The notes under the pieces were generated by a model, which worked only from the letters and a program-made list of their open reading frames with translations, did no database searches and was not told where the DNA came from. The position numbers were made by a program, and so were the translations under genes. From an uncultured virus (IMG/VR IMGVR_UViG_3300046507_000471) (lineage: Duplodnaviria; Heunggongvirae; Uroviricota; Caudoviricetes): a DNA stretch of 64,000 bases. Where the stretch lies: IMG/VR virus record IMGVR_UViG_3300046507_000471; one strand, given 5' to 3'. Below, piece by piece: positions 1 to 64,000 of this stretch; position 1 is the stretch's first letter, and each line of letters opens with the position of its first letter.

Positions 1-10
1 ACCTCTTTAA

Positions 11-96
11 TGGTGAGGCTGATACGATTCGAACGTATTCACCCAGAGGGAAGTGGGTTACAGCCACTCGCAGCTCTCCAACTCTACCGCAGCCCC
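11..96 (-). tRNA. tRNA-Tyr(GTA)
   Basis: Acceptor GGGGCTG/CAGCCTC-A-CCA; anticodon arm AGTGG-CTGTAAC-CCACT; long variable arm; T-loop TTCGAAT. Confidence 0.92.
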
Positions 97-191
97 ATTA
101 GTTTTTAGGAGGATACGGTTTCCAGCCAGGATTGGCTTTGTGAAACGCATCCGATAATTCTTTGTACATCTTTTCAGCTTTTCCGTGCTCG

Positions 192-572
192 TTACTTTGC
201 AGGAGCTTGAACAGGTCGCTGTTCATTGACAGAAGTGTGTCCTTGTACTGCATTGTTTTCGCTGACATCAGGAACCTTCCTGTATTTCTTTACAACGACT
301 TCATACTGTTCCATTTCTGGGCATTCGATTTCTGCGTTTGCATACTCAAAAGGCCGTTCATCTTGATTCTCTGTAGCACCTCTACTATAACTAGTAAAGT
401 AAAATTTGTCGCCGTGCTTAAAGAGAAGATGGCTGACAATCGACCATCGAGTATTATCAACTATTTTGTCAGAAACTATTTCGATGTTCTGACCTTCGAA
501 TTCTTCAATGTCTTCCCCCAGAAGGTCTTGAAGAACACGTTTAGGAAACTTCTTTACTGGCATCTGGCACAA
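192..572 (-). CDS. hypothetical protein
   Basis: ORF in tandem - strand gene array; no motif recognised. Confidence 0.7.
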   Translation of the reverse strand: MCQMPVKKFPKRVLQDLLGEDIEEFEGQNIEIVSDKIVDNTRWSIVSHLLFKHGDKFYFTSYSRGATENQDERPFEYANAEIECPEMEQYEVVVKKYRKVPDVSENNAVQGHTSVNEQRPVQAPAK

Positions 573-936
573 GCCCTAATTCACGTTGAAGTTTAGCAAG
601 CTGTTCGAGTTTCTTTTCACGAGCAAGTGCTTCGGTTTTAACACGGTTAGCTTCTATTGCCTTTTTTCGCTCAGCCTTCTTACGTTCTGCTTCCTCTTGT
701 TTCTTTTGAATCTCTACCAAGATAGATGCTACTGTCTCTTTGATGAAAGCGTCTTGGTTGATCGGAATTTCAATGAGATTAAATCCCTTCTTCCACTGGT
801 AATCATGAAGGAGTTGAAATTCTTCTTGAGTTACAATGGACCAATCAGTGATACGTTCAATGATTTTTCGATAACTTTCATCACGATCATCCCAACGTTC
901 ATCTGTGAAAATAATGGCGATTTTATGGTCAGCCAT
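541..936 (-). CDS. hypothetical protein with C-terminal coiled coil
   Basis: GAGGTG RBS upstream; K/E-rich helical C-terminus. Confidence 0.75.
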   Translation of the reverse strand: MADHKIAIIFTDERWDDRDESYRKIIERITDWSIVTQEEFQLLHDYQWKKGFNLIEIPINQDAFIKETVASILVEIQKKQEEAERKKAERKKAIEANRVKTEALAREKKLEQLAKLQRELGLVPDASKEVS

Positions 937-954
937 GATGACACCTCATTTGTT

Positions 955-1039
955 AAGAAGCTACAGGATTTGAACCTGTGGACCCTTTCGAGTCTACTGG
1001 TTAGCAACCAGCTGCAATCGACCACTCTGCCAAGCTTCT
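955..1039 (-). tRNA. tRNA-Ser(GCT), no encoded CCA
   Basis: Acceptor AGAAGCT/AGCTTCT followed by TAACA; anticodon arm GCTGG-TTGCTAA-CCAGT; long variable arm. Confidence 0.88.
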
Positions 1040-1049
1040 ATTCTGTTAA

Positions 1050-1125
1050 TGGAGTCGTATACGAGAATTGAACTCGTCTCTCCGGCGTGAAAGGCCAGTG
1101 TTCTGAACCGATAAACTAATACGAC
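1050..1125 (-). tRNA. tRNA-Glu(TTC)
   Basis: Acceptor GTCGTAT/ATACGAC-T-CCA; anticodon loop CTTTCAC; 76 nt. Confidence 0.92.
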
Positions 1126-1136
1126 GTTGTTGTTAC

Positions 1137-1228
1137 TGGAGGAAAATATCCGATTTGAACGGATGGACCTTTTAAGGGGCCTTCACTTTTCAAGAGTGAT
1201 GCAATAAGCCGGACTCTGCCAATCTTCC
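1137..1228 (-). tRNA. tRNA-Ser(TGA)
   Basis: Anticodon arm TCACT-CTTGAAA-AGTGA; long variable arm; CCA end. Confidence 0.9.
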
Positions 1229-1237
1229 GTTGTTACA

Positions 1238-1315
1238 TGGTAAGGGTGATTGGATTTGAACCAATGATCCTGCGGTCAAAGCGCAGTGCCTTAGGCCGGA
1301 CTAGGCGACACCCCA
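1238..1315 (-). tRNA. tRNA-Gln(TTG)
   Basis: Anticodon arm CTGCG-CTTTGAC-CGCAG; CCA end; U1:U72 mismatch. Confidence 0.9.
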
Positions 1316-1316
1316 A

Positions 1317-1523
1317 CTAAATCTGTACTTTACCCGGAAGTGGAAGCCCTGCAAAACTCGTTGCGAAGGTTTCTCCTGTTTCAGGGTTAACTTCTACCCC
1401 TACACTGATCTCATATCCAGCATACCTAAATCTATGTAAGGCTTCGCCTATAAGACCGAGATCCATTCCAGTGTAATAGTTATCTTCTTTACTACTGTGA
1501 AAGTATAACGTTGTTTGAATCAT
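1317..1523 (-). CDS. hypothetical protein (start moved to the ATG at 1523; the longer ORF overlaps tRNAs)
   Basis: MIQTTLYF... fills the gap between tRNA-Leu and tRNA-Gln. Confidence 0.65.
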   Translation of the reverse strand: MIQTTLYFHSSKEDNYYTGMDLGLIGEALHRFRYAGYEISVGVEVNPETGETFATSFAGLPLPGKVQI

Positions 1524-1537
1524 TGTACTTCTTTGTT

Positions 1538-1622
1538 TGGTAGGGCTGAACGGACTTGAACCGTTACGCCTTTCGGCACTGGCTTCTAAGACCAGCGTGT
1601 CTGCCAATTCCACCACAGCCCC
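1538..1622 (-). tRNA. tRNA-Leu(TAG)
   Basis: Anticodon loop CTTAGAA; variable arm GCC-GAAA-GGC; CCA end. Confidence 0.92.
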
Positions 1623-1630
1623 ATTATTCT

Positions 1631-1706
1631 TGGTGGAGGATACCGGGGTCAAACCGGTCACCTCCGCAGTGCAAGTGCGGCGCTCTATCAAATGAGCTAA
1701 TCCCCC
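1631..1706 (-). tRNA. tRNA-Ala(TGC)
   Basis: G3:U70 identity pair; anticodon arm CCGCA-CTTGCAC-TGCGG; CCA end; atypical T-loop TTTGACC. Confidence 0.9.
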
Positions 1707-1714
1707 AAATTTTA

Positions 1715-1793
1715 TGGCTCCACGTTAGGGTATCGAACCCTACTAGTCATTGATTAACAGTCAAGCCCGTGCACCATGCTCGGGTTCCGTGGA
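1715..1793 (-). tRNA. tRNA-Asn(GTT)
   Basis: Anticodon loop CTGTTAA; T-arm TAGGG-TTCGATA-CCCTA; G73-CCA; unusual D-arm. Confidence 0.82.
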
Positions 1794-1809
1794 ACTGTCA
1801 GTAAAGATA

Positions 1810-1859
1810 ATTTTAATACAGAACTTTCAATTGCGTCAACACTTTTATTAATTTATAAT
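1810..1859. promoter_or_regulatory. divergent sigma70-like promoters with overlapping -35 boxes
   Basis: - strand TTGACG(1839-1834)-N18-TAAAAT(1815-1810) toward the tRNA cluster; + strand TTGCGT(1831-1836)-N17-TATAAT(1854-1859) toward the HNH gene. Confidence 0.7.
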
Positions 1860-1885
1860 AGTATTAACAATGGAAGTTAATCTTT

Positions 1886-2263
1886 ATGAGTAAATGTGCA
1901 TGGCATTTATGCCTGAAAGAAGCTAAGCAAAAGTTCTGTAGTCCAGGATGTAAAAACAAATATCACGTCGATAGAACTCGTCGTAGATTAAAGCTTAGGG
2001 CAATAGAATACAAAGGTGGTAAATGCCAAAACTGCAACTATAACAAATGCGTAGCAGCTTTAGAATTTCACCACGTAGACCCGACTGAAAAAGATTTTGG
2101 ATTAGCACAATCCGGAATTACAAAGTCCTGGGAGAAAATGAAAATAGAACTAGACAAGTGTATTTTGGTCTGTGCTAATTGTCACCGAGAAATTCACTTT
2201 GAGTTGGACAAAATCGATAAAGATCCTATCGACAGAACTCAGGACGATGCAGTGCCTGCATAA
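1886..2263 (+). CDS. HNH endonuclease (homing-type)
   Basis: CxxC pairs; LEFHHVDP...CILVCANCHREIH. Confidence 0.85.
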   Translation: MSKCAWHLCLKEAKQKFCSPGCKNKYHVDRTRRRLKLRAIEYKGGKCQNCNYNKCVAALEFHHVDPTEKDFGLAQSGITKSWEKMKIELDKCILVCANCHREIHFELDKIDKDPIDRTQDDAVPA

Positions 2264-2483
2264 TCAGCTCAATATCTTTTGGGTCAGCATCGAGATTGAA
2301 CCCTTCACTACGTCCGTACAGGAAAAGCTTACCCTTATCATCGGCACCGATATAACCAGCGCCAGTTACTTTGCCTCCGCTGGTCCCACTCCTAAAAAAT
2401 AGAAACGCGTCTCGGTGATACAATGCAGCGGGAAAGATAAGTGCATGCTTATCATTTACAATAATGTATTTCATACCTTGCAT
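2226..2483 (-). CDS. hypothetical protein
   Basis: ORF in - strand array. Confidence 0.65.
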   Translation of the reverse strand: MQGMKYIIVNDKHALIFPAALYHRDAFLFFRSGTSGGKVTGAGYIGADDKGKLFLYGRSEGFNLDADPKDIELIMQALHRPEFCR

Positions 2484-2532
2484 TTTAATACCCCGTAGCG
2501 GATTTGATTATTGTGGTATGTACTGATTAGTT

Positions 2533-2778
2533 TTAGTGATACGTCGGCTTCACAGCCATACGCTCTTCTACCGGCATCGCTTCGATTTGCTTGCAGAGTT
2601 CTTCGTAAGCTTCAGGGTCTTCTTGTTCAAGCTCTGCAAGATCAAGAGGCTCACCTCCTTCAAAGAACGTACCGTCAGCGACTGAGGCTTCGATTTCTGC
2701 CATGATTTTTTGTGCTTCTTCTTCACCGACTTCCTCGATAAGAGATGCAACGGCGTGGGGTGCAAACACTACTTTCAT
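2533..2778 (-). CDS. acidic hypothetical protein
   Basis: ATGA overlap with the upstream small ORF. Confidence 0.7.
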   Translation of the reverse strand: MKVVFAPHAVASLIEEVGEEEAQKIMAEIEASVADGTFFEGGEPLDLAELEQEDPEAYEELCKQIEAMPVEERMAVKPTYH

Positions 2779-2924
2779 TTTTCGTCCCGTCCAAAAAAAT
2801 TAGGATCGCCATCATCCTTGAAAGCGTCCTCTGGTACATCATCGGCTTTGAATAGCTGAAAATCGCCGTCGTCTTTTAGCGACTTCCAACTCTCGTTTTC
2901 GTAAACGTCTTTAAACAGATTCAT
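2775..2924 (-). CDS. small acidic protein (49 aa, not in ORF track)
   Basis: MNLFKDVYENESWKSLKDDGDFQLFKADDVPEDAFKDDGDPNFFGRDEK; overlaps both neighbours. Confidence 0.6.
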   Translation of the reverse strand: MNLFKDVYENESWKSLKDDGDFQLFKADDVPEDAFKDDGDPNFFGRDEK

Positions 2925-3318
2925 ATTTCTTTAGCACTTCTTTGCTGAGATTATATTGCTCAGCAATACCGGTAAGGCCATCGAGCCATGCGTAAGGCCC
3001 ACTATCGTCATGAAGCGCTTGAAGATCATTAAGAAGAGGATTTACGTCATTTACATTTTCAAACAACTCCTGAACTTTAGGATACGATGAAAGAACATGG
3101 CTTGAAGTTTTATTCTCCATTTGCGGATCGTAAAGCTCGTCCGGAATCAGACATCCCACCGCACACATTCTTCCTTTTTCACCACGATACGCGCATCCTG
3201 AAGTAAACTCCTTAGGAAAATCCAGATCGTCTCCGCCAATCACTTTTTTGCTCTTTGCATTCTGCGTCAAGAGATGATCTGCAACTTTGTCAAAAGTCTG
3301 TTGAATCGTCAAAGCCAT
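2911..3318 (-). CDS. conserved phage hypothetical protein
   Basis: CAYRG..GRMCAVGCLI...LQALHD pattern typical of a widespread phage family. Confidence 0.75.
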   Translation of the reverse strand: MALTIQQTFDKVADHLLTQNAKSKKVIGGDDLDFPKEFTSGCAYRGEKGRMCAVGCLIPDELYDPQMENKTSSHVLSSYPKVQELFENVNDVNPLLNDLQALHDDSGPYAWLDGLTGIAEQYNLSKEVLKKYESV

Positions 3319-3334
3319 GATGACTCCAAATTGT

Positions 3335-3418
3335 TGGTCCGACTGACCAGACTCGAACTGGTATGCCCAAGGGCGGGAGGGTTTAAGTCTCCTGTGTATG
3401 CCATTTCACCACAGTCGG
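3335..3418 (-). tRNA. tRNA-Leu(TAA)
   Basis: Acceptor CCGACTG/CAGTCGG-A-CCA; anticodon loop CTTAAAC; variable arm GCCC-TT-GGGC. Confidence 0.88.
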
Positions 3419-3477
3419 AAAATCTAAAAGTTAAGAAGACAAAAAGAGCAAGGAGAAAACTTTTTCTCCGTACTTCT

Positions 3478-3487
3478 CTTATACCAA
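3478..3487 (-). promoter_or_regulatory. TTGGTATAAG promoter motif (first copy; others start at 9478, 13340, 21056, 23836, 30218, 33076, 36866, 38266, 39781, 43425, 48883, 49421, 49497, 60100)
   Basis: Recurrent - strand 10-mer at gene boundaries with extended -10 shape TG-n-TATAAG; T then purine 6-7 nt downstream. Confidence 0.85.
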
Positions 3488-3499
3488 ATAACTCTTCAT

Positions 3500-3904
3500 T
3501 TAGGAACGGACAAATCCTATTCCATGACAAGCATCTACAAAAATGAACGGTTGTTTAATTCTCGTATAAAGCTGATCGAGCCAAGCATCAACTTCTTCAT
3601 TCTCAAATGACAACCTCAGCAGTGCGTCATACCGTTCTCTACTAATTGCTGCAACATCACTTGATGCTGTGAACTTAGTCTTCAAATACTCGAAGTCAAG
3701 TTCAGCAAGAGTTTTTGGCTTCTCAGGTTTAACAGGCGCTGAATTGGCTTCTGTATTCCAGCTATCGAAAACTACCTTACCATCTTTGTCAGTAATAATA
3801 ACCTGACCTGGCCTTCCCTCTTCCCCTAGAAAAACCTCTGTAGGATGCTTCTTAAAAATCGAGGATAAACGGGAGCCCAGCCAAGCAAATAGCGTCAGCT
3901 TCAT
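3500..3904 (-). CDS. hypothetical protein
   Basis: ORF in - strand array; start uncertain. Confidence 0.6.
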   Translation of the reverse strand: MKLTLFAWLGSRLSSIFKKHPTEVFLGEEGRPGQVIITDKDGKVVFDSWNTEANSAPVKPEKPKTLAELDFEYLKTKFTASSDVAAISRERYDALLRLSFENEEVDAWLDQLYTRIKQPFIFVDACHGIGFVRS

Positions 3905-4406
3905 GATCTGTTTTAATCTCCTTTACGTTAGCAACGGCTTTCGCAGCTGCGATACTAAACTTCTTATCCAGCTTATCGCTGGGGTTTTGGAAACCTTGCT
4001 TCTTAAACAAAGCTTTTACGATGTTCATCTTCCAGTCAATGGCTCTGAATAAACGCACTTCATGACTTGTGTAATAATCAGTTCCTAGAATTAAGGCGCC
4101 GATCATCATTGTAATCGTTTCGCTTTCCGTAGTCACAACATTGTTGTACGGAACATATCGCTCAATACAAACTTTGACATTACTACGTGGCCCCGTAAGA
4201 GCAAGAGGAACGTTCTCATCAATGATCTTTGAGATATGATTGACCGTCCCAACGATACCCATAGCCGACGGATTGATAGCAGAGGAATACACTAGATCAA
4301 TCGGCTCACCTTCTGATTCCCGTTTAACAATGGCAAAACCCAGATTTTTCCAACCTGGGTCGATGCCAATCCCAAACTGATGACTTGCAACTACTTCGCT
4401 AATCAT
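3852..4406 (-). CDS. RuvC-like Holliday junction resolvase
   Basis: GIGIDPGWKNLGFA, central IE, C-terminal DHEADAICLA. Confidence 0.8.
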   Translation of the reverse strand: MISEVVASHQFGIGIDPGWKNLGFAIVKRESEGEPIDLVYSSAINPSAMGIVGTVNHISKIIDENVPLALTGPRSNVKVCIERYVPYNNVVTTESETITMMIGALILGTDYYTSHEVRLFRAIDWKMNIVKALFKKQGFQNPSDKLDKKFSIAAAKAVANVKEIKTDHEADAICLAGLPFILDF

Positions 4407-4657
4407 GCAAGTACAATCCGAGTTTCTTGATTTGCAGGTTCGTTATTCATTGCGAACTCAAGGAAGTTACCGACAGCGTTAGGACCATACAGCGTACTCA
4501 TTACTTCAATAGCGATGTATTGATACAGATCATTTGCCGTCTTAATATCTCCCCGCATCGTAGCTGAAGCTGCTTGTAAGGCATATTCCTTTACCTCTGA
4601 CCAATCTGGATTTTCAAGTTGCTCAGGAAGTGTAAATTCTGCTTTGTTAATGTTCAT
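4403..4657 (-). CDS. hypothetical protein
   Basis: 4-bp overlaps with nrdB and the resolvase gene. Confidence 0.7.
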   Translation of the reverse strand: MNINKAEFTLPEQLENPDWSEVKEYALQAASATMRGDIKTANDLYQYIAIEVMSTLYGPNAVGNFLEFAMNNEPANQETRIVLA

Positions 4658-5763
4658 AGTTCAATATCATCGAATGTTGTTTCATCAAGAGTATTAACGA
4701 TACCCTTAACGTAGGAAGTCTTTTCAGTCTCTTGCGGTGCAGGCTGCATGTCACCTTCATTCAACCACTTGCTCATCCAAGGCAGTGGACGAGTCTTTGG
4801 TGCAGAGTAAGGGTATTCCATATGAACAGCACGCATACGCTTTGCAGCTGTGAAGTCCAATTCTGCATTAAGCATCGGTTCATTGAGGCCAATCAACGTA
4901 CCTTCTTTGAACAGGAATTTGTTAAAGCTCTTTTCTTCAGCTACTACTTCCATAAAGATATGCGTGGCTTCTTCCAAGCACTCTTGCCGGATCACGAAGA
5001 ACTCTTCATCGTCCTCAGGCATCGTCCGAAGCAATGCAGTCGTGAAGGCGACATGCATTAGTTCATCATTTGCAATTAACTTAATGAGACTGGAGTTACC
5101 AATCATCCGACCGCTTTGACCGAACGAGAAGCTACATGCAAAGGATACAAAGAATCGAATGCCCTCAAGTGCATTGATAGATTGAATTGCCAGCCAGAGT
5201 TTCTTCTTAAGCTGATGAAGCGTCGTCATATTCAAACGATACTTCGCAGTTTCTGTCAGTAGATCATCATAGTATTTGCTGATACTTTCACCAGCCTTAA
5301 TAATGAGATCAATGTCCTTAATACTTTCCGTTACTTCAGTAGGATCATTGTACACGTTCTTAAGAATATGTTCATAAGTCATGTTATGAACTTCTTCGAA
5401 ATACGTGATGATATTGATACACCGTTTAATCATCGGATCCGAAGCCAGCGGCAGTAGTGCTTCTGCCAGTCCAAGACTTTGAATCGTATCCAACATCATC
5501 TGACGTTTCAGATTCGACGTAAAGATGAACTGTTCATTGCTACTAAGTACATCATAGAAGTCAATCTTATCTCTTGTTAGAATAACTTCAGTACGTTCCC
5601 ACTTTGCTTCATCCATCGCCTGTGCTTGTTTCTCAAAGATCTTGTATTTGACAATATCTGATCGAGAAATATCAACAGTACCGGACTCGTCTAGAAACAA
5701 CTTGGTATCAAGCGGTGACTTGTCGCGGATTTTAAATACGTGTAATGGTGATTCTTGTGTCAT
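4654..5763 (-). CDS. nrdB: ribonucleotide reductase class Ia beta subunit
   Basis: LDTIQS, FEEVHNMTY (radical Tyr), LEGIRFFVSFACS, IANDELMH. Confidence 0.95.
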   Translation of the reverse strand: MTQESPLHVFKIRDKSPLDTKLFLDESGTVDISRSDIVKYKIFEKQAQAMDEAKWERTEVILTRDKIDFYDVLSSNEQFIFTSNLKRQMMLDTIQSLGLAEALLPLASDPMIKRCINIITYFEEVHNMTYEHILKNVYNDPTEVTESIKDIDLIIKAGESISKYYDDLLTETAKYRLNMTTLHQLKKKLWLAIQSINALEGIRFFVSFACSFSFGQSGRMIGNSSLIKLIANDELMHVAFTTALLRTMPEDDEEFFVIRQECLEEATHIFMEVVAEEKSFNKFLFKEGTLIGLNEPMLNAELDFTAAKRMRAVHMEYPYSAPKTRPLPWMSKWLNEGDMQPAPQETEKTSYVKGIVNTLDETTFDDIEL

Positions 5764-6026
5764 TCGCCAATCTTATATTCGTTAATAAGCCTAAGCATAA
5801 ATTCATTTTCTGCTTCCAGTCTTGCACTTTGAGTAAGCATAGTTATGAATTCATGAGATAGACTGTCATATTTGTCGCAAATTTTTAGATACTCTACAGC
5901 CAAATCTTGAGCATCTGCCTCAGTGTACTTTTGTTTAAGAAGAATGAATTTGTTAGCCAACGCATAATTTCGTCTAACTCTAGTGTACGCTAAAGCTCTG
6001 TTTGCTATTTCCCAAATTATACTCAT
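5760..6026 (-). CDS. hypothetical protein
   Basis: ORF coupled to nrdB. Confidence 0.6.
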   Translation of the reverse strand: MSIIWEIANRALAYTRVRRNYALANKFILLKQKYTEADAQDLAVEYLKICDKYDSLSHEFITMLTQSARLEAENEFMLRLINEYKIGE

Positions 6027-6030
6027 GATG

Positions 6031-6052
6031 AAAAAGCCGGGTTTCCCCGGCC
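6031..6052 (-). terminator. intrinsic terminator
   Basis: GCCGGG-GAAA-CCCGGC followed by TTTTT. Confidence 0.7.
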
Positions 6053-6056
6053 TCTC

Positions 6057-6275
6057 TTAATCTGTATCTTCTGTGTCTCTGTATGTCACTCTAACTTCTT
6101 GAGTGCCAAACAGGTCATAAAACGCTTGGATGTACCCAAAGGCTTTATGATGACCCTTATCGTGATAATTATCTCCGAACTCCCGGAGAATTTCCCCATC
6201 CATTTCGATGGTTACTCTTACGTAATCACCGCCACAGTCTTTGTGGTAATGCGTAACTACTTCAAGATTATACAT
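6057..6275 (-). CDS. hypothetical protein
   Basis: GAGGTAG RBS just after the nrdA stop. Confidence 0.65.
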   Translation of the reverse strand: MYNLEVVTHYHKDCGGDYVRVTIEMDGEILREFGDNYHDKGHHKAFGYIQAFYDLFGTQEVRVTYRDTEDTD

Positions 6276-6283
6276 TCTCTACC

Positions 6284-8545
6284 TCAAATATGGCAAGCGC
6301 CACCTTCACAACCACCACCAGATGTATCCTCTACGAAGCCGAGAATTTCCGCCTCTCCAGGCTTCTTTGTATTTTGGTAATAATGGTTTTTATTACCCAA
6401 GGAATAACTGTACATAATGTCCTGACCAAGAGTTGCCGAATCAAGCTTTTCATCTTTAAAAAACTTCGGATTGTACGACATGTTTACAGAAATGGCTTGA
6501 TCCACATACTTTTGTAGAACAGCGATTACTTCCAAATATCCACGGGGACTTCTTTGATCCCATAGCCAATCATAACTGTGCATCAGGTCATCAATCTCCG
6601 GAACTGCAATCGGAGGTGCTGCGTCTTTCGATGACTTAACAATAATCGGACCCATTGCTGGCTCAACGCCATTGGTCTCGTTAGACAGCTGACTTGAAGT
6701 CTCAGAGGGCATCAGAGCCATCACTGTGCTGTTACGAATACCATGTTTCTGAATCATTGCACGAAGCCAAGCCCAATCAAGACGTTCGACGTGAGGCAGG
6801 ATTTTATCCAGACCAGCAGTACGAGTCATGTTTGGAGTCCAGCCATCTGCATACTTTGTTTCTTTCCAAAGCGGGCAAGGACCTTTCTCAATAGCCAGTT
6901 CCATCGATGCCTTAAGCAGATAGAACGACCATGCTTCAGCAAACTCATCAACCAGTTGTAGAGACATGCGGCTGTACGGCATTCCCTTCTTAGCCAAGAA
7001 GTGAGCGAAGCCGATGATACCGATGCCAATAGGCCTACGGGCCATTGTAGACAGCCTTGCTGCCTCTACTGGGTAGTCTTGATAGTCCAGTACTGAATCA
7101 GCCAGACGAACCGCTATACGGCACGGAATTTCAAAGTCTGACGGCTTGTTAATCTTGCCCCAGTTCACAGCACCGAGTGTACAGATACTGATCTCTGAAG
7201 GAAATCCTGCATTGATATCTTCAAACGGAGTCGTTGGAAGAGTAATCTCAACGCAAAGATTCGTCATATAAATGGGAACCTTGAACGATGACTTGTCATT
7301 GACGTGGTCAACGTTACTGATATAGATACGGCCAGTGTTACTACGCTGTGTTACTAAATCGTTAAAAAGCTTCTGTGCCGATACTGTACGACGCCGAATA
7401 CTCTTGTCTGCTTCGTACTTTCCATACAGATACTCGAATGCAACTTGGTCTGCAAAGAATGCATCGTATAGCCCGGGTGTTTCATGTGGACTAAACAGAG
7501 ACAGTTCTTTGTTTTCTTTGATTCGTTTATAAATGAACTTATTAAACTGAACACAATAGTCTGCTTGACGATTGGTTTGTTCTGCAGGAAGAGTTGAGTC
7601 TTTCAACAGAATCAGTTCTGGAGATTCATAATGCCAAATCGGGAAGTTAAACGTTACTGCACCATCACGCATCCCGCCTTGTGAACAACTCTTTGTTGTT
7701 GCGGTTGCCTGTTTGATGAAAGGAATTAGTCCGGTGTGTACTGCTTCCCCGCCTTTGATTGGGCATCCAAGGCCTCGATTTCGACCTACGTTTACACCAA
7801 GTCCAGCTTTATTTGATACATACCTTTGAATTGCATGGTTCGAAGCACTGATGCTATCGATTGTGTCACCCATGTCGATAAGGACACAGGACGAGAATTG
7901 TTTGAGAATTGTACGAACGCCTGACATAATAGGGCTCGGTTCACTGATGTCAAACAGGCTCAGTGCATCGTACGCTTCTTTAATAAGTTCCAGACGATTT
8001 GGCTCATTGCGGAACAATACAGCTGGAACCAAAATAAACGGGATCTGGAAACTTTCGTAAATCTGTTTTGTTACTCGATTTTTACTAAGATACTTGACGC
8101 GCATTTGCTCTGCGCCAGCCAGACGGAATAACTCGTCACGACTATGATCAACCATCTTGTTAATTGCAACCCATTCCTCTTCGCTGTACATTGCCGGAAT
8201 GTCTGGATCGTAACGACCAATGTCTACGTTGCGCTTAACGATATCGAACAGCGCAGGTACTTTGTATGAGCCATATGCTTCTTTACGTACGATAAAGGAG
8301 ATGATTCTACCGCCAACCTTATCGTAATGTGAACTTCCTGCTGTCATCAGGCTCTTACACGCTGAGACAATAAACTCGTTAATTTCACGAGTAGTCATTT
8401 TGTCATGAAAGTATCTGGAGATTTCCATTTCCAGTTCTGAAGGAGAAACACCTTCGATACCGTCACAACCGTATGCACATACCTTGTGAATCTTATTCAG
8501 TTCTAATTGCTCTTTGTTACCACTTTTCTTTGTTACAAACTTCAT
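6284..8545 (-). CDS. nrdA: ribonucleotide reductase class Ia alpha subunit (start probably MKFVTKK at 8545)
   Basis: ATP-cone VTKKSG; QFSSCVL; SQGGMRDGA; TNLCVEI; MPSETSSQ; C-terminal CEGGACHI. An ATGGTATAAT box at 8583-8592 argues for the second Met. Confidence 0.95.
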   Translation of the reverse strand: MKFVTKKSGNKEQLELNKIHKVCAYGCDGIEGVSPSELEMEISRYFHDKMTTREINEFIVSACKSLMTAGSSHYDKVGGRIISFIVRKEAYGSYKVPALFDIVKRNVDIGRYDPDIPAMYSEEEWVAINKMVDHSRDELFRLAGAEQMRVKYLSKNRVTKQIYESFQIPFILVPAVLFRNEPNRLELIKEAYDALSLFDISEPSPIMSGVRTILKQFSSCVLIDMGDTIDSISASNHAIQRYVSNKAGLGVNVGRNRGLGCPIKGGEAVHTGLIPFIKQATATTKSCSQGGMRDGAVTFNFPIWHYESPELILLKDSTLPAEQTNRQADYCVQFNKFIYKRIKENKELSLFSPHETPGLYDAFFADQVAFEYLYGKYEADKSIRRRTVSAQKLFNDLVTQRSNTGRIYISNVDHVNDKSSFKVPIYMTNLCVEITLPTTPFEDINAGFPSEISICTLGAVNWGKINKPSDFEIPCRIAVRLADSVLDYQDYPVEAARLSTMARRPIGIGIIGFAHFLAKKGMPYSRMSLQLVDEFAEAWSFYLLKASMELAIEKGPCPLWKETKYADGWTPNMTRTAGLDKILPHVERLDWAWLRAMIQKHGIRNSTVMALMPSETSSQLSNETNGVEPAMGPIIVKSSKDAAPPIAVPEIDDLMHSYDWLWDQRSPRGYLEVIAVLQKYVDQAISVNMSYNPKFFKDEKLDSATLGQDIMYSYSLGNKNHYYQNTKKPGEAEILGFVEDTSGGGCEGGACHI

Positions 8546-8800
8546 CTGCGTTAATTCACTGTCTTGGTTTTCGATAATCATTATTATACCATTGCTTCAC
8601 TGAGAGGGTCATGGACTCATTCCATGACACGAATTCTTGGAGGGAATTCTTAGTATAACCGTTTCTCAGAATACTGCAGCAATGGCTTCGTCAGTATTTT
8701 TAGTACTGACATAATACCCATACTACGTAATACTTTTCTCTTTCTGCGACTAAAAAAAGAAGGTGCGATTTACTGCTCCGCACCCCCTCTCTTCCGTACT

Positions 8801-9151
8801 TTACTGAACTGCTTTGATGAGTTCGTTTGACAAACGCTCGGCCAAAGCTCGATCCTGTGCTTCGGTCGGATCGTCTTGGTTCAACGGCTCACCGGTCGTA
8901 ATATACAGCCAACGACCTTTCTTCAAAGCGCCGATTTGTGCAGAGTCCGTAATTTCCGGACAAACCTCCCACCCTTCTTCAGTGCGAGGATGAAAGCGAC
9001 AATCAGTGTCTGCATTGTCTGGACATGCACAATAACGTGTCCGGATAGCTACCGGGTAAACGATAGCGTCACCTTCCGCGTTTGCGGCATTGAGTCGGTC
9101 ACGAAGACTGAACTCAAATGCCTGAATTTCTTCTACGTTTCTTCCTGACAC
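8801..9151 (-). CDS. hypothetical Cys/His-containing protein
   Basis: AAGGAG RBS, GTG start, terminator-like hairpin at ~8752-8786. Confidence 0.7.
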   Translation of the reverse strand: MSGRNVEEIQAFEFSLRDRLNAANAEGDAIVYPVAIRTRYCACPDNADTDCRFHPRTEEGWEVCPEITDSAQIGALKKGRWLYITTGEPLNQDDPTEAQDRALAERLSNELIKAVQ

Positions 9152-9169
9152 TTATTTCTCCTTATTCAC

Positions 9170-9472
9170 AAGTGTTCCTTGCAACACGTTCCCGTTAGGG
9201 TAGTTCGGGTCGAGAACGGCCGTAGGCCGATTCACGTGGGGTCCCGAAGTTTAATGCCAGAAAGTTACTCGCTGGCCTTCGTTTTGATGCGGCTAAAACA
9301 AACAAATACTTGCAAGGCTACCGTAAAACATCTACGGTATTAAGTTACTACTGGGTAAACTCGTTGGTTGGTACCTGGTACTGGGTAAAACACTCTTTGA
9401 GTGTTCCCAGAGAGTAAAAGAGAAAGTTACTTTCTCCACCATCTGCTAGTTGCGAATGACTATACTTTACCC
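9170..9472 (-). ncRNA. candidate structured RNA or long 5' leader
   Basis: Begins just after the promoter motif at 9478-9487; at least 7 stem-loops; no - strand ORF of 60 aa or more. Confidence 0.55.
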
Positions 9473-9502
9473 AGGTACTTATACCATGATTACAGAGATT
9501 AT

Positions 9503-11938
9503 TTAAAGTCTCGGATCCAACTCTTTCTCTTTACTGAGCTGCGAAATCATCTTCACAACAAGCTCAGTTACCGCAGGGCCATTATCCGCTGAAAGCATCT
9601 TCATTGCGAGTTCATGTTCCCGGATAGAGACTTTGAGTTTGCCACCAATCCGCTTCTGTTTGCACAGGGCTTCATAGCGGCGTTTGTAGTCGTAACCATA
9701 AACGAGAGTCAGGTAATTTTCATTCCGGACTTTCATGTACGGTGCGATTTCATCATTCAAAGTCAATGGTTTGATAACGACACCCTCCATGTTCTTCTCA
9801 ACAGTGACTTTCTCGAAGAACTCTTTGGCCAGCTGAATTTCTTCTGGATCAGTTACATCGATTGTCAGGGCATCGTAAGTGCTCACACTAAAGAACGACT
9901 GGGCAAGCTCGATTTGAGTGTTAGTAACTTTACCATCACACTTCAGTATTGCAAAGGGGCTATAGAACGGTTCGCCATCTTGAGCGTAGATATCAAGCGT
10001 ATCACTGAACGTTTTAAGATCATTTTCCAACAGACCTTGAGCGTCAATTTTCTGCTTGAAGTCCAAGTTGTTAAACTCTTCGTCTTGAGCCAGCGTTGAA
10101 AGTTCGTAGTGTACAAGGCCTTCATACGCTTTGAACTGTTCTTCAACCAGACCCCTGCCGAGAGTTGTCCAGGGCTCAAGTTCCCCATCAAGAATAAGCT
10201 CGTCTTCCCATTCGAACCCGAGATCATCCAGTTGTTTAGGAATATTGTCAAGCATCGTCTGAAGCTGTTCTGTCATTCGAATCTTGAAACCATTCCGAGA
10301 AACAAGAAACGACTTCGAAGGATCCTTTTTGTACAGATATGCTTGACAACGAGAACCCATAAACTTAGGCTCGATAACAACGAACTGAACACCTCTACTA
10401 TTAAAGTAATCAAGCCCAGCTTCAAGACTTTCAATCTGAGTGTCCGTTGACGGAGCAGGGGCCATCGTACCAGAAATGTACTTAATGCCGTTCTTCAGCG
10501 TACGATTTAGAAACTTCATGTCGTCGGGAGACAACTTGTAGTCGTAGATGCTAAAAGGACGTTCCGGTGCATTGATAGGCACAGTCAGATTCGACTGCAG
10601 TTCTTTCTGATGTTCAACCAACGATTCAGTCTTGACTTCGTAGAACCCATACCGATTGTTCTTGTACACGAATGCCGTAAGCTTACCGCCATACACAGCG
10701 CCGGTGTCCAGGAAGATCTTGTTACGGAATTCCAGTTTATTTGCGTTGTGAGCTACGTGGCCAAATACGTGAAGGGGATGATTTCCCACGGCCTCTTCGA
10801 AGATGAACTTGTACGCTTCACGGTAGTCTTTGTCACGACGTCCGAAAAGATTACGCTGAGCCTTGAGTGCATCGCTGCTCATCTTACCGAGATACTTGTT
10901 CTCACAAGGAGCGTGAGTTACGTACACGGTCCGTACATCCCTTCCAATTACCTTCAGAAATGGAACTGAGTGATTATCGAACAGATTTACCACTCTAGCT
11001 GCAAGGCCAGGATCTTTCAAGAGAACCTTGAGTGAAGACATGTACTTTGCCTCCAGTTCAAGATCGGGGTTTTTAATCTCCCCTTTAATACGCTTTACAG
11101 CGTAGCTCTCATGATTGCCATGAACAATGATTCCGCCTTGCTCTACGAAGTTCTCGATGACGATGATCGTATCTTCAGTGTTTCCACCTTTATCGAGATA
11201 ATCTCCTACCAGTACTTCCTTAGGTGAGGTAGCATTACTATCACGAGATTTCATAAGCTGCATGTCAAGAGTCTGAAATGCAGTTACGTGCTCGTGTATA
11301 TCTCCGATAACTACAAGTTCTTCATGGAGTGGGAGATACAAATGGCTCTTTGCATAGATATCGAGGTCTTCGATTTCAACTTCGATACCAAACCAGTGAT
11401 TCGGATCACGTTCACGTATACGAATGTTACCGTCGTGCTCTTTGCGACCGAGATTAGGAAGAACTTTCTGTTTAAAACGAGCTGCGCTACTGTCTACAAC
11501 TAATTTTTCTGCAGGAGTAGATTCAGATGCATACGACTTATTGGTGTACTCGAAAGTAACCAATTCAGTACGGTACTCGTGCTTGTCTGCAATCTTCTTT
11601 ACTTCCTTACGAAACTGGTCATTCATACCAGTCGTATCGATGATCACAAACTCGCTGTTGATCGGGAACATGATCGCAGCTTCAAACTTCGCCATCAAAA
11701 CCTTGAATGCGGCCTCTGACGCCTCGCTCATGAGTCCGGAATACCGATGTAGCGACCCATGCGAATAGAGGCTCTGACGCTCTGCATCGGAGCTTATTAC
11801 CTTAACTACGCCAGGTACACCTACCTTGTGAAGCTGCTCATCGAGAGCAAGTTGGAACTGCCTTGCAAACGTGCTCTTACCGCACATCGAAGGTCCGACG
11901 AGAATAAAGACGGTATGAAGCTTAGTTTCGATTTTCAT
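9503..11938 (-). CDS. pnkp: bacterial-type Pnkp (polynucleotide kinase / metallophosphoesterase / RNA ligase)
   Basis: GPSMCGKST and SSDAER (kinase); GDIHEH, GDYLDKG, GNHE, FGHV, DTGAVYGGKLTA (phosphatase); EPKFMGSR, DGELEPW, EGVVIKP, KVRNENYL, terminal LDPRL (ligase). Confidence 0.93.
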   Translation of the reverse strand: MKIETKLHTVFILVGPSMCGKSTFARQFQLALDEQLHKVGVPGVVKVISSDAERQSLYSHGSLHRYSGLMSEASEAAFKVLMAKFEAAIMFPINSEFVIIDTTGMNDQFRKEVKKIADKHEYRTELVTFEYTNKSYASESTPAEKLVVDSSAARFKQKVLPNLGRKEHDGNIRIRERDPNHWFGIEVEIEDLDIYAKSHLYLPLHEELVVIGDIHEHVTAFQTLDMQLMKSRDSNATSPKEVLVGDYLDKGGNTEDTIIVIENFVEQGGIIVHGNHESYAVKRIKGEIKNPDLELEAKYMSSLKVLLKDPGLAARVVNLFDNHSVPFLKVIGRDVRTVYVTHAPCENKYLGKMSSDALKAQRNLFGRRDKDYREAYKFIFEEAVGNHPLHVFGHVAHNANKLEFRNKIFLDTGAVYGGKLTAFVYKNNRYGFYEVKTESLVEHQKELQSNLTVPINAPERPFSIYDYKLSPDDMKFLNRTLKNGIKYISGTMAPAPSTDTQIESLEAGLDYFNSRGVQFVVIEPKFMGSRCQAYLYKKDPSKSFLVSRNGFKIRMTEQLQTMLDNIPKQLDDLGFEWEDELILDGELEPWTTLGRGLVEEQFKAYEGLVHYELSTLAQDEEFNNLDFKQKIDAQGLLENDLKTFSDTLDIYAQDGEPFYSPFAILKCDGKVTNTQIELAQSFFSVSTYDALTIDVTDPEEIQLAKEFFEKVTVEKNMEGVVIKPLTLNDEIAPYMKVRNENYLTLVYGYDYKRRYEALCKQKRIGGKLKVSIREHELAMKMLSADNGPAVTELVVKMISQLSKEKELDPRL

Positions 11939-11940
11939 GC

Positions 11941-13257
11941 TTAGTCCTTGATTTTTGTAAGTACAATCATCGTTGAGGTGGAAACACCGTTAACCTTGTC
12001 GCCAATACCTTCTGTTGTCCAAACGATACCCTCGACACGGTTTTCACCTCTGACGATAGATGTGAACCAATTTGAAAATTCCTTGAAACCAGGTTCCCAC
12101 TTGTGGTCATCATGACGGAATTGACCTTCTTCCATCAGATAGTTCACGTTGAATTCTGCATTAGGAACGGTGATAACCAGCTTGTTGAAGTCAGTCTTGA
12201 GAACAGCTTGAATCAGAAGTTGTGCATCCCTCTTTTCCATGTGTTCAAGCACTTCAGTGATGAGTACATCAGCTCCATCGAATAGAGCGCTGCAATCGTC
12301 AACTGATTCAGGAGTTGCTGCTTCTTTGAAGGTAATATTCTCAACTCCCCTACCAGTGGCTTTCCCCACGGCATTCTCACGTACTTCTTCATCCGCTTCA
12401 TACGCAAGGACTTGTTCATACTTTGCACTGAGCGGGATCGAATAATTGAGTTCGCCGCACCCAATGTCAATGAGGACCGATCCTCCTCCCAAGTGCGGGA
12501 AGATAGCCTCTTTACGTTGACTGAGAGTGTCCCCGTGCCAGAGATCAATTTGGGGCGTATCGAGCAACGACTTGTTTTTAGCAAAGGTATCACGATTCGA
12601 GAATACATTCCGTTTAAAGAGGTATCGAATGAAGTACGGAGCATCGATGCGGTTAATTGCATTGATGTACTTCTCTACGTTATCACCCTTGAGGTTTATG
12701 TATATGCCCTTTGTCGAAACACAGAACATGAGAAAAATAACCATTGCTGCGTTCAACATGTGATGCACGCTAGGTCCGACAATGCGAACTTTGTAAGCAT
12801 GACCTGAAATCAGCTCGGAATGAAATCCATATCCTTCATCGAATCCGAACGTCCCATTGAAGTGTTGAGTGATGTGTTTCAGCATGCTAGCACTGCGAAT
12901 CTCAACCGTTGTCTCAAGCCAGGCGCTAAAAGGAGCAACAGTGTCTTCTTCCTGCAATTCCTTGAACGCCGTTGCAAGACAGTTCGTGATCAGACTGATC
13001 GGGAGATATGGTGAAGCATACCGCGTACGATCCAAGTATTCGAATTCCTGATCTCGACCTTCAGCAAACGAGCAGTGTAGAGCATGATCCTTGAACCACA
13101 ACCTAAAAGCTTTGTCTCCTTTCAGAAACCATCCGTATACTGAGCCTTGACGGATGGATTTCTTGAACGGATCTTTGGATTCACGAATCGTTGCAGGGTT
13201 TTTCTGAATAACCCATGAAAATTTAGGGTTCACAGAACCCAGAGTAAGAACCGACAT
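11941..13257 (-). CDS. hen1: Hen1 3'-terminal RNA 2'-O-methyltransferase (N-terminal ligase-activating domain plus MTase)
   Basis: IDIGCGE, TEVLEH, TVPNAEFN, FRHDDHKWE; N-terminal QKNP and YLDRTRYAS; 2 bp upstream of pnkp. Confidence 0.9.
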   Translation of the reverse strand: MSVLTLGSVNPKFSWVIQKNPATIRESKDPFKKSIRQGSVYGWFLKGDKAFRLWFKDHALHCSFAEGRDQEFEYLDRTRYASPYLPISLITNCLATAFKELQEEDTVAPFSAWLETTVEIRSASMLKHITQHFNGTFGFDEGYGFHSELISGHAYKVRIVGPSVHHMLNAAMVIFLMFCVSTKGIYINLKGDNVEKYINAINRIDAPYFIRYLFKRNVFSNRDTFAKNKSLLDTPQIDLWHGDTLSQRKEAIFPHLGGGSVLIDIGCGELNYSIPLSAKYEQVLAYEADEEVRENAVGKATGRGVENITFKEAATPESVDDCSALFDGADVLITEVLEHMEKRDAQLLIQAVLKTDFNKLVITVPNAEFNVNYLMEEGQFRHDDHKWEPGFKEFSNWFTSIVRGENRVEGIVWTTEGIGDKVNGVSTSTMIVLTKIKD

Positions 13258-13352
13258 TATTTAACCTTTTTGGAAGAGAGGTTTACAGGTAAAAACTTAG
13301 ACAATCTAATGACGGGACGAATCACCGTCCAATATCTTACTTATACCAACAA

Positions 13353-13538
13353 CTACAGGTATTGTGTGAAAGGTACAGTTGAATTTGGACGACGATCAAG
13401 TGTTGTGATTGGACCTTTGAATGAATCCTCTGCGTAACCGCAGGTTTTGCACTCAAACCAAATGGCAGTATTTGAAAGGCGTGACTTTTTTGTTTCGCCG
13501 CATTCGGGGCAGGAATCTAAAATGGGTTCAGTCTTCAT
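13353..13538 (-). CDS. small zinc-ribbon protein
   Basis: CPECG...CKTCG. Confidence 0.65.
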   Translation of the reverse strand: MKTEPILDSCPECGETKKSRLSNTAIWFECKTCGYAEDSFKGPITTLDRRPNSTVPFTQYL

Positions 13539-14545
13539 AATTTTGAATACGCCTCCTGAAAATACTTCTTTACGTCAGCTTCAATTTCTTCAGCAGACAT
13601 ACTGTCCATTGTCGTCCAATAAAGCCCGCCGTGCAAAGTCCTGTAGTTACCGAATAGAATACCTAACTCTCTATCAGTCAATCCTGTCCATTCAGAGATA
13701 AGAGTTCCGTTGATTTTCTTCTTAACCCTGTTGAGACGATGGTAGTCCATAGTAGCTATCGCATATGCTTTAACTGCTTCTGGAAATTCCATCTTTTCTA
13801 AAATTCTGATAAATCCAGAGTCTCTAGGAGAACGTTCATTGTTGAGAGTTTTACCCTTAAGCCAATCTAAGAAAAGCATGTACGTCTTACGTTTCTTATC
13901 TCGAACACGGCCTACAGCGTTGCGATTTTCAAGCAGATAGTTCCAAGTTGTAAAGTAAGGACTCGTTATAACATACTCGAAAATGGCATCCAGATTATCA
14001 AATCCAAGCGCATACCGTGCAGGGTCGTACCCGAGGAATTCCAGGGCTTCAGTGAAGTCTTGAGTAATGCAGATTTCTCTGACGAGTTGAGTGTCAACGA
14101 TGTACTTGTACCAGAGTCCGTCGTGACCAAACTTAAGACCGATGCCATGAGCAGTTTGACCGATAAGATTACCAAGATCATTGAAAGCAAAATACTTAAG
14201 GGCAAAGTCATGGATTTCTTCAGGTACGGTAATGAAATCAACTTGAAAAATGGTTCTCTTAAACATCAAACCAGTGATGTTTAAACCGAAAGAGATAACG
14301 TTGCTGTTAGTGTGAACCTCTGGGGAATTAAGAACCTTCTCACAAAACTCTCTGAGAGTACCAACATCAATACCAGAAATTAGAATGTCGAGGTCTCCGA
14401 AACTTTCTTTCTCTCTGTATGCTGGAATTACTGAAACTATCGCCTCAGGAAAGGCCTCCTTAAGAACTGTGCTTGTACCGTCTGCTACGAAGTCGTAGTA
14501 TTGCTTCTCCAGACGGACAGCGTTGCTGACTGCATTGCCGCCCAT
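13535..14545 (-). CDS. Pol beta-superfamily nucleotidyltransferase
   Basis: KESFGDLDILI and QVDFI catalytic Asp triad pattern. Confidence 0.7.
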   Translation of the reverse strand: MGGNAVSNAVRLEKQYYDFVADGTSTVLKEAFPEAIVSVIPAYREKESFGDLDILISGIDVGTLREFCEKVLNSPEVHTNSNVISFGLNITGLMFKRTIFQVDFITVPEEIHDFALKYFAFNDLGNLIGQTAHGIGLKFGHDGLWYKYIVDTQLVREICITQDFTEALEFLGYDPARYALGFDNLDAIFEYVITSPYFTTWNYLLENRNAVGRVRDKKRKTYMLFLDWLKGKTLNNERSPRDSGFIRILEKMEFPEAVKAYAIATMDYHRLNRVKKKINGTLISEWTGLTDRELGILFGNYRTLHGGLYWTTMDSMSAEEIEADVKKYFQEAYSKL

Positions 14546-14552
14546 GATTTCC

Positions 14553-14771
14553 TCACTTCTTTGCTGCTACAAGATCAGAACCAAATTTGATGATGCCGAT
14601 TACTGCCGTTACTGGTAGCGTGATTGGCCAGAATAGACATGCGAATGCCACCAAAAGACCAACCAATACCAATGTCAAATCACTGTGTGGTTTCTCGCTT
14701 TTCTTATTGGCTCCAACGATCAGAACCATAGCAAGAACCCACAACAAAATACCGAAGCCCAAATAATCCAC
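14553..14771 (-). CDS. small membrane protein
   Basis: Two hydrophobic segments. Confidence 0.7.
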   Translation of the reverse strand: MDYLGFGILLWVLAMVLIVGANKKSEKPHSDLTLVLVGLLVAFACLFWPITLPVTAVIGIIKFGSDLVAAKK

Positions 14772-14772
14772 G

Positions 14773-15498
14773 TTAATTCTCCTTTACGATCTTATCGACC
14801 TTATCCAAAATAGAAAGAACCTTGTCAATGTCGAACTTGTCTTCAGTGCGTGCGCCTGATTCAAGGTCGATCCATGCATAGCCGTTTTCGACATCCCTGT
14901 GACTCTGCAGAAGCTCAAACACTGTTTGCTCTACGTTGTAAACGTTGATACCGCCTGCATATCCAACATCAAACCGACTAGCCCAAGGTTCTGGAATATC
15001 CGGCCAACCTGCATCCTGCCAGGAAACACCCTTGCCGCCAGAAGCGTCAAGAAGAATCTTCAAATCAGGAGGGACTTCGTCTTCAAACATGCCATTGAGA
15101 AGAATGTCCGTGTTACCACTGTACTGAACGATTACAGTACTCTTTTCACTCTTTGCGAATTCAAAGATCAAGTCTTTGTTTTCAGCAGTCAAGAAATTAA
15201 ACTGAACTGCGTTGTAGCCTAGCGTTACTTCGTTTTCGAAATGTTTCCAAGAAGACAGAAACGCCTCTACCGATTTGCCACAAAGATGCGCAGCAAGAGT
15301 GTAGTATTCACCTCTATCGTTCGTTGCCCAGTACAGCTTCTCCCTCCACTGCGCTGTTGGGTAACGAGGTTGGCCCTCACGGGATTTAGAAAATAGAATG
15401 CCCCATTCAACGAATGGATATTCACGACCGATATCATCCAGAATCGACGGATCAACTTCGTCGTCTGCGCCGGTAATAGTAACGCCTAGTTCAATCAT
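14773..15498 (-). CDS. PRAI/TrpF-like TIM-barrel protein
   Basis: LLDASGGKG, GYAGGINVYNV, WIDLESGART...KFDIDKV. Confidence 0.7.
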   Translation of the reverse strand: MIELGVTITGADDEVDPSILDDIGREYPFVEWGILFSKSREGQPRYPTAQWREKLYWATNDRGEYYTLAAHLCGKSVEAFLSSWKHFENEVTLGYNAVQFNFLTAENKDLIFEFAKSEKSTVIVQYSGNTDILLNGMFEDEVPPDLKILLDASGGKGVSWQDAGWPDIPEPWASRFDVGYAGGINVYNVEQTVFELLQSHRDVENGYAWIDLESGARTEDKFDIDKVLSILDKVDKIVKEN

Positions 15499-15507
15499 TG
15501 TTATTCC

Positions 15508-15954
15508 TTACGCTAGAGCTGCGGCTTCCGTAGCCAATTTATCTGCAAACTCGTTCCACTTATTTCCCGAATGGCCTTTTACCCATTGCCATTTAAGCGG
15601 AGGAGCCTTTTCTACCAAAGAGTCTAGTCGTTTCCAAAGATCCTGGTTCTTTACAGGCTTCTTATTGGAGCCAATCCAGCCTTTAGCTTTCCAACCCTTA
15701 ATCCATTCTGTAATACCTTGCATGACGTATTTGGAGTCAGTAATGATAGTAATATCCTTTTCTCCGTCCAGCATCTCTAATGCAGAAATAACAGCCATTA
15801 ACTCCATACGATTATTTGTCGTATCTTTTTCCCCACCATTACCACTGTGCAGATACTCCCCATCATTATAGGTGAATACATATCCGTGCCCACCCTTACC
15901 AGGGTTATTAAGGCATGCACCGTCAGTGTAAATTACTACTTTATCTACTTCCAT
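15508..15954 (-). CDS. rnhA: ribonuclease HI (start probably MEVDK at 15954)
   Basis: YTDGACLNNPG, TNNRMELMA, TDSKYV, WVKGHSGNKWNEFADKLA. Confidence 0.95.
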   Translation of the reverse strand: MEVDKVVIYTDGACLNNPGKGGHGYVFTYNDGEYLHSGNGGEKDTTNNRMELMAVISALEMLDGEKDITIITDSKYVMQGITEWIKGWKAKGWIGSNKKPVKNQDLWKRLDSLVEKAPPLKWQWVKGHSGNKWNEFADKLATEAAALA

Positions 15955-16588
15955 TATTTCTTTCGCCAAAAGCGTGTTGATTGAGACGTTTATCTTCTTC
16001 AAAAGCTCGTTCTACAGACCATCTATTTTCTATTATCCTGCTATACATCAATTTTCTATCCAAGTGTAATCTATTACACCAGTTCACTAGCAAATCAGTT
16101 TCGCCTTTATATGTCAGCTTCACCGTAACGCCTCTATTAAGCGTCTGTTCTAAAGGAGTAGACCATCTACAATTTTCAAGGCTGTATTCTTTATCGGAGT
16201 CTATCCTATCCAAAGTCATACCCTCCGGACGTTCGCCCATATCTGCTAAGAAACCTTCGAACGATAACCATTTTTCACATATAAAGATGCCTCTGCCCCC
16301 ATACAAATAGTAGTTATCGTCGTTAGGATTTAAACATCTACTTTTCATTTTTGACCAGGAAGTGTAAGTCCTGGAGGTATGCATCCCATGTTTTAAATTT
16401 GACGTTCTACCTACACATCCGCATGATACAGTTGCCCCTGATTTCAAGGCATCTCTACTTATAGATTTATCAATGCCACATTGACATTTGCAAATCCACA
16501 TTCTACTGTCTCCGCTTTCGAAGTCCGGTTTAATAACCGTCACCTTCCCAAACACTTGACCGGTTATGTCTTTCCGGACTTTCCACAT
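15941..16588 (-). CDS. HNH homing endonuclease
   Basis: FGKVTV, CKCQCG, SCGC, YGGRGI, TLDRID, ENCRW. Confidence 0.88.
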   Translation of the reverse strand: MWKVRKDITGQVFGKVTVIKPDFESGDSRMWICKCQCGIDKSISRDALKSGATVSCGCVGRTSNLKHGMHTSRTYTSWSKMKSRCLNPNDDNYYLYGGRGIFICEKWLSFEGFLADMGERPEGMTLDRIDSDKEYSLENCRWSTPLEQTLNRGVTVKLTYKGETDLLVNWCNRLHLDRKLMYSRIIENRWSVERAFEEDKRLNQHAFGERNNGSR

Positions 16589-16589
16589 A

Positions 16590-18299
16590 TTACGCCTTCT
16601 TTTTAAATAACATATCGTTAATTGCTTCTTGAGTTACTCCACGATGGACTTGTTCCACCTGGCCCCAGTTAAAACCGATTTCACCTTCAACACCAATCGG
16701 AAGAGTCAGCCAATCGAAATTCTCTACTGGCCATTCATTCATGTAATAGAATGCCGTCTCGATTACTTCTGCCGCACGCTCAATCGGTACTTCGAATTCA
16801 ACTGAGTCATACACAGTACAGATACTTTTACAACGAGGGTCGATCTTTTGAATTGCTTGGTTAAGATGCGCAAATGTAACTAGACCAAGAGTCGAAGTTG
16901 CACTTTGAATCCGTACATTCTGAGCATTGCGCAGTGATGCGTTATAAGCTGCGGTCTTCTTGAATACTTCCTGTGCTACATACTCATGTTTGTACTGACC
17001 AAATGGTGTCCAGACTTTCTGGTTCCAACGTGCCATATTGTGTGACTCTTCAATATAATCCTTAACTCCAGGGTATGCATTGAAGTACATATTAACCAGA
17101 CGTTCAGCTTCAGACTTGTCCAACTGCAACTGCATTGCAATACCACCTACTGAAGAACCATAAAGTATCGAAAAAGTTAAAACTTTTGCAACTTGTCGCA
17201 TGCGTTTGTATTCTTTTTGGAGAGAATTACTCTTATCTTCCAAAATATGAATATATTCTTCGTATGACACGCCCATCATCGCACTGGCAGAATACGAGTG
17301 AAAGTCCAAGCCCTCGGCAATCGCCTTAAGCATATTCTTGTCACGACAGATTGCGCCTAGAATCTTAACTTCAGCAGAACTAAAGTCAAAGGCAATAAAT
17401 ACATTGCCGCTATCAACGATGTAGCACTCTCGTACATTGTATCCATGTTTAGGACGTGGAAGCTGCGTAAGATTAGGACTGTCGCCAGTGATCCGAAAGC
17501 TGCTAGTGCCAAACATGTTATAGCTAGGATGAATCCGACCATCACGCTTAACAAAGTCCTCCACATACGTCTTGATGAAAGTATTGTGAACACTATTAAT
17601 ATCCTTTCTCTTAGCCATATCTGCAAGGAACTGCAGCTTAGGATCTGGAGCATCATACTGGTTAGCCAGAGGATTTAACCCTGCCAGTGTGAGCAATGCC
17701 GCACCGTCAGTTGCATCATCACCAGACTTTGTCTTAAACGGAGCTACGAATCCAAGTTCTTCATAAAGCAGCTTACCAACTTCTGTACCAGAGTCTAGAT
17801 TGATTCTTTTACCGATTGCAGTAAAGATTTTTTCATCAAACTCTTCAACTTCACGAACCATCTGTTCAGAGATCTTGCGGTTACGATCAACGTCGTATGC
17901 CATGCCATTGATTTCAAGATCGATAATGAACTCGTGACAGAACATTTCTGTGTTGATCACTGATTCGATGATCGCCGGAGCCTTTGCCTTAATCGGCGCT
18001 CCATTGGGACCTACAATCTGCACTTCTTGAGGTTTTACTAAATCAGACCATAGACCTGTCAGGACTTCTGAAGTGACAATGTTATCAATACCTGCATAGA
18101 CGTAAAGATCTTCACTATCATAATCTTCATACGTTCTATAAATCTTCTTCTCAGCTACAGGTTCTTCAACCTTCGGTTTAGGCTCTGCTTTCTTGCGAGT
18201 CTTTTTCTCAACAGGTGTTTCTCGTACTTCAGCAATGACCTTCTCTTCTAGTACTTGCTCAGTCGAGGTCTTTGGCTTTGGGTCAATACGCTTAATCAC
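16590..18299 (-). CDS. family A DNA polymerase, C-terminal part (ExoIII motif plus polymerase domain)
   Basis: YAGID (ExoIII); GRIHPSY; PNLTQLP; DFSSAEVK (A); RQVAKVLTFSILYG (B); TVYDS (C). Confidence 0.92.
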   Translation of the reverse strand: MIKRIDPKPKTSTEQVLEEKVIAEVRETPVEKKTRKKAEPKPKVEEPVAEKKIYRTYEDYDSEDLYVYAGIDNIVTSEVLTGLWSDLVKPQEVQIVGPNGAPIKAKAPAIIESVINTEMFCHEFIIDLEINGMAYDVDRNRKISEQMVREVEEFDEKIFTAIGKRINLDSGTEVGKLLYEELGFVAPFKTKSGDDATDGAALLTLAGLNPLANQYDAPDPKLQFLADMAKRKDINSVHNTFIKTYVEDFVKRDGRIHPSYNMFGTSSFRITGDSPNLTQLPRPKHGYNVRECYIVDSGNVFIAFDFSSAEVKILGAICRDKNMLKAIAEGLDFHSYSASAMMGVSYEEYIHILEDKSNSLQKEYKRMRQVAKVLTFSILYGSSVGGIAMQLQLDKSEAERLVNMYFNAYPGVKDYIEESHNMARWNQKVWTPFGQYKHEYVAQEVFKKTAAYNASLRNAQNVRIQSATSTLGLVTFAHLNQAIQKIDPRCKSICTVYDSVEFEVPIERAAEVIETAFYYMNEWPVENFDWLTLPIGVEGEIGFNWGQVEQVHRGVTQEAINDMLFKKKA

Positions 18300-19545
18300 T
18301 TTCTACCTCATCTTCTTCAGTTTCTTCAGTTTCTTCGGCGGCATTCTTAGTTAGTTTAGGTAGGAGGTCTTCATAACCACCTAATCCAGTCCAAGGAACA
18401 ATATCCCAGACTGCAGTTTTCAAACTATAAGTACCCTGCGCACCACTATCAAGACTATGAAGAACAAGCAAAGTATCAAAAGCCATATTTTTCACCCGTA
18501 CTTTGGTAGTGTGCCAAATGTACAAGATATCGAACTTAATGTTGTGCCCTACCTTCGGTCTTGGCCCTTCTAAGAAAGGAGTAACCAAAGCCCATGCTTC
18601 GTCTCCACTATACATCTTGTTCTCACGATGCCACAGTGGAACTACCAATGCTTTAACTTCTTTGTCAATTGGATCTCGATACCCGAACTGAATACAAAGC
18701 AGTTTGGCATTTTCAGCCAGCCCGTCTAAGCTGGTCGTTTCAGTATCTAGACTGATGATTGAGTTTGCTGGCAAACCATCAATGATAGCCATGAACTCTT
18801 TTACTTCTTCAATGCTTCGTGCAATGCGAATACGGTTCTGTTTATAAAACTCAATCGCTTCAGCTAACGTAGGCGGTTTAAGATGACCACGAGCCATTGC
18901 TGCGGCCTTCTTGAAGTCTCGGAGAATCACACCATACAACTCTTGTCCCCAGAAGGCTCCAGAGGCGTTCTGACGAATCATCGTCAATGCTCTTGGATGG
19001 ATTGTGATAACTACGTTATCAACATACTCACCACGATTACCAGTATTGCTGTGTTTCTTATAACCCAACGCTTTAGTCACAACTGTTGCCAGACTGATGA
19101 TGACCTTTGGTTTACAACGATCTATCTCAGCTAAAAGATAAGGTTTACATTTCATTAGCCGTGTTGCAGTTGGTGCTTTCCCTTTTGGAAAGTCTTCTTC
19201 TGTCGGACTACATTTAAGCAAGTTCACCAATCGGTACTTCAACGTTCCAAACCCTGCTTGTTTACAGAGATGGTGAATGATATCCTGCTGGATCTTTTCT
19301 TGCTGACCCTCTACTCTATCCCACTTCCCAGCGGGTGCCGCGTGATCCTGGATAATCAGAATATCAACTTCGTTTTGAGCAAGGCGAACAGCATCATACG
19401 ATTTACATTTGAGCTTACAGACTTTGTCGCAATACGTCTTACTGATCTTGCTAAAGTCTTCCTTGCTATGGATTGCCACTTCTACAGACGTTGTAATCTT
19501 TCTCTCATACAACTCGTTCAGTGGAAGATCTGAGATCTTCGCCAT
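18292..19545 (-). CDS. family A DNA polymerase, N-terminal part (UDG-like domain plus ExoI/ExoII)
   Basis: NLLKCSP...KCKPYLLAEI...KPKVIISL...TIHP (family-4 UDG-like); LDTETT (ExoI); GHNIKFD (ExoII). Confidence 0.85.
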   Translation of the reverse strand: MAKISDLPLNELYERKITTSVEVAIHSKEDFSKISKTYCDKVCKLKCKSYDAVRLAQNEVDILIIQDHAAPAGKWDRVEGQQEKIQQDIIHHLCKQAGFGTLKYRLVNLLKCSPTEEDFPKGKAPTATRLMKCKPYLLAEIDRCKPKVIISLATVVTKALGYKKHSNTGNRGEYVDNVVITIHPRALTMIRQNASGAFWGQELYGVILRDFKKAAAMARGHLKPPTLAEAIEFYKQNRIRIARSIEEVKEFMAIIDGLPANSIISLDTETTSLDGLAENAKLLCIQFGYRDPIDKEVKALVVPLWHRENKMYSGDEAWALVTPFLEGPRPKVGHNIKFDILYIWHTTKVRVKNMAFDTLLVLHSLDSGAQGTYSLKTAVWDIVPWTGLGGYEDLLPKLTKNAAEETEETEEDEVESD

Positions 19546-19610
19546 TTGTTTCTTATTCCTTGTAAAACACTATTATCTCATTGAACGAGCGGCTCAACAA
19601 GACTTGACTT

Positions 19611-20093
19611 TTAGTGACTATAGTACGCTGAAACCATCATTACTGGTTCCGTGTAGCTTATACCATACTTCTCACAAAAATTGCGCAGCCTATCGATATC
19701 ATCTTGTGTTACGCCAAGACATTCTTTATCAAGCTCTGCTGGTTCCCAGATTTCTCCTAGAGATAAATTCTTAGTATACAGAATATAACCAGGATAGTCA
19801 CACGTGCCATACTTGGTAATACCTACTCCATAGTTTTCGAAAGCGTTATTTTTCCGCTTCCAGTACTCGCTGTATTCCTTGCTATTTTTCTCACAGTACT
19901 CTTCTTCAGGGCGCTTAATATTGAGTTCTTTTAAAATCAATTCCTGAATAGCATCTTCGACACCATCTTCAAGCTCTTCTATACCCAGAGCATTAGCGAG
20001 AGCTTTCTCGAATTCTTCGAACTCTTCCCATGCACTATCTGAACTACCTACATTTATCCCGAAGGACAAATTCATATGAATATCCAAACCCAT
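19611..20093 (-). CDS. hypothetical protein
   Basis: 1-bp overlap with the Thg1-like gene. Confidence 0.7.
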   Translation of the reverse strand: MGLDIHMNLSFGINVGSSDSAWEEFEEFEKALANALGIEELEDGVEDAIQELILKELNIKRPEEEYCEKNSKEYSEYWKRKNNAFENYGVGITKYGTCDYPGYILYTKNLSLGEIWEPAELDKECLGVTQDDIDRLRNFCEKYGISYTEPVMMVSAYYSH

Positions 20094-20923
20094 TACTTAC
20101 CTTCATGAAAAATCTTGAATGAACCTTGACTTACCGGCAGGGACGTAAGCTTAGGAACTTCCTTTATAACCTCGATTGAACTTCGCATTACTTCTCTTGA
20201 AGCTGGTTTGTTAGCATCGGGAATCAACGACCAGGTATGATCATCGATAGCCACCAGCCTCTTTACCTTCCTAGTGAACGTACCTTGCCTGAAGCATTCA
20301 AGGTAGTCGTAGAAGTTAATGCCTACTTCGTGAAGCATTTGAATCTTCTCAGCAGTGTTTTTATGAAGCAACTCTGAGTTGTTGAAGACCGAGTGCGCAG
20401 CCATGCTGACACTGTTCTTACGAGCATCCCACTGACGCCAAACAAAGTAATCATACGCCTGATCCCATTTTGGGAATTGAAATACACGAGCGTCGAACAC
20501 AGGACGTGCTGCGAACTTGTTTGGCAAAAAGCCTTGAAGATAGCTGTTAAAGATCACCGAGCACTTAGCAGCGTACACGCTTAGCCATTTCTGGACCTTA
20601 CCATCAAAGTTCAGTTGTGCGTTAGCATCGCTGTTAAACCAAAAAAGACTTATCTCATCGCTCTGGTGGTATGCCAGATCAGGATTCAATTCTTTGATAA
20701 GGTCATCCACGGTACATTGGAACGTCTGGGCCAGCTCATAATCGAAGGGTTTAGTAAGACCTTTGGTGAATGTATGGAACGAGTTACCATCGAAGCGAAT
20801 TACAGTCGGTAGGCCTGGCATCAAGTACTCGCTGTTGTACTTCTTCTCGTATCGCTTCATCTCATCACCAAGCGTTTGAAAATCAAGGTGACGAATCTGT
20901 TCTGCTATTTGTGTTTGTGACAT
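20093..20923 (-). CDS. thg1: Thg1-like tRNA(His) guanylyltransferase / 3'-5' polymerase (start MSQTQ at 20923)
   Basis: RFDGNSFHTFTK, PFD, YHQSDEISL, FDGKVQK, FDARV, WRQWDARKNS. Confidence 0.9.
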   Translation of the reverse strand: MSQTQIAEQIRHLDFQTLGDEMKRYEKKYNSEYLMPGLPTVIRFDGNSFHTFTKGLTKPFDYELAQTFQCTVDDLIKELNPDLAYHQSDEISLFWFNSDANAQLNFDGKVQKWLSVYAAKCSVIFNSYLQGFLPNKFAARPVFDARVFQFPKWDQAYDYFVWRQWDARKNSVSMAAHSVFNNSELLHKNTAEKIQMLHEVGINFYDYLECFRQGTFTRKVKRLVAIDDHTWSLIPDANKPASREVMRSSIEVIKEVPKLTSLPVSQGSFKIFHEGK

Positions 20924-20934
20924 TTCAAGAATCC

Positions 20935-20967
20935 AAAAAAAACCGGGGTCTTCAAAGAAGCCCCGGT
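20935..20967 (-). terminator. strong intrinsic terminator
   Basis: ACCGGGG-CTTC-TTT-GAAG-A-CCCCGGT followed by a 7-8 T run. Confidence 0.8.
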
Positions 20968-21094
20968 CAAAGACCAATTGACTGTTAAGCCAATGCACTA
21001 CCAAGAAAGGGAATCAACTTAGAGATGACGATCAGTGAGTTTCTTCCATACTTTACTTATACCAAATTACCCTCAGATTAGTGATTTTTGGATA

Positions 21095-21648
21095 GTGTCC
21101 AGTTTTGTCCAAAAGTGTCCAGTTTCTAGTTTTCAAATTTCTTCTTTTAAATCATAGACTTACAAGCGTTTGTCCTGGCTGTCCAATTTGTGTCCAGTTT
21201 CTAAAACAGGATTTTCTCTTTTAGAATCAAAGACTTAGAAGCAAATGTCCAGTTTTTTGCCGCTTTTTTCGAAAACCATACCTCACTTCCTTTTACAAAT
21301 AAAAAATAAGGAAAATAGAAAACGCATTCTCTTATATATAAATATATTTTTTAAAAGTTCAAATATAAATATATATATAGTACCCCCATATTTCTGGACT
21401 GTTAGGGTGAACCCTAAGTTTTTCCTTTTTTGTTTTTTTATTTCTACTTTTATAAAGTGAGGTATGGTTTTTTGAAAAAAGGCGAAAAAACTGGACAAAG
21501 TGACTTAAGTGCTTGATTCTAAAGAATAAAAAGTGTCCAGTTTTTTTTTAAGAAATTGGACAGACTGGACACATGCCTTATAAGTCTTTGATTCTAAACG
21601 TTATTTTCAAAAACTAGAAACTGGACACTTTTGGACAAAACTGGACAC
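21095..21648. repeat. ~555 bp nested imperfect palindrome with TGTCCAG iterons and AT-rich core (putative replication origin)
   Basis: Perfect 39-bp inverted repeat 21095-21133/21610-21648; inner IR ~21246-21288/21455-21497; about 15 TGTCCA/TGGACA-type copies. Confidence 0.85.
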
Positions 21649-21783
21649 ATCGAAATCTGAGTCCAGTTTTAGGACAGGAATACTGCTCTGACTTCACCAC
21701 AGCCTCTAGGACGGGTTGGAAACTCTGGGAGGTCACTTAGGTAGTCCAGGCTCAACAGAGGCTCTAAGAGTCTTTAAACGACT

Positions 21784-21813
21784 AAAAAAAGAGAGCCAGA
21801 AAATCGGCTCTCT
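21784..21813 (-). terminator. intrinsic terminator
   Basis: GAGAGCC-loop-GGCTCTC plus T7 after ORF 21819..22922. Confidence 0.75.
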
Positions 21814-21818
21814 AAAAG

Positions 21819-22922
21819 TTACAGCGAAGGCATCAGTTCGGAAAGCTTGAACGAGCCAAAGTCATGACCGATCTTTACCTTTACAAGAGCCCAAGTGAAT
21901 ACGAAAGATGGTTCTGAGTAGAACCCTTCTTCTTTCATATACCTCAGAGCTTCATCCTCGTCGAGATCATCCTTTTCACAATACTGCTGGACTTCAGCAT
22001 GAGTGGGAACACCGTTGTCAAGGTATCCAGCTGCCCAAGTAATTCCACGAGCTTGCTGTTGTTGATTTGGCTGCACGACTTGAATAATGCGACGAGTGCG
22101 ACGTTCGTTAATATCGTATACTTGGTGCTGCGTCATATTATCAACGTGCTCCTGAACCCGAGCATACAAACTTGCCATCAGCTCTTCCGGTTTCTTGCTG
22201 CGAATGAAACGCTCCGGAAATGATTGAAGCAGAACAACTTCTTCGTCTTCCACTGAACGTCCGATCAGCAGATGCACGACTTCCATCTTGTTGTAAGCCG
22301 TGAGCGCCGGAATAGAAGTAACGCCTTCAGGCAACGCTCCACCATCCCGAGTCATCACCAGAGGAGGGATTGCTTCTTGGCTTCGTACGACGGGCTCCAA
22401 AGGAGGGATCCGTTGTTCTTGTGCCATTCCCTCTTGGCCATCATTATTAGCTTCGGCTCCTGCACTTTCATCGATGAGGATATCGTCTGCATATTGCTCT
22501 GCGACATTACGATCTCCCGATGCTTCGGCTCCACCCAACTGTACAACTTGTCGTTTGGACACACGATTGAGGATCGGATGACTGCCAGTTTGCTCACTAC
22601 GAAGCTCCTGTTGAATTGCTTCTTGTTCTTCTTCATCAAGGTCCGTGCCTGCAGTTACAGGTTCTGCCACAGCATCAACTTCCGCTGAGGGTTGTACGGG
22701 CGCAAGTTCAATACGACGCATCGTGCGTTGAACAGGCTGAAGAGGAGGGATAGAACCTTCACTGAGTACTTGCCCACGAGTTTGTACCAGCGGAGGAATA
22801 GACTCAGGATCAGATGAAACTGATTCCTCTACTCGTTGAGTAGCGTTGAATACAACTCTTTCTTCATTGGGTTCCGGAGCAAGTTCTACGACAGTACGAG
22901 TTACAGGTTTATTCAGCTTCAT
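21819..22922 (-). CDS. hypothetical protein with disordered acidic N-terminal region carrying IPPL repeats
   Basis: IPPL x4 plus IPAL; ELAP x2. Confidence 0.75.
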   Translation of the reverse strand: MKLNKPVTRTVVELAPEPNEERVVFNATQRVEESVSSDPESIPPLVQTRGQVLSEGSIPPLQPVQRTMRRIELAPVQPSAEVDAVAEPVTAGTDLDEEEQEAIQQELRSEQTGSHPILNRVSKRQVVQLGGAEASGDRNVAEQYADDILIDESAGAEANNDGQEGMAQEQRIPPLEPVVRSQEAIPPLVMTRDGGALPEGVTSIPALTAYNKMEVVHLLIGRSVEDEEVVLLQSFPERFIRSKKPEELMASLYARVQEHVDNMTQHQVYDINERRTRRIIQVVQPNQQQQARGITWAAGYLDNGVPTHAEVQQYCEKDDLDEDEALRYMKEEGFYSEPSFVFTWALVKVKIGHDFGSFKLSELMPSL

Positions 22923-22946
22923 TTTGACTCCTAGGGCAAAAGTTGT

Positions 22947-23309
22947 TTACAGCTCGAAGTTATCGAGCAAAGTGTCGGTTTCGATGTTTACTGCGTACCA
23001 TGAAACTTTGTTGGTCCAGCTGGTACCGCCTTCTGAACCTGAGATAGTAACCCCAAATCCTTCGATTACATTGTCGTGCTTATCAACGATAGTCGAAGGA
23101 AGAAGTGGATACTTCAATACATTCAGACCTTCATTTTTCACAGTCTCCAAATGATCTACGACGATCATCTGATGGGCAATCTCAGGAGTTGTAGCAATAC
23201 CCAGAATGGTAGTGGTACACCCTTCGCTGCCAGAACCTGTCTCAGGCTCAGAATGTGAATAATAAAGCTGTACAAATACTACAGACACTAGTTGGTTCTT
23301 TTCTTTCAT
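22947..23309 (-). CDS. hypothetical protein
   Basis: ORF in - strand array. Confidence 0.65.
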   Translation of the reverse strand: MKEKNQLVSVVFVQLYYSHSEPETGSGSEGCTTTILGIATTPEIAHQMIVVDHLETVKNEGLNVLKYPLLPSTIVDKHDNVIEGFGVTISGSEGGTSWTNKVSWYAVNIETDTLLDNFEL

Positions 23310-23316
23310 TCTTTAC

Positions 23317-23790
23317 TCAATTGGAAAACAATCCGTATCCTGGAACATTAATGTGACGTTTCTTTTCGTCAAACCCATAAAAATGCATTGTCGGAATACT
23401 ATCTTCTACTACTTGAAAATCTACACTCTCGTCAACAAGATTGAGACAATCCAGCCACAAGTTTACTAACCCTTTCAGATCTTCTACAGAATACTGTCCT
23501 TCATACTCGCCCTCTTCGTGACGATATAAGGAGTAATCCTGATAAGCAACATCGATTCCAGCTTTGACTAAAGCGTCAATTTGGTCATCTGGAATAAACG
23601 GGTACTGATAATCTGCCGCCCACTTGCCGGGATCAATGCCAAATTCTTCAACGCACTTAAAGTGCAATTCACGAAGGTACTCTACGGGTTCTGTGGACTT
23701 CACAACTGTCGTGTCAGAGATGCCATGACCGTCACTGGACCAATCTCCCAGTACGAATTTGACTGGGTATGTTTGTTTAACTTCACTCAT
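23317..23790 (-). CDS. conserved phage hypothetical protein
   Basis: LGDWSSDGHG...PGYGLF pattern. Confidence 0.7.
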   Translation of the reverse strand: MSEVKQTYPVKFVLGDWSSDGHGISDTTVVKSTEPVEYLRELHFKCVEEFGIDPGKWAADYQYPFIPDDQIDALVKAGIDVAYQDYSLYRHEEGEYEGQYSVEDLKGLVNLWLDCLNLVDESVDFQVVEDSIPTMHFYGFDEKKRHINVPGYGLFSN

Positions 23791-23802
23791 TTTTTGGGCA
23801 AT

Positions 23803-23828
23803 AAAAAAGCCAGGTAAAAACCTGGCTT
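23803..23828 (-). terminator. intrinsic terminator after HU
   Basis: AAGCCAGG-TTTTTA-CCTGGCTT plus T run. Confidence 0.75.
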
Positions 23829-23860
23829 CATAACTCTTATACCAATAAACGCTTTATTGT

Positions 23861-24139
23861 TTAAGCATTTACAAGTGTTTTCAGTACCTTAGACGATGCT
23901 AGACGTACAGTCTTGCGTGCTGCGATCTCAAGTGATTCGCCAGTACGGGGATTGCGACCAGAACGTGCTGAGCGTTCACGGACCTTCAGCTTGCCGATGC
24001 CCGGAATAAGGGCTTCGCCTGAACCTGCTACATTTGCCTGGACTGACTTGGCAAATGAGTTGATGAATGCATGAGCTGCCTTCTTGGTAATACCCAGGTC
24101 GGTGCTAATGGAGTTGATGAGTTGTGCTTTTGTTGTCAT
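23861..24139 (-). CDS. hup: HU/IHF-family DNA-binding protein
   Basis: TKAQLI; IPGIGKL; RSARSGRNPRTGESLEIAA. Confidence 0.93.
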   Translation of the reverse strand: MTTKAQLINSISTDLGITKKAAHAFINSFAKSVQANVAGSGEALIPGIGKLKVRERSARSGRNPRTGESLEIAARKTVRLASSKVLKTLVNA

Positions 24140-24144
24140 TTCAA

Positions 24145-24399
24145 TTAATGGTTAATAGTTTTTGCTGCATAAAGCTTTACTGGCTTTGGACCAAACGTAT
24201 AGTTCATTGTCAGTAGATTTCTTGAATAGGCTTCACGAATTGCATAGAATTCATCGTCTGCCCAAACATGACCTAGGAGAGGCTTTTGACCCCAACTGTC
24301 TTTCCAGAAGTCCGGGTAGATTGCAAACTTGAATTTACCTGGGCCATAAAAACTGCGGGTTGGCTTGTGTGCCGTTGTCTTGTTCATTTCTTGAATCAA
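24145..24399 (-). CDS. hypothetical protein
   Basis: ORF upstream of HU. Confidence 0.6.
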   Translation of the reverse strand: MIQEMNKTTAHKPTRSFYGPGKFKFAIYPDFWKDSWGQKPLLGHVWADDEFYAIREAYSRNLLTMNYTFGPKPVKLYAAKTINH

Positions 24400-24556
24400 G
24401 GAAGTTGTTTAGAAGGTTCCATGATAAAGATCAAAAAACCTTCTGTCAACATCTATTTATCAATTATCAAACTTTTCTACAACCCAAGCTATACACATGC
24501 TAATCACGGTTAATACAAAGAAGAAACAAGAAACTGCAAGAATAGCGTTTAGAGCA

Positions 24557-27472
24557 TCACTCATTAAATTCTCCAATATTCTTAATCGTATCTGGAGCTA
24601 GATTCATATCCAGAGTCAACACAACTCTTCGAATACCGTTCAAGCCCATCTTTACCTTACGTTCATCACTTACAAAATAAGGTTCCTCTCGAATAGCTGA
24701 CAGCACTGCATTCTTCGAGAAGGGGAATCTACCCCTAGTATCATCTAAAACCTGCTTAAACACTGCCGGATACCAGATGTGAAGGAGATTACCTTCAGAC
24801 ATAACGTGAGATACATTAATCTTCTGATGTTCCTGTGCAAGCATACCTTCTACAAGTTCAAAGAACTGCATAACCGTAGTGTCAGCACTTTGCTTTGAAG
24901 CTTCTTCAGCAGACGCTTGAAACAAGAACTTTTTAAAGTCATAGTCTGGCAGAAACTTATCAGCAATACGTTTTGCAAATACACCGATTGCTGCCCAGTT
25001 CTTAGAAGTTCGCTGGGAACAGTTTGCCTCTAATACTAATTCTTTGTCTAGGCTTCGGATTTCATCCTTAAGCTTCTCCATGTCTTCACCAACGCTATCA
25101 AGAATCCAGTGATATACAACTCCACTGAATAAGTGACGTCGATCTTCAAGCCAACGATACGACTCAGTCAACTCTCGGTTGTTAACCGGAATCCGGACAG
25201 GTATACAGCGCTCACGGGTTGCAGGGTCTTCAAATAAGTCTTCACCGACGAACATGAAACACGAACGGACTTCTTGAGTCTTGACACCAAAACCATCTTT
25301 AACCCCCATAGTTCTCGGAGTACGGTCATAGTAAGTACGGAACAAGTTCACATACTCCTTCGTCTCTTGGTCTGATCGAATTTCATCGATAAAGACTGGA
25401 AGTGAGGAATAGTACTCAACCTTACGACCCCAACCTACTGCTGACTTCAACTGCGGAACTGAAGTATATCCACATTCCCGCATATCGTAGAAATCCTGAA
25501 TCCACTTTGCAATTGATGTCTTGCCTTTACCCTTAGTCCCCCATAGGAACAGATACGGAAAACTCTTGTTCAAAGAGAAAATCGTATTCGAATAAATACA
25601 AGCATACATCCACCCTAGCAAGATCAACGCTTGACCTGGATTATTAAGATTCTTAGCGAAGTTCTCAACAATACCCTTCATTAGATCATCTGCTTGAGCC
25701 CTCGTAAGATCAGGCTCTATATAAGGGATATCCACTTTCCCTGCATTGGAACCGTCAGCTGATGGAATATTAGATGCGACATTGAGTGATTCAGGTCTGA
25801 TACCCACGGTCTTTCCAGCGAGCCAGAATACTCCATCCTTGTCTGGTTCAATGACAGAACCGGTGTCAGAGATGAATTTGTTTCTGAAAATCCATCCTCG
25901 CATACCTTCGTGACGTCCAACAGTTCTTGTGACACGTACCTGGGTTTCGGCTGACTGAGCATATACAAGTTCCCATACGCCAGACATATCTCGCTCGTTA
26001 CCACGGAAGTCAGCGTCAACCGCTCGTGCGAGCAACGTCCTGAAAGGTTTAAGGCTAACCTTTGTTTCTGAATCGATTAGAATTGGATTAGATTTCTGTC
26101 CATCTTCTCTAACAATAACGACTTCACGATGCCTATCCCCATCTTCAGTAATGTAAATGTTCTTCAGTACGATTACGAAGTCACTTACCTTCGTGTACTG
26201 GGGTTCACCTTCTTTAAACGTTACACGCCAGTAGGAACCCTTCTTCTGAACGATTGAATTCTGAGCTAGTTCTTTGCCCGGAGGAAGAACCTCTACGTCT
26301 TCACCCTCATCTTCGGAATCATTCTGAATTGATGATCCAGATCCCGCAGTAATCTGATCAAGGTATTTCGACGTTTCAAAAGCTGGCTTTTCTTCTTGGG
26401 GCTTTTCAAGCTTTGGATCTTGGCTAGCTTCGATAAGTGCATCTACATCTACTCCGTTACAGATCAGCTTATCAATGTCATCTTCACGCTCACCTGGAAC
26501 TACCTGAATGACTGTGGATAACGCCTTACGAAGTTTTTCAACTTTTGTTCGATACTTGTCTCCTGCCTCATCATTATCGAAGAATGTGACGATTGTCTTC
26601 TTACTTAGATTTTCACGAATCCAATCAAGTTGATTGCCAGAGATTTGACCGATAGTTGCCAGTACGCCAGTCTTACCCGCACGCAACAGACTCAAACGAT
26701 CATTCTCACCTTCAACGATATAGACAGTGTCTTTACCTGAAACAGTGTCTTGACCCCAGAACTGGTGCCCGTTAAGACAGAACCTATTCGGAAGTTGATA
26801 CGCTAATTTCTTAAGTGGATCTTTGAAGGTAAAGTGAGAGACTCGACCCTTCACATAATGCGGATAGATGAATGTCTTCGAGGGAAGAAAATCACGACCC
26901 GTTTTTTCACTTTTTAGACCAGAAGCCAGAAGGATTTCTGAGTCGTACCCTAACGCTTCAAGATACGCTATAACTCCGCCGTCAGACCAGCCTACATGTT
27001 CTTGCTTTAGAATCTCTTCAGTGTGGTTACGAACTTTTAACTGATACTCTGAAGGAGTCATCTTCGCAAGCTCCATATAGGGCTTGTTGCATTCTTCCCA
27101 GAGACAGTTTTCGTAATACGTTGCTGCTAATTGAAAAATCTCTGCAATCGGATTGTAGTCCGAAGGCAGTTTAATATCATGCTCTTTCGAAAGCTTAAGA
27201 CACGCTTCCCGCAGAGTAATTTCGTTACGCTTTGATGTCCATTCGATAATGTCACCATGAGCTTCACAGCTGAAGCAATGGTAACCAGCCTTCTCTGGCT
27301 CGTCTTCGTTAAAGAACATCTTGAAGCAGTCTTTATGACCGCAGAAAGGACAGCCTACGTCCTTGTCATCTTCAAATCTAAAAGTATTTGTACCACATTC
27401 AACAATAGACTGCTGAGTATCGTTTGCGATTTGCTCAAGCAGGTTTACAGCCTTTTTAATTGTATCAAACAT
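24557..27472 (-). CDS. DnaG-type primase (Zn finger plus TOPRIM) fused to a P-loop helicase/NTPase
   Basis: CPFCGH...YHCFSC; IVEGEND; FFDNDEAG; Walker A GTKGKGKT; Walker B VFIDE. Confidence 0.88.
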   Translation of the reverse strand: MFDTIKKAVNLLEQIANDTQQSIVECGTNTFRFEDDKDVGCPFCGHKDCFKMFFNEDEPEKAGYHCFSCEAHGDIIEWTSKRNEITLREACLKLSKEHDIKLPSDYNPIAEIFQLAATYYENCLWEECNKPYMELAKMTPSEYQLKVRNHTEEILKQEHVGWSDGGVIAYLEALGYDSEILLASGLKSEKTGRDFLPSKTFIYPHYVKGRVSHFTFKDPLKKLAYQLPNRFCLNGHQFWGQDTVSGKDTVYIVEGENDRLSLLRAGKTGVLATIGQISGNQLDWIRENLSKKTIVTFFDNDEAGDKYRTKVEKLRKALSTVIQVVPGEREDDIDKLICNGVDVDALIEASQDPKLEKPQEEKPAFETSKYLDQITAGSGSSIQNDSEDEGEDVEVLPPGKELAQNSIVQKKGSYWRVTFKEGEPQYTKVSDFVIVLKNIYITEDGDRHREVVIVREDGQKSNPILIDSETKVSLKPFRTLLARAVDADFRGNERDMSGVWELVYAQSAETQVRVTRTVGRHEGMRGWIFRNKFISDTGSVIEPDKDGVFWLAGKTVGIRPESLNVASNIPSADGSNAGKVDIPYIEPDLTRAQADDLMKGIVENFAKNLNNPGQALILLGWMYACIYSNTIFSLNKSFPYLFLWGTKGKGKTSIAKWIQDFYDMRECGYTSVPQLKSAVGWGRKVEYYSSLPVFIDEIRSDQETKEYVNLFRTYYDRTPRTMGVKDGFGVKTQEVRSCFMFVGEDLFEDPATRERCIPVRIPVNNRELTESYRWLEDRRHLFSGVVYHWILDSVGEDMEKLKDEIRSLDKELVLEANCSQRTSKNWAAIGVFAKRIADKFLPDYDFKKFLFQASAEEASKQSADTTVMQFFELVEGMLAQEHQKINVSHVMSEGNLLHIWYPAVFKQVLDDTRGRFPFSKNAVLSAIREEPYFVSDERKVKMGLNGIRRVVLTLDMNLAPDTIKNIGEFNE

Positions 27473-27585
27473 CTCTACCTACGCCTTAATCAAGTCCCAT
27501 AGGATAACTCAAAAGAACTACGATTTACAAACTAAAAAAGCAGACCTTTAGTCCGCTTTTCTAGTCACAGCTTCTAAGCTGTTGA

Positions 27586-28566
27586 TTATTCTACTTTTTT
27601 GATCTCGAAGAATTTGGAAGTACCTTTTTCCAGATCCTTGAGGTTACCATCTGCTTTCTTAGCCTTACACCAAGGAGCAAACTCGCAGTATTTACAGTGA
27701 TTGCCTACACGATGAGCAAAGTGCTTATCTTCAGATACAGAGTCTATTGCTCCCTGTACATTGAACTCCATCATGTTCTTAAGCTTGCCTTCAATGTCTT
27801 CCTTGTTAGTGAACTCATCTAGGATAATTTCGCCTTCACGGATGAAGCCAACTCCAGACGTTGCACCCTTGATAGGGGTCAATCCAAAGTTAATCATCGG
27901 CTTGTACGAATCAAGCTGTTGTTTATAGTTACGGATACCAGCTGCTGCAGGAGGACCATACTTCCAGTCCAGAATCATCGCATCACCATTATCCAGCATG
28001 ATAACGAAGTCAACTACGCCTCTAAACCATACGTCTGCTGCAAAGAACTTCGTAGCTTTCCACTCACGAGTAACACCAAGCCTAAGCTCAGTGTATACCT
28101 TTTTGACCTTGTTTCGCTTCTTGAAGTTATCGATACGATCCTTGAATTGAGTGATGTTATACTCAACGCCTTCGATTCGTTCGACCCAGAGTTCTTCAGT
28201 AAGCTTCGACGGTACAAACTCTGTCTTAGCCATTGCATACGCATTAGCAACCGTATGACCGAAGAATACCAACTCCAGGATTTTGTGAGCTGCAGAACCT
28301 ACATCTGCTAGCGTCGTGTCTTGATTTGCTGCTAACTGAGGTGGTAACTTAACCTTCAGAATGTACTTCAGATAGAACTGTAAAGGGCATTTCTCTAAGA
28401 CCTTAAGTTTCGAATGGGACCAAGGTCCAAGTGAAACATCGTCAAGCTTTACCTCTTCAAGTGCACTACTTTGAGTGTATAGACTCTTGAGGAAATCTTT
28501 AGAAATCTCTTTCAAGCCATCATCTACTTCTCCGGTACTTTCTACGTTTTCAACTACGTCTGTCAT
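27586..28566 (-). CDS. PD-(D/E)XK RecB/Cas4-like exonuclease
   Basis: WSHSKL...CPLQF; GSAAHKILE; RGVVDF; ILDWKYG; CKYCEFAPWC. Confidence 0.85.
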   Translation of the reverse strand: MTDVVENVESTGEVDDGLKEISKDFLKSLYTQSSALEEVKLDDVSLGPWSHSKLKVLEKCPLQFYLKYILKVKLPPQLAANQDTTLADVGSAAHKILELVFFGHTVANAYAMAKTEFVPSKLTEELWVERIEGVEYNITQFKDRIDNFKKRNKVKKVYTELRLGVTREWKATKFFAADVWFRGVVDFVIMLDNGDAMILDWKYGPPAAAGIRNYKQQLDSYKPMINFGLTPIKGATSGVGFIREGEIILDEFTNKEDIEGKLKNMMEFNVQGAIDSVSEDKHFAHRVGNHCKYCEFAPWCKAKKADGNLKDLEKGTSKFFEIKKVE

Positions 28567-28568
28567 AA

Positions 28569-29138
28569 TTAATGGAATTCCATACTAGTGTAGGGAGACC
28601 AGAAGCTGTCTTCACTTACCTTAGTACTATTCTCTTGTAGTTCGGGTTCGTCAGTCTGATCATCGTTTTGCTCAACTTTATGTGTATCGCGGTTTTCATA
28701 AGCATACACGAAGTTTTCAACGATGTCACGTCTATCTTGACTAAAAAAAGAAGGTAAATTCGTAAACTGCTTCTTCAGCCATTTATAGAAATAGTAACGA
28801 TGTTCAGGTTCAGGAATTGCAATAAAGGCAATAGTGCTTCTCATCAGGCGAATAATCTTCGCTCGACTAAACGGTTTACCCTCGATCTTTCCGTTTTCAC
28901 TTACTAGCTGGCAAGAAGCAGCCACTAAGAATGAATCATCTAATTCTCCAACACACACCCCAAATACCGCTGAACCACCTATCAGATGGAACACACGGTC
29001 TTTCATCTCATTATCTCCGAGTGAAATACTTAGGGACAATTCAGCACACAGTTTAACATGCTCAGGAAGCGTATCTTCTGCGTCGTTCTCTTTACTTGGA
29101 ACGTTGTTCTTGGTTTCTTGCACGATCTCTACCTTCAA
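28569..29138 (-). CDS. hypothetical protein (start uncertain)
   Basis: ORF start overlaps a terminator at 29137-29161. Confidence 0.65.
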   Translation of the reverse strand: MKVEIVQETKNNVPSKENDAEDTLPEHVKLCAELSLSISLGDNEMKDRVFHLIGGSAVFGVCVGELDDSFLVAASCQLVSENGKIEGKPFSRAKIIRLMRSTIAFIAIPEPEHRYYFYKWLKKQFTNLPSFFSQDRRDIVENFVYAYENRDTHKVEQNDDQTDEPELQENSTKVSEDSFWSPYTSMEFH

Positions 29139-29176
29139 AAAAGGCCCCCGAAAGGGAGCCTCTGTATTACGCTTAC

Positions 29177-30028
29177 TTAAACTGAGTACTTGCTGGCGAG
29201 ATCACTTCCGCCATCTTCTGATTCAACTGGACCTTCGATTGAGAGAGTTGAATCTGCGCTATCGTTGCCAAGCTGAGGTGCCGAATCTGATGCACGGCGA
29301 ATCTGAATAAACTCATAGAACTTATCGAGTGATTCCTTACGGTCTTGACGGACTACTTCGAAAAGCTCTTTAAGGAAATCTACAAGTTCAGGTGCTACGT
29401 TCTTTTCTGCTGCCGGTGCCGGTTCAACTACGTATGACTCAACGTTCTTGTACTTTGCGTTAGTCTTTGAACTTAGTTGATATACACGACGATAAGGTGC
29501 TACACCTGCCTTCTTCAGAAGCGACTCAAATTCAGTACCAATCGCATAGTTCGTCTTTGCGAAGTTGATAGAGAAGATGTCGCTGAAGTCTGCTGCAATG
29601 ACCAGCATTTGCTTGATCTTGCTGCACTCTGACTTACGGGTTTCTTCATTGAATTGACCATGCGGGCACTTTGCACAATCAAGACCGATATATCCTACCT
29701 TGGCATCAGGGCTTGAACAAAGCATTTTAGCTTCATCCTTATCCGGACTCCAATACTGACGACCATTGCCTATGTACAGCGGAATAACCTTCAGCGGTGC
29801 ATCAACCTTTTCCTCACCAAGCATGAAGTCACCAGCGCCAACACCCTTCGGGAGCTTGCTGCGGTCAGACGTTGCTTGAATGAGCTTCAACAGGGCGGCA
29901 CGCCAACGAATAGGTTCGTCGCCAATACCCTCTACTACAGCTTCCATCTTTTCCAACAGATCCAATGCGTTCTGCTTATGTGAATCAGGTAGTGCAGCTG
30001 CCAATACTTTAAGTGAATCGAGATTCAT
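29177..30028 (-). CDS. putative ssDNA-binding / recombination protein
   Basis: LCSSPD..G...CAKCP Zn-like motif; acidic C-terminal tail; adjacent to exonuclease and primase. Confidence 0.55.
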   Translation of the reverse strand: MNLDSLKVLAAALPDSHKQNALDLLEKMEAVVEGIGDEPIRWRAALLKLIQATSDRSKLPKGVGAGDFMLGEEKVDAPLKVIPLYIGNGRQYWSPDKDEAKMLCSSPDAKVGYIGLDCAKCPHGQFNEETRKSECSKIKQMLVIAADFSDIFSINFAKTNYAIGTEFESLLKKAGVAPYRRVYQLSSKTNAKYKNVESYVVEPAPAAEKNVAPELVDFLKELFEVVRQDRKESLDKFYEFIQIRRASDSAPQLGNDSADSTLSIEGPVESEDGGSDLASKYSV

Positions 30029-30032
30029 TAAC

Positions 30033-30200
30033 TTATACTTCCTTGGTTTTAATAATTGTGTAACTATGTGAGGCCACTACTTCTTCGAGGTCGCTAAAAG
30101 AGAGACCCCACGTTTCTTTAATCCGTTCGGATACTTGACCCTTATTATACAGGTTTAGATCCTCATCGGTCAAGACGACTTTACCTTGTTTTTCAAGCAT
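30033..30200 (-). CDS. small protein (55 aa, not in ORF track)
   Basis: MLEKQGKVVLTDEDL... lies directly after the promoter motif at 30218. Confidence 0.6.
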   Translation of the reverse strand: MLEKQGKVVLTDEDLNLYNKGQVSERIKETWGLSFSDLEEVVASHSYTIIKTKEV

Positions 30201-30242
30201 ATCGTTGTCTCAATACTGTTATACCAAAAATTCTCAATTTGT

Positions 30243-30428
30243 TTACTCGGTCTTAACCTGGACTACTAGTTGGTTAGAACTTACATAACCACCACGTTTT
30301 TCGAAGTCTCCGAACATAGCTGTACGGATAGCATCCAGAATTTCATGGTCTTTTTCTGAATTGCATTCAAACGAAAGAGCGACCATTTTCTTCTCTTCGT
30401 TTACTTCCATTTCTACCTTAACGCTCAC
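30243..30428 (-). CDS. hypothetical protein
   Basis: Coupled to gmk. Confidence 0.6.
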   Translation of the reverse strand: MSVKVEMEVNEEKKMVALSFECNSEKDHEILDAIRTAMFGDFEKRGGYVSSNQLVVQVKTE

Positions 30429-31026
30429 TCTTGTTCTCCACGTATAGTTCGATCATCTTAGCCATTTCTTCAATGTAGTTAAGATCGTTGCCTGAATTTA
30501 TGAATGTACAATTATATCGTACAGCATCACCCCAAGTCGAGTGTTCATCATGAATACCGGCTATACGCTTGGAATGATATTCGATTCGTTCAGCGCTTTC
30601 GAAATCTGAGGGAGCAAGCCTAGAGAGGTAGCGATGTACCAAAACGTCAAAGCTGGCTTGGACGAAAATCGTGAGTAATGTATAACCATTCGCTGCAGAG
30701 AATTTTTGAAACTGAAATATCCCTGATGGCTCAACGATGCATACGGGCACAACTCCTGAGCTAACTGCTTCTTCTGCGTCAGTCTTGAGAGTTCCATATT
30801 GCTTATCTCTAAATTTGACAGTCTGGACGAACTGGTCTTCTTCAAGAAGTCGATTGAAGATAGAATCGGTAGTGAATCGATAGTCCACTCCATCCTTTTC
30901 TCCTTCACGTGGTTGACGTGTTGTTACGCTTAGTAGCTTTGCAAACTTACCTGATGCCAGGAGCTTGTTAAGCAATTCGCTTTTGCCAGATCCAGAAGGA
31001 CCTGTGATTGTTATTAAATGTTTCAT
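30418..31026 (-). CDS. gmk: guanylate kinase-like nucleotide kinase
   Basis: GPSGSGKS; SVTTRQPREGEKDGVDYRF; YGT. Confidence 0.9.
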   Translation of the reverse strand: MKHLITITGPSGSGKSELLNKLLASGKFAKLLSVTTRQPREGEKDGVDYRFTTDSIFNRLLEEDQFVQTVKFRDKQYGTLKTDAEEAVSSGVVPVCIVEPSGIFQFQKFSAANGYTLLTIFVQASFDVLVHRYLSRLAPSDFESAERIEYHSKRIAGIHDEHSTWGDAVRYNCTFINSGNDLNYIEEMAKMIELYVENKSER

Positions 31027-31577
31027 TCTATCTCAAACTTGTTGTTCTTGGCTAAGTTTTCTTCTGCTGTAATTATACGCAGGTTAGCCGGAACATGTAA
31101 ACCACAAACTAACTTATGCTTCAAAGGAACGATATGATCGACGTGATGTTTACGCCGGAAGAGGATATCAAACATTGCAGCTTCTTCGTAGATACCTTTT
31201 ATCTGTTCCAGATCTGACCAGAAGGGCGTTGCTTTGAGTTTGTCAGCTTTACGTTGATTAACCCTTGCAAGTATTTGAGGTCTAGCCTTAATACTATATG
31301 CTTTATATCCAGCCTTATATTTTTCTGGATCAGCTTTTCTTCTAGCTCGTATCTGATATACTTTCTTTTGCATATTCCTCTGAGCATACGCCTTGTCGTA
31401 GTCTTTATACTTTTGAGGATCTGCTTTTCGTATGGACTGGCCTTTTTCTAGGTTGCATATGACGCATGTACCATTTATAACATATCTTTGAGCGATATGT
31501 CCTTTTATACAAGGCTTTCCAGTAAAGTACTTTTTCAGACCCCTTGCTATAGCTTCTATATTACTAATTACTTCCAT
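31023..31577 (-). CDS. HNH endonuclease
   Basis: YFTGKPCIKGH; HVDHIVPL...CGLHVPANL...ENLAKNN. Confidence 0.88.
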   Translation of the reverse strand: MEVISNIEAIARGLKKYFTGKPCIKGHIAQRYVINGTCVICNLEKGQSIRKADPQKYKDYDKAYAQRNMQKKVYQIRARRKADPEKYKAGYKAYSIKARPQILARVNQRKADKLKATPFWSDLEQIKGIYEEAAMFDILFRRKHHVDHIVPLKHKLVCGLHVPANLRIITAEENLAKNNKFEIE

Positions 31578-31657
31578 TCTTACTACTTGATTAATATTGA
31601 TACTTCGTGATACTCTCTACCTAAAGGAGACTTAAGCGGTCTCGAACGGAATTATAC

Positions 31658-32443
31658 ATGACAGACCTCTCGAAATACTACGAAGAAATTTGCAAGCACC
31701 CTATGCTTAATCGAGAAGAGGAATATGACCTCTTCCTGGAATACCAAGACCCGGCAGCTACTCCAGCTAAGAAAGCCGCTATCAAACAAAAAATCATCAA
31801 TTCAAATCTGAGGTTTTCGTTTAAACAAGCCAAGTACTTTAGTGGAGGAGATCTATATCTATTTGAAGAACTTATTGGAGCTGCCAATGAAGGATTACTA
31901 GTAGGATTTGAAAAATACAAACCTACACCAGAAGTGAGATTTCTTTCTTATGGGGGGTGGTGGATTCAACAAAGAATTCTATATACCATGTCCAAAATGC
32001 GAATTGTAGCCCTGCCGATTTGGAAGCAGCAGATCGGACAACAAATTCAAAAGTATATAGAGGCAAACCCTGATAATTGCTCTTTCGAAACGCTAAAAGA
32101 AAAGTTCCCCAAGGTCTCGGAAAAAGACCTCAGGGAGTTATCTGAAACTAAGTTCCTCACATACTATATTGAGGATATGAACACGGATAGTCCCGAGTTC
32201 GAAATCGATCCTATTGCGACCGAGGTAGAGCAGAGAATTGATAAAGAGCGCATCCATCAAATGATAGACGATCTGCCCAGCCCACACAAAGATATCATCA
32301 TCATGTCTTATGGTTTAAAAGACGGAGATGACAAGACTCATGCAGAGATGGCAAAGACTTTGAACATTTCCAAGGACCAGCTTAGGTCATACAAGCGTGA
32401 AGCAATGGACATGCTCAAAGAGAAGCTTGTACCCGTAAGGTAA
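31658..32443 (+). CDS. sigma70-family RNA polymerase sigma factor
   Basis: Region 1.2 (YYEEI..HPML.REEE), region 2 (NLRF, ELIGAANEGL, RFLSYGGWWI), region 4 HTH. Confidence 0.9.
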   Translation: MTDLSKYYEEICKHPMLNREEEYDLFLEYQDPAATPAKKAAIKQKIINSNLRFSFKQAKYFSGGDLYLFEELIGAANEGLLVGFEKYKPTPEVRFLSYGGWWIQQRILYTMSKMRIVALPIWKQQIGQQIQKYIEANPDNCSFETLKEKFPKVSEKDLRELSETKFLTYYIEDMNTDSPEFEIDPIATEVEQRIDKERIHQMIDDLPSPHKDIIIMSYGLKDGDDKTHAEMAKTLNISKDQLRSYKREAMDMLKEKLVPVR

Positions 32444-32526
32444 TCACTTCGTCGGGGGCACAGGCCAGTGGTCCCAATTCCAGGGCATTTTCTCTACCTA
32501 CTAGTTAAAACTAAAATCTCTTTCCG

Positions 32527-33069
32527 TCAGTCCAGAGTCTTTACTTTAGGTGGCCTGCCTCTTCTCTTTTTGACAGGCTGATCTCCAGGTGGGCTTTGAA
32601 TGGCTAAAGTTTCCGCAGTGTTTTCGGTATCCGTCTGAACTTTGATAGCTTCAGACAGACTGGCTGTTACCGATACGCTCCCCGATTTATCCAATACTCT
32701 TGCGTTTTTTGGTGGTCGTCCTCGGCGCCGTTTTGGCTCATCACCAAGAACGGGAAATCCGACTCCACTTCCTCTAGACTCGTTGGCAGAAGCCAGCTTG
32801 TCACTATCGGCTTTTCCGACCTTTCCGTGTGATCCAGAACTACTGATACGTGACGTGTCAAAAGATGTAGTTTTGCTGGTGATTTCCGGAGAGAACGCAA
32901 ACCTCGGAAACGGCCAGACGTATGGGACTGGCTTTGATTCTGCTTCGACAACGGGTTCAGGGGAAACGACTTTCCTTGGTCTACCGCGCTTTCTTGGTTG
33001 CTCATTGGTCTTTTGCTCTTGTTCAGGGTAAAGAATAGACGAAACTTTTTGAGTGTTATTTACTTCCAC
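32527..33069 (-). CDS. protein with three AT-hook motifs (probable leaderless GTG start at 33069)
   Basis: RKRGRPRK, RRRGRPPK, KRRGRPPK. Confidence 0.7.
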   Translation of the reverse strand: MEVNNTQKVSSILYPEQEQKTNEQPRKRGRPRKVVSPEPVVEAESKPVPYVWPFPRFAFSPEITSKTTSFDTSRISSSGSHGKVGKADSDKLASANESRGSGVGFPVLGDEPKRRRGRPPKNARVLDKSGSVSVTASLSEAIKVQTDTENTAETLAIQSPPGDQPVKKRRGRPPKVKTLD

Positions 33070-33098
33070 AATATACTTATACCAATTTCTGACACTGA

Positions 33099-33716
33099 TT
33101 ATGAACTGATCCAAGCAGCGTCATGGTTAACATTTGAATCGTAGAGAGCGTACTCTACTTCAGGTGAACCGCTTATTGAAATGCCATTCCGTAGAAATCC
33201 TAGCACAACCGTTGATACCAGTTGCTTGAATTTATCAGCCTGAATTTTTCTGCGCAACGTGATGAACTGAACGTACGTACCATTATCAAAAGTCTTAAAC
33301 GGATTTCTGCTCAGATGCAGACCTTGACTCTGACAGACACCAGAGAGAAAAGTCTTCTCGTCTTCAGAAGCTACAATGATTGGAATGTGTGCTTCAAAGT
33401 AGCCATCTTTATCCGTATCCGGATCATATACAACCGCCTTCGGATGCCAAGGAACGGTTTCGATCTTTTGTCTAACAACTTCAAATCCTTTTGCTGAAAG
33501 ATACCAGACAACGTCTTTCATTTTGTTCCACGCGTCTGCATCATCGCCGGTTAGTTTCGAAGAAGTCATTACATCTTGGATGGAACCGGAACCATCTTTC
33601 TTCTGTAAATCTAAGACGATAGGCTTCACGCCGATCTCATCACACATATCAATAAACCGTTGTACTTCTGTTGTTCTTACTGTTACATGAATTTCATAGT
33701 GGATCGGTTTATCCAT
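33099..33716 (-). CDS. conserved hypothetical protein
   Basis: Duplicated YEIH/FEAH pattern; function not recognised. Confidence 0.7.
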   Translation of the reverse strand: MDKPIHYEIHVTVRTTEVQRFIDMCDEIGVKPIVLDLQKKDGSGSIQDVMTSSKLTGDDADAWNKMKDVVWYLSAKGFEVVRQKIETVPWHPKAVVYDPDTDKDGYFEAHIPIIVASEDEKTFLSGVCQSQGLHLSRNPFKTFDNGTYVQFITLRRKIQADKFKQLVSTVVLGFLRNGISISGSPEVEYALYDSNVNHDAAWISS

Positions 33717-33724
33717 ATCTACCT

Positions 33725-34119
33725 TTAAGGTTTGAAAGTCATAGCTTTATCTAATCCCCAGTGCTTCAATCTATAAGCAAGGGCCTTCCCTGTTATTCCA
33801 AGTTCTACAGCCCAATCGTTCATACATTGTGTTTTTCCGCTCCAAGTTATCAACCTTGTTCTAGAGGTATTCCTAGCCTGTACTTTAGAAGAAGACCACT
33901 TACAATTAGACGGTTCGTATTTTCCCTTTGGAAACATCCACAAGAAGTTGTGTTGCCACTTTTTAAAGAAGTTGTTTGAATGAATACTGTATTGCCACAA
34001 ACACAAGCACACTTCCAAAGAGGCCTAACTGTACCATTAGGAGTTACTCTGGTACCTTCTCGCTTAAGAACTGTTAATCTTCCAAAAACGGAGCCTGATA
34101 AATCTATGTGTTTTCCCAC
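33725..34119 (-). pseudogene. internally deleted, frameshifted HNH endonuclease remnant
   Basis: One frame gives FGRLTV...WKCACVCG...SCGCF, another gives YEPSNCKW...QARN; the YGGRGI...LDRID core seen in 15941..16588 is absent. Confidence 0.8.
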
Positions 34120-34535
34120 TATAAAACTTCCAATATTACTCCACAATCTGAGTACATTTTTTTACTAAGTTCCCAGTTGTCTTGCCATCGACCTGACTCT
34201 AGAGCTTCTTTCTGTATGTATACCGTCTTAATACCAGCCTGAATAATTGCCTTAGTGCAATCTATACATGTAGGTAGAGAAGATACGAAAATAGAACTAT
34301 TAAGCAGTTTTGCTCCAGTCCTAGCGGCATTGTATATAGCATTAACTTCAGCATGTGATACCAGTAAATATTTAAGAGGACGCTCATGATTTTCATCTGC
34401 AGTATCGTCAAATCCTCTACAGAATCCGTTATATCCCAAGGAGAGAATTTCCCCTTCTTCTCCTACTACGACTGCTCCTACTTTAGTGGAACGATCCTTG
34501 CTATACAAGTCCCCAATGAACTTTGCATGAGCCAT
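34119..34535 (-). CDS. dCMP deaminase
   Basis: KVGAVVV, GYNG, HAEVNAI, TCIDCTKAIIQAGI. Confidence 0.9.
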   Translation of the reverse strand: MAHAKFIGDLYSKDRSTKVGAVVVGEEGEILSLGYNGFCRGFDDTADENHERPLKYLLVSHAEVNAIYNAARTGAKLLNSSIFVSSLPTCIDCTKAIIQAGIKTVYIQKEALESGRWQDNWELSKKMYSDCGVILEVL

Positions 34536-34548
34536 ATGCTTAGAGTGA

Positions 34549-34839
34549 TTATTGCTCAGGGAACAACTCCTTCAATTTCTTATTAAATTCTTTAACTGCT
34601 TCTGTGTTACCATTCTTTGACTCTTTCATGACACGAAGAATGTCAGTCAAAAGCCAAGCTCCGAAGAATACGAAGAAAATGTTGAATACAGGAATGAGTC
34701 CAATAGTGAAAGCAACGAACGCATCCCTGTTAGTACTCTCTTTTTCAACATTGTAGCTGTCGAGCACAGCTGAAACCTTGGGACCAAACCAAGTACACAA
34801 CCCTAGGGCAACAAGGTAAATCACAAACATTACATTCAT
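34549..34839 (-). CDS. membrane protein
   Basis: Two hydrophobic segments. Confidence 0.7.
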   Translation of the reverse strand: MNVMFVIYLVALGLCTWFGPKVSAVLDSYNVEKESTNRDAFVAFTIGLIPVFNIFFVFFGAWLLTDILRVMKESKNGNTEAVKEFNKKLKELFPEQ

Positions 34840-34847
34840 ACCGCTCT

Positions 34848-35132
34848 CTACGATTTTCTAATCCAGCCAAGATTAGTCAACGTATCGACCGGTTCTGGTG
34901 GGGCGTTTTTGTCTCCTTCAACTTCTTTAACGAGAGAGGGTTCTGCATCGATAATGATCGAACCGTCAAACCCCGTTAGGAATCGAAGTGCATGGCCATC
35001 ATATTCAGGGCCTTGTTTTTGTGTACCAGACTTTCCGAAAGCTTCTTCGTCTCTCTTCTTCTGGTTTTCAATTACATCTTTGAGAGTCTTTTCATTGATA
35101 TGGAAAAACATACCTTCCTTATTTGTAAACAA
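34848..35132 (-). CDS. hypothetical protein
   Basis: Overlaps the helicase stop. Confidence 0.6.
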   Translation of the reverse strand: MFTNKEGMFFHINEKTLKDVIENQKKRDEEAFGKSGTQKQGPEYDGHALRFLTGFDGSIIIDAEPSLVKEVEGDKNAPPEPVDTLTNLGWIRKS

Positions 35133-36747
35133 ATGAGTCTTTCAACCACTTCGGAAGCTTGGTTGAATTCTTCGTTAGAAAGTTGTTAAAACGAGAATCC
35201 ATCAAGAACGTAACCCCGAAGTCATCTTCAGCACGATTAACCCGGCCAATCTGCTGGCCGAAGACTACTAGTGCTTTATAATTGTACCAGGGAAAGTCGT
35301 TTTTGACTTTGTAATTTACGAACTCATCCGACGTATTAAGGTACGGTACACGAAGAATGATCTGGAACCTCGATCTATCGTATTTGAAGTCAACACCTTG
35401 TTGACAGACCGGAGACAGGAAAACCTTGGGCTCATCGGAGGCGTAGAACTCAGACAACCTCTCTTGGACATTAGACTTATCGTGCCATATAACTCTTCCG
35501 GGTGGCAACCAGCTTGCAATTTCTTCAGCCGCTTGATAGGAAGGAACATGAATCAACCCTTTAACGTCGTGGAAGATATTCAAAATCTTATTGATCTTGC
35601 CGATCATGTCTTTGAAGTTATCATTCCAGTTTGCGAATGAAGTATCAACTTGATACTCCGGTTTTACAATGATCGGTCTAGACTTCACCGGAAACGATGA
35701 CGGAACACGAATGAAGTACGCATCTTCAGGTCTGATACCGATGCTCTTGCAATACATGTTCTTGTCATAAATAGTACCTGACATCAGAAGCACATGCTCA
35801 CCATAATCGAACATCAGCTTAGACGGAGCATTACCTACGTTATGAGGAATGAACTCAAAAGCAGTGTTGATGCATCGATCTCCAAGATAATTCGGAGTAC
35901 GTTTGACAGTAAATGCTTCTCCGTAATACTCGGCTTTATCTTTGAACGACAGAATCTGCTCTAAGTACTTGTCACGTTCTGTGAGATAGTTTTCATCCAG
36001 TTCCTTCATTGCCCTCTCAGAGGCGCTTACTTCTGGCAGAAACTTGTCTGACATAAAGAAATCGCACCACTTATCGATAGACGGTTCGCCGGGAGTAGAC
36101 TCAGCTCCAACCAGACCTTTGAGCGTCACCTTCTTCGTGATGAAATCTCGTACGATATCTTCGATTGTGTGAGCTTCATCGATAACAATCAACTTACGTT
36201 TCTGAAATTTCTCACCGAAATTCGTCTGAAAAATAAACGAATGAACATTGTGAATTACAGTGTGATGCTGCTGCGCTACTTCGATTGCTGCTGTGTAAGG
36301 ACAGGGGCCTTGATGCTCAACACACATCTTGTACACAGTCTCACTATTGCGACACGGAGCTGTAGCACAATTGTCTTCGCCTTGAGCAGGCTGTCTTACC
36401 TGACCTTTATTGATATCATTAATCACCTTCAGATAAATCTTGCGACTCTTGCTTCGAGTACAAGGATACGCATTACGGCCTTTCATCAGAACTGTGTCGT
36501 CTGAGAAGTCTTCGTAATACTGATTCTGTAGGGATTTCTGAGGAGTGATTAAGTGGGAGTCCATGAACTTCTTAGCGAAAGTCATGGCGTTTGCTGATTT
36601 GCCAGATCCAACTGGCGCTTCAAGAATTACGAATTTCTTACCTTCATGAAACGCTTTGTCTATTTCTAGCAACGTTACTTTTTGTGTAGGCCTCGCTTCT
36701 TTCAAGGGGAAAAAAGAAAGGATGTCGCTTTTGTATTCTTCCTGCAT
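35119..36747 (-). CDS. DinG/XPD-family SF2 helicase
   Basis: EAPVGSGKS; KGRNAYPC and further Cys; IDEAH; MSGT; QQIGRVNRAEDD; DSRF. Confidence 0.88.
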   Translation of the reverse strand: MQEEYKSDILSFFPLKEARPTQKVTLLEIDKAFHEGKKFVILEAPVGSGKSANAMTFAKKFMDSHLITPQKSLQNQYYEDFSDDTVLMKGRNAYPCTRSKSRKIYLKVINDINKGQVRQPAQGEDNCATAPCRNSETVYKMCVEHQGPCPYTAAIEVAQQHHTVIHNVHSFIFQTNFGEKFQKRKLIVIDEAHTIEDIVRDFITKKVTLKGLVGAESTPGEPSIDKWCDFFMSDKFLPEVSASERAMKELDENYLTERDKYLEQILSFKDKAEYYGEAFTVKRTPNYLGDRCINTAFEFIPHNVGNAPSKLMFDYGEHVLLMSGTIYDKNMYCKSIGIRPEDAYFIRVPSSFPVKSRPIIVKPEYQVDTSFANWNDNFKDMIGKINKILNIFHDVKGLIHVPSYQAAEEIASWLPPGRVIWHDKSNVQERLSEFYASDEPKVFLSPVCQQGVDFKYDRSRFQIILRVPYLNTSDEFVNYKVKNDFPWYNYKALVVFGQQIGRVNRAEDDFGVTFLMDSRFNNFLTKNSTKLPKWLKDSFVYK

Positions 36748-36889
36748 GGCTGTTTCACCAAATTAATTGAGAGGGAGGAAGATTGGCCTTCACCGTTTGG
36801 AGCTGGAAAGTGACGTAGGACAAGTACGTCTCTTTAGCGACAACAATGCAATCTTCCTCAATACTCTTATACCAAAAACCCACGAATTA

Positions 36890-37417
36890 TTACCCGTAGA
36901 CAATGACTTGTATAAAGTTAAGTTTGTAGCGATTGCAGATAGCAAGCGTACTAGCTAGCATATCTATGATTCCAACTTGCATCATATCCAGATCAACCAT
37001 GTCAGGATTGTCTGAATCAAATCCTCCAGCATAGTGATCTAGAATCATATTCGAGTAGATGTGCTGAATGCTGAGAGCGCACATCGTAGTGTCCATTAGA
37101 CTGTCATCATCGAACTCATCCTCGATGAATTCCTCTAACTCTTCTAGTTCAGGAACGTAGAGATCCAAGCAATGAGCCATTACAGCAACATGCTGGATGA
37201 TAGTTCTCAAATCTTTAGCTATAGAATCTAGGTCTGGATTCTTGCCAGTGCCTCTTACTTCGTATACCTTCAGTAGAATGCTAGATAGAGCTACTGACAG
37301 GTTCAATGAACACGTTGCCAGCAAATCTTCTACCTGAGCATAGTTCTGATCTCCTAAATACTGATCAAGAGCTACAACCTTCAATTTTTCAATTTCTTCC
37401 ATTTCACCAAGACTCAA
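36890..37417 (-). CDS. acidic all-helical hypothetical protein
   Basis: ORF in array; only a weak MazG-like impression. Confidence 0.65.
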   Translation of the reverse strand: MSLGEMEEIEKLKVVALDQYLGDQNYAQVEDLLATCSLNLSVALSSILLKVYEVRGTGKNPDLDSIAKDLRTIIQHVAVMAHCLDLYVPELEELEEFIEDEFDDDSLMDTTMCALSIQHIYSNMILDHYAGGFDSDNPDMVDLDMMQVGIIDMLASTLAICNRYKLNFIQVIVYG

Positions 37418-38231
37418 ATGTTACTTCATCTTCATTTTCAAATTCTAACTGCAATTGCTCATTCTGTAAACCCTTTCTAATTCTACTATACTCAAAGATA
37501 TCTGACGGAATACTTACGTAAGTAGTCGAACAGTAATGACTGAGATTGTAATACTCGTTTTGATATATAGGATATTCTACGTTAGTCAGAAGTTCACACT
37601 CTACGAAATACACTGGGTAGTCAGAAAGTGTTCCGGCGTCGTCGCTCTTCTTGATTCCTATCTTTGGAAAGATACTTTTGAATGCTTGTTGGAGCCTTTC
37701 TTCTCCGCCATAGTCAGCCATTACTGATTCTAAGTAATCACCTGGAAATTTCATCTTCCAGTATGTTTTACCTTTTCTAGAAACAAGGTTCACGCCCAAA
37801 GAAGACAACCTATACCTAGTCTCTTTGGTATTTATATGTCTTAACGTAAAAGATCCTAACCTATTGTTGTCCTTTCTTACGGAAGCTACATATTGACCGT
37901 ATAAAAAGATCTGTCCAGTTTTAGGAAGATACTCGAACGACTTAGTTTTAAGATGGAGATTCAAAGAAATACAATGAGAAACATCATTACTGAAAAAGCC
38001 ACTCGCAACATGGTATACATTGCCGTGAGAGCCTCTTGAGTATTTCCACTTCCTATCTGCCTTCAACTTCAACTCACGTTCAATAGTATGCTTCCAAGAA
38101 GGTTTACCTGACCCTTCGAATGGACTTTTTGGGTATCTGAGTTTGTTATATTCTGGAGTTCCGATAATGAGATCGGCGTTAGACTCTGAGTCTGCCTGAA
38201 CACAAAAGTCTATTCTACTAGCTTGGTACAA
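37404..38231 (-). CDS. hypothetical protein
   Basis: AGGAGG RBS, TTG start, promoter motif at 38266. Confidence 0.7.
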   Translation of the reverse strand: MYQASRIDFCVQADSESNADLIIGTPEYNKLRYPKSPFEGSGKPSWKHTIERELKLKADRKWKYSRGSHGNVYHVASGFFSNDVSHCISLNLHLKTKSFEYLPKTGQIFLYGQYVASVRKDNNRLGSFTLRHINTKETRYRLSSLGVNLVSRKGKTYWKMKFPGDYLESVMADYGGEERLQQAFKSIFPKIGIKKSDDAGTLSDYPVYFVECELLTNVEYPIYQNEYYNLSHYCSTTYVSIPSDIFEYSRIRKGLQNEQLQLEFENEDEVTFESW

Positions 38232-38290
38232 TTAAGCCTCCTAAAAAGATATCTTTACTAAGAGGCTTATACCAAAGAAAAACGGTTAGT

Positions 38291-38983
38291 TTAATCAGCA
38301 GAAGTTTGAACTGCTTGAACGCTAAACTCTATTCCAAAGATTTGGTCTGGATTGAAAATTGCTGATTTGATATGTGACACAACGGTATCGCTAAGAAGAA
38401 CCTCGAAGTGATTATATGCAACCTCGATTTTCTTTGCACCCTTAAGCGCTCGCTGAGAATTGACTGTTACTACGCCATCGTTAGCTTCTGGATAAATAGG
38501 ATTGTTACCAGAAGTTGTAATGAAGTTAAGTGTAGGTACTACAGCGCCTACGGCCCTAATGTCATTGACTACTCTATTCTTTGTAGAAATGTTTTTGAAA
38601 AGATGATAGTGTGGAAATAGCCATTGAAGATAATCAGCACCTTCGCATCCACCAATCGGTGAAGCCATAGTGATAATACCTTTAATGTCTTTGTTTAATT
38701 CAAAGTGTTTAACTCTTTGTGAAACTGCTACTGCTAAAACCCCGCCTAGGCTATGACCGATCAAATAAATAGGTCTGTCTGAAGGAAGTGACTCAGCGAT
38801 TATTTCGACAGTAGCTGCAATAGGTTCTTGACAGTCATACCGTACATTTACAAACTCTGCTCCGTTCATTTCTTCAAACTCGTGAAGTTTGGTTTGAATA
38901 GCAGAGAAAGAAGTAGGTGTTGCGTTAGCCCCGTGGATAAACCAAATAGAAGGTCTCTTCACGTGTGTTAGTTCATTACTCAT
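38291..38983 (-). CDS. alpha/beta hydrolase (lipase/esterase-like)
   Basis: FIHGA, GHSLGG, NDGVV, NHFEVL. Confidence 0.88.
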   Translation of the reverse strand: MSNELTHVKRPSIWFIHGANATPTSFSAIQTKLHEFEEMNGAEFVNVRYDCQEPIAATVEIIAESLPSDRPIYLIGHSLGGVLAVAVSQRVKHFELNKDIKGIITMASPIGGCEGADYLQWLFPHYHLFKNISTKNRVVNDIRAVGAVVPTLNFITTSGNNPIYPEANDGVVTVNSQRALKGAKKIEVAYNHFEVLLSDTVVSHIKSAIFNPDQIFGIEFSVQAVQTSAD

Positions 38984-39302
38984 TTTGTAGTATCCAGCTG
39001 GTGAATTCAGGATTATCTTTAAGCACCGCTAGTAACACGCTTGCGATATTACTTACTTGCTGTTCAGTCATCCCTGTAATTAGGGTTTCATCGATAGCGT
39101 GAATGGTTTCGTGAAGTAACGTGTCTTGCATATACGCCAACGCTTTCTTCTCTCTGACTAAAATGTTCTGAGAATCAAGCTCCATGATGCCATCAGCATC
39201 TTCCCACTCATCGTCCTTCATAAACCTAATCTTGAAAATCTTACCTAGTACCCGTACCTGATTAGGTAATTTATTGTAAACCGGTCTTTTAATTTTGTCC
39301 AT
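38976..39302 (-). CDS. small HExxH metalloprotease-like protein
   Basis: DTLLHETIHAI. Confidence 0.65.
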   Translation of the reverse strand: MDKIKRPVYNKLPNQVRVLGKIFKIRFMKDDEWEDADGIMELDSQNILVREKKALAYMQDTLLHETIHAIDETLITGMTEQQVSNIASVLLAVLKDNPEFTSWILQNE

Positions 39303-39405
39303 GTTTGTAATTCCAAAGTCGCTCCCCTAATTGGTTATTAATCTAAAAAAAGCGACTCACTTTCGAAACGTAAAAAAAGACGCTCCAAGTTTCGGAGCGC
39401 CTCTT

Positions 39406-39552
39406 TCATTCCTTCTTCTTCCCTTCCTTGATCCCTTCGACTGCTCCTTGGATAGCTCCGACTACTCCAGAGACTATGACTGCAATCAAGATCATGATTA
39501 GAACCGCTGCAGTCAGGATTAGGACGGACGCTTTGAACAGGAACACAAACAT
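39406..39552 (-). CDS. small membrane protein (48 aa, not in ORF track)
   Basis: GGAGGTG RBS; MFVFLFKASVLILTAAVLIMILIAVIVSG...; terminator follows. Confidence 0.65.
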   Translation of the reverse strand: MFVFLFKASVLILTAAVLIMILIAVIVSGVVGAIQGAVEGIKEGKKKE

Positions 39553-39573
39553 GTCACACCTCCGAATGGAGCG

Positions 39574-39738
39574 TTACATGCAGACGTTGGACCCTGAGCA
39601 GAAGGATTGAATGGTGAGCGAAGCCAGAATCGTGATAGCAACAACCATCACAATCAAGCCGCCGAAAACCTTCAGATCTTCCTTGTCCGCTATTACTTTT
39701 TGCTCAGTGAGCATGTGCCGCATATCGATGTTTTTCAT
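39574..39738 (-). CDS. small membrane protein (54 aa, not in ORF track)
   Basis: MKNIDMRH...FGGLIVMVVAITILASL; follows the promoter motif at 39781. Confidence 0.6.
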   Translation of the reverse strand: MKNIDMRHMLTEQKVIADKEDLKVFGGLIVMVVAITILASLTIQSFCSGSNVCM

Positions 39739-39810
39739 TTGGAACTTGTCCTTCCAAAAAAGATTGTTTTACCCAATTCTCTTATACCAAGTTATGACTT
39801 GTGAATTGAG

Positions 39811-40470
39811 CTAAATCGAGTTGATGACAGACTTCTCTTTGTTAACTTTTGACAGGTACGTTTTGGCTCGACCACCAGCCAAGAAATTACCGATTCCGAT
39901 ATTGTAAGCCTGAATTGCTCCTGACCTACTATGTGTGATACTATAATACTCGCTTAGAACCTCCGTTCCTACACGAATGTTGGTGTCGATGTTTTTAAGA
40001 CTTTCACCACGCGTCTTTGCACGATGAGATTTAGCCTCTATTTGCATCAAGCCCCACGATCCTCTGTGCTGCGCATTTGTGTTGTAAGTAGACTCTACAG
40101 CAATGATTGCAAGAATATCATATGCTGTTGGAAAATCTGGCCGAGAATACTTCTTGGCAGCTTCCACGATCTTTTCAATGAACCATTCAGGTTTCTTGAA
40201 TCTACTTGCAACAAATTTGATCAGTTTTGCGCTTCTCTGATCTTTCGTCTCTTGTGGTTCGTCTGAGCCTACGAACTCATATAAAGAGAAAGTATCTTGT
40301 TGCTGTAACGCAGCATTTAAGACAGTGGATTCCCGTGCGGGTGTGGTTGCTAAAACAGGCGTATTGATTGAATTATCAAATTTGACTTCTTGAGAGCCGC
40401 ACGCCGAGAGTAGCACCGTTACAACTAGTGCGGGGAAGAACTTTCCTACCCATCGGTGAATATAAGCCAT
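39811..40470 (-). CDS. lytic transglycosylase (SLT domain) with lipoprotein-like signal (start MAYIH at 40470)
   Basis: AIIAVESTYN, GLMQI, AYNIG; lipobox LLSACG. Confidence 0.85.
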   Translation of the reverse strand: MAYIHRWVGKFFPALVVTVLLSACGSQEVKFDNSINTPVLATTPARESTVLNAALQQQDTFSLYEFVGSDEPQETKDQRSAKLIKFVASRFKKPEWFIEKIVEAAKKYSRPDFPTAYDILAIIAVESTYNTNAQHRGSWGLMQIEAKSHRAKTRGESLKNIDTNIRVGTEVLSEYYSITHSRSGAIQAYNIGIGNFLAGGRAKTYLSKVNKEKSVINSI

Positions 40471-40550
40471 GTGTGTAAAACCTCCATTTAAAAGTAAAAA
40501 AAGGCTGCTCGAAGTGAATCGAGAAGCCCTTTGACTGAGTTTAACCTCAA

Positions 40551-40913
40551 TCAGACTGCTTGCAAAGTACGACGTTGCTGCGGCGCAACTCGTACGAGCT
40601 TGTCCGTAGTGTATTCGCCTTTTGCAACCTTGACATCGTACGCCCACTTGCGCTTGCTTTCAGTGCGTAAGAAGTGTATCGATTTGTATTCCGCACGGCG
40701 ATTGTGACGAATCGTCGCCTGCTCTGCGTAAACCACTTCCGGATGCATCTTGGCGATCATTTCCATGATCTGCTGGCGGTGCTCACCGATGTCTGGCAAG
40801 TCCTGATAGATGTCAAGAGGGAGAGGTTCAACTTTCACGTCTGCCGACGCTTCTCCTTGTGTGAGCATCGACTTGTTTTGAAACAGTTTCTTGAGTGCTT
40901 GAACGAAGTTCAT
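40551..40913 (-). CDS. hypothetical protein
   Basis: AAGGAA RBS. Confidence 0.65.
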   Translation of the reverse strand: MNFVQALKKLFQNKSMLTQGEASADVKVEPLPLDIYQDLPDIGEHRQQIMEMIAKMHPEVVYAEQATIRHNRRAEYKSIHFLRTESKRKWAYDVKVAKGEYTTDKLVRVAPQQRRTLQAV

Positions 40914-40982
40914 TTTGGCGTTTTCCTTTTTTTGGTTATACGTGGTAGAGAGCGAAGCCTAAGCCTCGCCCTCTGTCCAGGT

Positions 40983-41708
40983 TTACTTCAGCGACGCAAG
41001 GCCCATACGTTCCCGGACGAATGGATCCGTCGGTTCGTTATGAGCTACTGCTTGTTGCTTTTCTGCAGCAACTTTTTCCTGCTTGGTCTCCGGGCACGAA
41101 ACTCCTGCATCACGATACGCTTGACGCACATCGTCTGACAAATTGCACAACATGTTTACCGAAGCTTGAGCCAACTTCCCCGACATTGCTGCATACCCCG
41201 CAGCGCTGTTTTGATACTCTGCAGCAGCTTGTGCATCGTTGCGCTTCTTGGCTTCATCCGCCAGAGCCAATGCACGTGCTGCGGCGTTGCCATACGTTGC
41301 CGAGAACTCCATCGTGTGTACTGCTGCACGTGTGTTCACACAAGCTACGCCTGGCTCCTTCAGCACCGGCCCACCAGCGGCCAGTGTTGCGTAAGGGACG
41401 CTGATACCGGCCTGTTGCGTACCGCCGCAATAGTCCGATGAGAATGAGCTGGAGAACGATCCCAGGCCGACTGCCGTGTTCGAACCCGTAACACCGGAGT
41501 AATGCACATCGGTGGAGGTATGTTCCGGCGAAGTCGTGTTGAAGTTGTTCGTAGCGCTGACACCTTGATTGCTCGCCTCGGTCTGCGAGACAGCATTGCT
41601 GGTGTTCGTGCTATTCACATCCGCGTTGACTCTGTTCTGAGCCATTGCGGTCGAAGCTATTACCAATCCCAGAGCAGTGCTCAGGATAACTCGTGCAAAG
41701 CGTTTCAT
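40983..41708 (-). CDS. secreted protein with N/S/T-rich N-terminal region and four Cys
   Basis: Signal peptide MKRFARVIL...TAMA. Confidence 0.75.
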   Translation of the reverse strand: MKRFARVILSTALGLVIASTAMAQNRVNADVNSTNTSNAVSQTEASNQGVSATNNFNTTSPEHTSTDVHYSGVTGSNTAVGLGSFSSSFSSDYCGGTQQAGISVPYATLAAGGPVLKEPGVACVNTRAAVHTMEFSATYGNAAARALALADEAKKRNDAQAAAEYQNSAAGYAAMSGKLAQASVNMLCNLSDDVRQAYRDAGVSCPETKQEKVAAEKQQAVAHNEPTDPFVRERMGLASLK

Positions 41709-41810
41709 GTTAACTACCCCAGAATTTAGTATCGTTATGTAGGCGGAGCGTACCCCATCAGTACGCCCCTACCTGTGGCCTTTTACTACGGTACTTCTAC
41801 TACTCGCTGC

Positions 41811-42353
41811 TTAGAAGCCAGCAACGTGGCCGATTGCCGACAGACCTGCCGAGCCTTCGATGCCAGCCATGCCCGTCACGCCGACGATGGTTTGCGTTGC
41901 TGCGGCTGCGGCGGTGTTCTGCACTTGAGCCACGCCAGCGGTGCCGTTGATCAGCAGACCCTTGTCGTCCAGCGTCGGCAGTTGCGACGACTGGTTCGAG
42001 TTCGACACGACGTTCGAGACCGCACCTTGCGAGGTTGTGGCCGTCACGCTGTTGGGCTTGACATCGACGCTTGCAGTGGTCGTACCCGCACCGGTCGAGA
42101 TCGTCGATTGCGTGCTGTACGCATTCGGGCCGAAGACCTTCGTGGACGACACGGCGTTGCCGCTGGTTTGGCTCGAAGCCGACAGACCTGCGTTGACTTG
42201 ACCGACCGTGATCTGACCGCCGATTTCTGCTTGACCGGCGACGCCGCCCGAGACTGCGCCACCGTTGTTGTTGCCGTTGCCATTGCCGTTACCGGCGAAA
42301 GCTGCGATCGAAGCGAAGGACAGGATTGCTGCAGCGATGAGGTTGCGTTTCAT
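41811..42353 (-). CDS. secreted low-complexity G/A/S/T/N/Q-rich protein
   Basis: AAGGAG RBS; signal peptide ...AAFA; GNGNGNGNNN. Confidence 0.78.
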   Translation of the reverse strand: MKRNLIAAAILSFASIAAFAGNGNGNGNNNGGAVSGGVAGQAEIGGQITVGQVNAGLSASSQTSGNAVSSTKVFGPNAYSTQSTISTGAGTTTASVDVKPNSVTATTSQGAVSNVVSNSNQSSQLPTLDDKGLLINGTAGVAQVQNTAAAAATQTIVGVTGMAGIEGSAGLSAIGHVAGF

Positions 42354-42491
42354 GGTGTTGCTCCTTTACTGATTGGTTGGTTTTTGATACTGCGATTGGT
42401 TTTGCCAATAGGAGACTACACTCTTGTAGGTTGGCCATCTACTTGAGTATTCACTGCCGTGGGTTTAGCACGGCCCCCGGGAATACGGTTT

Positions 42492-43109
42492 TTACAGATA
42501 CGCTTGCGAGTACAACTCCAGCGCACCGTTCTCGATCAGGAACTGCGCAGCGTCGGACATTGCCGAGCTGTCGTCCTTCATGTACATCTTGATCGTCTTG
42601 CCTTCCAGCATCCGCGTCACAACGAGTTCTTTTGCTACGAGGCTGTCCGGAGTGTCAGCCGGGTTCTGCAGAGCAATTGCATACTCCAGGCAGAAAGCCT
42701 TACCGGCACTGGACTTGTGGAACAGGAACGACACTGTGCGATCCACGAAGTGCGTGTCGAAGTCAGAAATCATTTCGTACAGAAACGCTTCGAATACATT
42801 GCGCGGCGCTTCTTGATTTCGTCCAGAGCCCTTTACTTCCACGGTCTGTTTCACCGTGACGTATTCCCAGCCGTGTTCAGCGATCAGCGTTGCAACTCCG
42901 GACTTGCGAAGATCACGGACAGGTTTGGAGTTCAGGTACTTGCCCTTGCTGCGACTTTCGAGAATGCGGCTGCGAATTTCTGCCTCAGCTTCGGCAAGAG
43001 CCTCGCGGGTATGCTGGGGATTTTTCGAAATCCAACCATTCACTGCTGCAGTGATTTGGTTGTGAGCCGACGATTCATCGAAAAGGGTGCGTGCTTCGGG
43101 AGCGTTCAT
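42492..43109 (-). CDS. hypothetical protein
   Basis: GC-rich ORF with a hairpin downstream. Confidence 0.7.
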   Translation of the reverse strand: MNAPEARTLFDESSAHNQITAAVNGWISKNPQHTREALAEAEAEIRSRILESRSKGKYLNSKPVRDLRKSGVATLIAEHGWEYVTVKQTVEVKGSGRNQEAPRNVFEAFLYEMISDFDTHFVDRTVSFLFHKSSAGKAFCLEYAIALQNPADTPDSLVAKELVVTRMLEGKTIKMYMKDDSSAMSDAAQFLIENGALELYSQAYL

Positions 43110-43145
43110 TGTTCTTTACCTTTCTTTGGTAGGTCTTACTACGTG

Positions 43146-43385
43146 TTAGTGTTGTGGTCTAAGCCAGAGATACAAGCCGTTATCAGGGATCTTGAAAGGA
43201 TCCGGACTGGAAAAACTATCCTTGCTCTCAGAATACTTATGCCAATTCGGAGCTTCAATATTGACTTTTGACTGCTCGATAGCACATTCAACTGCTGGTG
43301 TATGGCAGATATCGCAGGCACGAATAAGCAAGTTTTTAGGAACTTTCTTACTGGCCTGCTTAAGACAGGGAACGCAGATCCACAT
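43146..43385 (-). CDS. small CxxC...CxxC protein
   Basis: CVPC...CDIC; follows the promoter motif at 43425. Confidence 0.55.
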   Translation of the reverse strand: MWICVPCLKQASKKVPKNLLIRACDICHTPAVECAIEQSKVNIEAPNWHKYSESKDSFSSPDPFKIPDNGLYLWLRPQH

Positions 43386-43425
43386 TTTGAAATCCGGTAA
43401 AAAGTTACAGGTTTACCCAATAACC

Positions 43426-45228
43426 TTATACCAAATTCGTATCTAATTCTCTAAGTTTATGAGCGATATCAACGAGGAGTTCTTCTCGAATGCTCATCTT
43501 ATCAATGGCTGCTTTTCTGATTTGATGTTCAACGGTTGTGTTTGCGAATATACGATAATACTCACATACGTGTTTTTGACCGATTCGGTGAATACGGTCT
43601 TGTTGTTGCAGATATACTTCTAAGCTAAAGTTCATACTGTAGAAGATTTCGGTGTGAACTTCGGGATTGATGTTAGGCATCATCTCATATTCATTCTCCG
43701 AGTCCTCCAATTTCTCAAGCGTAGTTCCAAGAACGGTAATGCCGTAGTTAACCGCCTTAGCTTGACAGACTAAATACTGGATTGCAGGATTCGCATTATA
43801 TTCACGAACCTTTTTGCCGATATTTGACTCTCCACCTTTGATAACTGAATACGTCTTATCCTCCGCTTTAAGCATCGTTTCGATAAGCTCAAGCTCGGCT
43901 GACATATTAAACCAGATAATCGCTTTCTTGGTTGGAATCTTCTCTACACAGATCTTTCTGAGAGCTTCAATCTTCGGTTGATTCTCGAAAAACAGAGTTT
44001 CACGCTTTGGTTTACGCTTGCGCTCCTTACCATCTTGGAGAAGATCATCCATGTCATTCGCAGCGTATGCGTCATTCTGCTTGAGATCAGTCTCGGCCTT
44101 TTCAGTCTTGTATAAAAATCCATTTGAAATCTGATACAGCTTACTCAGCATAACCAGTGGATTATCAATCTCGATAAAATTGCCTTTGAACTCAGCAATG
44201 TAGTTTCTTACAAGCGAGTCATAAACGTCTTTCTGTTCTTGAGAAGGCGTTACATAAACGTCATGAAATACCTTTTCCGGAATCTTGCCTTTAAGCCATT
44301 CTTCTTTAGTCATTACGATACAGCATGACTCAAGAATTGACCTTGCAATATTCATACCTTTAAATGCAACAATAGCGTTTACAGCGGAGTTATCTTCTTT
44401 CTTGATAAGCTTCTTTACGGTATGTCGATCCAAAAAGTTTCGATAGTTAAGTCCAACTAATGCTGGCTCCAAAAACCGCACTGGACAATACACATCCATA
44501 ATGGAGTTATTTATCAAAGTACCAGATCCGCCAGAACGATAGTTAATCACTCTGGACAACTCTGTCAAAGACTTAGTTCTCGTAGTCTTTGGATCCTTGA
44601 TTAGAAACTCATCCAAGTGGATATATTCATATCCAACTTCTTTTAGGTTCTCTTCAAACGCTACAGCCTTGTTGTAATTGATGATTGTAACTTGGTGCTT
44701 TTCGATCCCTTCTTTTTCCTTCGCCCAATCAGTGCTTTTAACAGTGTAATAGTTAAGGTCGGGACGGTGAAACTTGATTTCATCTTCCCATACGAATAGA
44801 AGAGGTTTAGGACATACGATTACAACCTTCTTAAATCCCATTAGAGCAATGTAGTCCAGAGTAACCTTAGATTTACCCATACCTGGATCTAAAAGAATAC
44901 CCCCGCTTCCAACTGTATATAAATAGCGCAAAGCAATGCGTTGGAAGTCCATAGGCTCTGTAAAGAACCTGAACGATTCTGGGATTTCTCTAAGCTTGGG
45001 AGTTGAAGTCAGAAATTCATGAACATCTTTATCGATTAAGAATTTCATCTTGGGGAATTCGCTTCTCATGCGCATGTACACATTACGAGCAGCACCCCAT
45101 TTTGCGGGAACATAGAAGTAAGGCCCTTCACGTAGAAAGGCCGGGAAGTCCATTAGCTTCTTATATTCTTTAATATCTTCATTTATGAATAGAACTCTTG
45201 TTTTATTCTGGTTAAACTTTATTAGCAT
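43426..45228 (-). CDS. SNF2-like SF2 helicase
   Basis: DPGMGKS, HLDE, SGTLINN, QQQDRIHRIGQ. Confidence 0.85.
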   Translation of the reverse strand: MLIKFNQNKTRVLFINEDIKEYKKLMDFPAFLREGPYFYVPAKWGAARNVYMRMRSEFPKMKFLIDKDVHEFLTSTPKLREIPESFRFFTEPMDFQRIALRYLYTVGSGGILLDPGMGKSKVTLDYIALMGFKKVVIVCPKPLLFVWEDEIKFHRPDLNYYTVKSTDWAKEKEGIEKHQVTIINYNKAVAFEENLKEVGYEYIHLDEFLIKDPKTTRTKSLTELSRVINYRSGGSGTLINNSIMDVYCPVRFLEPALVGLNYRNFLDRHTVKKLIKKEDNSAVNAIVAFKGMNIARSILESCCIVMTKEEWLKGKIPEKVFHDVYVTPSQEQKDVYDSLVRNYIAEFKGNFIEIDNPLVMLSKLYQISNGFLYKTEKAETDLKQNDAYAANDMDDLLQDGKERKRKPKRETLFFENQPKIEALRKICVEKIPTKKAIIWFNMSAELELIETMLKAEDKTYSVIKGGESNIGKKVREYNANPAIQYLVCQAKAVNYGITVLGTTLEKLEDSENEYEMMPNINPEVHTEIFYSMNFSLEVYLQQQDRIHRIGQKHVCEYYRIFANTTVEHQIRKAAIDKMSIREELLVDIAHKLRELDTNLV

Positions 45229-45475
45229 TCTTCAGTGTTTCAACATCAAAGTTTATCATCGTACAGAATTCCATTACTAAATCTGCGCTAAGCCTCAAGT
45301 CTCGTAAATGACGAAACATGAATAACATCGAGGCCATATCTTCTGTATCGAACTTCCATTTACGTAGAATGTCGTATCTATTCTGTTGCCAGAAGAACGG
45401 ATTATCAACGTCGATATATTCTTGTGAACGGTATTGCATTCTACCGTCAGCGTCTAAAAAAGCGTATCCTTTCAT
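45212..45475 (-). CDS. hypothetical protein
   Basis: Coupled operon. Confidence 0.7.
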   Translation of the reverse strand: MKGYAFLDADGRMQYRSQEYIDVDNPFFWQQNRYDILRKWKFDTEDMASMLFMFRHLRDLRLSADLVMEFCTMINFDVETLKNANKV

Positions 45476-45939
45476 CAGTTGTAATTAATTAAAATACCGC
45501 CTGCGAATGCAAATGCTTCAGCGAAGGCTGGTTCAATAGAGTCTACGATTTCGCAGGCTTTTTCTTTACTTCCACAGCGAAGTACAATAACGTCTTTCTG
45601 AATGTGCTCAATCTTCTCTTTGGGAATTTTGGCCCAAAATGAAATTCCTCTCTCTTGAGCATTAATGTCTTTGAGAACAACAACGCTTTCATGAGGATAC
45701 TGAACTCGCACCCACTGTCCCAATACTTCTGCATATGAAAAGCCTTCAAGCTTGCTATCAGACTTTACAAACGCAGACTCGGCAATGCCTACATGTCTCC
45801 AATATGTATTGAAGCTATTGAAGTACATAGAGTACTGCTGGCTGAAATACTTTGAGCCATGACGATCACGCCAGGGCCAACGCCTTGTAATAGTGTCTCC
45901 GTGATATTCGTAGACAATGCCGTTTTCTGTGAGTTTCAT
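45475..45939 (-). CDS. hypothetical protein
   Basis: Coupled operon; ATGGTACAAT box upstream at ~45982-45991. Confidence 0.7.
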   Translation of the reverse strand: MKLTENGIVYEYHGDTITRRWPWRDRHGSKYFSQQYSMYFNSFNTYWRHVGIAESAFVKSDSKLEGFSYAEVLGQWVRVQYPHESVVVLKDINAQERGISFWAKIPKEKIEHIQKDVIVLRCGSKEKACEIVDSIEPAFAEAFAFAGGILINYN

Positions 45940-46014
45940 AGTTGAAGACTAAAAATAATTGCTGTAAAATAAGCCATAGATATTGTACCATAACTCAATC
46001 GGAATTAAACAAAT

Positions 46015-47202
46015 ATGTCTACACCAGGTTTCGTCGCTCAGGATAGCAATTCACTGACACCAGTGCGTTACTTCACTCAGTTCGACCCATATCATTACGC
46101 AGTCGATAACAGACCTCTAACGGATCTAGCTGCTAACATCTCAACTATCGGTTCGGGCGGTGGCGACTCTGCTAGGCGTGCTGTGCTTATCAATGAGCTT
46201 GCTATGGCGTCTGTCTTTCAAGATCTGTTCTCCAACGCAAACAACTCAATGGTTATCTCCGGGTTAACAGTAAGTTTCCCAGGCTCAAACATTATCACTG
46301 TAAATCCTGGCGCTGTTTACCAAGCTCAAGCAACGAACGATAGCATTGCCCAAACGACTATTAAGCAGGCTCTACTATTCGCTCCTGTAAGCTTTAACCT
46401 TGTTTCCCCGTCAAACGCTGGAACTTCAATTGCTTACGTCGTTGAAGCTCAGTTCTCAGATTTGTCATCAGTGAATATGGCCTCTTCAGGGCTTCCTGCT
46501 TCATTCCTAGATTCTACGAATACATTCCTACCTTGTTTGCTTCTGAACAAAGAACTGAAGCTTCAGCTAAAGGCAGGTACTCAGGCTCCTACAGGAACTC
46601 AAGTAGAACCTTCTATTGATGCTGGCTGGTTCCCGCTGTACACAATCGTTGTTACGTTCGGTGTCACTAATCCTACGGTATTTGCAAATGCTGCAGCACC
46701 GTTTATTAAGGGTATTAACCAATCAGTAACTCCTGCTGCACTTCTTAGCAACTCAGCTACACAAGTAGCAGTTGCAGGTGTTCCAGTTTGGAACTTCGCA
46801 GATGCGGCTACTCAAGGAGTTGCCGTACCTATGCCACTGCGCAGTCAGAACACCAATCCATACGTACCTATTAAGCTTCGTATTGCTTTTTCAGGCGACG
46901 TTGCTGGTAACAATTTTGCTCTACAGCTTTCATATTTAGCTGTTGGAGTTGGTGACAGTACGACTGCTGGTCTTACGACTACAACTATCGAAACAGTAGC
47001 AATGAATGTTTCAGCAAACGCAGCTCAAACATATGCAACTGCAACTGCTATCATTCCTTCAACTGCTTTCTCAGGCTTCGTTAATAACCAGTGGGTAATC
47101 AACAAAGAGAAGTTGTTCGTTACACTGAATAGACTTGGCTCAAACGCTGCTGATACCAACACTGGCAATTTACGTATTCACGATATTGTTGTTTTTCAGT
47201 AA
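46015..47202 (+). CDS. probable virion structural protein
   Basis: A/S/T/N/V-rich beta-type composition; + strand like other structural-type genes. Confidence 0.55.
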   Translation: MSTPGFVAQDSNSLTPVRYFTQFDPYHYAVDNRPLTDLAANISTIGSGGGDSARRAVLINELAMASVFQDLFSNANNSMVISGLTVSFPGSNIITVNPGAVYQAQATNDSIAQTTIKQALLFAPVSFNLVSPSNAGTSIAYVVEAQFSDLSSVNMASSGLPASFLDSTNTFLPCLLLNKELKLQLKAGTQAPTGTQVEPSIDAGWFPLYTIVVTFGVTNPTVFANAAAPFIKGINQSVTPAALLSNSATQVAVAGVPVWNFADAATQGVAVPMPLRSQNTNPYVPIKLRIAFSGDVAGNNFALQLSYLAVGVGDSTTAGLTTTTIETVAMNVSANAAQTYATATAIIPSTAFSGFVNNQWVINKEKLFVTLNRLGSNAADTNTGNLRIHDIVVFQ

Positions 47203-47517
47203 GCCGTCACACACCTTATAGATGTCTCGTAAGTGAGACAGAATAGTCGGGGCGTTCTCTTGATTGATAGTCGGGAGTTCAGCCCCGAATTTCATTGCAA
47301 GCTTACCTAGCTTATCGATTACAGCGCCTCTGATGTTCTTTTGATCTATGAGCTGGCTTGTTCGAAGAATCATAGCCTCCATCTCATCTAAAAAATTAGG
47401 CTTCACGAGAGGGTGTGAATGGATAAAAATAAGTTCCGATGAGGGAACATATGAATCAGATCCTTTGAAGTAGTTAAGGATCTGTGGGTTCTTAAAACTG
47501 AAATCTGCTAATGCCAT
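47170..47517 (-). CDS. hypothetical protein
   Basis: ORF convergent on 46015..47202. Confidence 0.6.
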   Translation of the reverse strand: MALADFSFKNPQILNYFKGSDSYVPSSELIFIHSHPLVKPNFLDEMEAMILRTSQLIDQKNIRGAVIDKLGKLAMKFGAELPTINQENAPTILSHLRDIYKVCDGLLKNNNIVNT

Positions 47518-47586
47518 TATTTTGTCCGGTAATATCCTTAGTTTAAGAAAGACCCGTGTGGGGCACGGGCCTTTAGAATAATTAGT

Positions 47587-48279
47587 TTAGAGGTTCATGA
47601 TATTGGACTTGTGATTTCCAAGCAAGCCCGTAATCGCTACGGCAACGCCGCCAACGATTGCGCACGTTGCAACGGTCAAGATTGACATTGCCACCGTCTT
47701 CTTTACTCGTTCGCCATGTTTATGCTTACGGTCAAGCTCTTCTTGCTCTTCTTCCGTAAGGCCTACCTCTTCGCCATGATCGTCATCATTTTTTGCGGCA
47801 TTGCGTGAGCCGCTATATTTCCCCTTAGGAGATTTATCTTGGTTTGCATTTCTACCGGCTGGAAGAAATGGGTCTTCGCTCTTTAAACTCATATCAGCCT
47901 CTTCACCTTTTTCATCACTGCACATAACCTGAAGCTGGCCGTCTTCGTTACTACTTACAGCTTCAACTCCGATGCCCCTCGGGTATATCCCCGCCTCGTG
48001 GTGTGCATCGTATAGGTTACCTACACTGCTTACAACAGGTACGTCCACCTCTACATCTACTGCCTGGAATACTACACCCTCGAACGGATTAGGTTCGGGG
48101 TTCCTCCTTTCCTTACGACGGACGTGACGGTTTGAGACATAACCGCCGATTGCATCTCGATCTCGTTTACCAAGGACGCTTCCAATTTCCAAAAGCTGGT
48201 CTTGCCAATCTTGAGATTGATTTGAAACCCCTGACATAGTCGGCCTCGGCTTGTTGATTTTCGAGTTCCTGTGGTTCAT
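47587..48279 (-). CDS. C-terminally membrane-anchored protein
   Basis: Charged body plus a TM helix near the C-terminus. Confidence 0.65.
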   Translation of the reverse strand: MNHRNSKINKPRPTMSGVSNQSQDWQDQLLEIGSVLGKRDRDAIGGYVSNRHVRRKERRNPEPNPFEGVVFQAVDVEVDVPVVSSVGNLYDAHHEAGIYPRGIGVEAVSSNEDGQLQVMCSDEKGEEADMSLKSEDPFLPAGRNANQDKSPKGKYSGSRNAAKNDDDHGEEVGLTEEEQEELDRKHKHGERVKKTVAMSILTVATCAIVGGVAVAITGLLGNHKSNIMNL

Positions 48280-48296
48280 ATATGTCAGGGTGGCCC

Positions 48297-48512
48297 CTAC
48301 CTCTGTGAGCGGGCAGAGTCAAGACCACTCGCCTTGGCTCTCGACGCCCGGTAATTCTCCTGGGCGATACCGGCGCTGTAACCGGCAATGACGGCCATCA
48401 ACGCAACCCCCGCTACGGTGAGAACACCTTTCAAGAAACCACCCACTACTTTCTCCGCGTTGAGTTCATCCCCGAACTCTTCATCGATGAACGGCTTTTC
48501 TTTGTACGCCAT
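48297..48512 (-). CDS. small membrane protein (start MAYKE at 48512)
   Basis: GGAG RBS; one TM helix. Confidence 0.6.
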   Translation of the reverse strand: MAYKEKPFIDEEFGDELNAEKVVGGFLKGVLTVAGVALMAVIAGYSAGIAQENYRASRAKASGLDSARSQR

Positions 48513-48989
48513 TTTTAAAACTCCAGATGAAACTACACCCGTTGTGAAACTTGTGTGATGAGCGGACTCTTCATTGAATCCGCCCATACATGGCCTGTTT
48601 AGAATTATTAGTGGTGTCTCAATGTGCGCCCTTCCTGGGAGACAAGCAGCACAGAAATTAAGAGCCCACCAACAACAACTCCAGCAGAGTGAACCATCTC
48701 TTTGAAGACGCTGCCAATAACTCTCGATGACTGTGCCTCTTTATCTGTGGTTCGGGGCTTGTGTTGGGACATGACTAACTCCTAAATAAGTGAAACGAAT
48801 ACTTGAATGTTGAGCGGAATCCGCACCTTTTAAAAGTAAGGGTTTTATTCGTTTTTAGTTATCTAATACTTACTACAATATACTTATACCAATAATCGAC
48901 CTTATTTGAGGAAACTAAAAAACCGGGTCGAGGTTCCCGGTTTCCCGGTGAAGGGAGGGAGCTGGATTTCTCCAGCGTCCCTGTACTGC

Positions 48990-49364
48990 TCACTCCGCGT
49001 CGATATGGATATCGGCGTGGTCCGTACCGGTGCTACCGACTGCCGTGCGGTTCATGCGGCTTTGCACGAGCAGCGTGCCACCGACACCGAGAGCTGCACC
49101 CGCTGCCAGACCAGCTGCAGCCAGGACAGTGCGGTTCATGTGGCGGAAGAATGCTCCGACACGACCTTCGCCTTCCACGATTGCCGCAGCGTCTTCGTAG
49201 CGACCGGCAGCCTTCTTGGCTTGACGGGCTTCTTGATGGAGACGGCGGTTTTCGAGTTCCAGCTCTTCTGCACGTTCACGGGCCATACGAACTTCGTCGG
49301 CCACGCCTTCGTTTTCCGTCTTGTTGCTTTCCGGCTTGCCTGCTTCGTGTTTTTGCGTCGTCAT
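48990..49364 (-). CDS. coiled-coil plus TM-helix protein
   Basis: AAGGAG RBS; tandem promoter motifs upstream; GC-rich codons. Confidence 0.72.
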   Translation of the reverse strand: MTTQKHEAGKPESNKTENEGVADEVRMARERAEELELENRRLHQEARQAKKAAGRYEDAAAIVEGEGRVGAFFRHMNRTVLAAAGLAAGAALGVGGTLLVQSRMNRTAVGSTGTDHADIHIDAE

Positions 49365-49537
49365 GGTGATGCTCCTTGAAAGGATTTGAATGGGAGGAAC
49401 CTACCTATTATTACACAGCACTTATACCAAGCTGCGACCCTGAAAATTGAATACCGCTTCTGATGGCCAAAAACAGTATGTCTTTCCGGTACTTTACTTA
49501 TACCAAGATCGACCTCAAAAAATTGAATTTTTACCAA

Positions 49538-49566
49538 TTGACTTGAACCAGGGGTCAGTTTAAAAT
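49538..49566 (+). promoter_or_regulatory. sigma70-like promoter
   Basis: TTGACT(49538-49543)-N17-TAAAAT(49561-49566), 27 bp before ATG 49594. Confidence 0.7.
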
Positions 49567-49593
49567 ACGGTTATCAATTAATCTGGCCCCGAC

Positions 49594-51489
49594 ATGTCAA
49601 ATAACGGCTTTTACACACCATATCAACCTCCTCCTATTCCTGGAACTTCCGGTGGCCTACCGGGAGCAGGCAATTTCGCAACTGCCGGAAGTCCGTGGTT
49701 CTCAGTATCAAATCAGTTTCTACCAAGAAATCTACATGATGTAATCAGATGGGCTAAATACATCACCGTTCAATCACCGGTGACGACTGAAGTCATACGT
49801 AAATTTGCAACGTACCCTATTACAGAGTTCGTTGTACGTACAAAATCAGAAGCTACAAAACGAAAGTACGAAGAAGTATTCAAAAGCTTCAAGCTTAAAT
49901 CAGCGCTTCACAATATCGGATTCGAATACTACACCATCGGTAACGTATTTATCTCGATTTACTTTCCTATTCATAGAACCCTGCATTGCCCATCTTGCAG
50001 TCAAGGTTTCAATGCTAAGAACGCTGAATTCACAAAATTCAAAACATATAAATTCGTGGGTGATTGCCCTCATTGTGGAGCCAAGGGAGTAACGTTTACT
50101 CGTAGAGATGCTAAGTCAAACAATGTTGAAGACATGAATCTGATTCAATGGGATCCGATCAATATCAACGTTAACTTCAACCCTATTACTGGTGAATACG
50201 AGTACTACTACAAGATCCCTAACGACGTTAAACGCAAAATTAGAGAAGGTGATAAGCTTTTTGTAAATAGTGTACCTTGGGGTTTCGTAGAAGCTGTAGA
50301 GAATAATCAAGACTTTAAGTTCGATAGAAATAATCTGTTCCATCTGCAAAATCTCTCAGCAGGTCAGCAGATTAACGGCGTTGCAGTTCCACCGCTTATC
50401 TCTCTGTTCTATCTTGTTTTCTATCAAGCAACGCTAAGAAAGGCTAACGAGTCTGTAGCAACTGACTTTATGTCTCCGCTTCGTGTGATTTTCCCGCAAG
50501 CTCAGACAGCAAACAGCGATCCTGTTTCACAGATCAGTCTACGTAACTTCGTTGAGCGTATGCAGGCTAATTTGGTCAAGCATAAGCAAGATAATAATCA
50601 CGTTGTAGTAGCGCCTGTTCCTATTGGATATCAAGCAATTAGCGGTGAGGGTAAGAGTCTTCTAGTAGCTTCAGAGATTCAACAAGCTGAAGATTCGATT
50701 CTTCTGGCTCTTGGCGTTTCACGAGAATTGCTAGCAGGTACGACTAACTGGACAAGTTCAACTACTGGACTACGTCTTCTAGAAAATACTATGCTTTGCT
50801 ACACAGGGCAGATCGGTGACTTAATTTCATGGATTATGTCTCGTGTATCGAAGTACTTGAACCTTGAAACTTGTGAAGTAGACCTTGCGCCGTTCAAGCT
50901 TACTGATGATCTTAACTTACAGCAAATGCTTATCCAAGCTGTCCAAAGTAATAATGGATCACTGTCTAGTCTGTACGAATCTTTTGGTATGAACTTTTCA
51001 GAAGAACTGGACAAAATGAGGGAAGACGCTATTAGTCGTGCAGTTAGCGAAGTCAAGACGAAGCTAGAAGTAGATCAAAGTACGTACTTGGCCGCTCGTG
51101 AAACAGGAGACAGCTTCGACCGTAACAATGATTACAAGACGGCTCTGGCTAAGGCTCAACAAATCGCTGAACAGCTTTATACTGCTGATGATGGTACAAA
51201 ACGTGCTATACTTAACCGTCTAAAATTAGAAGATTATGCGATGTTCATGTTAGTCGCTAAGCTTCTAGAAGAGTACGCAGAAAACCAGCAGGCACAAATG
51301 GCTATGCAACAGGTTGGTCCGGATGGCAAACCGATCCCAGGACAGCCTGGTCAAGCTCCAGGTGCTCCAGGCGGAGAGGAAGATTCTGCTGACGAACCCA
51401 CTAACGGAGCAGGGCAACCAGAACACCAAAATGGCTCTGGCGAAGAGAAGCAAAATGATACTTCCAGCGGCCCTGCTGCGCAACAGTAA
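49594..51489 (+). CDS. putative portal protein with a CxxC...CxxC insertion
   Basis: Size, LFHL...GVAVPPL pattern, helical body and P/G/Q/E-rich tail are portal-like; not confirmed. Confidence 0.5.
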   Translation: MSNNGFYTPYQPPPIPGTSGGLPGAGNFATAGSPWFSVSNQFLPRNLHDVIRWAKYITVQSPVTTEVIRKFATYPITEFVVRTKSEATKRKYEEVFKSFKLKSALHNIGFEYYTIGNVFISIYFPIHRTLHCPSCSQGFNAKNAEFTKFKTYKFVGDCPHCGAKGVTFTRRDAKSNNVEDMNLIQWDPININVNFNPITGEYEYYYKIPNDVKRKIREGDKLFVNSVPWGFVEAVENNQDFKFDRNNLFHLQNLSAGQQINGVAVPPLISLFYLVFYQATLRKANESVATDFMSPLRVIFPQAQTANSDPVSQISLRNFVERMQANLVKHKQDNNHVVVAPVPIGYQAISGEGKSLLVASEIQQAEDSILLALGVSRELLAGTTNWTSSTTGLRLLENTMLCYTGQIGDLISWIMSRVSKYLNLETCEVDLAPFKLTDDLNLQQMLIQAVQSNNGSLSSLYESFGMNFSEELDKMREDAISRAVSEVKTKLEVDQSTYLAARETGDSFDRNNDYKTALAKAQQIAEQLYTADDGTKRAILNRLKLEDYAMFMLVAKLLEEYAENQQAQMAMQQVGPDGKPIPGQPGQAPGAPGGEEDSADEPTNGAGQPEHQNGSGEEKQNDTSSGPAAQQ

Positions 51490-51499
51490 AGGAAATTAA

Positions 51500-51796
51500 A
51501 TGGCTTCAAAAGATGGCGTTACAAATGGAATCATCACAGCTGAACCAATGGCGTTTCCGGGCTTCGGCCCGAAACCGGTCGATGAAAGTGATTTCAAGAA
51601 CTATTCAGTAAAATACGCACAGATCGACATTATGGATCCAGGCTCACGAGCTGAGCTTGAAATCATAGAAACCAAAGCAGTTAAAGGACAAGGTATTATT
51701 ATTCTGACTAAGGATAAATTTACCTTTATGGACAAATACTATATGGTAGTGAGCTACCTGCAATTAGAGACACGAGATGCCGACACCAGCCGATAA
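51500..51796 (+). CDS. hypothetical protein
   Basis: AAGGAA RBS; overlaps the start of the RNAP gene. Confidence 0.7.
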   Translation: MASKDGVTNGIITAEPMAFPGFGPKPVDESDFKNYSVKYAQIDIMDPGSRAELEIIETKAVKGQGIIILTKDKFTFMDKYYMVVSYLQLETRDADTSR

Positions 51797-54700
51797 TCTA
51801 CAACTTATCTTTTCATCGCCTAAGGAAATTCGCCAACGTGTGGATGCTTCCTTAATGCAAGGCATCGCTTCTCAATTCCCTATCGAGGGTAAGAATTATG
51901 TTCTTACTCTTGAAGATATTCGCACCGAACCAAAAGAGTTCACTCACCTTGATGAGAAAGATGCGATTCTTAAATCAAAGTCTCTTGCATATCCTATTCG
52001 TGGTCACATCAAACTGATCGACAAGGCTACTGGCAAAGTAATTGATGAGAATAAGAATTTCTCTTTGATGGATGCATTCCACATTACTCCAAAGCACACG
52101 ATGCTTTATAAGGGTAATAACTACTCAGTAGCAAATCAGCTCCAGCTTAACCCTGGAGTTTATACTCGTAGTAAAGAAACTGGCGAACTAGAGTCTCACT
52201 TCAACACTGGCTCAGGTCGAAGCTTCTCCATTACGCTTGATCCACAGACATTCCAGTTTTCAGTACATCCTGCAAGCTCGTCTTCAACTATTCCTCTTGG
52301 ACCGTTGGTCTCAAGAGTTTTTGGCATTGGTCCCAAAGAAGTAAGTCAGTATGTTCCTGCGCAGGTTTGGGAAGCCAACCTTGCTTCCTCAGCAGGGAAA
52401 GAGCAAAAGATCATCAATGATCTATACAGCAAGCTAGTGTCAACTGGTAAGCAAAAGCCAACAGCCAGTACAGAAGAAAAGATCATGCAACTCCGTGAAT
52501 CAATGGAAGCATCGTCTCTTTCTCCGCAAACAACTTTGGTTACGCTAGGAAAGTCACTTGGTTCAGTTAATTCTGAATCGATTCTACGTGCTATGAAGAA
52601 CCTTGTTCAAGTACACGCAGGTGACCGTGAAGAAGATAATCGAGATTCTCTGCAATTTAAACGTGTTCAGAATCTGCCCGACTTCATCCGTACTCGTTTC
52701 AGCAAGCACGAAATGCTCCCAAGCATCCGTCGTAAGCTTCTAGCAGGCCTTGACAAGACCAAGAATCCATCCCTGCGTGACGTAGTGGTCAGCAAGCCCT
52801 ATAACAAGGTTATGACGGGCTACATCATCGATTCTAACCTGGTATCTACTCCTTCGGAAACGAACCCGCTAGAGAGCCTGGAAAGCGTCGGAAAGGTCAC
52901 TGTACTAGGTGCCGGTGAAGGCGGTATTGCTTCAGACCGTGGCGTACCTATGTCAGCACGAGATATCGACCCATCTCACCTTGGCATTATCGATCCTAGC
53001 CGTACGCCGGAATCAGGTCACGCTGGTATTGACCAACGTTTCACTATTTCCGCTCGTCGTGATGATAGTGGAAATCTGTATTCACGAGTTCTTGATAAAC
53101 AAGGAAAGCAACATTACCTGTCAGTGCAGGAAATGATGACAAGCACAATCGGCTTTCCACATCAAGAAGGCAAGAAAACAGTACAAGCTCAGGTTCGGGG
53201 TGCGCTTAAAGAAGTTCCTGTAAACCAAGTAGATTACTGGCTTGCAGATACGACAGACATGTACACGATTACGACTAACCTCGTACCGTTCTTGAATAGT
53301 AATCACCCTGGCCGTCTAACGATGGCAGGTAAAGCTATTCCCCAGGCGCTTTCACTTGTTAATCGTGAGAAGCCTCTTGTACAGACTGTTACTGGTGGTG
53401 GAGTAAGTTTCACTAAGGCAATCGGCAACGTTATTAGCACGATTGCACCTGTAGCTGGAACAATCACAAACGTCACCAAGTCACAAATCCATATCAAAGA
53501 CGACGTAGATGGCCGTACTCACAAAGTAGATCTAGTTAAAAATCTACCGTTCAACATGAAGGGTTTCCTTGATGATGAAAAGCCTCTCGTTAAGGTTGGC
53601 GATAGAGTTGCAGATGGTCAGCCTATTTCTGATAACAACTACACAGTTGACGGAGAACTAGCGCTGGGTAAAAATCTTGAAGTTGCGTACATGCCGTATA
53701 AGGGCTACAACCACGAAGACGGTTTGGTAATTAGCCGTTCATGTGCTGATAGTCTAAGCAGCCATCACGCATATAAGGTTGACTATGCAGTACAGCCTAT
53801 CTCAACTATGAGCAAGACTTTGCTAGCTCGCCACTTCCCGGGCAGGTTCACTAAAGAACAGCTTGAGAAACTAGATGAACGTGGCTTTGCTAAGGTGGGT
53901 GCAACTATGAATCACGGCGATCCAGTGTATGCTGTGCTTGAAAAACGTGAGCCTACGTCAGAAGACCGAATGCTTGCACGTCTTCACAAATCGCTGGTAA
54001 ATCCTTACCGAGTAGTTAGCGAAGCTTGGACTCATGAAGAGAATGGTACTGTAGTAGATGCACATACTGAAGGCAAGAATATTCGTCTTCTAGTACGTTC
54101 AGTTAAGCCGCTTGAGATTGGCGATAAGTTAACAGGACTTCATGGTAATAAAGGTATTGTTTCACTGATTCTTTCTGATAACGAAATGCCGTTCAAGAAA
54201 GAGACTGGCGCTCCGGTTGATATTCTGCTTAACCCCGCTTCAGTAACTTCACGTATTAACTTGGGTCAGCTTATGGAAACTGCTGCTGGCAAGATTGCTA
54301 AGGTGACTGGGAAACCTTACTTTGTGCATAACTTTGCCAAGTCAAGCAACGTTTCTCAGCTTAAGAGTGAACTTGATAAACTAGGCGTAAGCGACACTGA
54401 TATGATGGTGGATCCTAAGACTGGTAAAGATCTAGGCAAGATTCTTACAGGCCCTCAGTACTTTCTGAAGCTGTACAAGACTACCGACCAAAACTGGTCA
54501 GCTCGTAACGTTGGAAGCTACGATAATGTACTTCAACCTACGAAGGGCGGTGAAGAAGGCTCTAAGTCAGTTGGGTACATGGAAATGCTTGGTCTTCTTG
54601 GCTCAAATGCTCGTAAGAACCTTAAGGAAATCTCGACGCTTAAGTCACAGGAAAACTCAGAGTACTGGGCTAAGTTTAGATCTGGTCAAGCTTTGCCAAA

Positions 54701-55181
54701 ACCTAAGATGACATTTTCAACTCAGAAGTTCTTTGATTATCTGAGTGGGTCTGGTATCAAGACAAGCATTAAAGACGGTAAGCTGACAATATCTCCTATG
54801 ACAGACCAAGACATTCTAGGTATGTCAAATGGCAAGATTCTTTCACCAGAACTTCTGAGTGCCAAGAATCTTGAACCTGAAAAGGGTGGTTTGTACGATC
54901 CAGGTACGACAGGTGGATTAAGAGGTAAGCAGTGGACACACTACGAACTAGCAGAATCCTTACCAAACCCAGTGTTTGAACGGCCTATTAAGAGTCTTCT
55001 AGGCCTGAAGTCAAGCGAGTTCGACGGTATTATCCAAGGCTCAATCGGTATCAAGAAGTTGGATGATGGTTCATTTGCTCTGCACAATACGTCGAACGGT
55101 CAGCACATTAAAACTATAAAAGTGAATAGTGCTAACATAAGTAGCGAAGCGGAAGGGCATAATGATCACGAATCCCAATAG
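51777..55181 (+). CDS. rpoB: RNA polymerase beta subunit fused to the N-terminal segment of beta'
   Basis: beta: RTPESGHAG, LVPFLNSN..GRLTM, GYNHEDG, GDKLTGLHGNKG, LNPASVTSRINLGQ, YFLKL, GYMEM; beta'-like tail from ~54780: PEKGGLYDP...HYELAESLPNP. Confidence 0.92.
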   Translation: MPTPADNLQLIFSSPKEIRQRVDASLMQGIASQFPIEGKNYVLTLEDIRTEPKEFTHLDEKDAILKSKSLAYPIRGHIKLIDKATGKVIDENKNFSLMDAFHITPKHTMLYKGNNYSVANQLQLNPGVYTRSKETGELESHFNTGSGRSFSITLDPQTFQFSVHPASSSSTIPLGPLVSRVFGIGPKEVSQYVPAQVWEANLASSAGKEQKIINDLYSKLVSTGKQKPTASTEEKIMQLRESMEASSLSPQTTLVTLGKSLGSVNSESILRAMKNLVQVHAGDREEDNRDSLQFKRVQNLPDFIRTRFSKHEMLPSIRRKLLAGLDKTKNPSLRDVVVSKPYNKVMTGYIIDSNLVSTPSETNPLESLESVGKVTVLGAGEGGIASDRGVPMSARDIDPSHLGIIDPSRTPESGHAGIDQRFTISARRDDSGNLYSRVLDKQGKQHYLSVQEMMTSTIGFPHQEGKKTVQAQVRGALKEVPVNQVDYWLADTTDMYTITTNLVPFLNSNHPGRLTMAGKAIPQALSLVNREKPLVQTVTGGGVSFTKAIGNVISTIAPVAGTITNVTKSQIHIKDDVDGRTHKVDLVKNLPFNMKGFLDDEKPLVKVGDRVADGQPISDNNYTVDGELALGKNLEVAYMPYKGYNHEDGLVISRSCADSLSSHHAYKVDYAVQPISTMSKTLLARHFPGRFTKEQLEKLDERGFAKVGATMNHGDPVYAVLEKREPTSEDRMLARLHKSLVNPYRVVSEAWTHEENGTVVDAHTEGKNIRLLVRSVKPLEIGDKLTGLHGNKGIVSLILSDNEMPFKKETGAPVDILLNPASVTSRINLGQLMETAAGKIAKVTGKPYFVHNFAKSSNVSQLKSELDKLGVSDTDMMVDPKTGKDLGKILTGPQYFLKLYKTTDQNWSARNVGSYDNVLQPTKGGEEGSKSVGYMEMLGLLGSNARKNLKEISTLKSQENSEYWAKFRSGQALPKPKMTFSTQKFFDYLSGSGIKTSIKDGKLTISPMTDQDILGMSNGKILSPELLSAKNLEPEKGGLYDPGTTGGLRGKQWTHYELAESLPNPVFERPIKSLLGLKSSEFDGIIQGSIGIKKLDDGSFALHNTSNGQHIKTIKVNSANISSEAEGHNDHESQ

Positions 55182-55533
55182 GTTTATACGGGGACTATCT
55201 GACCTTGCTGAAATCGTAGATGATGAATACGATATAGATCAGATAGTAACTACACCTCCTGCCACTCCGGTAGGGGTTGTAGCTCCACCGACATCAGCTG
55301 GAGATAGGTCTGAACCATCATCGTTTACCCTAGAGCAAGCAGAGTTTACTCTGTCTGCAGACGGTGCTCAAAACCTATCCTTACCTGATTCCCCGACGGC
55401 GGGAACAATGCTGTTTATAAATGGATTTCTCCAATCCAGAACGGCTTATGAAGTCATAAATAATGTATTGGTATTGCCAGAGTCTTTAGATCTGTATACC
55501 GATGACCTTATCATGCTGACTTATATAAAATAA
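55162..55533 (+). CDS. probable structural protein
   Basis: LFINGFLQ..AYEV motif resembles the C-terminal domain of 55606..56703. Confidence 0.6.
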   Translation: MITNPNRFIRGLSDLAEIVDDEYDIDQIVTTPPATPVGVVAPPTSAGDRSEPSSFTLEQAEFTLSADGAQNLSLPDSPTAGTMLFINGFLQSRTAYEVINNVLVLPESLDLYTDDLIMLTYIK

Positions 55534-55605
55534 GCAAAAGTTAAAATACATTTTGTAAGCTAAGGTCCAGCTACTATCGGGCCTCTTTTAAAAGGAGAGC
55601 CACAA

Positions 55606-56703
55606 ATGGCTCAAACACTAATTCGGGGCGGTTCTCAGATAATGGCTGGATCTATTCCAGCATCAGCGCTAGTCTCCGGTCTAAATCTTCCAACATCTCA
55701 ACTTCAAGACGGTGCTTCGTTTATTCGTTCAACCGGTACTGTCTCTATGGCTGCTTCCCTTAATATGGGTGGCTTCTCAATTACCAACGTTGGTACACCT
55801 ACAAACGGAACTGACGTAGCTAGCAAATCATATGTTGATGCTCTAGCTAATGGTCTAAGTTTCAAAAACGCAGTTAGAGCACTTGCAGCTTCAAATATTA
55901 CACTTAGCGGCACGCAGACTATCGACGGAGTTTCCCTCGTATCTGGTGACCGTGTTCTTGCAACTGCTCAAACAACAGGTTCGCAGAATGGTCTTTGGGT
56001 TGTTCAAAGCACTGCTTGGACTCGTCCTACTGACTGGGCGGCAGCAAGTGTTCAAAAAGAAGGGGCTTACGTTCTAGTTGAACCAGAAGGCACGACATAT
56101 AAGAACTCAAAGTGGTTCTGTACCACAGTTACAAACGTAACAGTCGATACTACGTCTAATACCTGGTCACAAGACACTTCAGGCGCATCTTACAGCAACG
56201 GTCAAGGTCTTAGCCTAACTGGTTCTTCATTTGCTGTTAAAAACGGTAATGGTATTGGCTTCGATGGTTCTAACAACGTTCAAGTAGTTGCTGCATCTGG
56301 TGGCCTACTAACTGTAGCTGCTGGCGGAGTCGGTATTTCTGCCTCAAGCACTTCTGCACAGCTTATCGTATCAAATGGTTCTAACCAGCCTACTTGGGTA
56401 AGCGCTTCAGGTGATGTAACTATTTCTACCGCTGGTGCAATGACCGTCAATAATAATGCAGGTACTGGATTCCTGAAATATGGCAATCAAGTAAATAACG
56501 AGACTCCGACTGGAACTATTAACGGTGTAAACACTTCGTTTGCTCTTGCAAATGCCCCTCAAGTTTTATCGCTTGAACTGTTCTTGAATGGTATGCTACT
56601 TGAACCTGGTGCAGGAAACGATTATACTATTAGCGGGACGGCTATCACTATGCTGTTCGCTCCGTTGACCGGAGACAAGCTAAGAGCATATTACTGGAAA
56701 TGA
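55606..56703 (+). CDS. virion fibre / decoration-type protein
   Basis: TNVGTPT..TDVASKSYVD; LSGTQTIDGV...GDRVL..Q....NGLW; ETPTGTINGVN...FLNGMLL...DYTISG. Confidence 0.75.
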   Translation: MAQTLIRGGSQIMAGSIPASALVSGLNLPTSQLQDGASFIRSTGTVSMAASLNMGGFSITNVGTPTNGTDVASKSYVDALANGLSFKNAVRALAASNITLSGTQTIDGVSLVSGDRVLATAQTTGSQNGLWVVQSTAWTRPTDWAAASVQKEGAYVLVEPEGTTYKNSKWFCTTVTNVTVDTTSNTWSQDTSGASYSNGQGLSLTGSSFAVKNGNGIGFDGSNNVQVVAASGGLLTVAAGGVGISASSTSAQLIVSNGSNQPTWVSASGDVTISTAGAMTVNNNAGTGFLKYGNQVNNETPTGTINGVNTSFALANAPQVLSLELFLNGMLLEPGAGNDYTISGTAITMLFAPLTGDKLRAYYWK

Positions 56704-56939
56704 CAGATAACACTCAAGTTGTACCAGAACAAAGCGCCTGGCTCGGAAAGATGCAAAACGAGCTGGGCGTTTTATATTCTAACGTATGGATGTTAGAAAT
56801 TCAGAAAGAACGTCTTACACAAAGAGTTCTACAGGATGCTGAGTTAATCAGCCTTCTCAAGGAAAGAATTCTAAAATTAGAAGAGTCTAATACAGAGCTG
56901 AAAGAGATGATTCAGCCTGAACGTAAAACGAGAAAATAA
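56700..56939 (+). CDS. small coiled-coil protein (possible fibre chaperone)
   Basis: Heptad-rich; coupled to both neighbours. Confidence 0.6.
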   Translation: MTDNTQVVPEQSAWLGKMQNELGVLYSNVWMLEIQKERLTQRVLQDAELISLLKERILKLEESNTELKEMIQPERKTRK

Positions 56940-57473
56940 ATGGCACGTACACAGCTTAATCTTGGGGCACAAGGCGCAGATGGAACAGTACTTAGAACTG
57001 ATTTAAACACTACTACGGCAGGAAGCGCGCTTATTACTAAGGTAATAGCTGGTACTGGTATTACTTTTAGTTGGACAGGCGCTGATGAAGGAACTGGGGA
57101 CGTAACTATAAATACAGCTGGAGGTGGTGGCAGCGTACCGTTCGATGTTATTTTGTTCGTGCAGGGAAGTTTTGCAAATACCGAAACACTAGCATCTATA
57201 AATATACGTCGAGCATTCTCTTTCCCATCTGGATTAACGGGAAGTAGAGTTGATTCTAAAACTGCTGCTACGGCATCAACAACTATCACTTTTACTAAAA
57301 ACGGTTCTTCGATTGGTACTGCTGTATTCGCAGCCAGTGGAACAGTAGCTACTTTAACTTTTGTTTCTGCAGTAAGTTTTGCAATAGGTGACGTATTTGA
57401 AATAGTAGGCCCTATATCGGCTGATGCTACTCTTGCAAACGTCAGATTTAACCTTCTAGGAACTCTATCATAA
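56940..57473 (+). CDS. probable structural protein
   Basis: KVIAGTGIT...GTGDVTIN fibre-like linker; T/A/S-rich. Confidence 0.65.
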   Translation: MARTQLNLGAQGADGTVLRTDLNTTTAGSALITKVIAGTGITFSWTGADEGTGDVTINTAGGGGSVPFDVILFVQGSFANTETLASINIRRAFSFPSGLTGSRVDSKTAATASTTITFTKNGSSIGTAVFAASGTVATLTFVSAVSFAIGDVFEIVGPISADATLANVRFNLLGTLS

Positions 57474-58102
57474 TGGGTACTTTAAGCGGATCGGTTACAG
57501 CTTGTACTGGAACTGAGGTATTCAATCTTACAACTCCTGCTCAAACAGACTGGATAGAATTTCCTCAATCTGCTACGGCGCCTAATCGTAAGAGCGGTGC
57601 AGGCTCAACAATAAGCTTACCGACTATTCTGGGTACAAGCGCTTCCTTTGCTGGCTTCAATTTCGGCTTAGGCTATACTTGGACTGGAGGAACCCCTCTA
57701 GCATCGGGAACTTCTAAACGTGAAGGTACTTTCGTATCTCCTGCAAGCGACTCTATACCGGGTCAAGGGTTTAGCATTTCATTTCCGGCAGACACTACTC
57801 CTAGAACAGCAGTTATATATTGGGGAGTTTCAAGTGGAGCTTCAAGATTAGTAGCTACTCTTTCTGACGGAAGTACTCCAGTGCTTACTCAAAACCAGGC
57901 ATTGACACAAAACACTGGATATTGGTTTTCCACCATTACTTACAGTGCAAATTCTCCAAAGCAAACTTTGAAATTAGATATAACTCTTACTCAGACTGAT
58001 TCAGGAGGAGGAGGTAATGTATGGATAGGTGCAGCAAAGTACTTGAATGCAGCGTACACAGGCCCTGCTAGAGCAAGAAGAACACTAATGATGAACGGCT
58101 AA
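57473..58102 (+). CDS. probable structural protein
   Basis: T/S/G-rich beta composition. Confidence 0.6.
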   Translation: MGTLSGSVTACTGTEVFNLTTPAQTDWIEFPQSATAPNRKSGAGSTISLPTILGTSASFAGFNFGLGYTWTGGTPLASGTSKREGTFVSPASDSIPGQGFSISFPADTTPRTAVIYWGVSSGASRLVATLSDGSTPVLTQNQALTQNTGYWFSTITYSANSPKQTLKLDITLTQTDSGGGGNVWIGAAKYLNAAYTGPARARRTLMMNG

Positions 58103-58120
58103 CATCTTAAAATTTGAATC

Positions 58121-59290
58121 ATGAGCAAACCAAATGAACCCGTAGATCCAGAAACTCTAGCAGTTTCAGGTGATGCATTCCATCAAATGCTATCAAGCAT
58201 CGATGTAGAATCGCAAATTAATGCGCTTAAGGCTGAGATCAAAGAAACTAAGTCTCCGTCTAAGAGAGACGCAATTGTTAAAAAAATCAAGTACTTAGCT
58301 GGGCTAAAAAAAGTGGGCTTGAACCCTGAGTCAGCTTATGTGCTTCACAATATTCCAGTAACACCTCCATTAGTTCGTCCTAGTATTCCTATGGGTGGTA
58401 ATCGTATTGAGTTCGCTGATGTGAATACTCTTTACCGTGACCATATGACCATCAACAATTCTCTAAAGGATATCAAGGATGACCTTACTCATGATCAATT
58501 GGTTAATGAACGCAAAGATGCTTATAATGGCGTCAAAGCTATTTTCGGTCTCGGTGATGCCGTATCTGGGAGCGCACGAGGAAAGGAACTAAAAGGTTAC
58601 ATCCAGCAAATCTCTGGAGATACTGGGCCTAAAGGCGGATTCTTCCACAACAAACTTCTTAAGAAGAAACAAGACTTCTCAGGTAGAGCAACTATTTATG
58701 CAGAGCCTAATCTTGGCTTCAACGAAGTTGCTGCACCAAAGGATATGCTGTGGACAATGTATGAGTTCCACATCATTCGTGACTTGGTTCGTAACGGCTA
58801 TGATTTGATTGCTGCCAGAAAAGCTGTAGAAAATAGGGATGTAGCTGCAACGAACAGCTTTAACAAGATGATTAAGCAGGTTCCTGTTATTCTTAACCGG
58901 GCTCCTACTCTAATGAGAACCAACATTACGGCTCACTTCCCTGTGCCTATTGAGGGCAAGACACTTGGTATCAATCCTCTGCATCTTCCTATGTATGCAG
59001 GTGACTTCGATGGCGATGCTTTAACGTTGCACGTACCGATGACCCCAGAAGCAGTTGAAGAAGCTAAACAAAAGCTTCTGCCACAACAACACATTTACGA
59101 CTATCGTAAAGGCCAAGGCGCATCAATGGTAGCACCTGGCCACGAAGCCGTTATTGGTTCTATGGCAATTACTGAACCTGATACAACTCAAGCTCCTCGT
59201 GAATTCGCAACAGAAGAAGATGCTCTCGAAGCTCTACGCAAGGGCGAAATCAACGAGAACACTCCGCTAAAAATCACTAGCCACGGCTAA
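58121..59290 (+). CDS. rpoC: RNA polymerase beta' subunit, middle fragment with the catalytic motif
   Basis: IPVTPPLVRP, DVNTLYR, KKQDFSGRATI, LNRAPTL, YAGDFDGDALTLHVP. Confidence 0.92.
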   Translation: MSKPNEPVDPETLAVSGDAFHQMLSSIDVESQINALKAEIKETKSPSKRDAIVKKIKYLAGLKKVGLNPESAYVLHNIPVTPPLVRPSIPMGGNRIEFADVNTLYRDHMTINNSLKDIKDDLTHDQLVNERKDAYNGVKAIFGLGDAVSGSARGKELKGYIQQISGDTGPKGGFFHNKLLKKKQDFSGRATIYAEPNLGFNEVAAPKDMLWTMYEFHIIRDLVRNGYDLIAARKAVENRDVAATNSFNKMIKQVPVILNRAPTLMRTNITAHFPVPIEGKTLGINPLHLPMYAGDFDGDALTLHVPMTPEAVEEAKQKLLPQQHIYDYRKGQGASMVAPGHEAVIGSMAITEPDTTQAPREFATEEDALEALRKGEINENTPLKITSHG

Positions 59291-59391
59291 TCAAAAAAGA
59301 GGAGAGACACCCGCAGGGTTGTCCGGTGCTCTCCTAAACCTCCCGACCACGCCTACCTGGGGGATAAGCGCAGTCAGTCCTTGCGCTGTAC

Positions 59392-60039
59392 TTATCCTTC
59401 GATCAGTGTCTTCATTTCCTTGAACAGTTTCATGAACTGCTCCGGAGTCAACACAATTCCCTTCTCATCGATGTCGATGAAAATCCCGGTGATGAGACGT
59501 TTCTCTTCTACCTTGGGAGTCTCAGTCGCGACCGGAGCCGGATCCGACTTGGTTGCGTCGAGAATGGTTTTCGCAATCTTTCCGAACTGAGGATGACCTG
59601 CGTCAACCGTTGCAATGCCTTGAACGATATGAAGCTCTGGCGTACGCTTTTCCGGTTTGATTTCATCGATTCTTGGGAGAGAAGGTGCGTTTTCTGTGAC
59701 GGGCAGGGGCTTGATCTTCTTCATGATCGCCTTCGGCTTGTACAGCTTATCGGTGACTCGCCAACGGAACTTCAAACGATCATCAGGGTCATGCATCGCA
59801 CCCTTAATGTTCGAGTATGCGATGTATCCACCCTTGAAAAGGTCGTTTATTGCTTGATGCAAATTGTTTACAGAGTTACCGAGAGCTTTCAAAACATTGC
59901 GAATCTCGGACTGCTTGAGACCCGGCTCTGCCTCGATGACCAAATAAACAGCATGGGAAAAGTTCTTGGGTTGAACGAGCCACCCTTGACCGTCATAGCT
60001 TGCTGTAGACTGTTTCGGGGCTGCAAAAAGCTGGTTCAT
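59392..60039 (-). CDS. possible winged-HTH DNA-binding protein
   Basis: PGLKQSEI...AINDLFKGGYI; promoter motif at 60100. Confidence 0.55.
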   Translation of the reverse strand: MNQLFAAPKQSTASYDGQGWLVQPKNFSHAVYLVIEAEPGLKQSEIRNVLKALGNSVNNLHQAINDLFKGGYIAYSNIKGAMHDPDDRLKFRWRVTDKLYKPKAIMKKIKPLPVTENAPSLPRIDEIKPEKRTPELHIVQGIATVDAGHPQFGKIAKTILDATKSDPAPVATETPKVEEKRLITGIFIDIDEKGIVLTPEQFMKLFKEMKTLIEG

Positions 60040-60131
60040 GGTACTGGTCCTTACGAAGTAGAATTGTTTTTAGTAGAGATGAATTTCCTCTACATTATTC
60101 TTATACCAATTCGAAGGACCAATTGTGGATT

Positions 60132-61496
60132 TTAGAGATTTACTCGGTCAAGGTCCCCATCAGAAAACCCATTGTAAACTGGGAATCTGATTTGACCACC
60201 TGGAACGCTAGGAGGATACGCTTTTACTTGAATTAGCTTCTCATTAAACATGGCTGGATTCTTCCAGGCTTGGATTCTAGTGTCTCTATCAAACCCAGTT
60301 CCAACCTTTCCTACCATACGTCCTGAGGCATCAGCCAAAATCAATGCACCCATACTATCTTTTGGGTTGCCCTTGATGTCGATTTCTTGTTGCTGGCCAA
60401 TAACCTTCAGATTATACGTTACGTAGTTCTTTACTTTGTATCGTACTGATTCTGTCTCAGGCTTAGCGTAGTCCGCAACTATTAAGCCTTCGCCTTTCTG
60501 GCTCTTGATAGTATCTAGGTATTTGTTGATCGCATCTACCCCGTACTCTAAGTGAGGTGCAAACATCAAATCAGAATTTCCGTAGTCCTTTTCGAACTTT
60601 TGAAGATACTCAACTTTATCTTTGTATGTTGCGAGATTCGGATTCTTAACGTCAATTAGCACAGCACGTACTGGGCCTTTCTCAGCTTGAGTTGCAATAG
60701 ATCTCGGAGGTAGAGAATTAAGAATACCTGAAACTGTAGGGTGCGACTCGGTTTCAGACTTTGCAAGTCCGGTGTGTACAAGCTCTACCGCAAACTGGTT
60801 ACCAACGTATTCTGGCATTGGTTTAGCCAGATGTGGAAGCTGTGCTGAACGCTCTGGGAATCCACCTTTTACACTTGGCCTACGTGAATGGTAAGTTAAA
60901 GAGCCATCAGGCTGTACGGTAAGCACAAAGTGGGCCCCGTCCCATTTCTTTGATGCAACTGGATGTTCGAGTGCTGTCCAATCGCCTTCTACGTATTTGT
61001 GTCTGACGTATGTGTCGATTGAAGCTTGCTTCTGAATTTGACTAAGGTACGGATTGATACCTTCTACAAACAACTGACTCCCCAAAGGACCAATACCTCT
61101 GAAGGACTGAATCTCAGCACGAATTTCTTCAGGAGTATGATTATCTATCAGATTATTAATAGTCCCGTACTTCTCTCTCAGGTGTTTGGCCTGAGCAAGC
61201 ATCGTAGTAGCTGTTGACTCATCGAAACGTCCGTAATGGCCTTGAACTAATGCATCACGTAGATTTTCCCAGCCTGCAGACTCAACAGCTTCCGGGGAAT
61301 AAAACCCCTTCGAAGCCATGTGTTTAGCAGCTAAAGATGCGACTGAACGTTGAATAGGCCTAGAGAAAAGAGTGACGGCTGTCATCCACTTGTACAGTTC
61401 TTTCTCATCACCTTTTGACAAGTCAAAGCCTAGACTTTCCGGACTTGCCGGTTCTTTAAGCTGAGCTGCCATTTTCTCTAGGTACTTGTTAGTCAT
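60132..61496 (-). CDS. HhH-GPD-like domain fused to an ATP-dependent DNA ligase
   Basis: N-terminal LYKW...GHYGRFDESTA...FRGIGP; ligase KKWDG, EGLIV, YKVK, GKVGTGF, IRFPVY. Confidence 0.85.
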   Translation of the reverse strand: MTNKYLEKMAAQLKEPASPESLGFDLSKGDEKELYKWMTAVTLFSRPIQRSVASLAAKHMASKGFYSPEAVESAGWENLRDALVQGHYGRFDESTATTMLAQAKHLREKYGTINNLIDNHTPEEIRAEIQSFRGIGPLGSQLFVEGINPYLSQIQKQASIDTYVRHKYVEGDWTALEHPVASKKWDGAHFVLTVQPDGSLTYHSRRPSVKGGFPERSAQLPHLAKPMPEYVGNQFAVELVHTGLAKSETESHPTVSGILNSLPPRSIATQAEKGPVRAVLIDVKNPNLATYKDKVEYLQKFEKDYGNSDLMFAPHLEYGVDAINKYLDTIKSQKGEGLIVADYAKPETESVRYKVKNYVTYNLKVIGQQQEIDIKGNPKDSMGALILADASGRMVGKVGTGFDRDTRIQAWKNPAMFNEKLIQVKAYPPSVPGGQIRFPVYNGFSDGDLDRVNL

Positions 61497-63423
61497 TTTT
61501 CATTAGTCCTTTTACTTCATCAAACAGTTCTTCTTTAGTATCTGAATTCTCTGACAAATACTTATCAATCGAATACGGAGTCTTGCCCCACATAGGCTTC
61601 GGATGTACGCTGTGGAAATGCTCGACTAGCACATTGCGCTCCGCTTCTGGCAGATGTTCGTGTGAACCAAATCGTACAGCACGCCCAACTACCTGGTTGA
61701 TTTTACTGGGGTTGAAGTGAGGTTCTAGCACTTGCACTCGCTTTGTCCCCTTGGAATCCAACCCCTCTGAACCTGAAGATGAAATCAGCAGAACCTTCTT
61801 CTTACCTGAGTTGTATTCTTTGACCAAGTGATCCTTCTCTGCTCTTGACAGTGACCCATCATAGATAGCATGGTCAATCTTGGCTTCTTTCAGTTTTCTA
61901 GAATAGTCTCGCAGGCCAGCATCGAGGTAGTTCGAATATACAAGTGCCTTGAAGTTCTTATCCTCTGCCATACCCTTCTGTAAGCTCTCTACGGCCTTCA
62001 GGATCTTAGGTGAGTACTCAGCCTTACCGTCTAACGTCAAGTGCCTGTGACCGTTAGAAACCTGTCTTACGCCAGCAGAGAATGAATTAAGACTTGCCAT
62101 TTCTTTCTTGTCCATAGGCATATTGTGCCTCAATTTCATCCGTAATAGAAATGGTAATTTCCCTTCAGCAAACTTGTAATACTTCTGCTGTTCCTTAGAC
62201 ATTTCCACTTCTACTATCTTTTCAGTCTTCTTCGGGAAGTGCTTTGCAGCTGCAGGGTCATCCTGACTGTCATAGAAACTTACGTATTGATTGAGAATTT
62301 CCTTAAGCTCTTTCCTACGGTCGAGTCTACGCACTGCTTCAGGCTTGGCTCCAAGAAGTCTATCTTTGAAACCTGGCTTAATGATTTCTTCTTTCGTGTA
62401 ACGATCTTCCATCTTCTTGGCTTCTTCCGGAAGAACATTATCATTTGCAGCAATGTTTACAAGAGCTGATATATCAGAGAGCTTATTGTAATTGCCAGTA
62501 GCAGTTGCAAGTAAACGACGATCAGCACCGCTGATAATGTCTCGGAGTTCTCTAGTACGTTTAGTGTTCGTGTTACGGAGCCTGTGAGCTTCGTCAGCAA
62601 CTGCGATGGAGTAATCATTTTTACGTAGTTTGTGTGCATCGTTAACAGCTTTTTCGTAGGACATTACATCCAGTCGATTTCTGTCCAAGTTAATCTTGTG
62701 CTTCTTAAGTTCTTTATCAACGTTCGTGACGAGACTGGCAGGAGCAATGACCAGCGCCCTCTTTTTAGGGTACTGTTCTTGATACTTCTGTACTGCCTTA
62801 AGAAACGTCTTTGTCTTGCCGCTGCCAAGGCTGTGATGAAGGACAACGCCTTTTTCTTTATCCAAATGGTCAAGAGCGTCAATTTGGTGAGGCTGTAGGT
62901 CACTTTTCTGTTCCTGTTTCTTCTTGGCAATCTTTTCTAGATATACGTTACCACCAGCATAATCGTCAAGCGCCCAAGCCTTCTTTTCGAGAGAAGTCTT
63001 ACGTGTGAGATATGGACTTTGACTCTTACCCATTCCGGTAATGTTTCGAAATATCCAAGAAGTAGGGGCATCTTTCGTAGGGGACTTCTTCAACAAAAAC
63101 TTCTCACCGTCTTTGGTGAAGATTACCAGCATAGTCTCTGTGCTGTGTGGTGCTACAATCGCCTTACGAACCCAATCTAGATACGTAGTTCCAGCGCCAT
63201 ATTGGCCTTTTGGAATTACAACCTTTTTACTCAATGCGTATGCACGGTCATGGACCGGCTGTTCAAATACGCCAATGATTTCACCCGGCTTTGGCATATC
63301 TTTAAGCGTTGCAAAAGAATAAGCTTTGTCTCCATGAACAAGTCTTAGATCGTAGTGAGTGCCCATTACGTCGGCTTCGTGCCGCTGACGGGTGAAGAGG
63401 AATTCGTCGTTTGGTTGTAACAT
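61489..63423 (-). CDS. LigD 3'-phosphoesterase domain fused to a SNF2-like helicase
   Basis: QRHEA...HYDLRL...PVH..Y...IPKGQYGAG; helicase GSGKT, DEAH, TAT, QVVGRAVRFGSH. Confidence 0.85.
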   Translation of the reverse strand: MLQPNDEFLFTRQRHEADVMGTHYDLRLVHGDKAYSFATLKDMPKPGEIIGVFEQPVHDRAYALSKKVVIPKGQYGAGTTYLDWVRKAIVAPHSTETMLVIFTKDGEKFLLKKSPTKDAPTSWIFRNITGMGKSQSPYLTRKTSLEKKAWALDDYAGGNVYLEKIAKKKQEQKSDLQPHQIDALDHLDKEKGVVLHHSLGSGKTKTFLKAVQKYQEQYPKKRALVIAPASLVTNVDKELKKHKINLDRNRLDVMSYEKAVNDAHKLRKNDYSIAVADEAHRLRNTNTKRTRELRDIISGADRRLLATATGNYNKLSDISALVNIAANDNVLPEEAKKMEDRYTKEEIIKPGFKDRLLGAKPEAVRRLDRRKELKEILNQYVSFYDSQDDPAAAKHFPKKTEKIVEVEMSKEQQKYYKFAEGKLPFLLRMKLRHNMPMDKKEMASLNSFSAGVRQVSNGHRHLTLDGKAEYSPKILKAVESLQKGMAEDKNFKALVYSNYLDAGLRDYSRKLKEAKIDHAIYDGSLSRAEKDHLVKEYNSGKKKVLLISSSGSEGLDSKGTKRVQVLEPHFNPSKINQVVGRAVRFGSHEHLPEAERNVLVEHFHSVHPKPMWGKTPYSIDKYLSENSDTKEELFDEVKGLMKND

Positions 63424-63495
63424 TCTTGTAGTGACGCCTTTGAAAAGCTAAAAAAAGCCTAGACACATTATAACATGTCTAAGCTATTTTAAAAC

Positions 63496-63918
63496 TTAAG
63501 CCGTAAGTCTCTGGTACGTCTCTTGGATTTTGCTTTTAATAGTTTCTTCGGAAGAACTCAGCAAGAAGAACTCGAAGTCTTGCTTTGCAGAAATCTCTGC
63601 TTCGAATGCAGGTTTGAACGTCTTGAACGGGATAGTATCAGAGTCTAGTCCTGTCACTTCTTGAATCACAGCATCATTGTACTTAGCGCCGATGAGAGAA
63701 TACTTTACACGATTCTCGCTCATTGTCGTGTATTCTCTATATGACCCAGGGTTCCAGCCTTCCCACAGTTTAAGTCTGTGTTTATTAGAAGTCACTGGTA
63801 GTGAAGTAGGAGTTGTGAGACTTTCCCAGTCAGCTGTTCTGAGAAACTCTACTGCTTGGCGGAACATGTCGCATCCAAAATAATCATCTGGACCCGTGTA
63901 CTGTTTAGCCTCGTTCAT
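63496..63918 (-). CDS. hypothetical protein
   Basis: Followed by a hairpin and T-run at ~63450-63485. Confidence 0.65.
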   Translation of the reverse strand: MNEAKQYTGPDDYFGCDMFRQAVEFLRTADWESLTTPTSLPVTSNKHRLKLWEGWNPGSYREYTTMSENRVKYSLIGAKYNDAVIQEVTGLDSDTIPFKTFKPAFEAEISAKQDFEFFLLSSSEETIKSKIQETYQRLTA

Positions 63919-64000
63919 GTGGAAATCAGAAAATGAAACGTATTTTCCTTTAAGGATCCACGTTACGATATCTCCGATATTTCTGAAGTTTGCGTAGGTG

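Follow-up and report, generated by a model that had tools for sequence, protein, structure and literature searches.

This locus raises the question of whether an uncultured soil phage with a genome of about 150–180 kb, bearing an intact pair of the genes hen1 and pnkp, possesses a working RNA repair system, and what damage such a system would repair. The window, i.e., the whole analysed stretch of 64,000 nucleotides from the IMG/VR record IMGVR_UViG_3300046507_000471, suggests that the pair is probably a functional, phage-maintained Hen1–Pnkp operon, serving as a counter-defence that repairs and immunises cut tRNAs.

Organization of the locus and its phage context

Genes hen1 and pnkp are encoded on the minus strand (Table 1), and their open reading frames bear out the original prediction that they lie 2 bp apart. 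Translational coupling of the two genes is likely; spacings from −4 to +12 nt between hen1 and pnkp are common among relatives.

Table 1. Features of the hen1–pnkp locus (positions in the window).
Feature	Position	Strand	Details
hen1	11941–13257	minus	438 aa; predicted N-terminal ligase-activating domain and C-terminal RNA 3'-terminal 2'-O-methyltransferase
pnkp (P0002)	9503–11938	minus	811 aa; predicted kinase, metallophosphoesterase and ligase in a single polypeptide
hen1/pnkp junction	11939–11949	minus	AAGGA ribosome-binding site of pnkp (11945–11949, within the 3' end of hen1), TAA stop, 2-nt spacer (GC, 11939–11940), then pnkp ATG
Hen1 N-terminal domain	12559–13248	minus	residues 4–233; Pfam PF22032 Hen1_N, 3.5e-45, profile positions 2–218 of 222
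Hen1 methyltransferase domain	11971–12519	minus	residues ~247–429; TIGR04074 match 247–429
Polynucleotide 5'-kinase domain	11534–11911	minus	residues 10–135; Pfam AAA_33
2',3'-Phosphoesterase domain	10655–11314	minus	residues 209–428; Pfam Metallophos 209–398; 4j6o alignment
RNA ligase (adenylyltransferase) domain	9590–10486	minus	residues 485–783; Pfam PNKP_ligase, 8.1e-26
Promoter-like motif GGTATAAGTA	13338–13347	minus	80 nt 5' of the hen1 ATG; context TTGGTATAAGTA
Terminator-like hairpin with U-rich tail	9419–9437	minus	65 nt past the pnkp stop

The promoter-like motif GGTATAAGTA, in its context TTGGTATAAGTA, looks like an extended −10 element. With no more than one mismatch it occurs 10 times in the window against 2.5 expected, a count reached by none of 100 shuffles; all 10 matches are located on the minus strand, mostly 5' of minus-strand genes. 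The operon had been credited with its own promoter motif, and the recurrent motif is real, whereas a generic sigma-70 search for two hexamers detected no promoter within the spacer upstream of hen1; the motif is accordingly treated as a −10-only (TGn-TATAAG-like), putative promoter element. The terminator-like hairpin is likely the 3' end of the operon; in four related phages, five of its eight pairs stay paired despite two-sided changes.

That the carrier is a phage, as had been supposed, is confirmed by window genes for RNR, split DNA polymerase, primase, helicases, portal and an RNAP-like protein, to which the nearest record, belonging to the same phage, adds genes of terminase and tail fibres. 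Of the tRNAs of the phage, which number at least 21, eight are encoded in the window. A Thg1-like gene, located 7 kb from the pair, stands behind the same promoter-like motif, and the same phage has genes for PTH2, Ro60/TROVE, a protein with an RF-1 domain and a stand-alone HAD phosphatase of the SAK type (HAD_SAK_2). The tRNAs and these proteins represent a heavy investment in the translation apparatus. A gene of an HNH endonuclease is present in the window (15941–16588), and GIY-YIG and NUMOD3 proteins are encoded by the same phage.

The gene order orf241, orf72, orf336, orf61, hen1, pnkp, orf116, nrdA is conserved in five related IMG/VR loci, with which Pnkp shares 64–74% identity. Compared with one related locus, L008, identity is 74% for Pnkp, 94% for nrdA and 92% for orf116, and dN/dS is 0.15 for hen1, 0.13 for pnkp and 0.045 for nrdA. 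The synteny and dN/dS values of about 0.13–0.15 indicate that hen1 and pnkp are maintained.

Domains and catalytic residues of Pnkp and Hen1

Pnkp has the domain order of bacterial Pnkp, i.e., kinase, binuclear metallophosphoesterase and ligase (Pfam 10–135, 209–398 and 485–783). The family profile matches the kinase (4gp7, 2.3e-8), phosphatase (4j6o, 4.1e-14) and ligase (3ty9, 6.5e-36) of Clostridium thermocellum Pnkp colinearly. The kinase contains the P-loop 15-GPSMCGKST-23 (K21, S22) and the Asp-x-x-Arg motif D51-x-x-R54, the roles of which are described in PMC3902929; residues G20, K21, D51 and R54 are invariant among 20 relatives.

In the phosphoesterase, motifs DxH, GDxxDKG and GNHE were found, along with H342, H394 and D411. 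Nine phosphatase residues, D187, H189, D233, R237, N263, H264, H323, H376 and D392, are described as essential in C. thermocellum Pnkp (PMC3675462). Eight of them are identical in the phage protein (D213, H215, D246, N275, H276, H342, H394 and D411), and the catalytic set is complete except for the ninth position, where K250 replaces Arg237. Lysine occupies this position in all 30 rows of the divergent lineage in which the motif was found, the window included, while arginine is retained in both canonical sequences with the motif found. As reported in PMC3675462, the R237K change in the C. thermocellum enzyme increased the kcat of the cyclic phosphodiesterase, and mutations of Arg237 abolished the Mn-dependent monoesterase step. 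With K250 in place of Arg237, full phosphate removal, which Hen1 requires, is thus not assured.

The ligase contains motif I (K525-F-M-G), D584/E586, E718-G-V-V-I-K723 and K736-V-R738; among 20 Pnkp relatives K525, D584, E586, E718, G719, K723, K736 and R738 are invariant. In alignments, K525-F-M-G-S-R corresponds to KHMGSR in C. thermocellum Pnkp and to KYMGS in Rnl, and the motif I lysine, K525, is presumably the adenylylation site. The closest solved ligase is Rnl: the sequence search gave 1.1e-37 for Rnl 4xru_B and 2.2e-14 for the C. thermocellum ligase 3ty9, and the family profile gave 7.3e-62 for Rnl. Between the nucleotidyltransferase motifs the domain is about 40–50 residues shorter than the ligases of Rnl and C. 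thermocellum, and so the Hen1-binding insert may differ. In the bacterial system this insert module docks the N-terminal domain of Hen1 and controls sealing; the corresponding region is present in the phage protein, in shortened form.

Besides the TIGR04074 match, a methyltransferase domain in Hen1 is also given by Pfam. The SAM motif D264-I-G-C-G-E and residues E335, E338 and H339 (E-x-x-E-H) and R381, H382, D384 and H385 (RH-x-DH) are present and invariant across 23 Hen1 sequences; the residues of the two latter motifs are those which we take to be metal ligands. In a phmmer search, the protein was aligned over its full length with Capnocytophaga Hen1 4xrp_C (residues 3–435 against 2–435, E 1.3e-28), and its methyltransferase domain aligns with 4xrp_C and with the methyltransferase of C. 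thermocellum Hen1 (3jwi/3jwg). Judging by sequence, the protein combines the unique N-terminal domain of Hen1 with a C-terminal Mn-dependent 2'-O-methyltransferase. All five domains were identified with strong E-values, the Pfam scores lying well outside chance, and the retained catalytic residues are invariant over 20 Pnkp and 23 Hen1 relatives. The predicted three-domain Pnkp and Hen1 with recognisable motifs are accordingly confirmed by Pfam domains and catalytic residues, and the HMM check proposed at the outset recovered both PNKP_ligase and Hen1_N.

Relationship to known systems and occurrence in phages

The pair resembles the bacterial Pnkp–Hen1 system, for which repair followed by methylation of the junction is established chemistry, as had been stated (PMC3675462); the bacterial evidence in the cited papers is in vitro. 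In both, hen1 precedes pnkp, co-oriented and tightly spaced, as in four canonical loci (L059–L062), and the adjacency and shared orientation characteristic of the bacterial system (Figure 1 legend of PMC3675462) were found in the phage. Other likenesses are the order of the three Pnkp domains with a binuclear metallophosphoesterase as the phosphatase, and a two-half Hen1 with the same catalytic motifs. The window pair differs in being phage-borne, in an identity of only about 20–24% to canonical Pnkp, in the lineage-wide lysine in place of the phosphate-binding Arg237 and in the shorter ligase around the insert.

On NCBIfam equivalog models, Pnkp scored 147.1 bits on TIGR04075 (cut-off 750) and Hen1 56.1 bits on TIGR04074 (cut-off 340); seven bacterial and viral relatives scored 117–205 bits on TIGR04075, and Paenibacillus Hen1 scored 67 on TIGR04074. 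Since these scores, like those of the relatives, fall below the cut-offs, the pair represents a separate lineage of the same architecture and is no equivalog under the NCBI rule. In the tree of ligase domains, canonical Pnkp sequences are split off by a long branch (support 100/100), and the window belongs to a viral-only clade of 10 rows (99/98). Viral and bacterial rows are interleaved in the tree, the divergent lineage having members of both kinds, from which it follows that transfers have occurred.

The closest solved relative of the phage ligase and Hen1 is the Pnkp1–Rnl–Hen1 heterohexamer of Capnocytophaga gingivalis (PDB 4XRP/4XRU; PMC4411300). As described there, Rnl is a separate protein, Pnkp1 resembles the T4 enzyme and has a phosphatase of the HAD type, and hen1 is remote from the other two genes. 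The phage instead joins its ligase to the kinase and metallophosphoesterase in one polypeptide and has hen1 next to pnkp. Assignment to the Pnkp1–Rnl–Hen1 type was rejected on these three grounds. Phage T4 Pnkp and Rnl1 likewise heal and seal tRNA cut by a host suicide nuclease, PrrC (PMC4411300, PMC7824862), but their phosphatase is of the HAD type, their ligase is Rnl1, and no methyl mark is added. A T4-type system was also rejected, since Pfam found neither HAD_PNKP nor Rnl1 domains in the phage Pnkp. No HAD_PNKP domain and no other RNA ligases (Rnl1, Rnl2, RtcB) were found in 37 further open reading frames of the window and 78 of the 103 remaining ones of the phage record.

The survey of the pair in phages, which the original prediction had proposed, revealed Hen1 beside a Pnkp relative in 25 of 29 IMG/VR loci, all chosen by their Pnkp relative; among 50,697 deposited phages, rearranged versions occur in five. 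The latter are Xanthomonas phage XacN1 (ORF197–199), Stenotrophomonas phages RAS14/CM1 and Vibrio phages RYC and vB_VpaM_sm033, all large. In each, Hen1 (27–30% identity) adjoins a Pnkp-type ligase, but none of the five has a three-domain Pnkp. XacN1, likewise with numerous tRNAs and with Thg1-like genes, encodes Hen1 after a small kinase and before a ligase-only protein; by comparison of layout alone, the RAS14 locus is similar. RYC and sm033 encode a ligase-only protein and, after it, a single protein in which Hen1, a kinase and a HAD phosphatase are fused.

Novelty of the pair, implied originally, was overrated: in addition to these counts, a phage PNKP/Hen1 pair was already named, as tRNA repair, in the XacN1 genome paper of 2018 (PMC5852040), the only literature mention of phage Hen1 that was found. 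The phage pair is neither unique nor a new kind of system; Hen1–Pnkp kits are recurrent in phages, and the window is thus a good example and no first. A narrower novelty stands: a full-length three-domain Pnkp is absent from deposited phages, as none of 15 and none of 203 matching records reach at least 80% coverage.

Proposed function and alternatives

If the phage pair works as its bacterial counterparts do, the Pnkp kinase would phosphorylate the 5'-OH of broken RNA, and the metallophosphoesterase would strip the 2',3'-cyclic phosphate. Hen1 would then add a 2'-O-methyl group to the new 3'-terminal nucleoside, and the ligase, presumably in complex with Hen1 and activated by its N-terminal domain, would seal the ends. 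The methylated junction would resist transesterifying RNases. The most likely substrates are host or phage tRNAs cut in the anticodon loop by abortive-infection or ribotoxin nucleases. Counter-defence against tRNA nucleases is plausible, and the precedent of T4 Pnkp/Rnl1 against PrrC, with the wider logic of phage RNA repair, is established, as discussed in a review of jumbo phages (PMC7824862).

The pair might instead belong to an RNA quality-control kit that maintains the many tRNAs of the phage or other RNAs in the course of infection, for instance when stress or spontaneous breakage has damaged them, and that opposes no specific host nuclease. The at least 21 tRNAs, PTH2, the RF-1-domain protein, HAD_SAK_2 and Ro60/TROVE of the same phage are consistent with such upkeep, as is the Thg1-like gene behind the same promoter-like motif; of 27 records searched for Ro60, eight contain it, and six of these (G001 and G305–G309) belong to the close lineage of the window, in which it is retained. 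This reading overlaps with counter-defence, and sequence hardly separates them, but it appears unlikely: the 2'-O-methyl mark is sensible mainly against recurrent site-specific cleavage (PMC3675462), and phage RNA repair systems studied to date, as presented in PMC7824862, counter host nucleases. It is very improbable that the pair undoes cuts made by the host-shutoff RNases of the phage or by co-infecting elements, or that it heals DNA ends. Several nucleases and homing-type endonucleases, including the HNH endonuclease, are encoded in the window, with GIY-YIG and NUMOD3 proteins in the phage, and structures of the C. thermocellum polynucleotide kinase used a DNA oligonucleotide acceptor (PMC3902929); however, no phage RNase was identified in the genes analysed, nothing nuclease-like is linked to the pair in the conserved neighbourhood, and Hen1, an RNA ribose methyltransferase, has no role at DNA ends.

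A passenger origin, i.e., a recently captured bacterial operon that has no role in infection or is decaying, would fit the interleaving of viral and bacterial rows in the ligase tree and the lower identity of Pnkp to its L008 counterpart relative to nrdA and orf116. It is extremely improbable given the intact frames, retained catalytic residues, low dN/dS, position shared by five related loci, well-supported viral-only clade and the pair's own recurrent phage promoter-like motif. A bolder proposal, which we consider decidedly unlikely, is a third, largely virus-borne Hen1-dependent system with fused Pnkp, Rnl-like ligase and Lys-type phosphoesterase, in which the SAK-type HAD phosphatase would finish healing, possibly with Ro60 as a platform, and the bacterial copies would derive from phages or mobile elements. 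If the K250 enzyme acts like the R237K mutant, a second enzyme must complete end healing, and the SAK-type HAD phosphatase stands out as the candidate for this step. Such a system, if real, would be a multi-protein phage kit for tRNA rescue and immunisation.

Research on host defences that cut tRNA, including PrrC, RloC, PARIS, retron effectors and bacterial Schlafens, is very active, and the known phage answers to such defences are spare tRNAs and heal-and-seal repair of the T4 type. The window pair is a compact, complete two-protein version of Hen1–Pnkp repair, suited to expression and assay, and the lineage-wide change of arginine to lysine in the phosphatase active site may alter the chemistry of healing. 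If counter-defence is its role, repair combined with methylation would be a third phage answer, leaving tRNA permanently resistant.

Layout and catalytic residues of the hen1–pnkp pair

The proposed close arrangement of hen1 and a three-domain pnkp was confirmed: the 3' end of hen1 reads AAGGAC TAA and is followed by GC and the ATG of pnkp, leaving a spacer of 2 nt, and the ribosome-binding site of pnkp sits within the end of the upstream gene. The idea that a hen1-first gene order is an unusual trait was rejected, since canonical bacterial loci are ordered likewise.

HMM search recovered both the Hen1 and the Pnkp ligase domains. By Pfam, P0001, the product of hen1, matches Hen1_N (3.5e-45) and has a methyltransferase domain, while P0002, the product of pnkp, matches AAA_33 kinase, Metallophos and PNKP_ligase (8.1e-26). 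The top NCBIfam matches, bacter_Hen1 for P0001 (56 bits vs. a cut-off of 340) and bacter_Pnkp for P0002 (147 bits vs. 750), are far under the cut-offs; seven of seven relatives rescored with the Pnkp equivalog TIGR04075 gave 117–205 bits. Among structures, P0001 best matches Capnocytophaga Hen1 from end to end (1.3e-28), followed by the Clostridium thermocellum Hen1 methyltransferase (2.4e-10), and the P0002 ligase best matches Rnl of the Capnocytophaga Pnkp1–Rnl–Hen1 complex (1.1e-37), with the C. thermocellum ligase at 2.2e-14. A profile built from 20 Pnkp relatives is colinear with the C. thermocellum structures of kinase (2.3e-8), phosphatase (4.1e-14) and ligase (6.5e-36). Prediction of a complex between Hen1 1–245 and Pnkp 465–811 from single sequences gave no answer (score 0.00, partner fold uncertain) and speaks neither for nor against a complex.

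The kinase, phosphoesterase, ligase and methyltransferase motifs named in the original prediction are all present, with a single change, Arg237 to K250. The kinase of P0002 contains the P-loop 15-GPSMCGKST-23 and D51-x-x-R54; according to passages of PMC3902929, both motifs have been shown to be indispensable to the C. thermocellum enzyme and to T4 Pnk. Alignment of the phosphatase showed eight of the nine residues listed as essential in C. thermocellum (PMC3675462), namely, D213, H215, D246, N275, H276, H342, H394 and D411. The ligase contains K525-F-M-G (motif I), D584/E586, E718...K723 and K736/R738, and its insert region is shorter. In P0001, residues D264-I-G-C-G-E, E335-x-x-E338-H339 and R381-H-x-D-H385 are invariant across 23 Hen1 sequences. 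Judged by its sequence, the operon is a real, intact phage Hen1–Pnkp pair of a divergent lineage.

Coordinates of the features in the window and in stretches L048 and L049 of G001, the nearest IMG/VR record, and at the related bacterial locus L038
Feature	Location	Strand	Remarks
hen1	11941–13257	minus	438 aa, P0001
pnkp	9503–11938	minus	811 aa, P0002
GGTATAAGTA promoter-like motif	13338–13347	minus	ahead of hen1
GGTATAAGTA promoter-like motif	21054–21063	minus	ahead of Thg1-like gene
GGTATAAGTA promoter-like motif	9476–9485	minus	spacer after pnkp
Hairpin with U-rich tail	9419–9437	minus	3' of pnkp; compensatory changes in relatives
Leader	9152–9502	minus	350 nt, ORF-free, pnkp to orf116/nrdA
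DNA polymerase matches	13535–14545, 16590–18299, 18292–19545	minus	three ORFs
HNH endonuclease gene	15941–16588	minus	among polymerase ORFs
RNA polymerase matches	51777–55181, 58121–59290	plus	two large proteins
Thg1-like gene	20093–21004	minus	tRNA-His guanylyltransferase family
tRNA cluster	11–3418	minus	8 genes
tRNA cluster	L048 (G001 28000–47999)		20 genes, 7 common to both
CUA-anticodon tRNA	L048 6545–6620		ARAGORN 'Pyl'; Rfam tRNA, 69 bits
PTH2	L048 2272–2682		peptidyl-tRNA hydrolase
RF-1-domain protein	L048 13568–14182
'Swiss-army-knife' HAD phosphatase	L049 14168–14995		RNA repair
Ro60/TROVE-vWA	L049 17536–19191
hen1 of Paenibacillus sp. 1P03SA	L038 1726–2991		tblastn match full length

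Phage genome and transcription signals

Phage-type genes of the window encode ribonucleotide reductase, primase, helicases, exonuclease, a Thg1-like protein and a head decoration protein, as well as a DNA polymerase whose fragments flank an HNH endonuclease; a portal match is weak. G001, a 117-kb contig of the same phage estimated as 88% complete, has 53% of sampled words in common with the window, encodes P0001 and P0002 at 100% identity and reaches 87 kb past the window start. A scan of its genes, covering 78 of 103 ORFs of at least 90 aa, added terminase, tail-fibre proteins, PTH2, an RF-1-domain protein, a 'Swiss-army-knife' HAD phosphatase, Ro60/TROVE-vWA and NAD salvage genes. A bacterial or plasmid origin of the contig was rejected on the grounds of the phage replication genes, portal, terminase and tail fibres, and the same evidence, from the window for replication genes and portal and from G001 for the other two, bears out the assignment of the pair to a phage.

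The close relative G306 is a complete genome of 181,435 bp with terminal repeats. No DNA near-identical to the window was found in deposited phages, and the window DNA is present in 24 listed runs, all rhizosphere metagenome DNA with no RNA run among them, possibly of one campaign and including two that may be the source of the DNA. The polymerase gene at 13535–19545 looks split or invaded. The two large plus-strand proteins match phage RNA polymerase beta subunit families, and a multisubunit RNA polymerase encoded by the phage is suggested.

The claim that the pair has its own promoter motif stood in part. The motif GGTATAAGTA (context TTGGTATAAGTA) occurs 10 times at no more than one mismatch against 2.5 expected, a number reached in none of 100 shuffles; all 10 occurrences are on the minus strand, mostly preceding genes, and one lies ahead of hen1. 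A generic sigma-70 scan, on the other hand, called no promoter upstream of hen1; in this region the scan performs at chance level (7 promoter-like sites vs. 7.1 expected and 4 terminator-like sites vs. 4.6).

The leader downstream of pnkp contains the motif, the hairpin and a multi-stem fold. Its DNA is 72% conserved in four related phages, with pairing maintained via changes on both sides at 13 of 53 predicted pairs; Rfam gave no match in the pnkp–nrd spacer, even with the E limit relaxed to 1. The leader, which precedes the phage nrd genes, is a candidate for an unnamed regulatory RNA.

Distribution and phylogeny

Hen1 was found in 5 of 50,697 deposited phage records (RYC, sm033, XacN1, CM1 and RAS14; 27–30% identity), and these five phages also contain matches to the Pnkp ligase domain. 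Coverage of at least 80% was reached in none of the 15 deposited phage records matching the window Pnkp, nor in any of the 203 matching a canonical Pnkp. RYC and sm033 encode a ligase-only protein followed by a Hen1–kinase–HAD phosphatase fusion, and XacN1 a small kinase, Hen1 and a ligase-only protein, whereas the window contains separate hen1 and three-domain pnkp. Burroughs and Aravind (2016; NAR 44:8525) may have catalogued phage Pnkp–Hen1 before. In a full-text search of the literature on phage Hen1, the XacN1 genome paper was the only one recognized, other papers being judged by titles and abstract openings. In its passages on these genes (2018; PMC5852040), ORF197 is annotated as PNKP and ORF198 as a Hen1 homologue, and the bacterial repair complex is cited; by Pfam, ORF197 is ligase-only. 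The jumbo-phage review PMC7824862 contains zero mentions of Hen1.

Surveys of IMG/VR and bacterial genomes with two peptide patterns, which are not exhaustive, gave 29 IMG/VR loci, one of them from the window's own phage. The three-domain protein is a single full-length match in 21 of these; Hen1 lies inside the 4-kb flanks of 25, in 20 of them immediately upstream and in the same orientation, and was not seen within the flanks of the other four (one at a contig end, two with kinase–phosphatase only). The same patterns matched 12 bacterial loci (Paenibacillus, Saccharibacillus and several MAG phyla), with Hen1 near 11: nine have it immediately upstream in the same orientation, one has it some 250 nt upstream, and in another it is encoded on the opposite strand. 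Protein search gave at least 1984 proteins at E ≤ 1e-5 (8000 candidates scored), some from Mb-size and others from 90–180 kb contigs. The pair is rare and rearranged in deposited phages and frequent at the 29 IMG/VR loci; its kind is already known, with XacN1 as a precedent, and the operon is not a first. A full-length three-domain Pnkp was found in no deposited phage.

Variants of the locus were also observed. In the IMG/VR loci L029 and L033, a separate kinase gene and a 646-aa phosphatase–ligase gene have hen1 upstream, so phages rearrange the module. In L034 and L035, from a giant-virus bin, as classed by IMG/VR, and a 73-kb contig, Hen1 adjoins a Pnkp-like protein with kinase and ligase matches and an unmatched middle. 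The hen1 frame of Paenibacillus sp. 1P03SA stays open for only 21 codons from the expected start, although its tblastn match is full-length; the hen1–pnkp locus is otherwise conserved, and either a premature stop or an error in sequencing may be the cause.

The ligase-domain tree comprised 37 rows, with nine near-duplicates and one fragment (10 in all) left out and Capnocytophaga sequences not included. Four canonical bacterial Pnkp are separated from all others by a long branch (100/100), and bacterial and viral rows are interleaved in the remaining clade, in which the window falls among 10 rows that are exclusively viral (99/98), with the related IMG/VR locus L008 nearest (73%). The order orf241, orf72, orf336, orf61, hen1, pnkp, orf116, nrdA is conserved across five related loci. 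Compared with L008, dN/dS is 0.15 for hen1, 0.13 for pnkp, with dS near saturation, and 0.045 for nrdA. By these sequence comparisons pnkp evolves faster than its neighbours, yet under clear constraint, and the operon is maintained by the phage.

Possible RNA-repair companions and the phosphatase lysine

At least 21 tRNA genes were found in the phage, one with a CUA anticodon, which may be an amber suppressor. Rfam search of the window and the rest of the phage record detected tRNAs only and no Y RNA. The Thg1-like gene is preceded by the promoter-like motif that also stands ahead of hen1; its relatives are present in 151 of 50,697 deposited phage records, chiefly of very large phages, and in 10 of 26 IMG/VR records with a Pnkp relative, several of them close kin. 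TROVE was found in 8 of 27 related viral records, mostly of the window's own lineage.

In the established bacterial pathway, the 5'-phosphate is supplied by the kinase. After the phosphatase has cleared the 2',3'-cyclic phosphate, the 2'-OH at the 3' end is marked by the Hen1 methyltransferase, and the ligase, unlocked by the Hen1 N-terminal domain, seals the break; the sealed, marked junction withstands transesterifying RNases (PMC3675462; PMC4411300). The phage pair has all the sequence features needed for this pathway, save the Arg-to-Lys change; its ligase insert region is also shorter. The substrates would probably be tRNAs cut by host defence nucleases, as suggested by the T4/PrrC precedent, the phage RNA-repair logic outlined in passages of PMC7824862 and the heavy load of tRNA and tRNA/ribosome rescue genes.

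K250, at the position of C. thermocellum Arg237, is the sole departure from the essential phosphatase set. Lys occupies this position in 30 of 30 divergent-lineage sequences with a motif-pattern match, the window counted, and Arg is kept in both canonical Pnkp sequences with such a match. In C. thermocellum Pnkp, R237K raises the kcat of the cyclic phosphodiesterase, and the Mn-dependent monoesterase step is lost in arginine mutants (PMC3675462). Given these mutant data, complete 3'-end clearing by the phage phosphatase is not a given, and the lineage-wide active-site change from Arg to Lys is worth a test.

Follow-up and report, generated by a model that had tools for sequence, protein, structure and literature searches.

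The closest described relatives of the RNA polymerase (RNAP) examined here are those of Salmonella phage Arash (gp206 and gp216, with the sigma factor gp10; OQ632216) and of Vibrio phages D69, D148 and D181, which belong to the same family at 51-54% identity. They share with our enzyme a beta subunit fused to beta' sequence, the loss of the zinc ribbon, an Ala in place of the catalytic-loop Asn, a separate gene for the C-terminal part of beta' (beta'C) and a phage sigma factor. In its accessible text, the Arash paper (PMC10585845) names gp206 plainly as the "beta subunit", with no mention there of a fusion; its virion proteomics gives gp206 as the most-detected protein (3516 spectra) and also detected gp216 and the sigma factor gp10, and its authors caution that enzymes present in large amounts may be contaminants of virion preparations.

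We analyzed a 64,000-nt stretch of DNA (hereafter, the window) from an uncultured phage of at least 151 kb found in rhizosphere metagenomes, which is kin to Arash. In Arash and D69, a single ORF (gp206, 1525 aa; D69 0261, 1527 aa) encodes everything from beta to the catalytic loop as one protein, whereas in the window phage this span is divided between two proteins, whose ORFs are separated by five foreign genes. We consider it likely, with a probability of roughly 80%, that this phage has a three-gene RNAP, consisting of beta::beta'(1-~175), beta'(~178-~550) and beta'C, whose genes were fused, cut twice and then received a cassette at one cut. A literature search found no description of a phage rpoB-rpoC fusion or of a cut at beta' ~176.

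The three polymerase genes

The co-directional block that holds the polymerase opens with a portal protein gene (49594..51489, plus strand), which matches two PHROG portal families (5.7e-7 and 7.5e-6) and shares 46% identity with gp204, annotated as the portal of Arash. It is followed by a conserved 98-aa ORF (51500..51796, plus strand) that overlaps the start of beta by 20 nt; this ORF had no family match in Pfam or PHROG and has homologues at the equivalent place in related loci, which, like Arash and the Vibrio phages, keep the portal gene, the small ORF and beta in this sequence. The first polymerase piece (P0001, 1134 aa; 51777-55181, plus strand) comprises a complete beta and beta' ~1-175 in E. 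coli numbering, and shares 54% identity with residues 1-1142 of Arash gp206. The beta catalytic-core domain is present at residues 562-924 (Rpb2_6, PF00562; 4.4e-62).

The beta' N-terminal segment of P0001 (aa 1011-1127; 54807..55157, plus strand) was located with hhalign and a PDB profile search. The C-terminal ~130 aa of 51777..55181 align with the N-terminus of RpoC: a profile of 18 tails compared with Salmonella RpoC 1-200 gave a probability of 82.5% (E 9.8e-6), pairing residues 1011-1077 with beta' 28-126 and leaving a 32-residue gap opposite beta' 66-97, the home of Cys70, Cys72, Cys85 and Cys88. None of the 18 aligned relatives has a Cys in the zinc-ribbon stretch, and the four-Cys ribbon is missing. 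When a profile of 11 tails was compared with the PDB, the top 31 rows were all N-terminal beta' matches (E 0.007-0.2), and beta' made up 55 of the 60 rows among the matches listed; the tail also met Pfam Rpb1_1 at profile positions 6-46 with an E-value of 0.0097, under the curated cut-off. P0001 ends in a 7-residue non-homologous tail, HNDHESQ, and a stop codon (left junction, 55158..55181, plus strand), the bases of which double as the start of the next gene. After the stop codon at 55179-55181 come 2939 nt of other genes before the next polymerase start at 58121.

The second piece (P0002, 389 aa; 58121-59290, plus strand) carries the middle of beta', from E. coli ~178 to ~550, with Pfam Rpb1_1 (1.5e-12, profile positions 158-266) and Rpb1_2 (6.1e-20), and is 53% identical to residues 1144-1524 of Arash gp206. 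In the sequence read for it (HLPMYAGDFDGD), the catalytic loop YAGDFDGD keeps all three catalytic Asp, and the Asn of the bacterial NADFDGD is replaced by Ala in P0002, in Arash and across the family. There is no clear Shine-Dalgarno sequence upstream of ATG 58121, so translation of this piece may rely on coupling to the last cassette gene, ins5.

No gene for beta'C was found inside the window. It lies on a 100% identical contig (L006:17727-19553, equivalent to 65847-67673 in window numbering), about 1.85 kb beyond the window end, and encodes 608 aa with a match to PF04998 (4.4e-15; Rpb1 domain 5, the region of the bridge helix and trigger loop) and 51% identity to Arash gp216. In the part of the same genome upstream of window position 30114, the beta'C match was weak and covered 94 residues of a tail-module ORF. 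The junction between the middle piece and beta'C spans 6.5 kb in the window phage, compared with 46 nt in the related locus L046. An earlier note on this DNA had described a beta ORF that continues into beta' without a Cys-containing zinc-binding domain, a collinear resumption of beta' at 58121, a loop reading YAGDFDGD rather than YNADFDGD, and a third piece outside the window. These observations are confirmed by the alignments and by the located beta'C gene, and the interpretation of the earlier note is supported.

The probable partner of the three-gene polymerase is a sigma-70-family factor (31658..32443, plus strand) that matches PHROG 351, sigma factor, at 9.5e-25 and Pfam Sigma70_r2 and r4 with scores barely over their cut-offs. 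Scans for sigma-70-type promoters (19 vs. 17.0 in shuffles) and terminators (7 vs. 8.7) showed no excess. By analogy with cyanobacteria, archaea and jumbo phages, pieces 1 and 2 presumably reassemble non-covalently, and the pieces would together form an active enzyme. Judging from the Arash proteomics, the polymerase of the window phage may also be packaged in the virion.

The cut site and its states in related phages

Residues G1127 of P0001 and L13 of P0002 border the Arash residues aligned with E. coli beta' ~175 and ~178, respectively. Compared with the fused Arash gene, zero residues were lost and zero duplicated, and the non-homologous ends at the cut measure just 7 and 12 residues. The cut column was identical in all nine split sequences compared (the window and eight loci) and in 18 of 18 aligned sequences. 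L13 aligns with about residue 454 of Thermus beta', directly after residues that occur only in Thermus, which carries 287 extra residues between the two anchors of the cut; we take the exact boundaries of the Thermus insert beta'i2 to be 164-448. The 287 residues fit the lineage-specific insert beta'i2, for which the available text of Opalka 2010 (PMC2939025) gives 283 residues.

Among 47 related IMG/VR loci, 16 were fused, 28 were split at the same column and three were undetermined. The gaps of the split loci measured -8 to 49 nt (six loci), 203-388 nt (nine), 686-2134 nt (five) and 2937-3480 nt (eight). At the tight end, L041 has a TAA followed immediately by an in-frame GTG, and L046 and L048/L068, which are split and lie outside the main clade, have overlaps of 4-20 nt and no insert. 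Wider gaps hold an HNH endonuclease (L042) or fibre or decoration genes (L047, L066 and L057), with homologues of the cassette gene ins2 in L057 and L066 at 35-46% identity. Small plus-strand "ORFs" in the gaps of L016-L018 were rejected as non-coding, the real gene being on the minus strand. Very different contents at one alignment column across the 28 split loci also fit the cargo slot considered below. In L071 the whole of beta::beta' is one 2484-aa ORF with an intein.

In our trees the fused sequences formed one clade and the split sequences another, and the branching of four basal lineages was not resolved; the outgroup sits on a very long branch, the root is fixed by neither tree and the beta tree is a quick tree. 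A subclade with large cassettes (L032, L066, L057 and L047) groups as sister to all other members of the main split clade. The fused 1501-aa protein P0122 is closest to split forms (68% identity to L069), so the junction has toggled more than once or been re-fused. Since the same cut is empty in relatives, no insertion is needed for it to exist, and the cassette of the window clade appears as an add-on, in agreement with the proposal of the earlier note that the split point had absorbed a cassette; the contiguous beta' for which it suggested looking in related phages is the single ORF of Arash and D69. The junction is widespread and variable, and the window arrangement is one of its states. 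The ancestor of the split clade may have carried a cassette that was then repeatedly lost, or the cassettes may have been acquired separately.

The five-gene cassette and the probable order of events

The cut is occupied by five co-directional ORFs (55162-58102, 2.9 kb), all on the plus strand. They had been described beforehand as five fibre- or decoration-like genes; their number and extent stand, whereas homology of this kind was found in three of the five (ins1, ins2 and ins4), with ins3 and ins5 giving no informative match. The first gene, ins1 (123 aa; 55162..55533), has a C-terminal DUF4183 (Pfam, 2.8e-6; 27.4 bits, cut-off 25.1) and an N-terminal motif, NPNRFxxGLxD, common to the first gap ORF of L030/31, L040 and L054. 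As a lead only, the Atlas neighbours of ins1 join DUF4183 to collagen-like or T7-tail-fibre-N parts. The product of ins2 (365 aa; 55606..56703) is a protein of capsid-decoration or fibre type: it matches PHROG 2647, head decoration, at 7e-35, its residues 81-218 match the "Capsid decoration protein" 9nx3_A in the PDB (E 3.4e-15), residues 27-93 resemble the N-terminal regions of tail fibres and tailspikes, and 318 phage records match it. A tail-fibre-type C-terminal domain was found in ins4 (177 aa; 56940..57473), with a match to PHROG 7049, tail fiber protein (2.9e-15); in 27 phage records, including phiCbK, Cp1R7A-A1 and pCB2051-A, tblastn matched it to the C-terminal ends of genes for tail fibres. 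A PDB sequence search with ins1 and ins4 gave nothing significant.

The small ins3 (79 aa; 56700..56939) had no significant match in family and homology searches, including Pfam and PHROG, and is present in all seven cassette-bearing contigs. No other cassette gene is as variable as ins5 (209 aa; 57473..58102), which had no family or PDB match and whose Atlas neighbours were uninformative; it is 57-58% identical in L009, and in L010 an unrelated 261-aa Gly-rich ORF stands in its place. AlphaFold2 models of ins5 (pLDDT 47, all-beta) and ins2 (pLDDT 37) were too poor for a fold search. DNA identity is a mosaic of 65-85% in the flanks, about 50-57% in ins1 and, against L010, 25-41% in ins5, and turnover is fastest at the cassette edges, ins1 and ins5. 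The sharp drop in identity at these edges and the outright swap of ins5 in L010 would also suit a cargo slot.

Both ins2 and ins4 are present in a 181,435-bp genome with direct terminal repeats and absent from all four more distant relatives searched (two IMG/VR genomes, 92% and 100% complete, and the Arash and D69 records). No direct repeats flanking the cassette were found, and an imperfect inverted repeat (55068-55086/58122-58140, 16/19 nt) does not stand out from 20 others nearby. On these sequence comparisons, the cassette most likely consists of horizontally acquired, translationally coupled genes of fibre or decoration type, which may have a role on the virion surface.

We infer from the sequence series that fission preceded the insertions and that the junction later became an insertion hotspot. 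The neighbouring rpoB and rpoC would first have been joined into one gene, and a cut behind the active-site half of beta' would have given the Arash state. A second cut may then have hit the beta' clamp, in a surface loop where the Thermus beta'i2 stretch ends; a point change could have sufficed, as the in-frame stop and start codons of relatives suggest. The resulting intergenic point in a late virion-module operon would finally have become a landing site for foreign genes.

The reverse order, in which the cassette or a mobile element bringing it made the cut and the empty junctions are later deletions, is rather unlikely in our view. The first gap ORFs of L030/31, L040 and L054, about 69 aa long with the ins1 motif, do look like deletion remnants, and this order would also suit the position of the large-cassette subclade as sister to the other main-clade split loci and the ins2 homologues in the gaps of L057 and L066. 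Against it stand the insert-free overlapping genes of L046 and L048/L068 outside the main clade, the junction of L041, which looks like the product of a simple nonsense change, and the window cassette itself, which has neither flanking repeats nor an endonuclease.

It is very improbable that the 2.9-kb block is spliced out, as an intron or through a split intein, to give an Arash-like 1525-aa fused subunit. Mobile elements do visit these genes: the beta part of the gene contains an insert of ~950 bp with a homing endonuclease in Vibrio phages D181 and D148, the full fusion of L071 has an intein, and the L042 gap holds an HNH endonuclease. However, no Rfam family matched 49000-64000 at E-values up to 1, and hence no intron was found; Pfam and PHROG showed no intein or homing-endonuclease domain in P0001, P0002 or ins1-5, and the 7- and 12-residue ends are too short for split-intein halves. 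Moreover, the block consists of five conserved, co-directional and coupled protein genes, and in relatives nothing but a stop and a start codon marks this cut.

Scarcely plausible, too, is that the insertion broke the polymerase gene and left its pieces decaying in a phage dependent on the host RNAP. The missing zinc ribbon, the replaced loop Asn and the lack of a visible Shine-Dalgarno sequence before piece 2 might suggest this, but ribbon loss and the Asn-to-Ala change are family-wide and occur in the abundantly made fused Arash enzyme as well, the three catalytic Asp are all retained, and among the best 120 homologues listed, 119 have the split-type length (1106-1178 aa). The dN/dS of piece 1 (0.04-0.06) and piece 2 (0.027) is as low as that of the portal gene (0.05), and ins1-5 lie at 0.07-0.23 overall (ins1, 0.18; ins2, 0.07-0.09; ins3, 0.15-0.23). 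The polymerase pieces and the cassette genes are therefore under purifying selection, and dN/dS values of 0.03-0.23 rule out decay; neither frameshifts or stop codons in close relatives nor a dN/dS near 1 was seen.

That an assembler joined 2.9 kb of another phage into a contiguous fused gene is hardly credible: although the window is metagenomic and Logan unitigs break in the cassette at 55047-55188, 55413-55593 and 56668-56948, reflecting strain variation, six data sets yielded seven IMG/VR contigs with this layout (86-100% identity), one of them the 181,435-bp genome, each junction is bridged by contigs in three of four other runs (2142, 2142 and 1809 nt at the right junction), the left junction being crossed by a 142-nt unitig, the shorter side of which has only 31 letters, no joint, loose end or deletion form was seen in contigs of the other runs, and the cassette genes co-diverge with their flanks. 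With such independent contigs and runs crossing 55.1 and 58.1 kb, where the earlier note had placed a possible misassembly, this explanation is ruled out as far as contigs allow.

Returning to fission followed by insertion, a further possibility, less likely than not, is that the cut in beta' is a maintained cargo slot rather than a tolerated scar, with the conserved half-genes serving as homology arms for recombinational exchange, between related phages, of fibre or decoration cassettes involved in host interaction. If so, parking in an essential late operon would ensure expression and retention of the cassette, and the same logic may extend to the junction between the middle piece and beta'C. 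A hotspot of fast-evolving fibre and decoration genes would be useful for reading host-range modules in uncultured phages.

Comparison with known split and fused polymerases

The family offers a natural series of moving RNAP subunit boundaries, from two genes to one, to two and to three, with every stage extant in related phages. As in the cyanobacterial gamma/beta', archaeal A'/A'' and phiKZ/AR9 vRNAP/nvRNAP enzymes covered in the available text of a review (PMC7598289), several polypeptides would make up one enzyme. That text (PMC7598289) lists neither a split at beta' ~176 nor a beta subunit joined to part of beta', and the phage cuts would fall at places unused by cells. The beta'N/beta'C cut of the Arash-type family lies close to the cyanobacterial one: the beta' part of Arash aligned best with gamma (E 1e-47), ending at gamma 552-558 of about 625. 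Jumbo-phage RNAPs have a split beta and no recognisable sigma homologue, whereas the window phage has a whole beta and a sigma factor, and identity of P0001 to AR9/PBS1 beta is confined to about 100 residues.

The likeness to Thermus lies in a shared permissive region of the beta' clamp, where the phage cut marks a break point at the beta'i2 site; in Thermus, beta'i2 is a domain insertion in one chain, whereas in the phage the chain is broken and genes are inserted in the DNA. To judge from this family, a sigma-dependent enzyme can do without the zinc ribbon and the catalytic-loop Asn, and its small, presumably virion-associated polymerase could be reconstituted with two or three genes.

Natural rpoB-rpoC fusions occur in Helicobacter and Wolbachia, where they stay whole. 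The same head-to-tail order of beta and beta' is seen in L071 and in the inferred ancestor, whereas in the window phage the fusion was re-cut and the subunit boundary shifted ~175 residues into beta'. Free-standing homing endonucleases split genes in T4-like phages; in Aeromonas phage Aeh1, for instance, nrdA is split by mobE, and its halves still cooperate. The likeness is that inserted DNA has cut an essential enzyme gene in two, and L042 has an HNH endonuclease in its gap; the window gap differs in holding five genes of fibre or decoration type and no endonuclease, and relatives with tight junctions have the cut alone.

Polymerase pieces and the position of the cut

A tight co-directional gene block occupies 49594-59290 on the plus strand of the window, with neighbours 0-72 nt apart or overlapping by 1-20 nt. 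It comprises a portal-like gene (49594-51489), a 98-aa ORF (51500-51796), the first polymerase piece P0001 (51777-55181; 1134 aa; Pfam Rpb2 domain 6, 4.4e-62), five intervening genes (ins1-ins5, hereafter the cassette) and the second piece P0002 (58121-59290; 389 aa), which contains HLPMYAGDFDGD and matches Pfam Rpb1 domains 1 and 2, the domain 1 match covering profile positions 158-266 of 312. A gene of the sigma-70 family is located at 31658-32443. The earlier note had the beta ORF of P0001 continuing into the beta' N-terminus, and three sequence tests agree in identifying its tail as such. A profile of 11 tails returned beta' chains as its best 31 PDB rows (E 0.007-0.2) and in 55 of the 60 rows shown, each matched at the extreme N-terminus; Pfam Rpb1_1 positions 6-46 matched the P0001 tail at E 0.0097, under the curated cut-off; and an 18-tail profile aligned with Salmonella RpoC 1-200 (hhalign probability 82.5%, E 9.8e-6), pairing P0001 1011-1077 with beta' 28-126. 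A 32-residue gap in the tail falls exactly opposite beta' 66-97, the stretch of Cys70, 72, 85 and 88, and none of the 18 aligned sequences has a Cys there; the zinc ribbon, already described as missing from this ORF, is thus deleted family-wide.

Contiguous beta' at this site does occur in related phages: gp206 of Salmonella phage Arash (1525 aa) and 0261 of Vibrio phage D69 (1527 aa) are single ORFs spanning both P0001 and P0002 with 51-54% identity. In a four-way alignment, two Arash residues lie between P0001 G1127 and P0002 L13, and the only unmatched residues are HNDHESQ at the P0001 end, which with its stop shares bases with the first ins1 codons, and MSKPNEPVDPET at the P0002 start. Significant alignments of the Arash segment with beta' chains of known structure start at the cut, which corresponds to E. 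coli 177, Thermus 453 and about residue 183 of cyanobacterial gamma, and the 49 residues from beta' 126 to ~175 compare with 50 in P0001. Judged from these alignments, beta' resumes collinearly and no residues are missing. Between both anchor points Thermus has 287 more residues than E. coli, matching beta'i2, a lineage-specific insert of 283 residues in Thermus beta' (PMC2939025), and the cut is therefore placed at a clamp position where a large insertion is already tolerated.

The C-terminal piece of beta', expected beyond the window, was found on L006, an IMG/VR contig 100% identical to the window over this region, as a 608-aa protein (L006:17727-19553, window-equivalent 65847-67673; Pfam Rpb1 domain 5, 4.4e-15) with 51% identity to gp216, the Arash beta'C. 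Upstream of the window in the same genome, a 283-aa ORF within a tail-like module (L003:1015-1866; G001) is similar to residues 219-312 of the Arash beta'C (33% identity; E 8.8e-7, calculated for that record alone), and the match includes a C..C..C stretch like the beta' region near the second zinc site. The change of the catalytic-loop Asn (NADFDGD) to Ala, seen in the window, Arash and D69, is nearly invariant in 18 relatives. This is the position of E. coli beta' N458, a residue described as touching NTP ribose hydroxyls; the change may bear on sugar selectivity.

Contents of the cut in the window and in relatives

The five cassette genes, all on the plus strand, had been described as fibre- or decoration-like, which holds for ins1, ins2 and ins4; ins3 (56700-56939) and ins5 (57473-58102) gave no informative match. 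The DUF4183 domain of ins1 (55162-55533) is tied by Atlas neighbours to collagen-like and T7-tail-fibre-N proteins, a lead only. The ins2 product (55606-56703) matches PHROG 'head decoration' (7e-35), the structure 9nx3_A of a 'Capsid decoration protein' (E 3.4e-15) and 318 phage records, and ins4 (56940-57473) matches a PHROG tail-fibre family (2.9e-15) and, in 27 phage records, fibre genes at their C-terminal ends. Searches of four more distant relatives, namely two IMG/VR genomes rated 92% and 100% complete and the Arash and D69 records, found neither ins2 nor ins4, and the cassette was therefore acquired from outside the lineage. The cassette edges are the fastest to evolve: identity in the related locus L009 is 42-47% for ins1, 57-58% for ins5 and 86% for the polymerase flanks, and in L010 ins5 is replaced by an unrelated Gly-rich gene. 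An imperfect inverted repeat (55068-55086 / 58122-58140; 16 of 19 nt) surrounds the cassette and is no stronger than 20 further pairs within this 3.7-kb stretch.

A profile search yielded 47 IMG/VR loci, 16 fused at the junction, 28 split at the same column and three not scorable. The gap measures -8 to 49 nt in six split loci, 203-388 nt in nine, 686-2134 nt in five and 2937-3480 nt in eight; besides these scored gaps, no beta was found within 6.0 and 3.9 kb upstream in L057 and L032, respectively. The junction consists of TAA directly followed by an in-frame GTG in L041, an ATGTGA overlap in L048 and L068, and a 20-nt overlap in L046. Gap contents include an HNH-endonuclease-like gene in L042 (L042:4888-5916; 342 aa; phrog_32617, 1e-42; phrog_2214, 2.5e-12), an ins4-family fibre gene in L047, collagen-like fibre and decoration fragments in L066, and a decoration gene (1e-59) with a 1029-aa fibre-like gene in L057. 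The gaps of L016-L018 hold a minus-strand gene of 70-71 aa, a conserved 71-aa ORF with the motif SCRNHGxCxxCSxNR in L016 (5804-6019) and L017 (9733-9948). In these last two loci a GC-rich hairpin lies directly 3' of the beta stop, and the two polymerase genes are therefore probably separate transcription units. The first gap ORFs of L045 (4239-4820) and L064 (4678-5340) share the N-terminus MNK[YF]LEK and carry HPD in a J-domain-like context (RLHPDKHGGS / MRYHPDRAGGS).

A protein collection contains 514 P0001 homologues. Among the 120 listed best, 119 have the split-type length (1106-1178 aa), and the single fused one (P0122, 1501 aa) is nevertheless closest to split forms. The claim that the split point absorbed a structural-type cassette is borne out in that relatives carry the same cut with a bare stop/start or with other contents. 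Insertions are also found elsewhere in fused genes. The distant relative L071 (36% identity) has a single 2484-aa beta::beta' ORF (L071:2776-10230) with an intein at aa ~1421-1833 (Intein_splicing 1.4e-9; LAGLIDADG_3 1.3e-8), between Rpb1 domains 2 and 5 and about at the Arash-type beta'N/beta'C cut. In Vibrio phage D181 (L021:3046-3994), and alike in D148, the fused gene is broken near beta residue 515 by an insert of ~950 bp with an annotated homing endonuclease, absent in the close relative D69.

Order of events at the cut

We propose that fusion would have been followed by fission and then by accretion of genes at the cut. Since a beta::beta'(1-175) protein exists, the most parsimonious path needs a fused precursor; the order rests on such logic, not on the trees, because these leave the root unfixed. 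A quick beta'-middle tree of 40 rows (without L071, L064, L069, L054, L067 and L070, whose matches are too short, the near-duplicates L031, L035 and L044, and L062, identical to L060) placed 14 fused rows in one clade (support 84) and 20 split rows in another (support 93). At its base L045, L046, L048/68 (split) and L065 (fused) branch in an unsupported order, with the bacterial outgroup on a very long branch, and a beta tree was equally uninformative on the root. Fission before accretion is supported by the bare stop/start junctions and the heterogeneous gap contents. The converse, a cut brought about by an insert that was later deleted in relatives, is less likely but keeps some probability: the first ORF of the gap in L030/31, L040 and L054, though short, retains the ins1 N-terminal motif, and a large-cassette subclade is sister to the remainder of the main split clade in the beta'-middle tree. 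A proposal that RNAP splits came from mobile introns is cited in a jumbo-phage review (PMC7598289); here no Rfam family, and so no intron, matches 49-64 kb, and P0001, P0002 and ins1-ins5 contain no intein or endonuclease domain.

An assembly artefact is ruled out by bridging contigs and by recurrence of the cassette layout: seven of the first 13 IMG/VR loci show it, at 86-100% identity and across six data sets, among them a 181,435-bp genome with terminal repeats. The stretch is contained in 24 rhizosphere-metagenome runs; contigs bridge each junction in three of the four runs examined, the left one reaching just 31 nt beyond it on the shorter side, and no joint skipping the cassette was seen in these four. 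The misassembly raised as a test is thus countered by other runs at both junctions. Gene decay is ruled out by low dN/dS against L007 and L009 (0.06 and 0.04, respectively, for piece 1; 0.027 for piece 2), with 0.05 for the portal and 0.07-0.23 for ins1-ins5. Overall, the observation in the earlier note is confirmed and its interpretation supported.

Genome context and known polymerases

The DNA polymerase is another fragmented essential gene of this genome. It lies in at least three minus-strand ORFs (18292-19545, 16590-18299, 13535-14545), and the stretch between these holds genes for an HNH endonuclease (15941-16588) and for an RNase H (15508-16002). An SNF2-type helicase downstream of the beta' middle is whole in the window (61489-63423, minus strand) and matches in two pieces in several relatives (L009, L010, L014, L015, L017 and L018), from ~20 nt (L010) to ~2 kb (L018) apart, which suggests further inserts or splits. 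The window also encodes a Thg1-like tRNA-His guanylyltransferase (20093-21004, minus strand; phrog_4717, 4.7e-70), and another HNH endonuclease gene stands free at 1886-2263 (plus strand). GC is 0.49-0.51 in 40001-44000 and about 0.43 elsewhere, and the ORFs of this segment had no family match but a transglycosylase-like C-terminus (39811-40647).

By analogy with Arash, the polymerase probably depends on sigma, associates with the virion and is made late with structural proteins, and such co-production would explain why structural-type genes fit a polymerase operon. In Arash virion proteomics gp206 was the most detected protein (3516 spectra), and gp216, sigma gp10 and helicase gp217 were also detected, although the authors of that study consider that abundant enzymes may have been carried over (PMC10585845). 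A literature search for phage rpoB-rpoC fusions found nothing relevant. The accessible part of the Arash paper names gp206 'beta subunit' without mentioning fusion (PMC10585845), a paper on RNAP-encoding Caudovirales applies 'fused' and 'fusion' to crAssphage only (PMC7481178), and the split sites given in the sections available of the jumbo-phage review differ from this cut (PMC7598289). The fission point is a variable gene-insertion site, and as such a new addition to the known split and fused large RNAP subunits.
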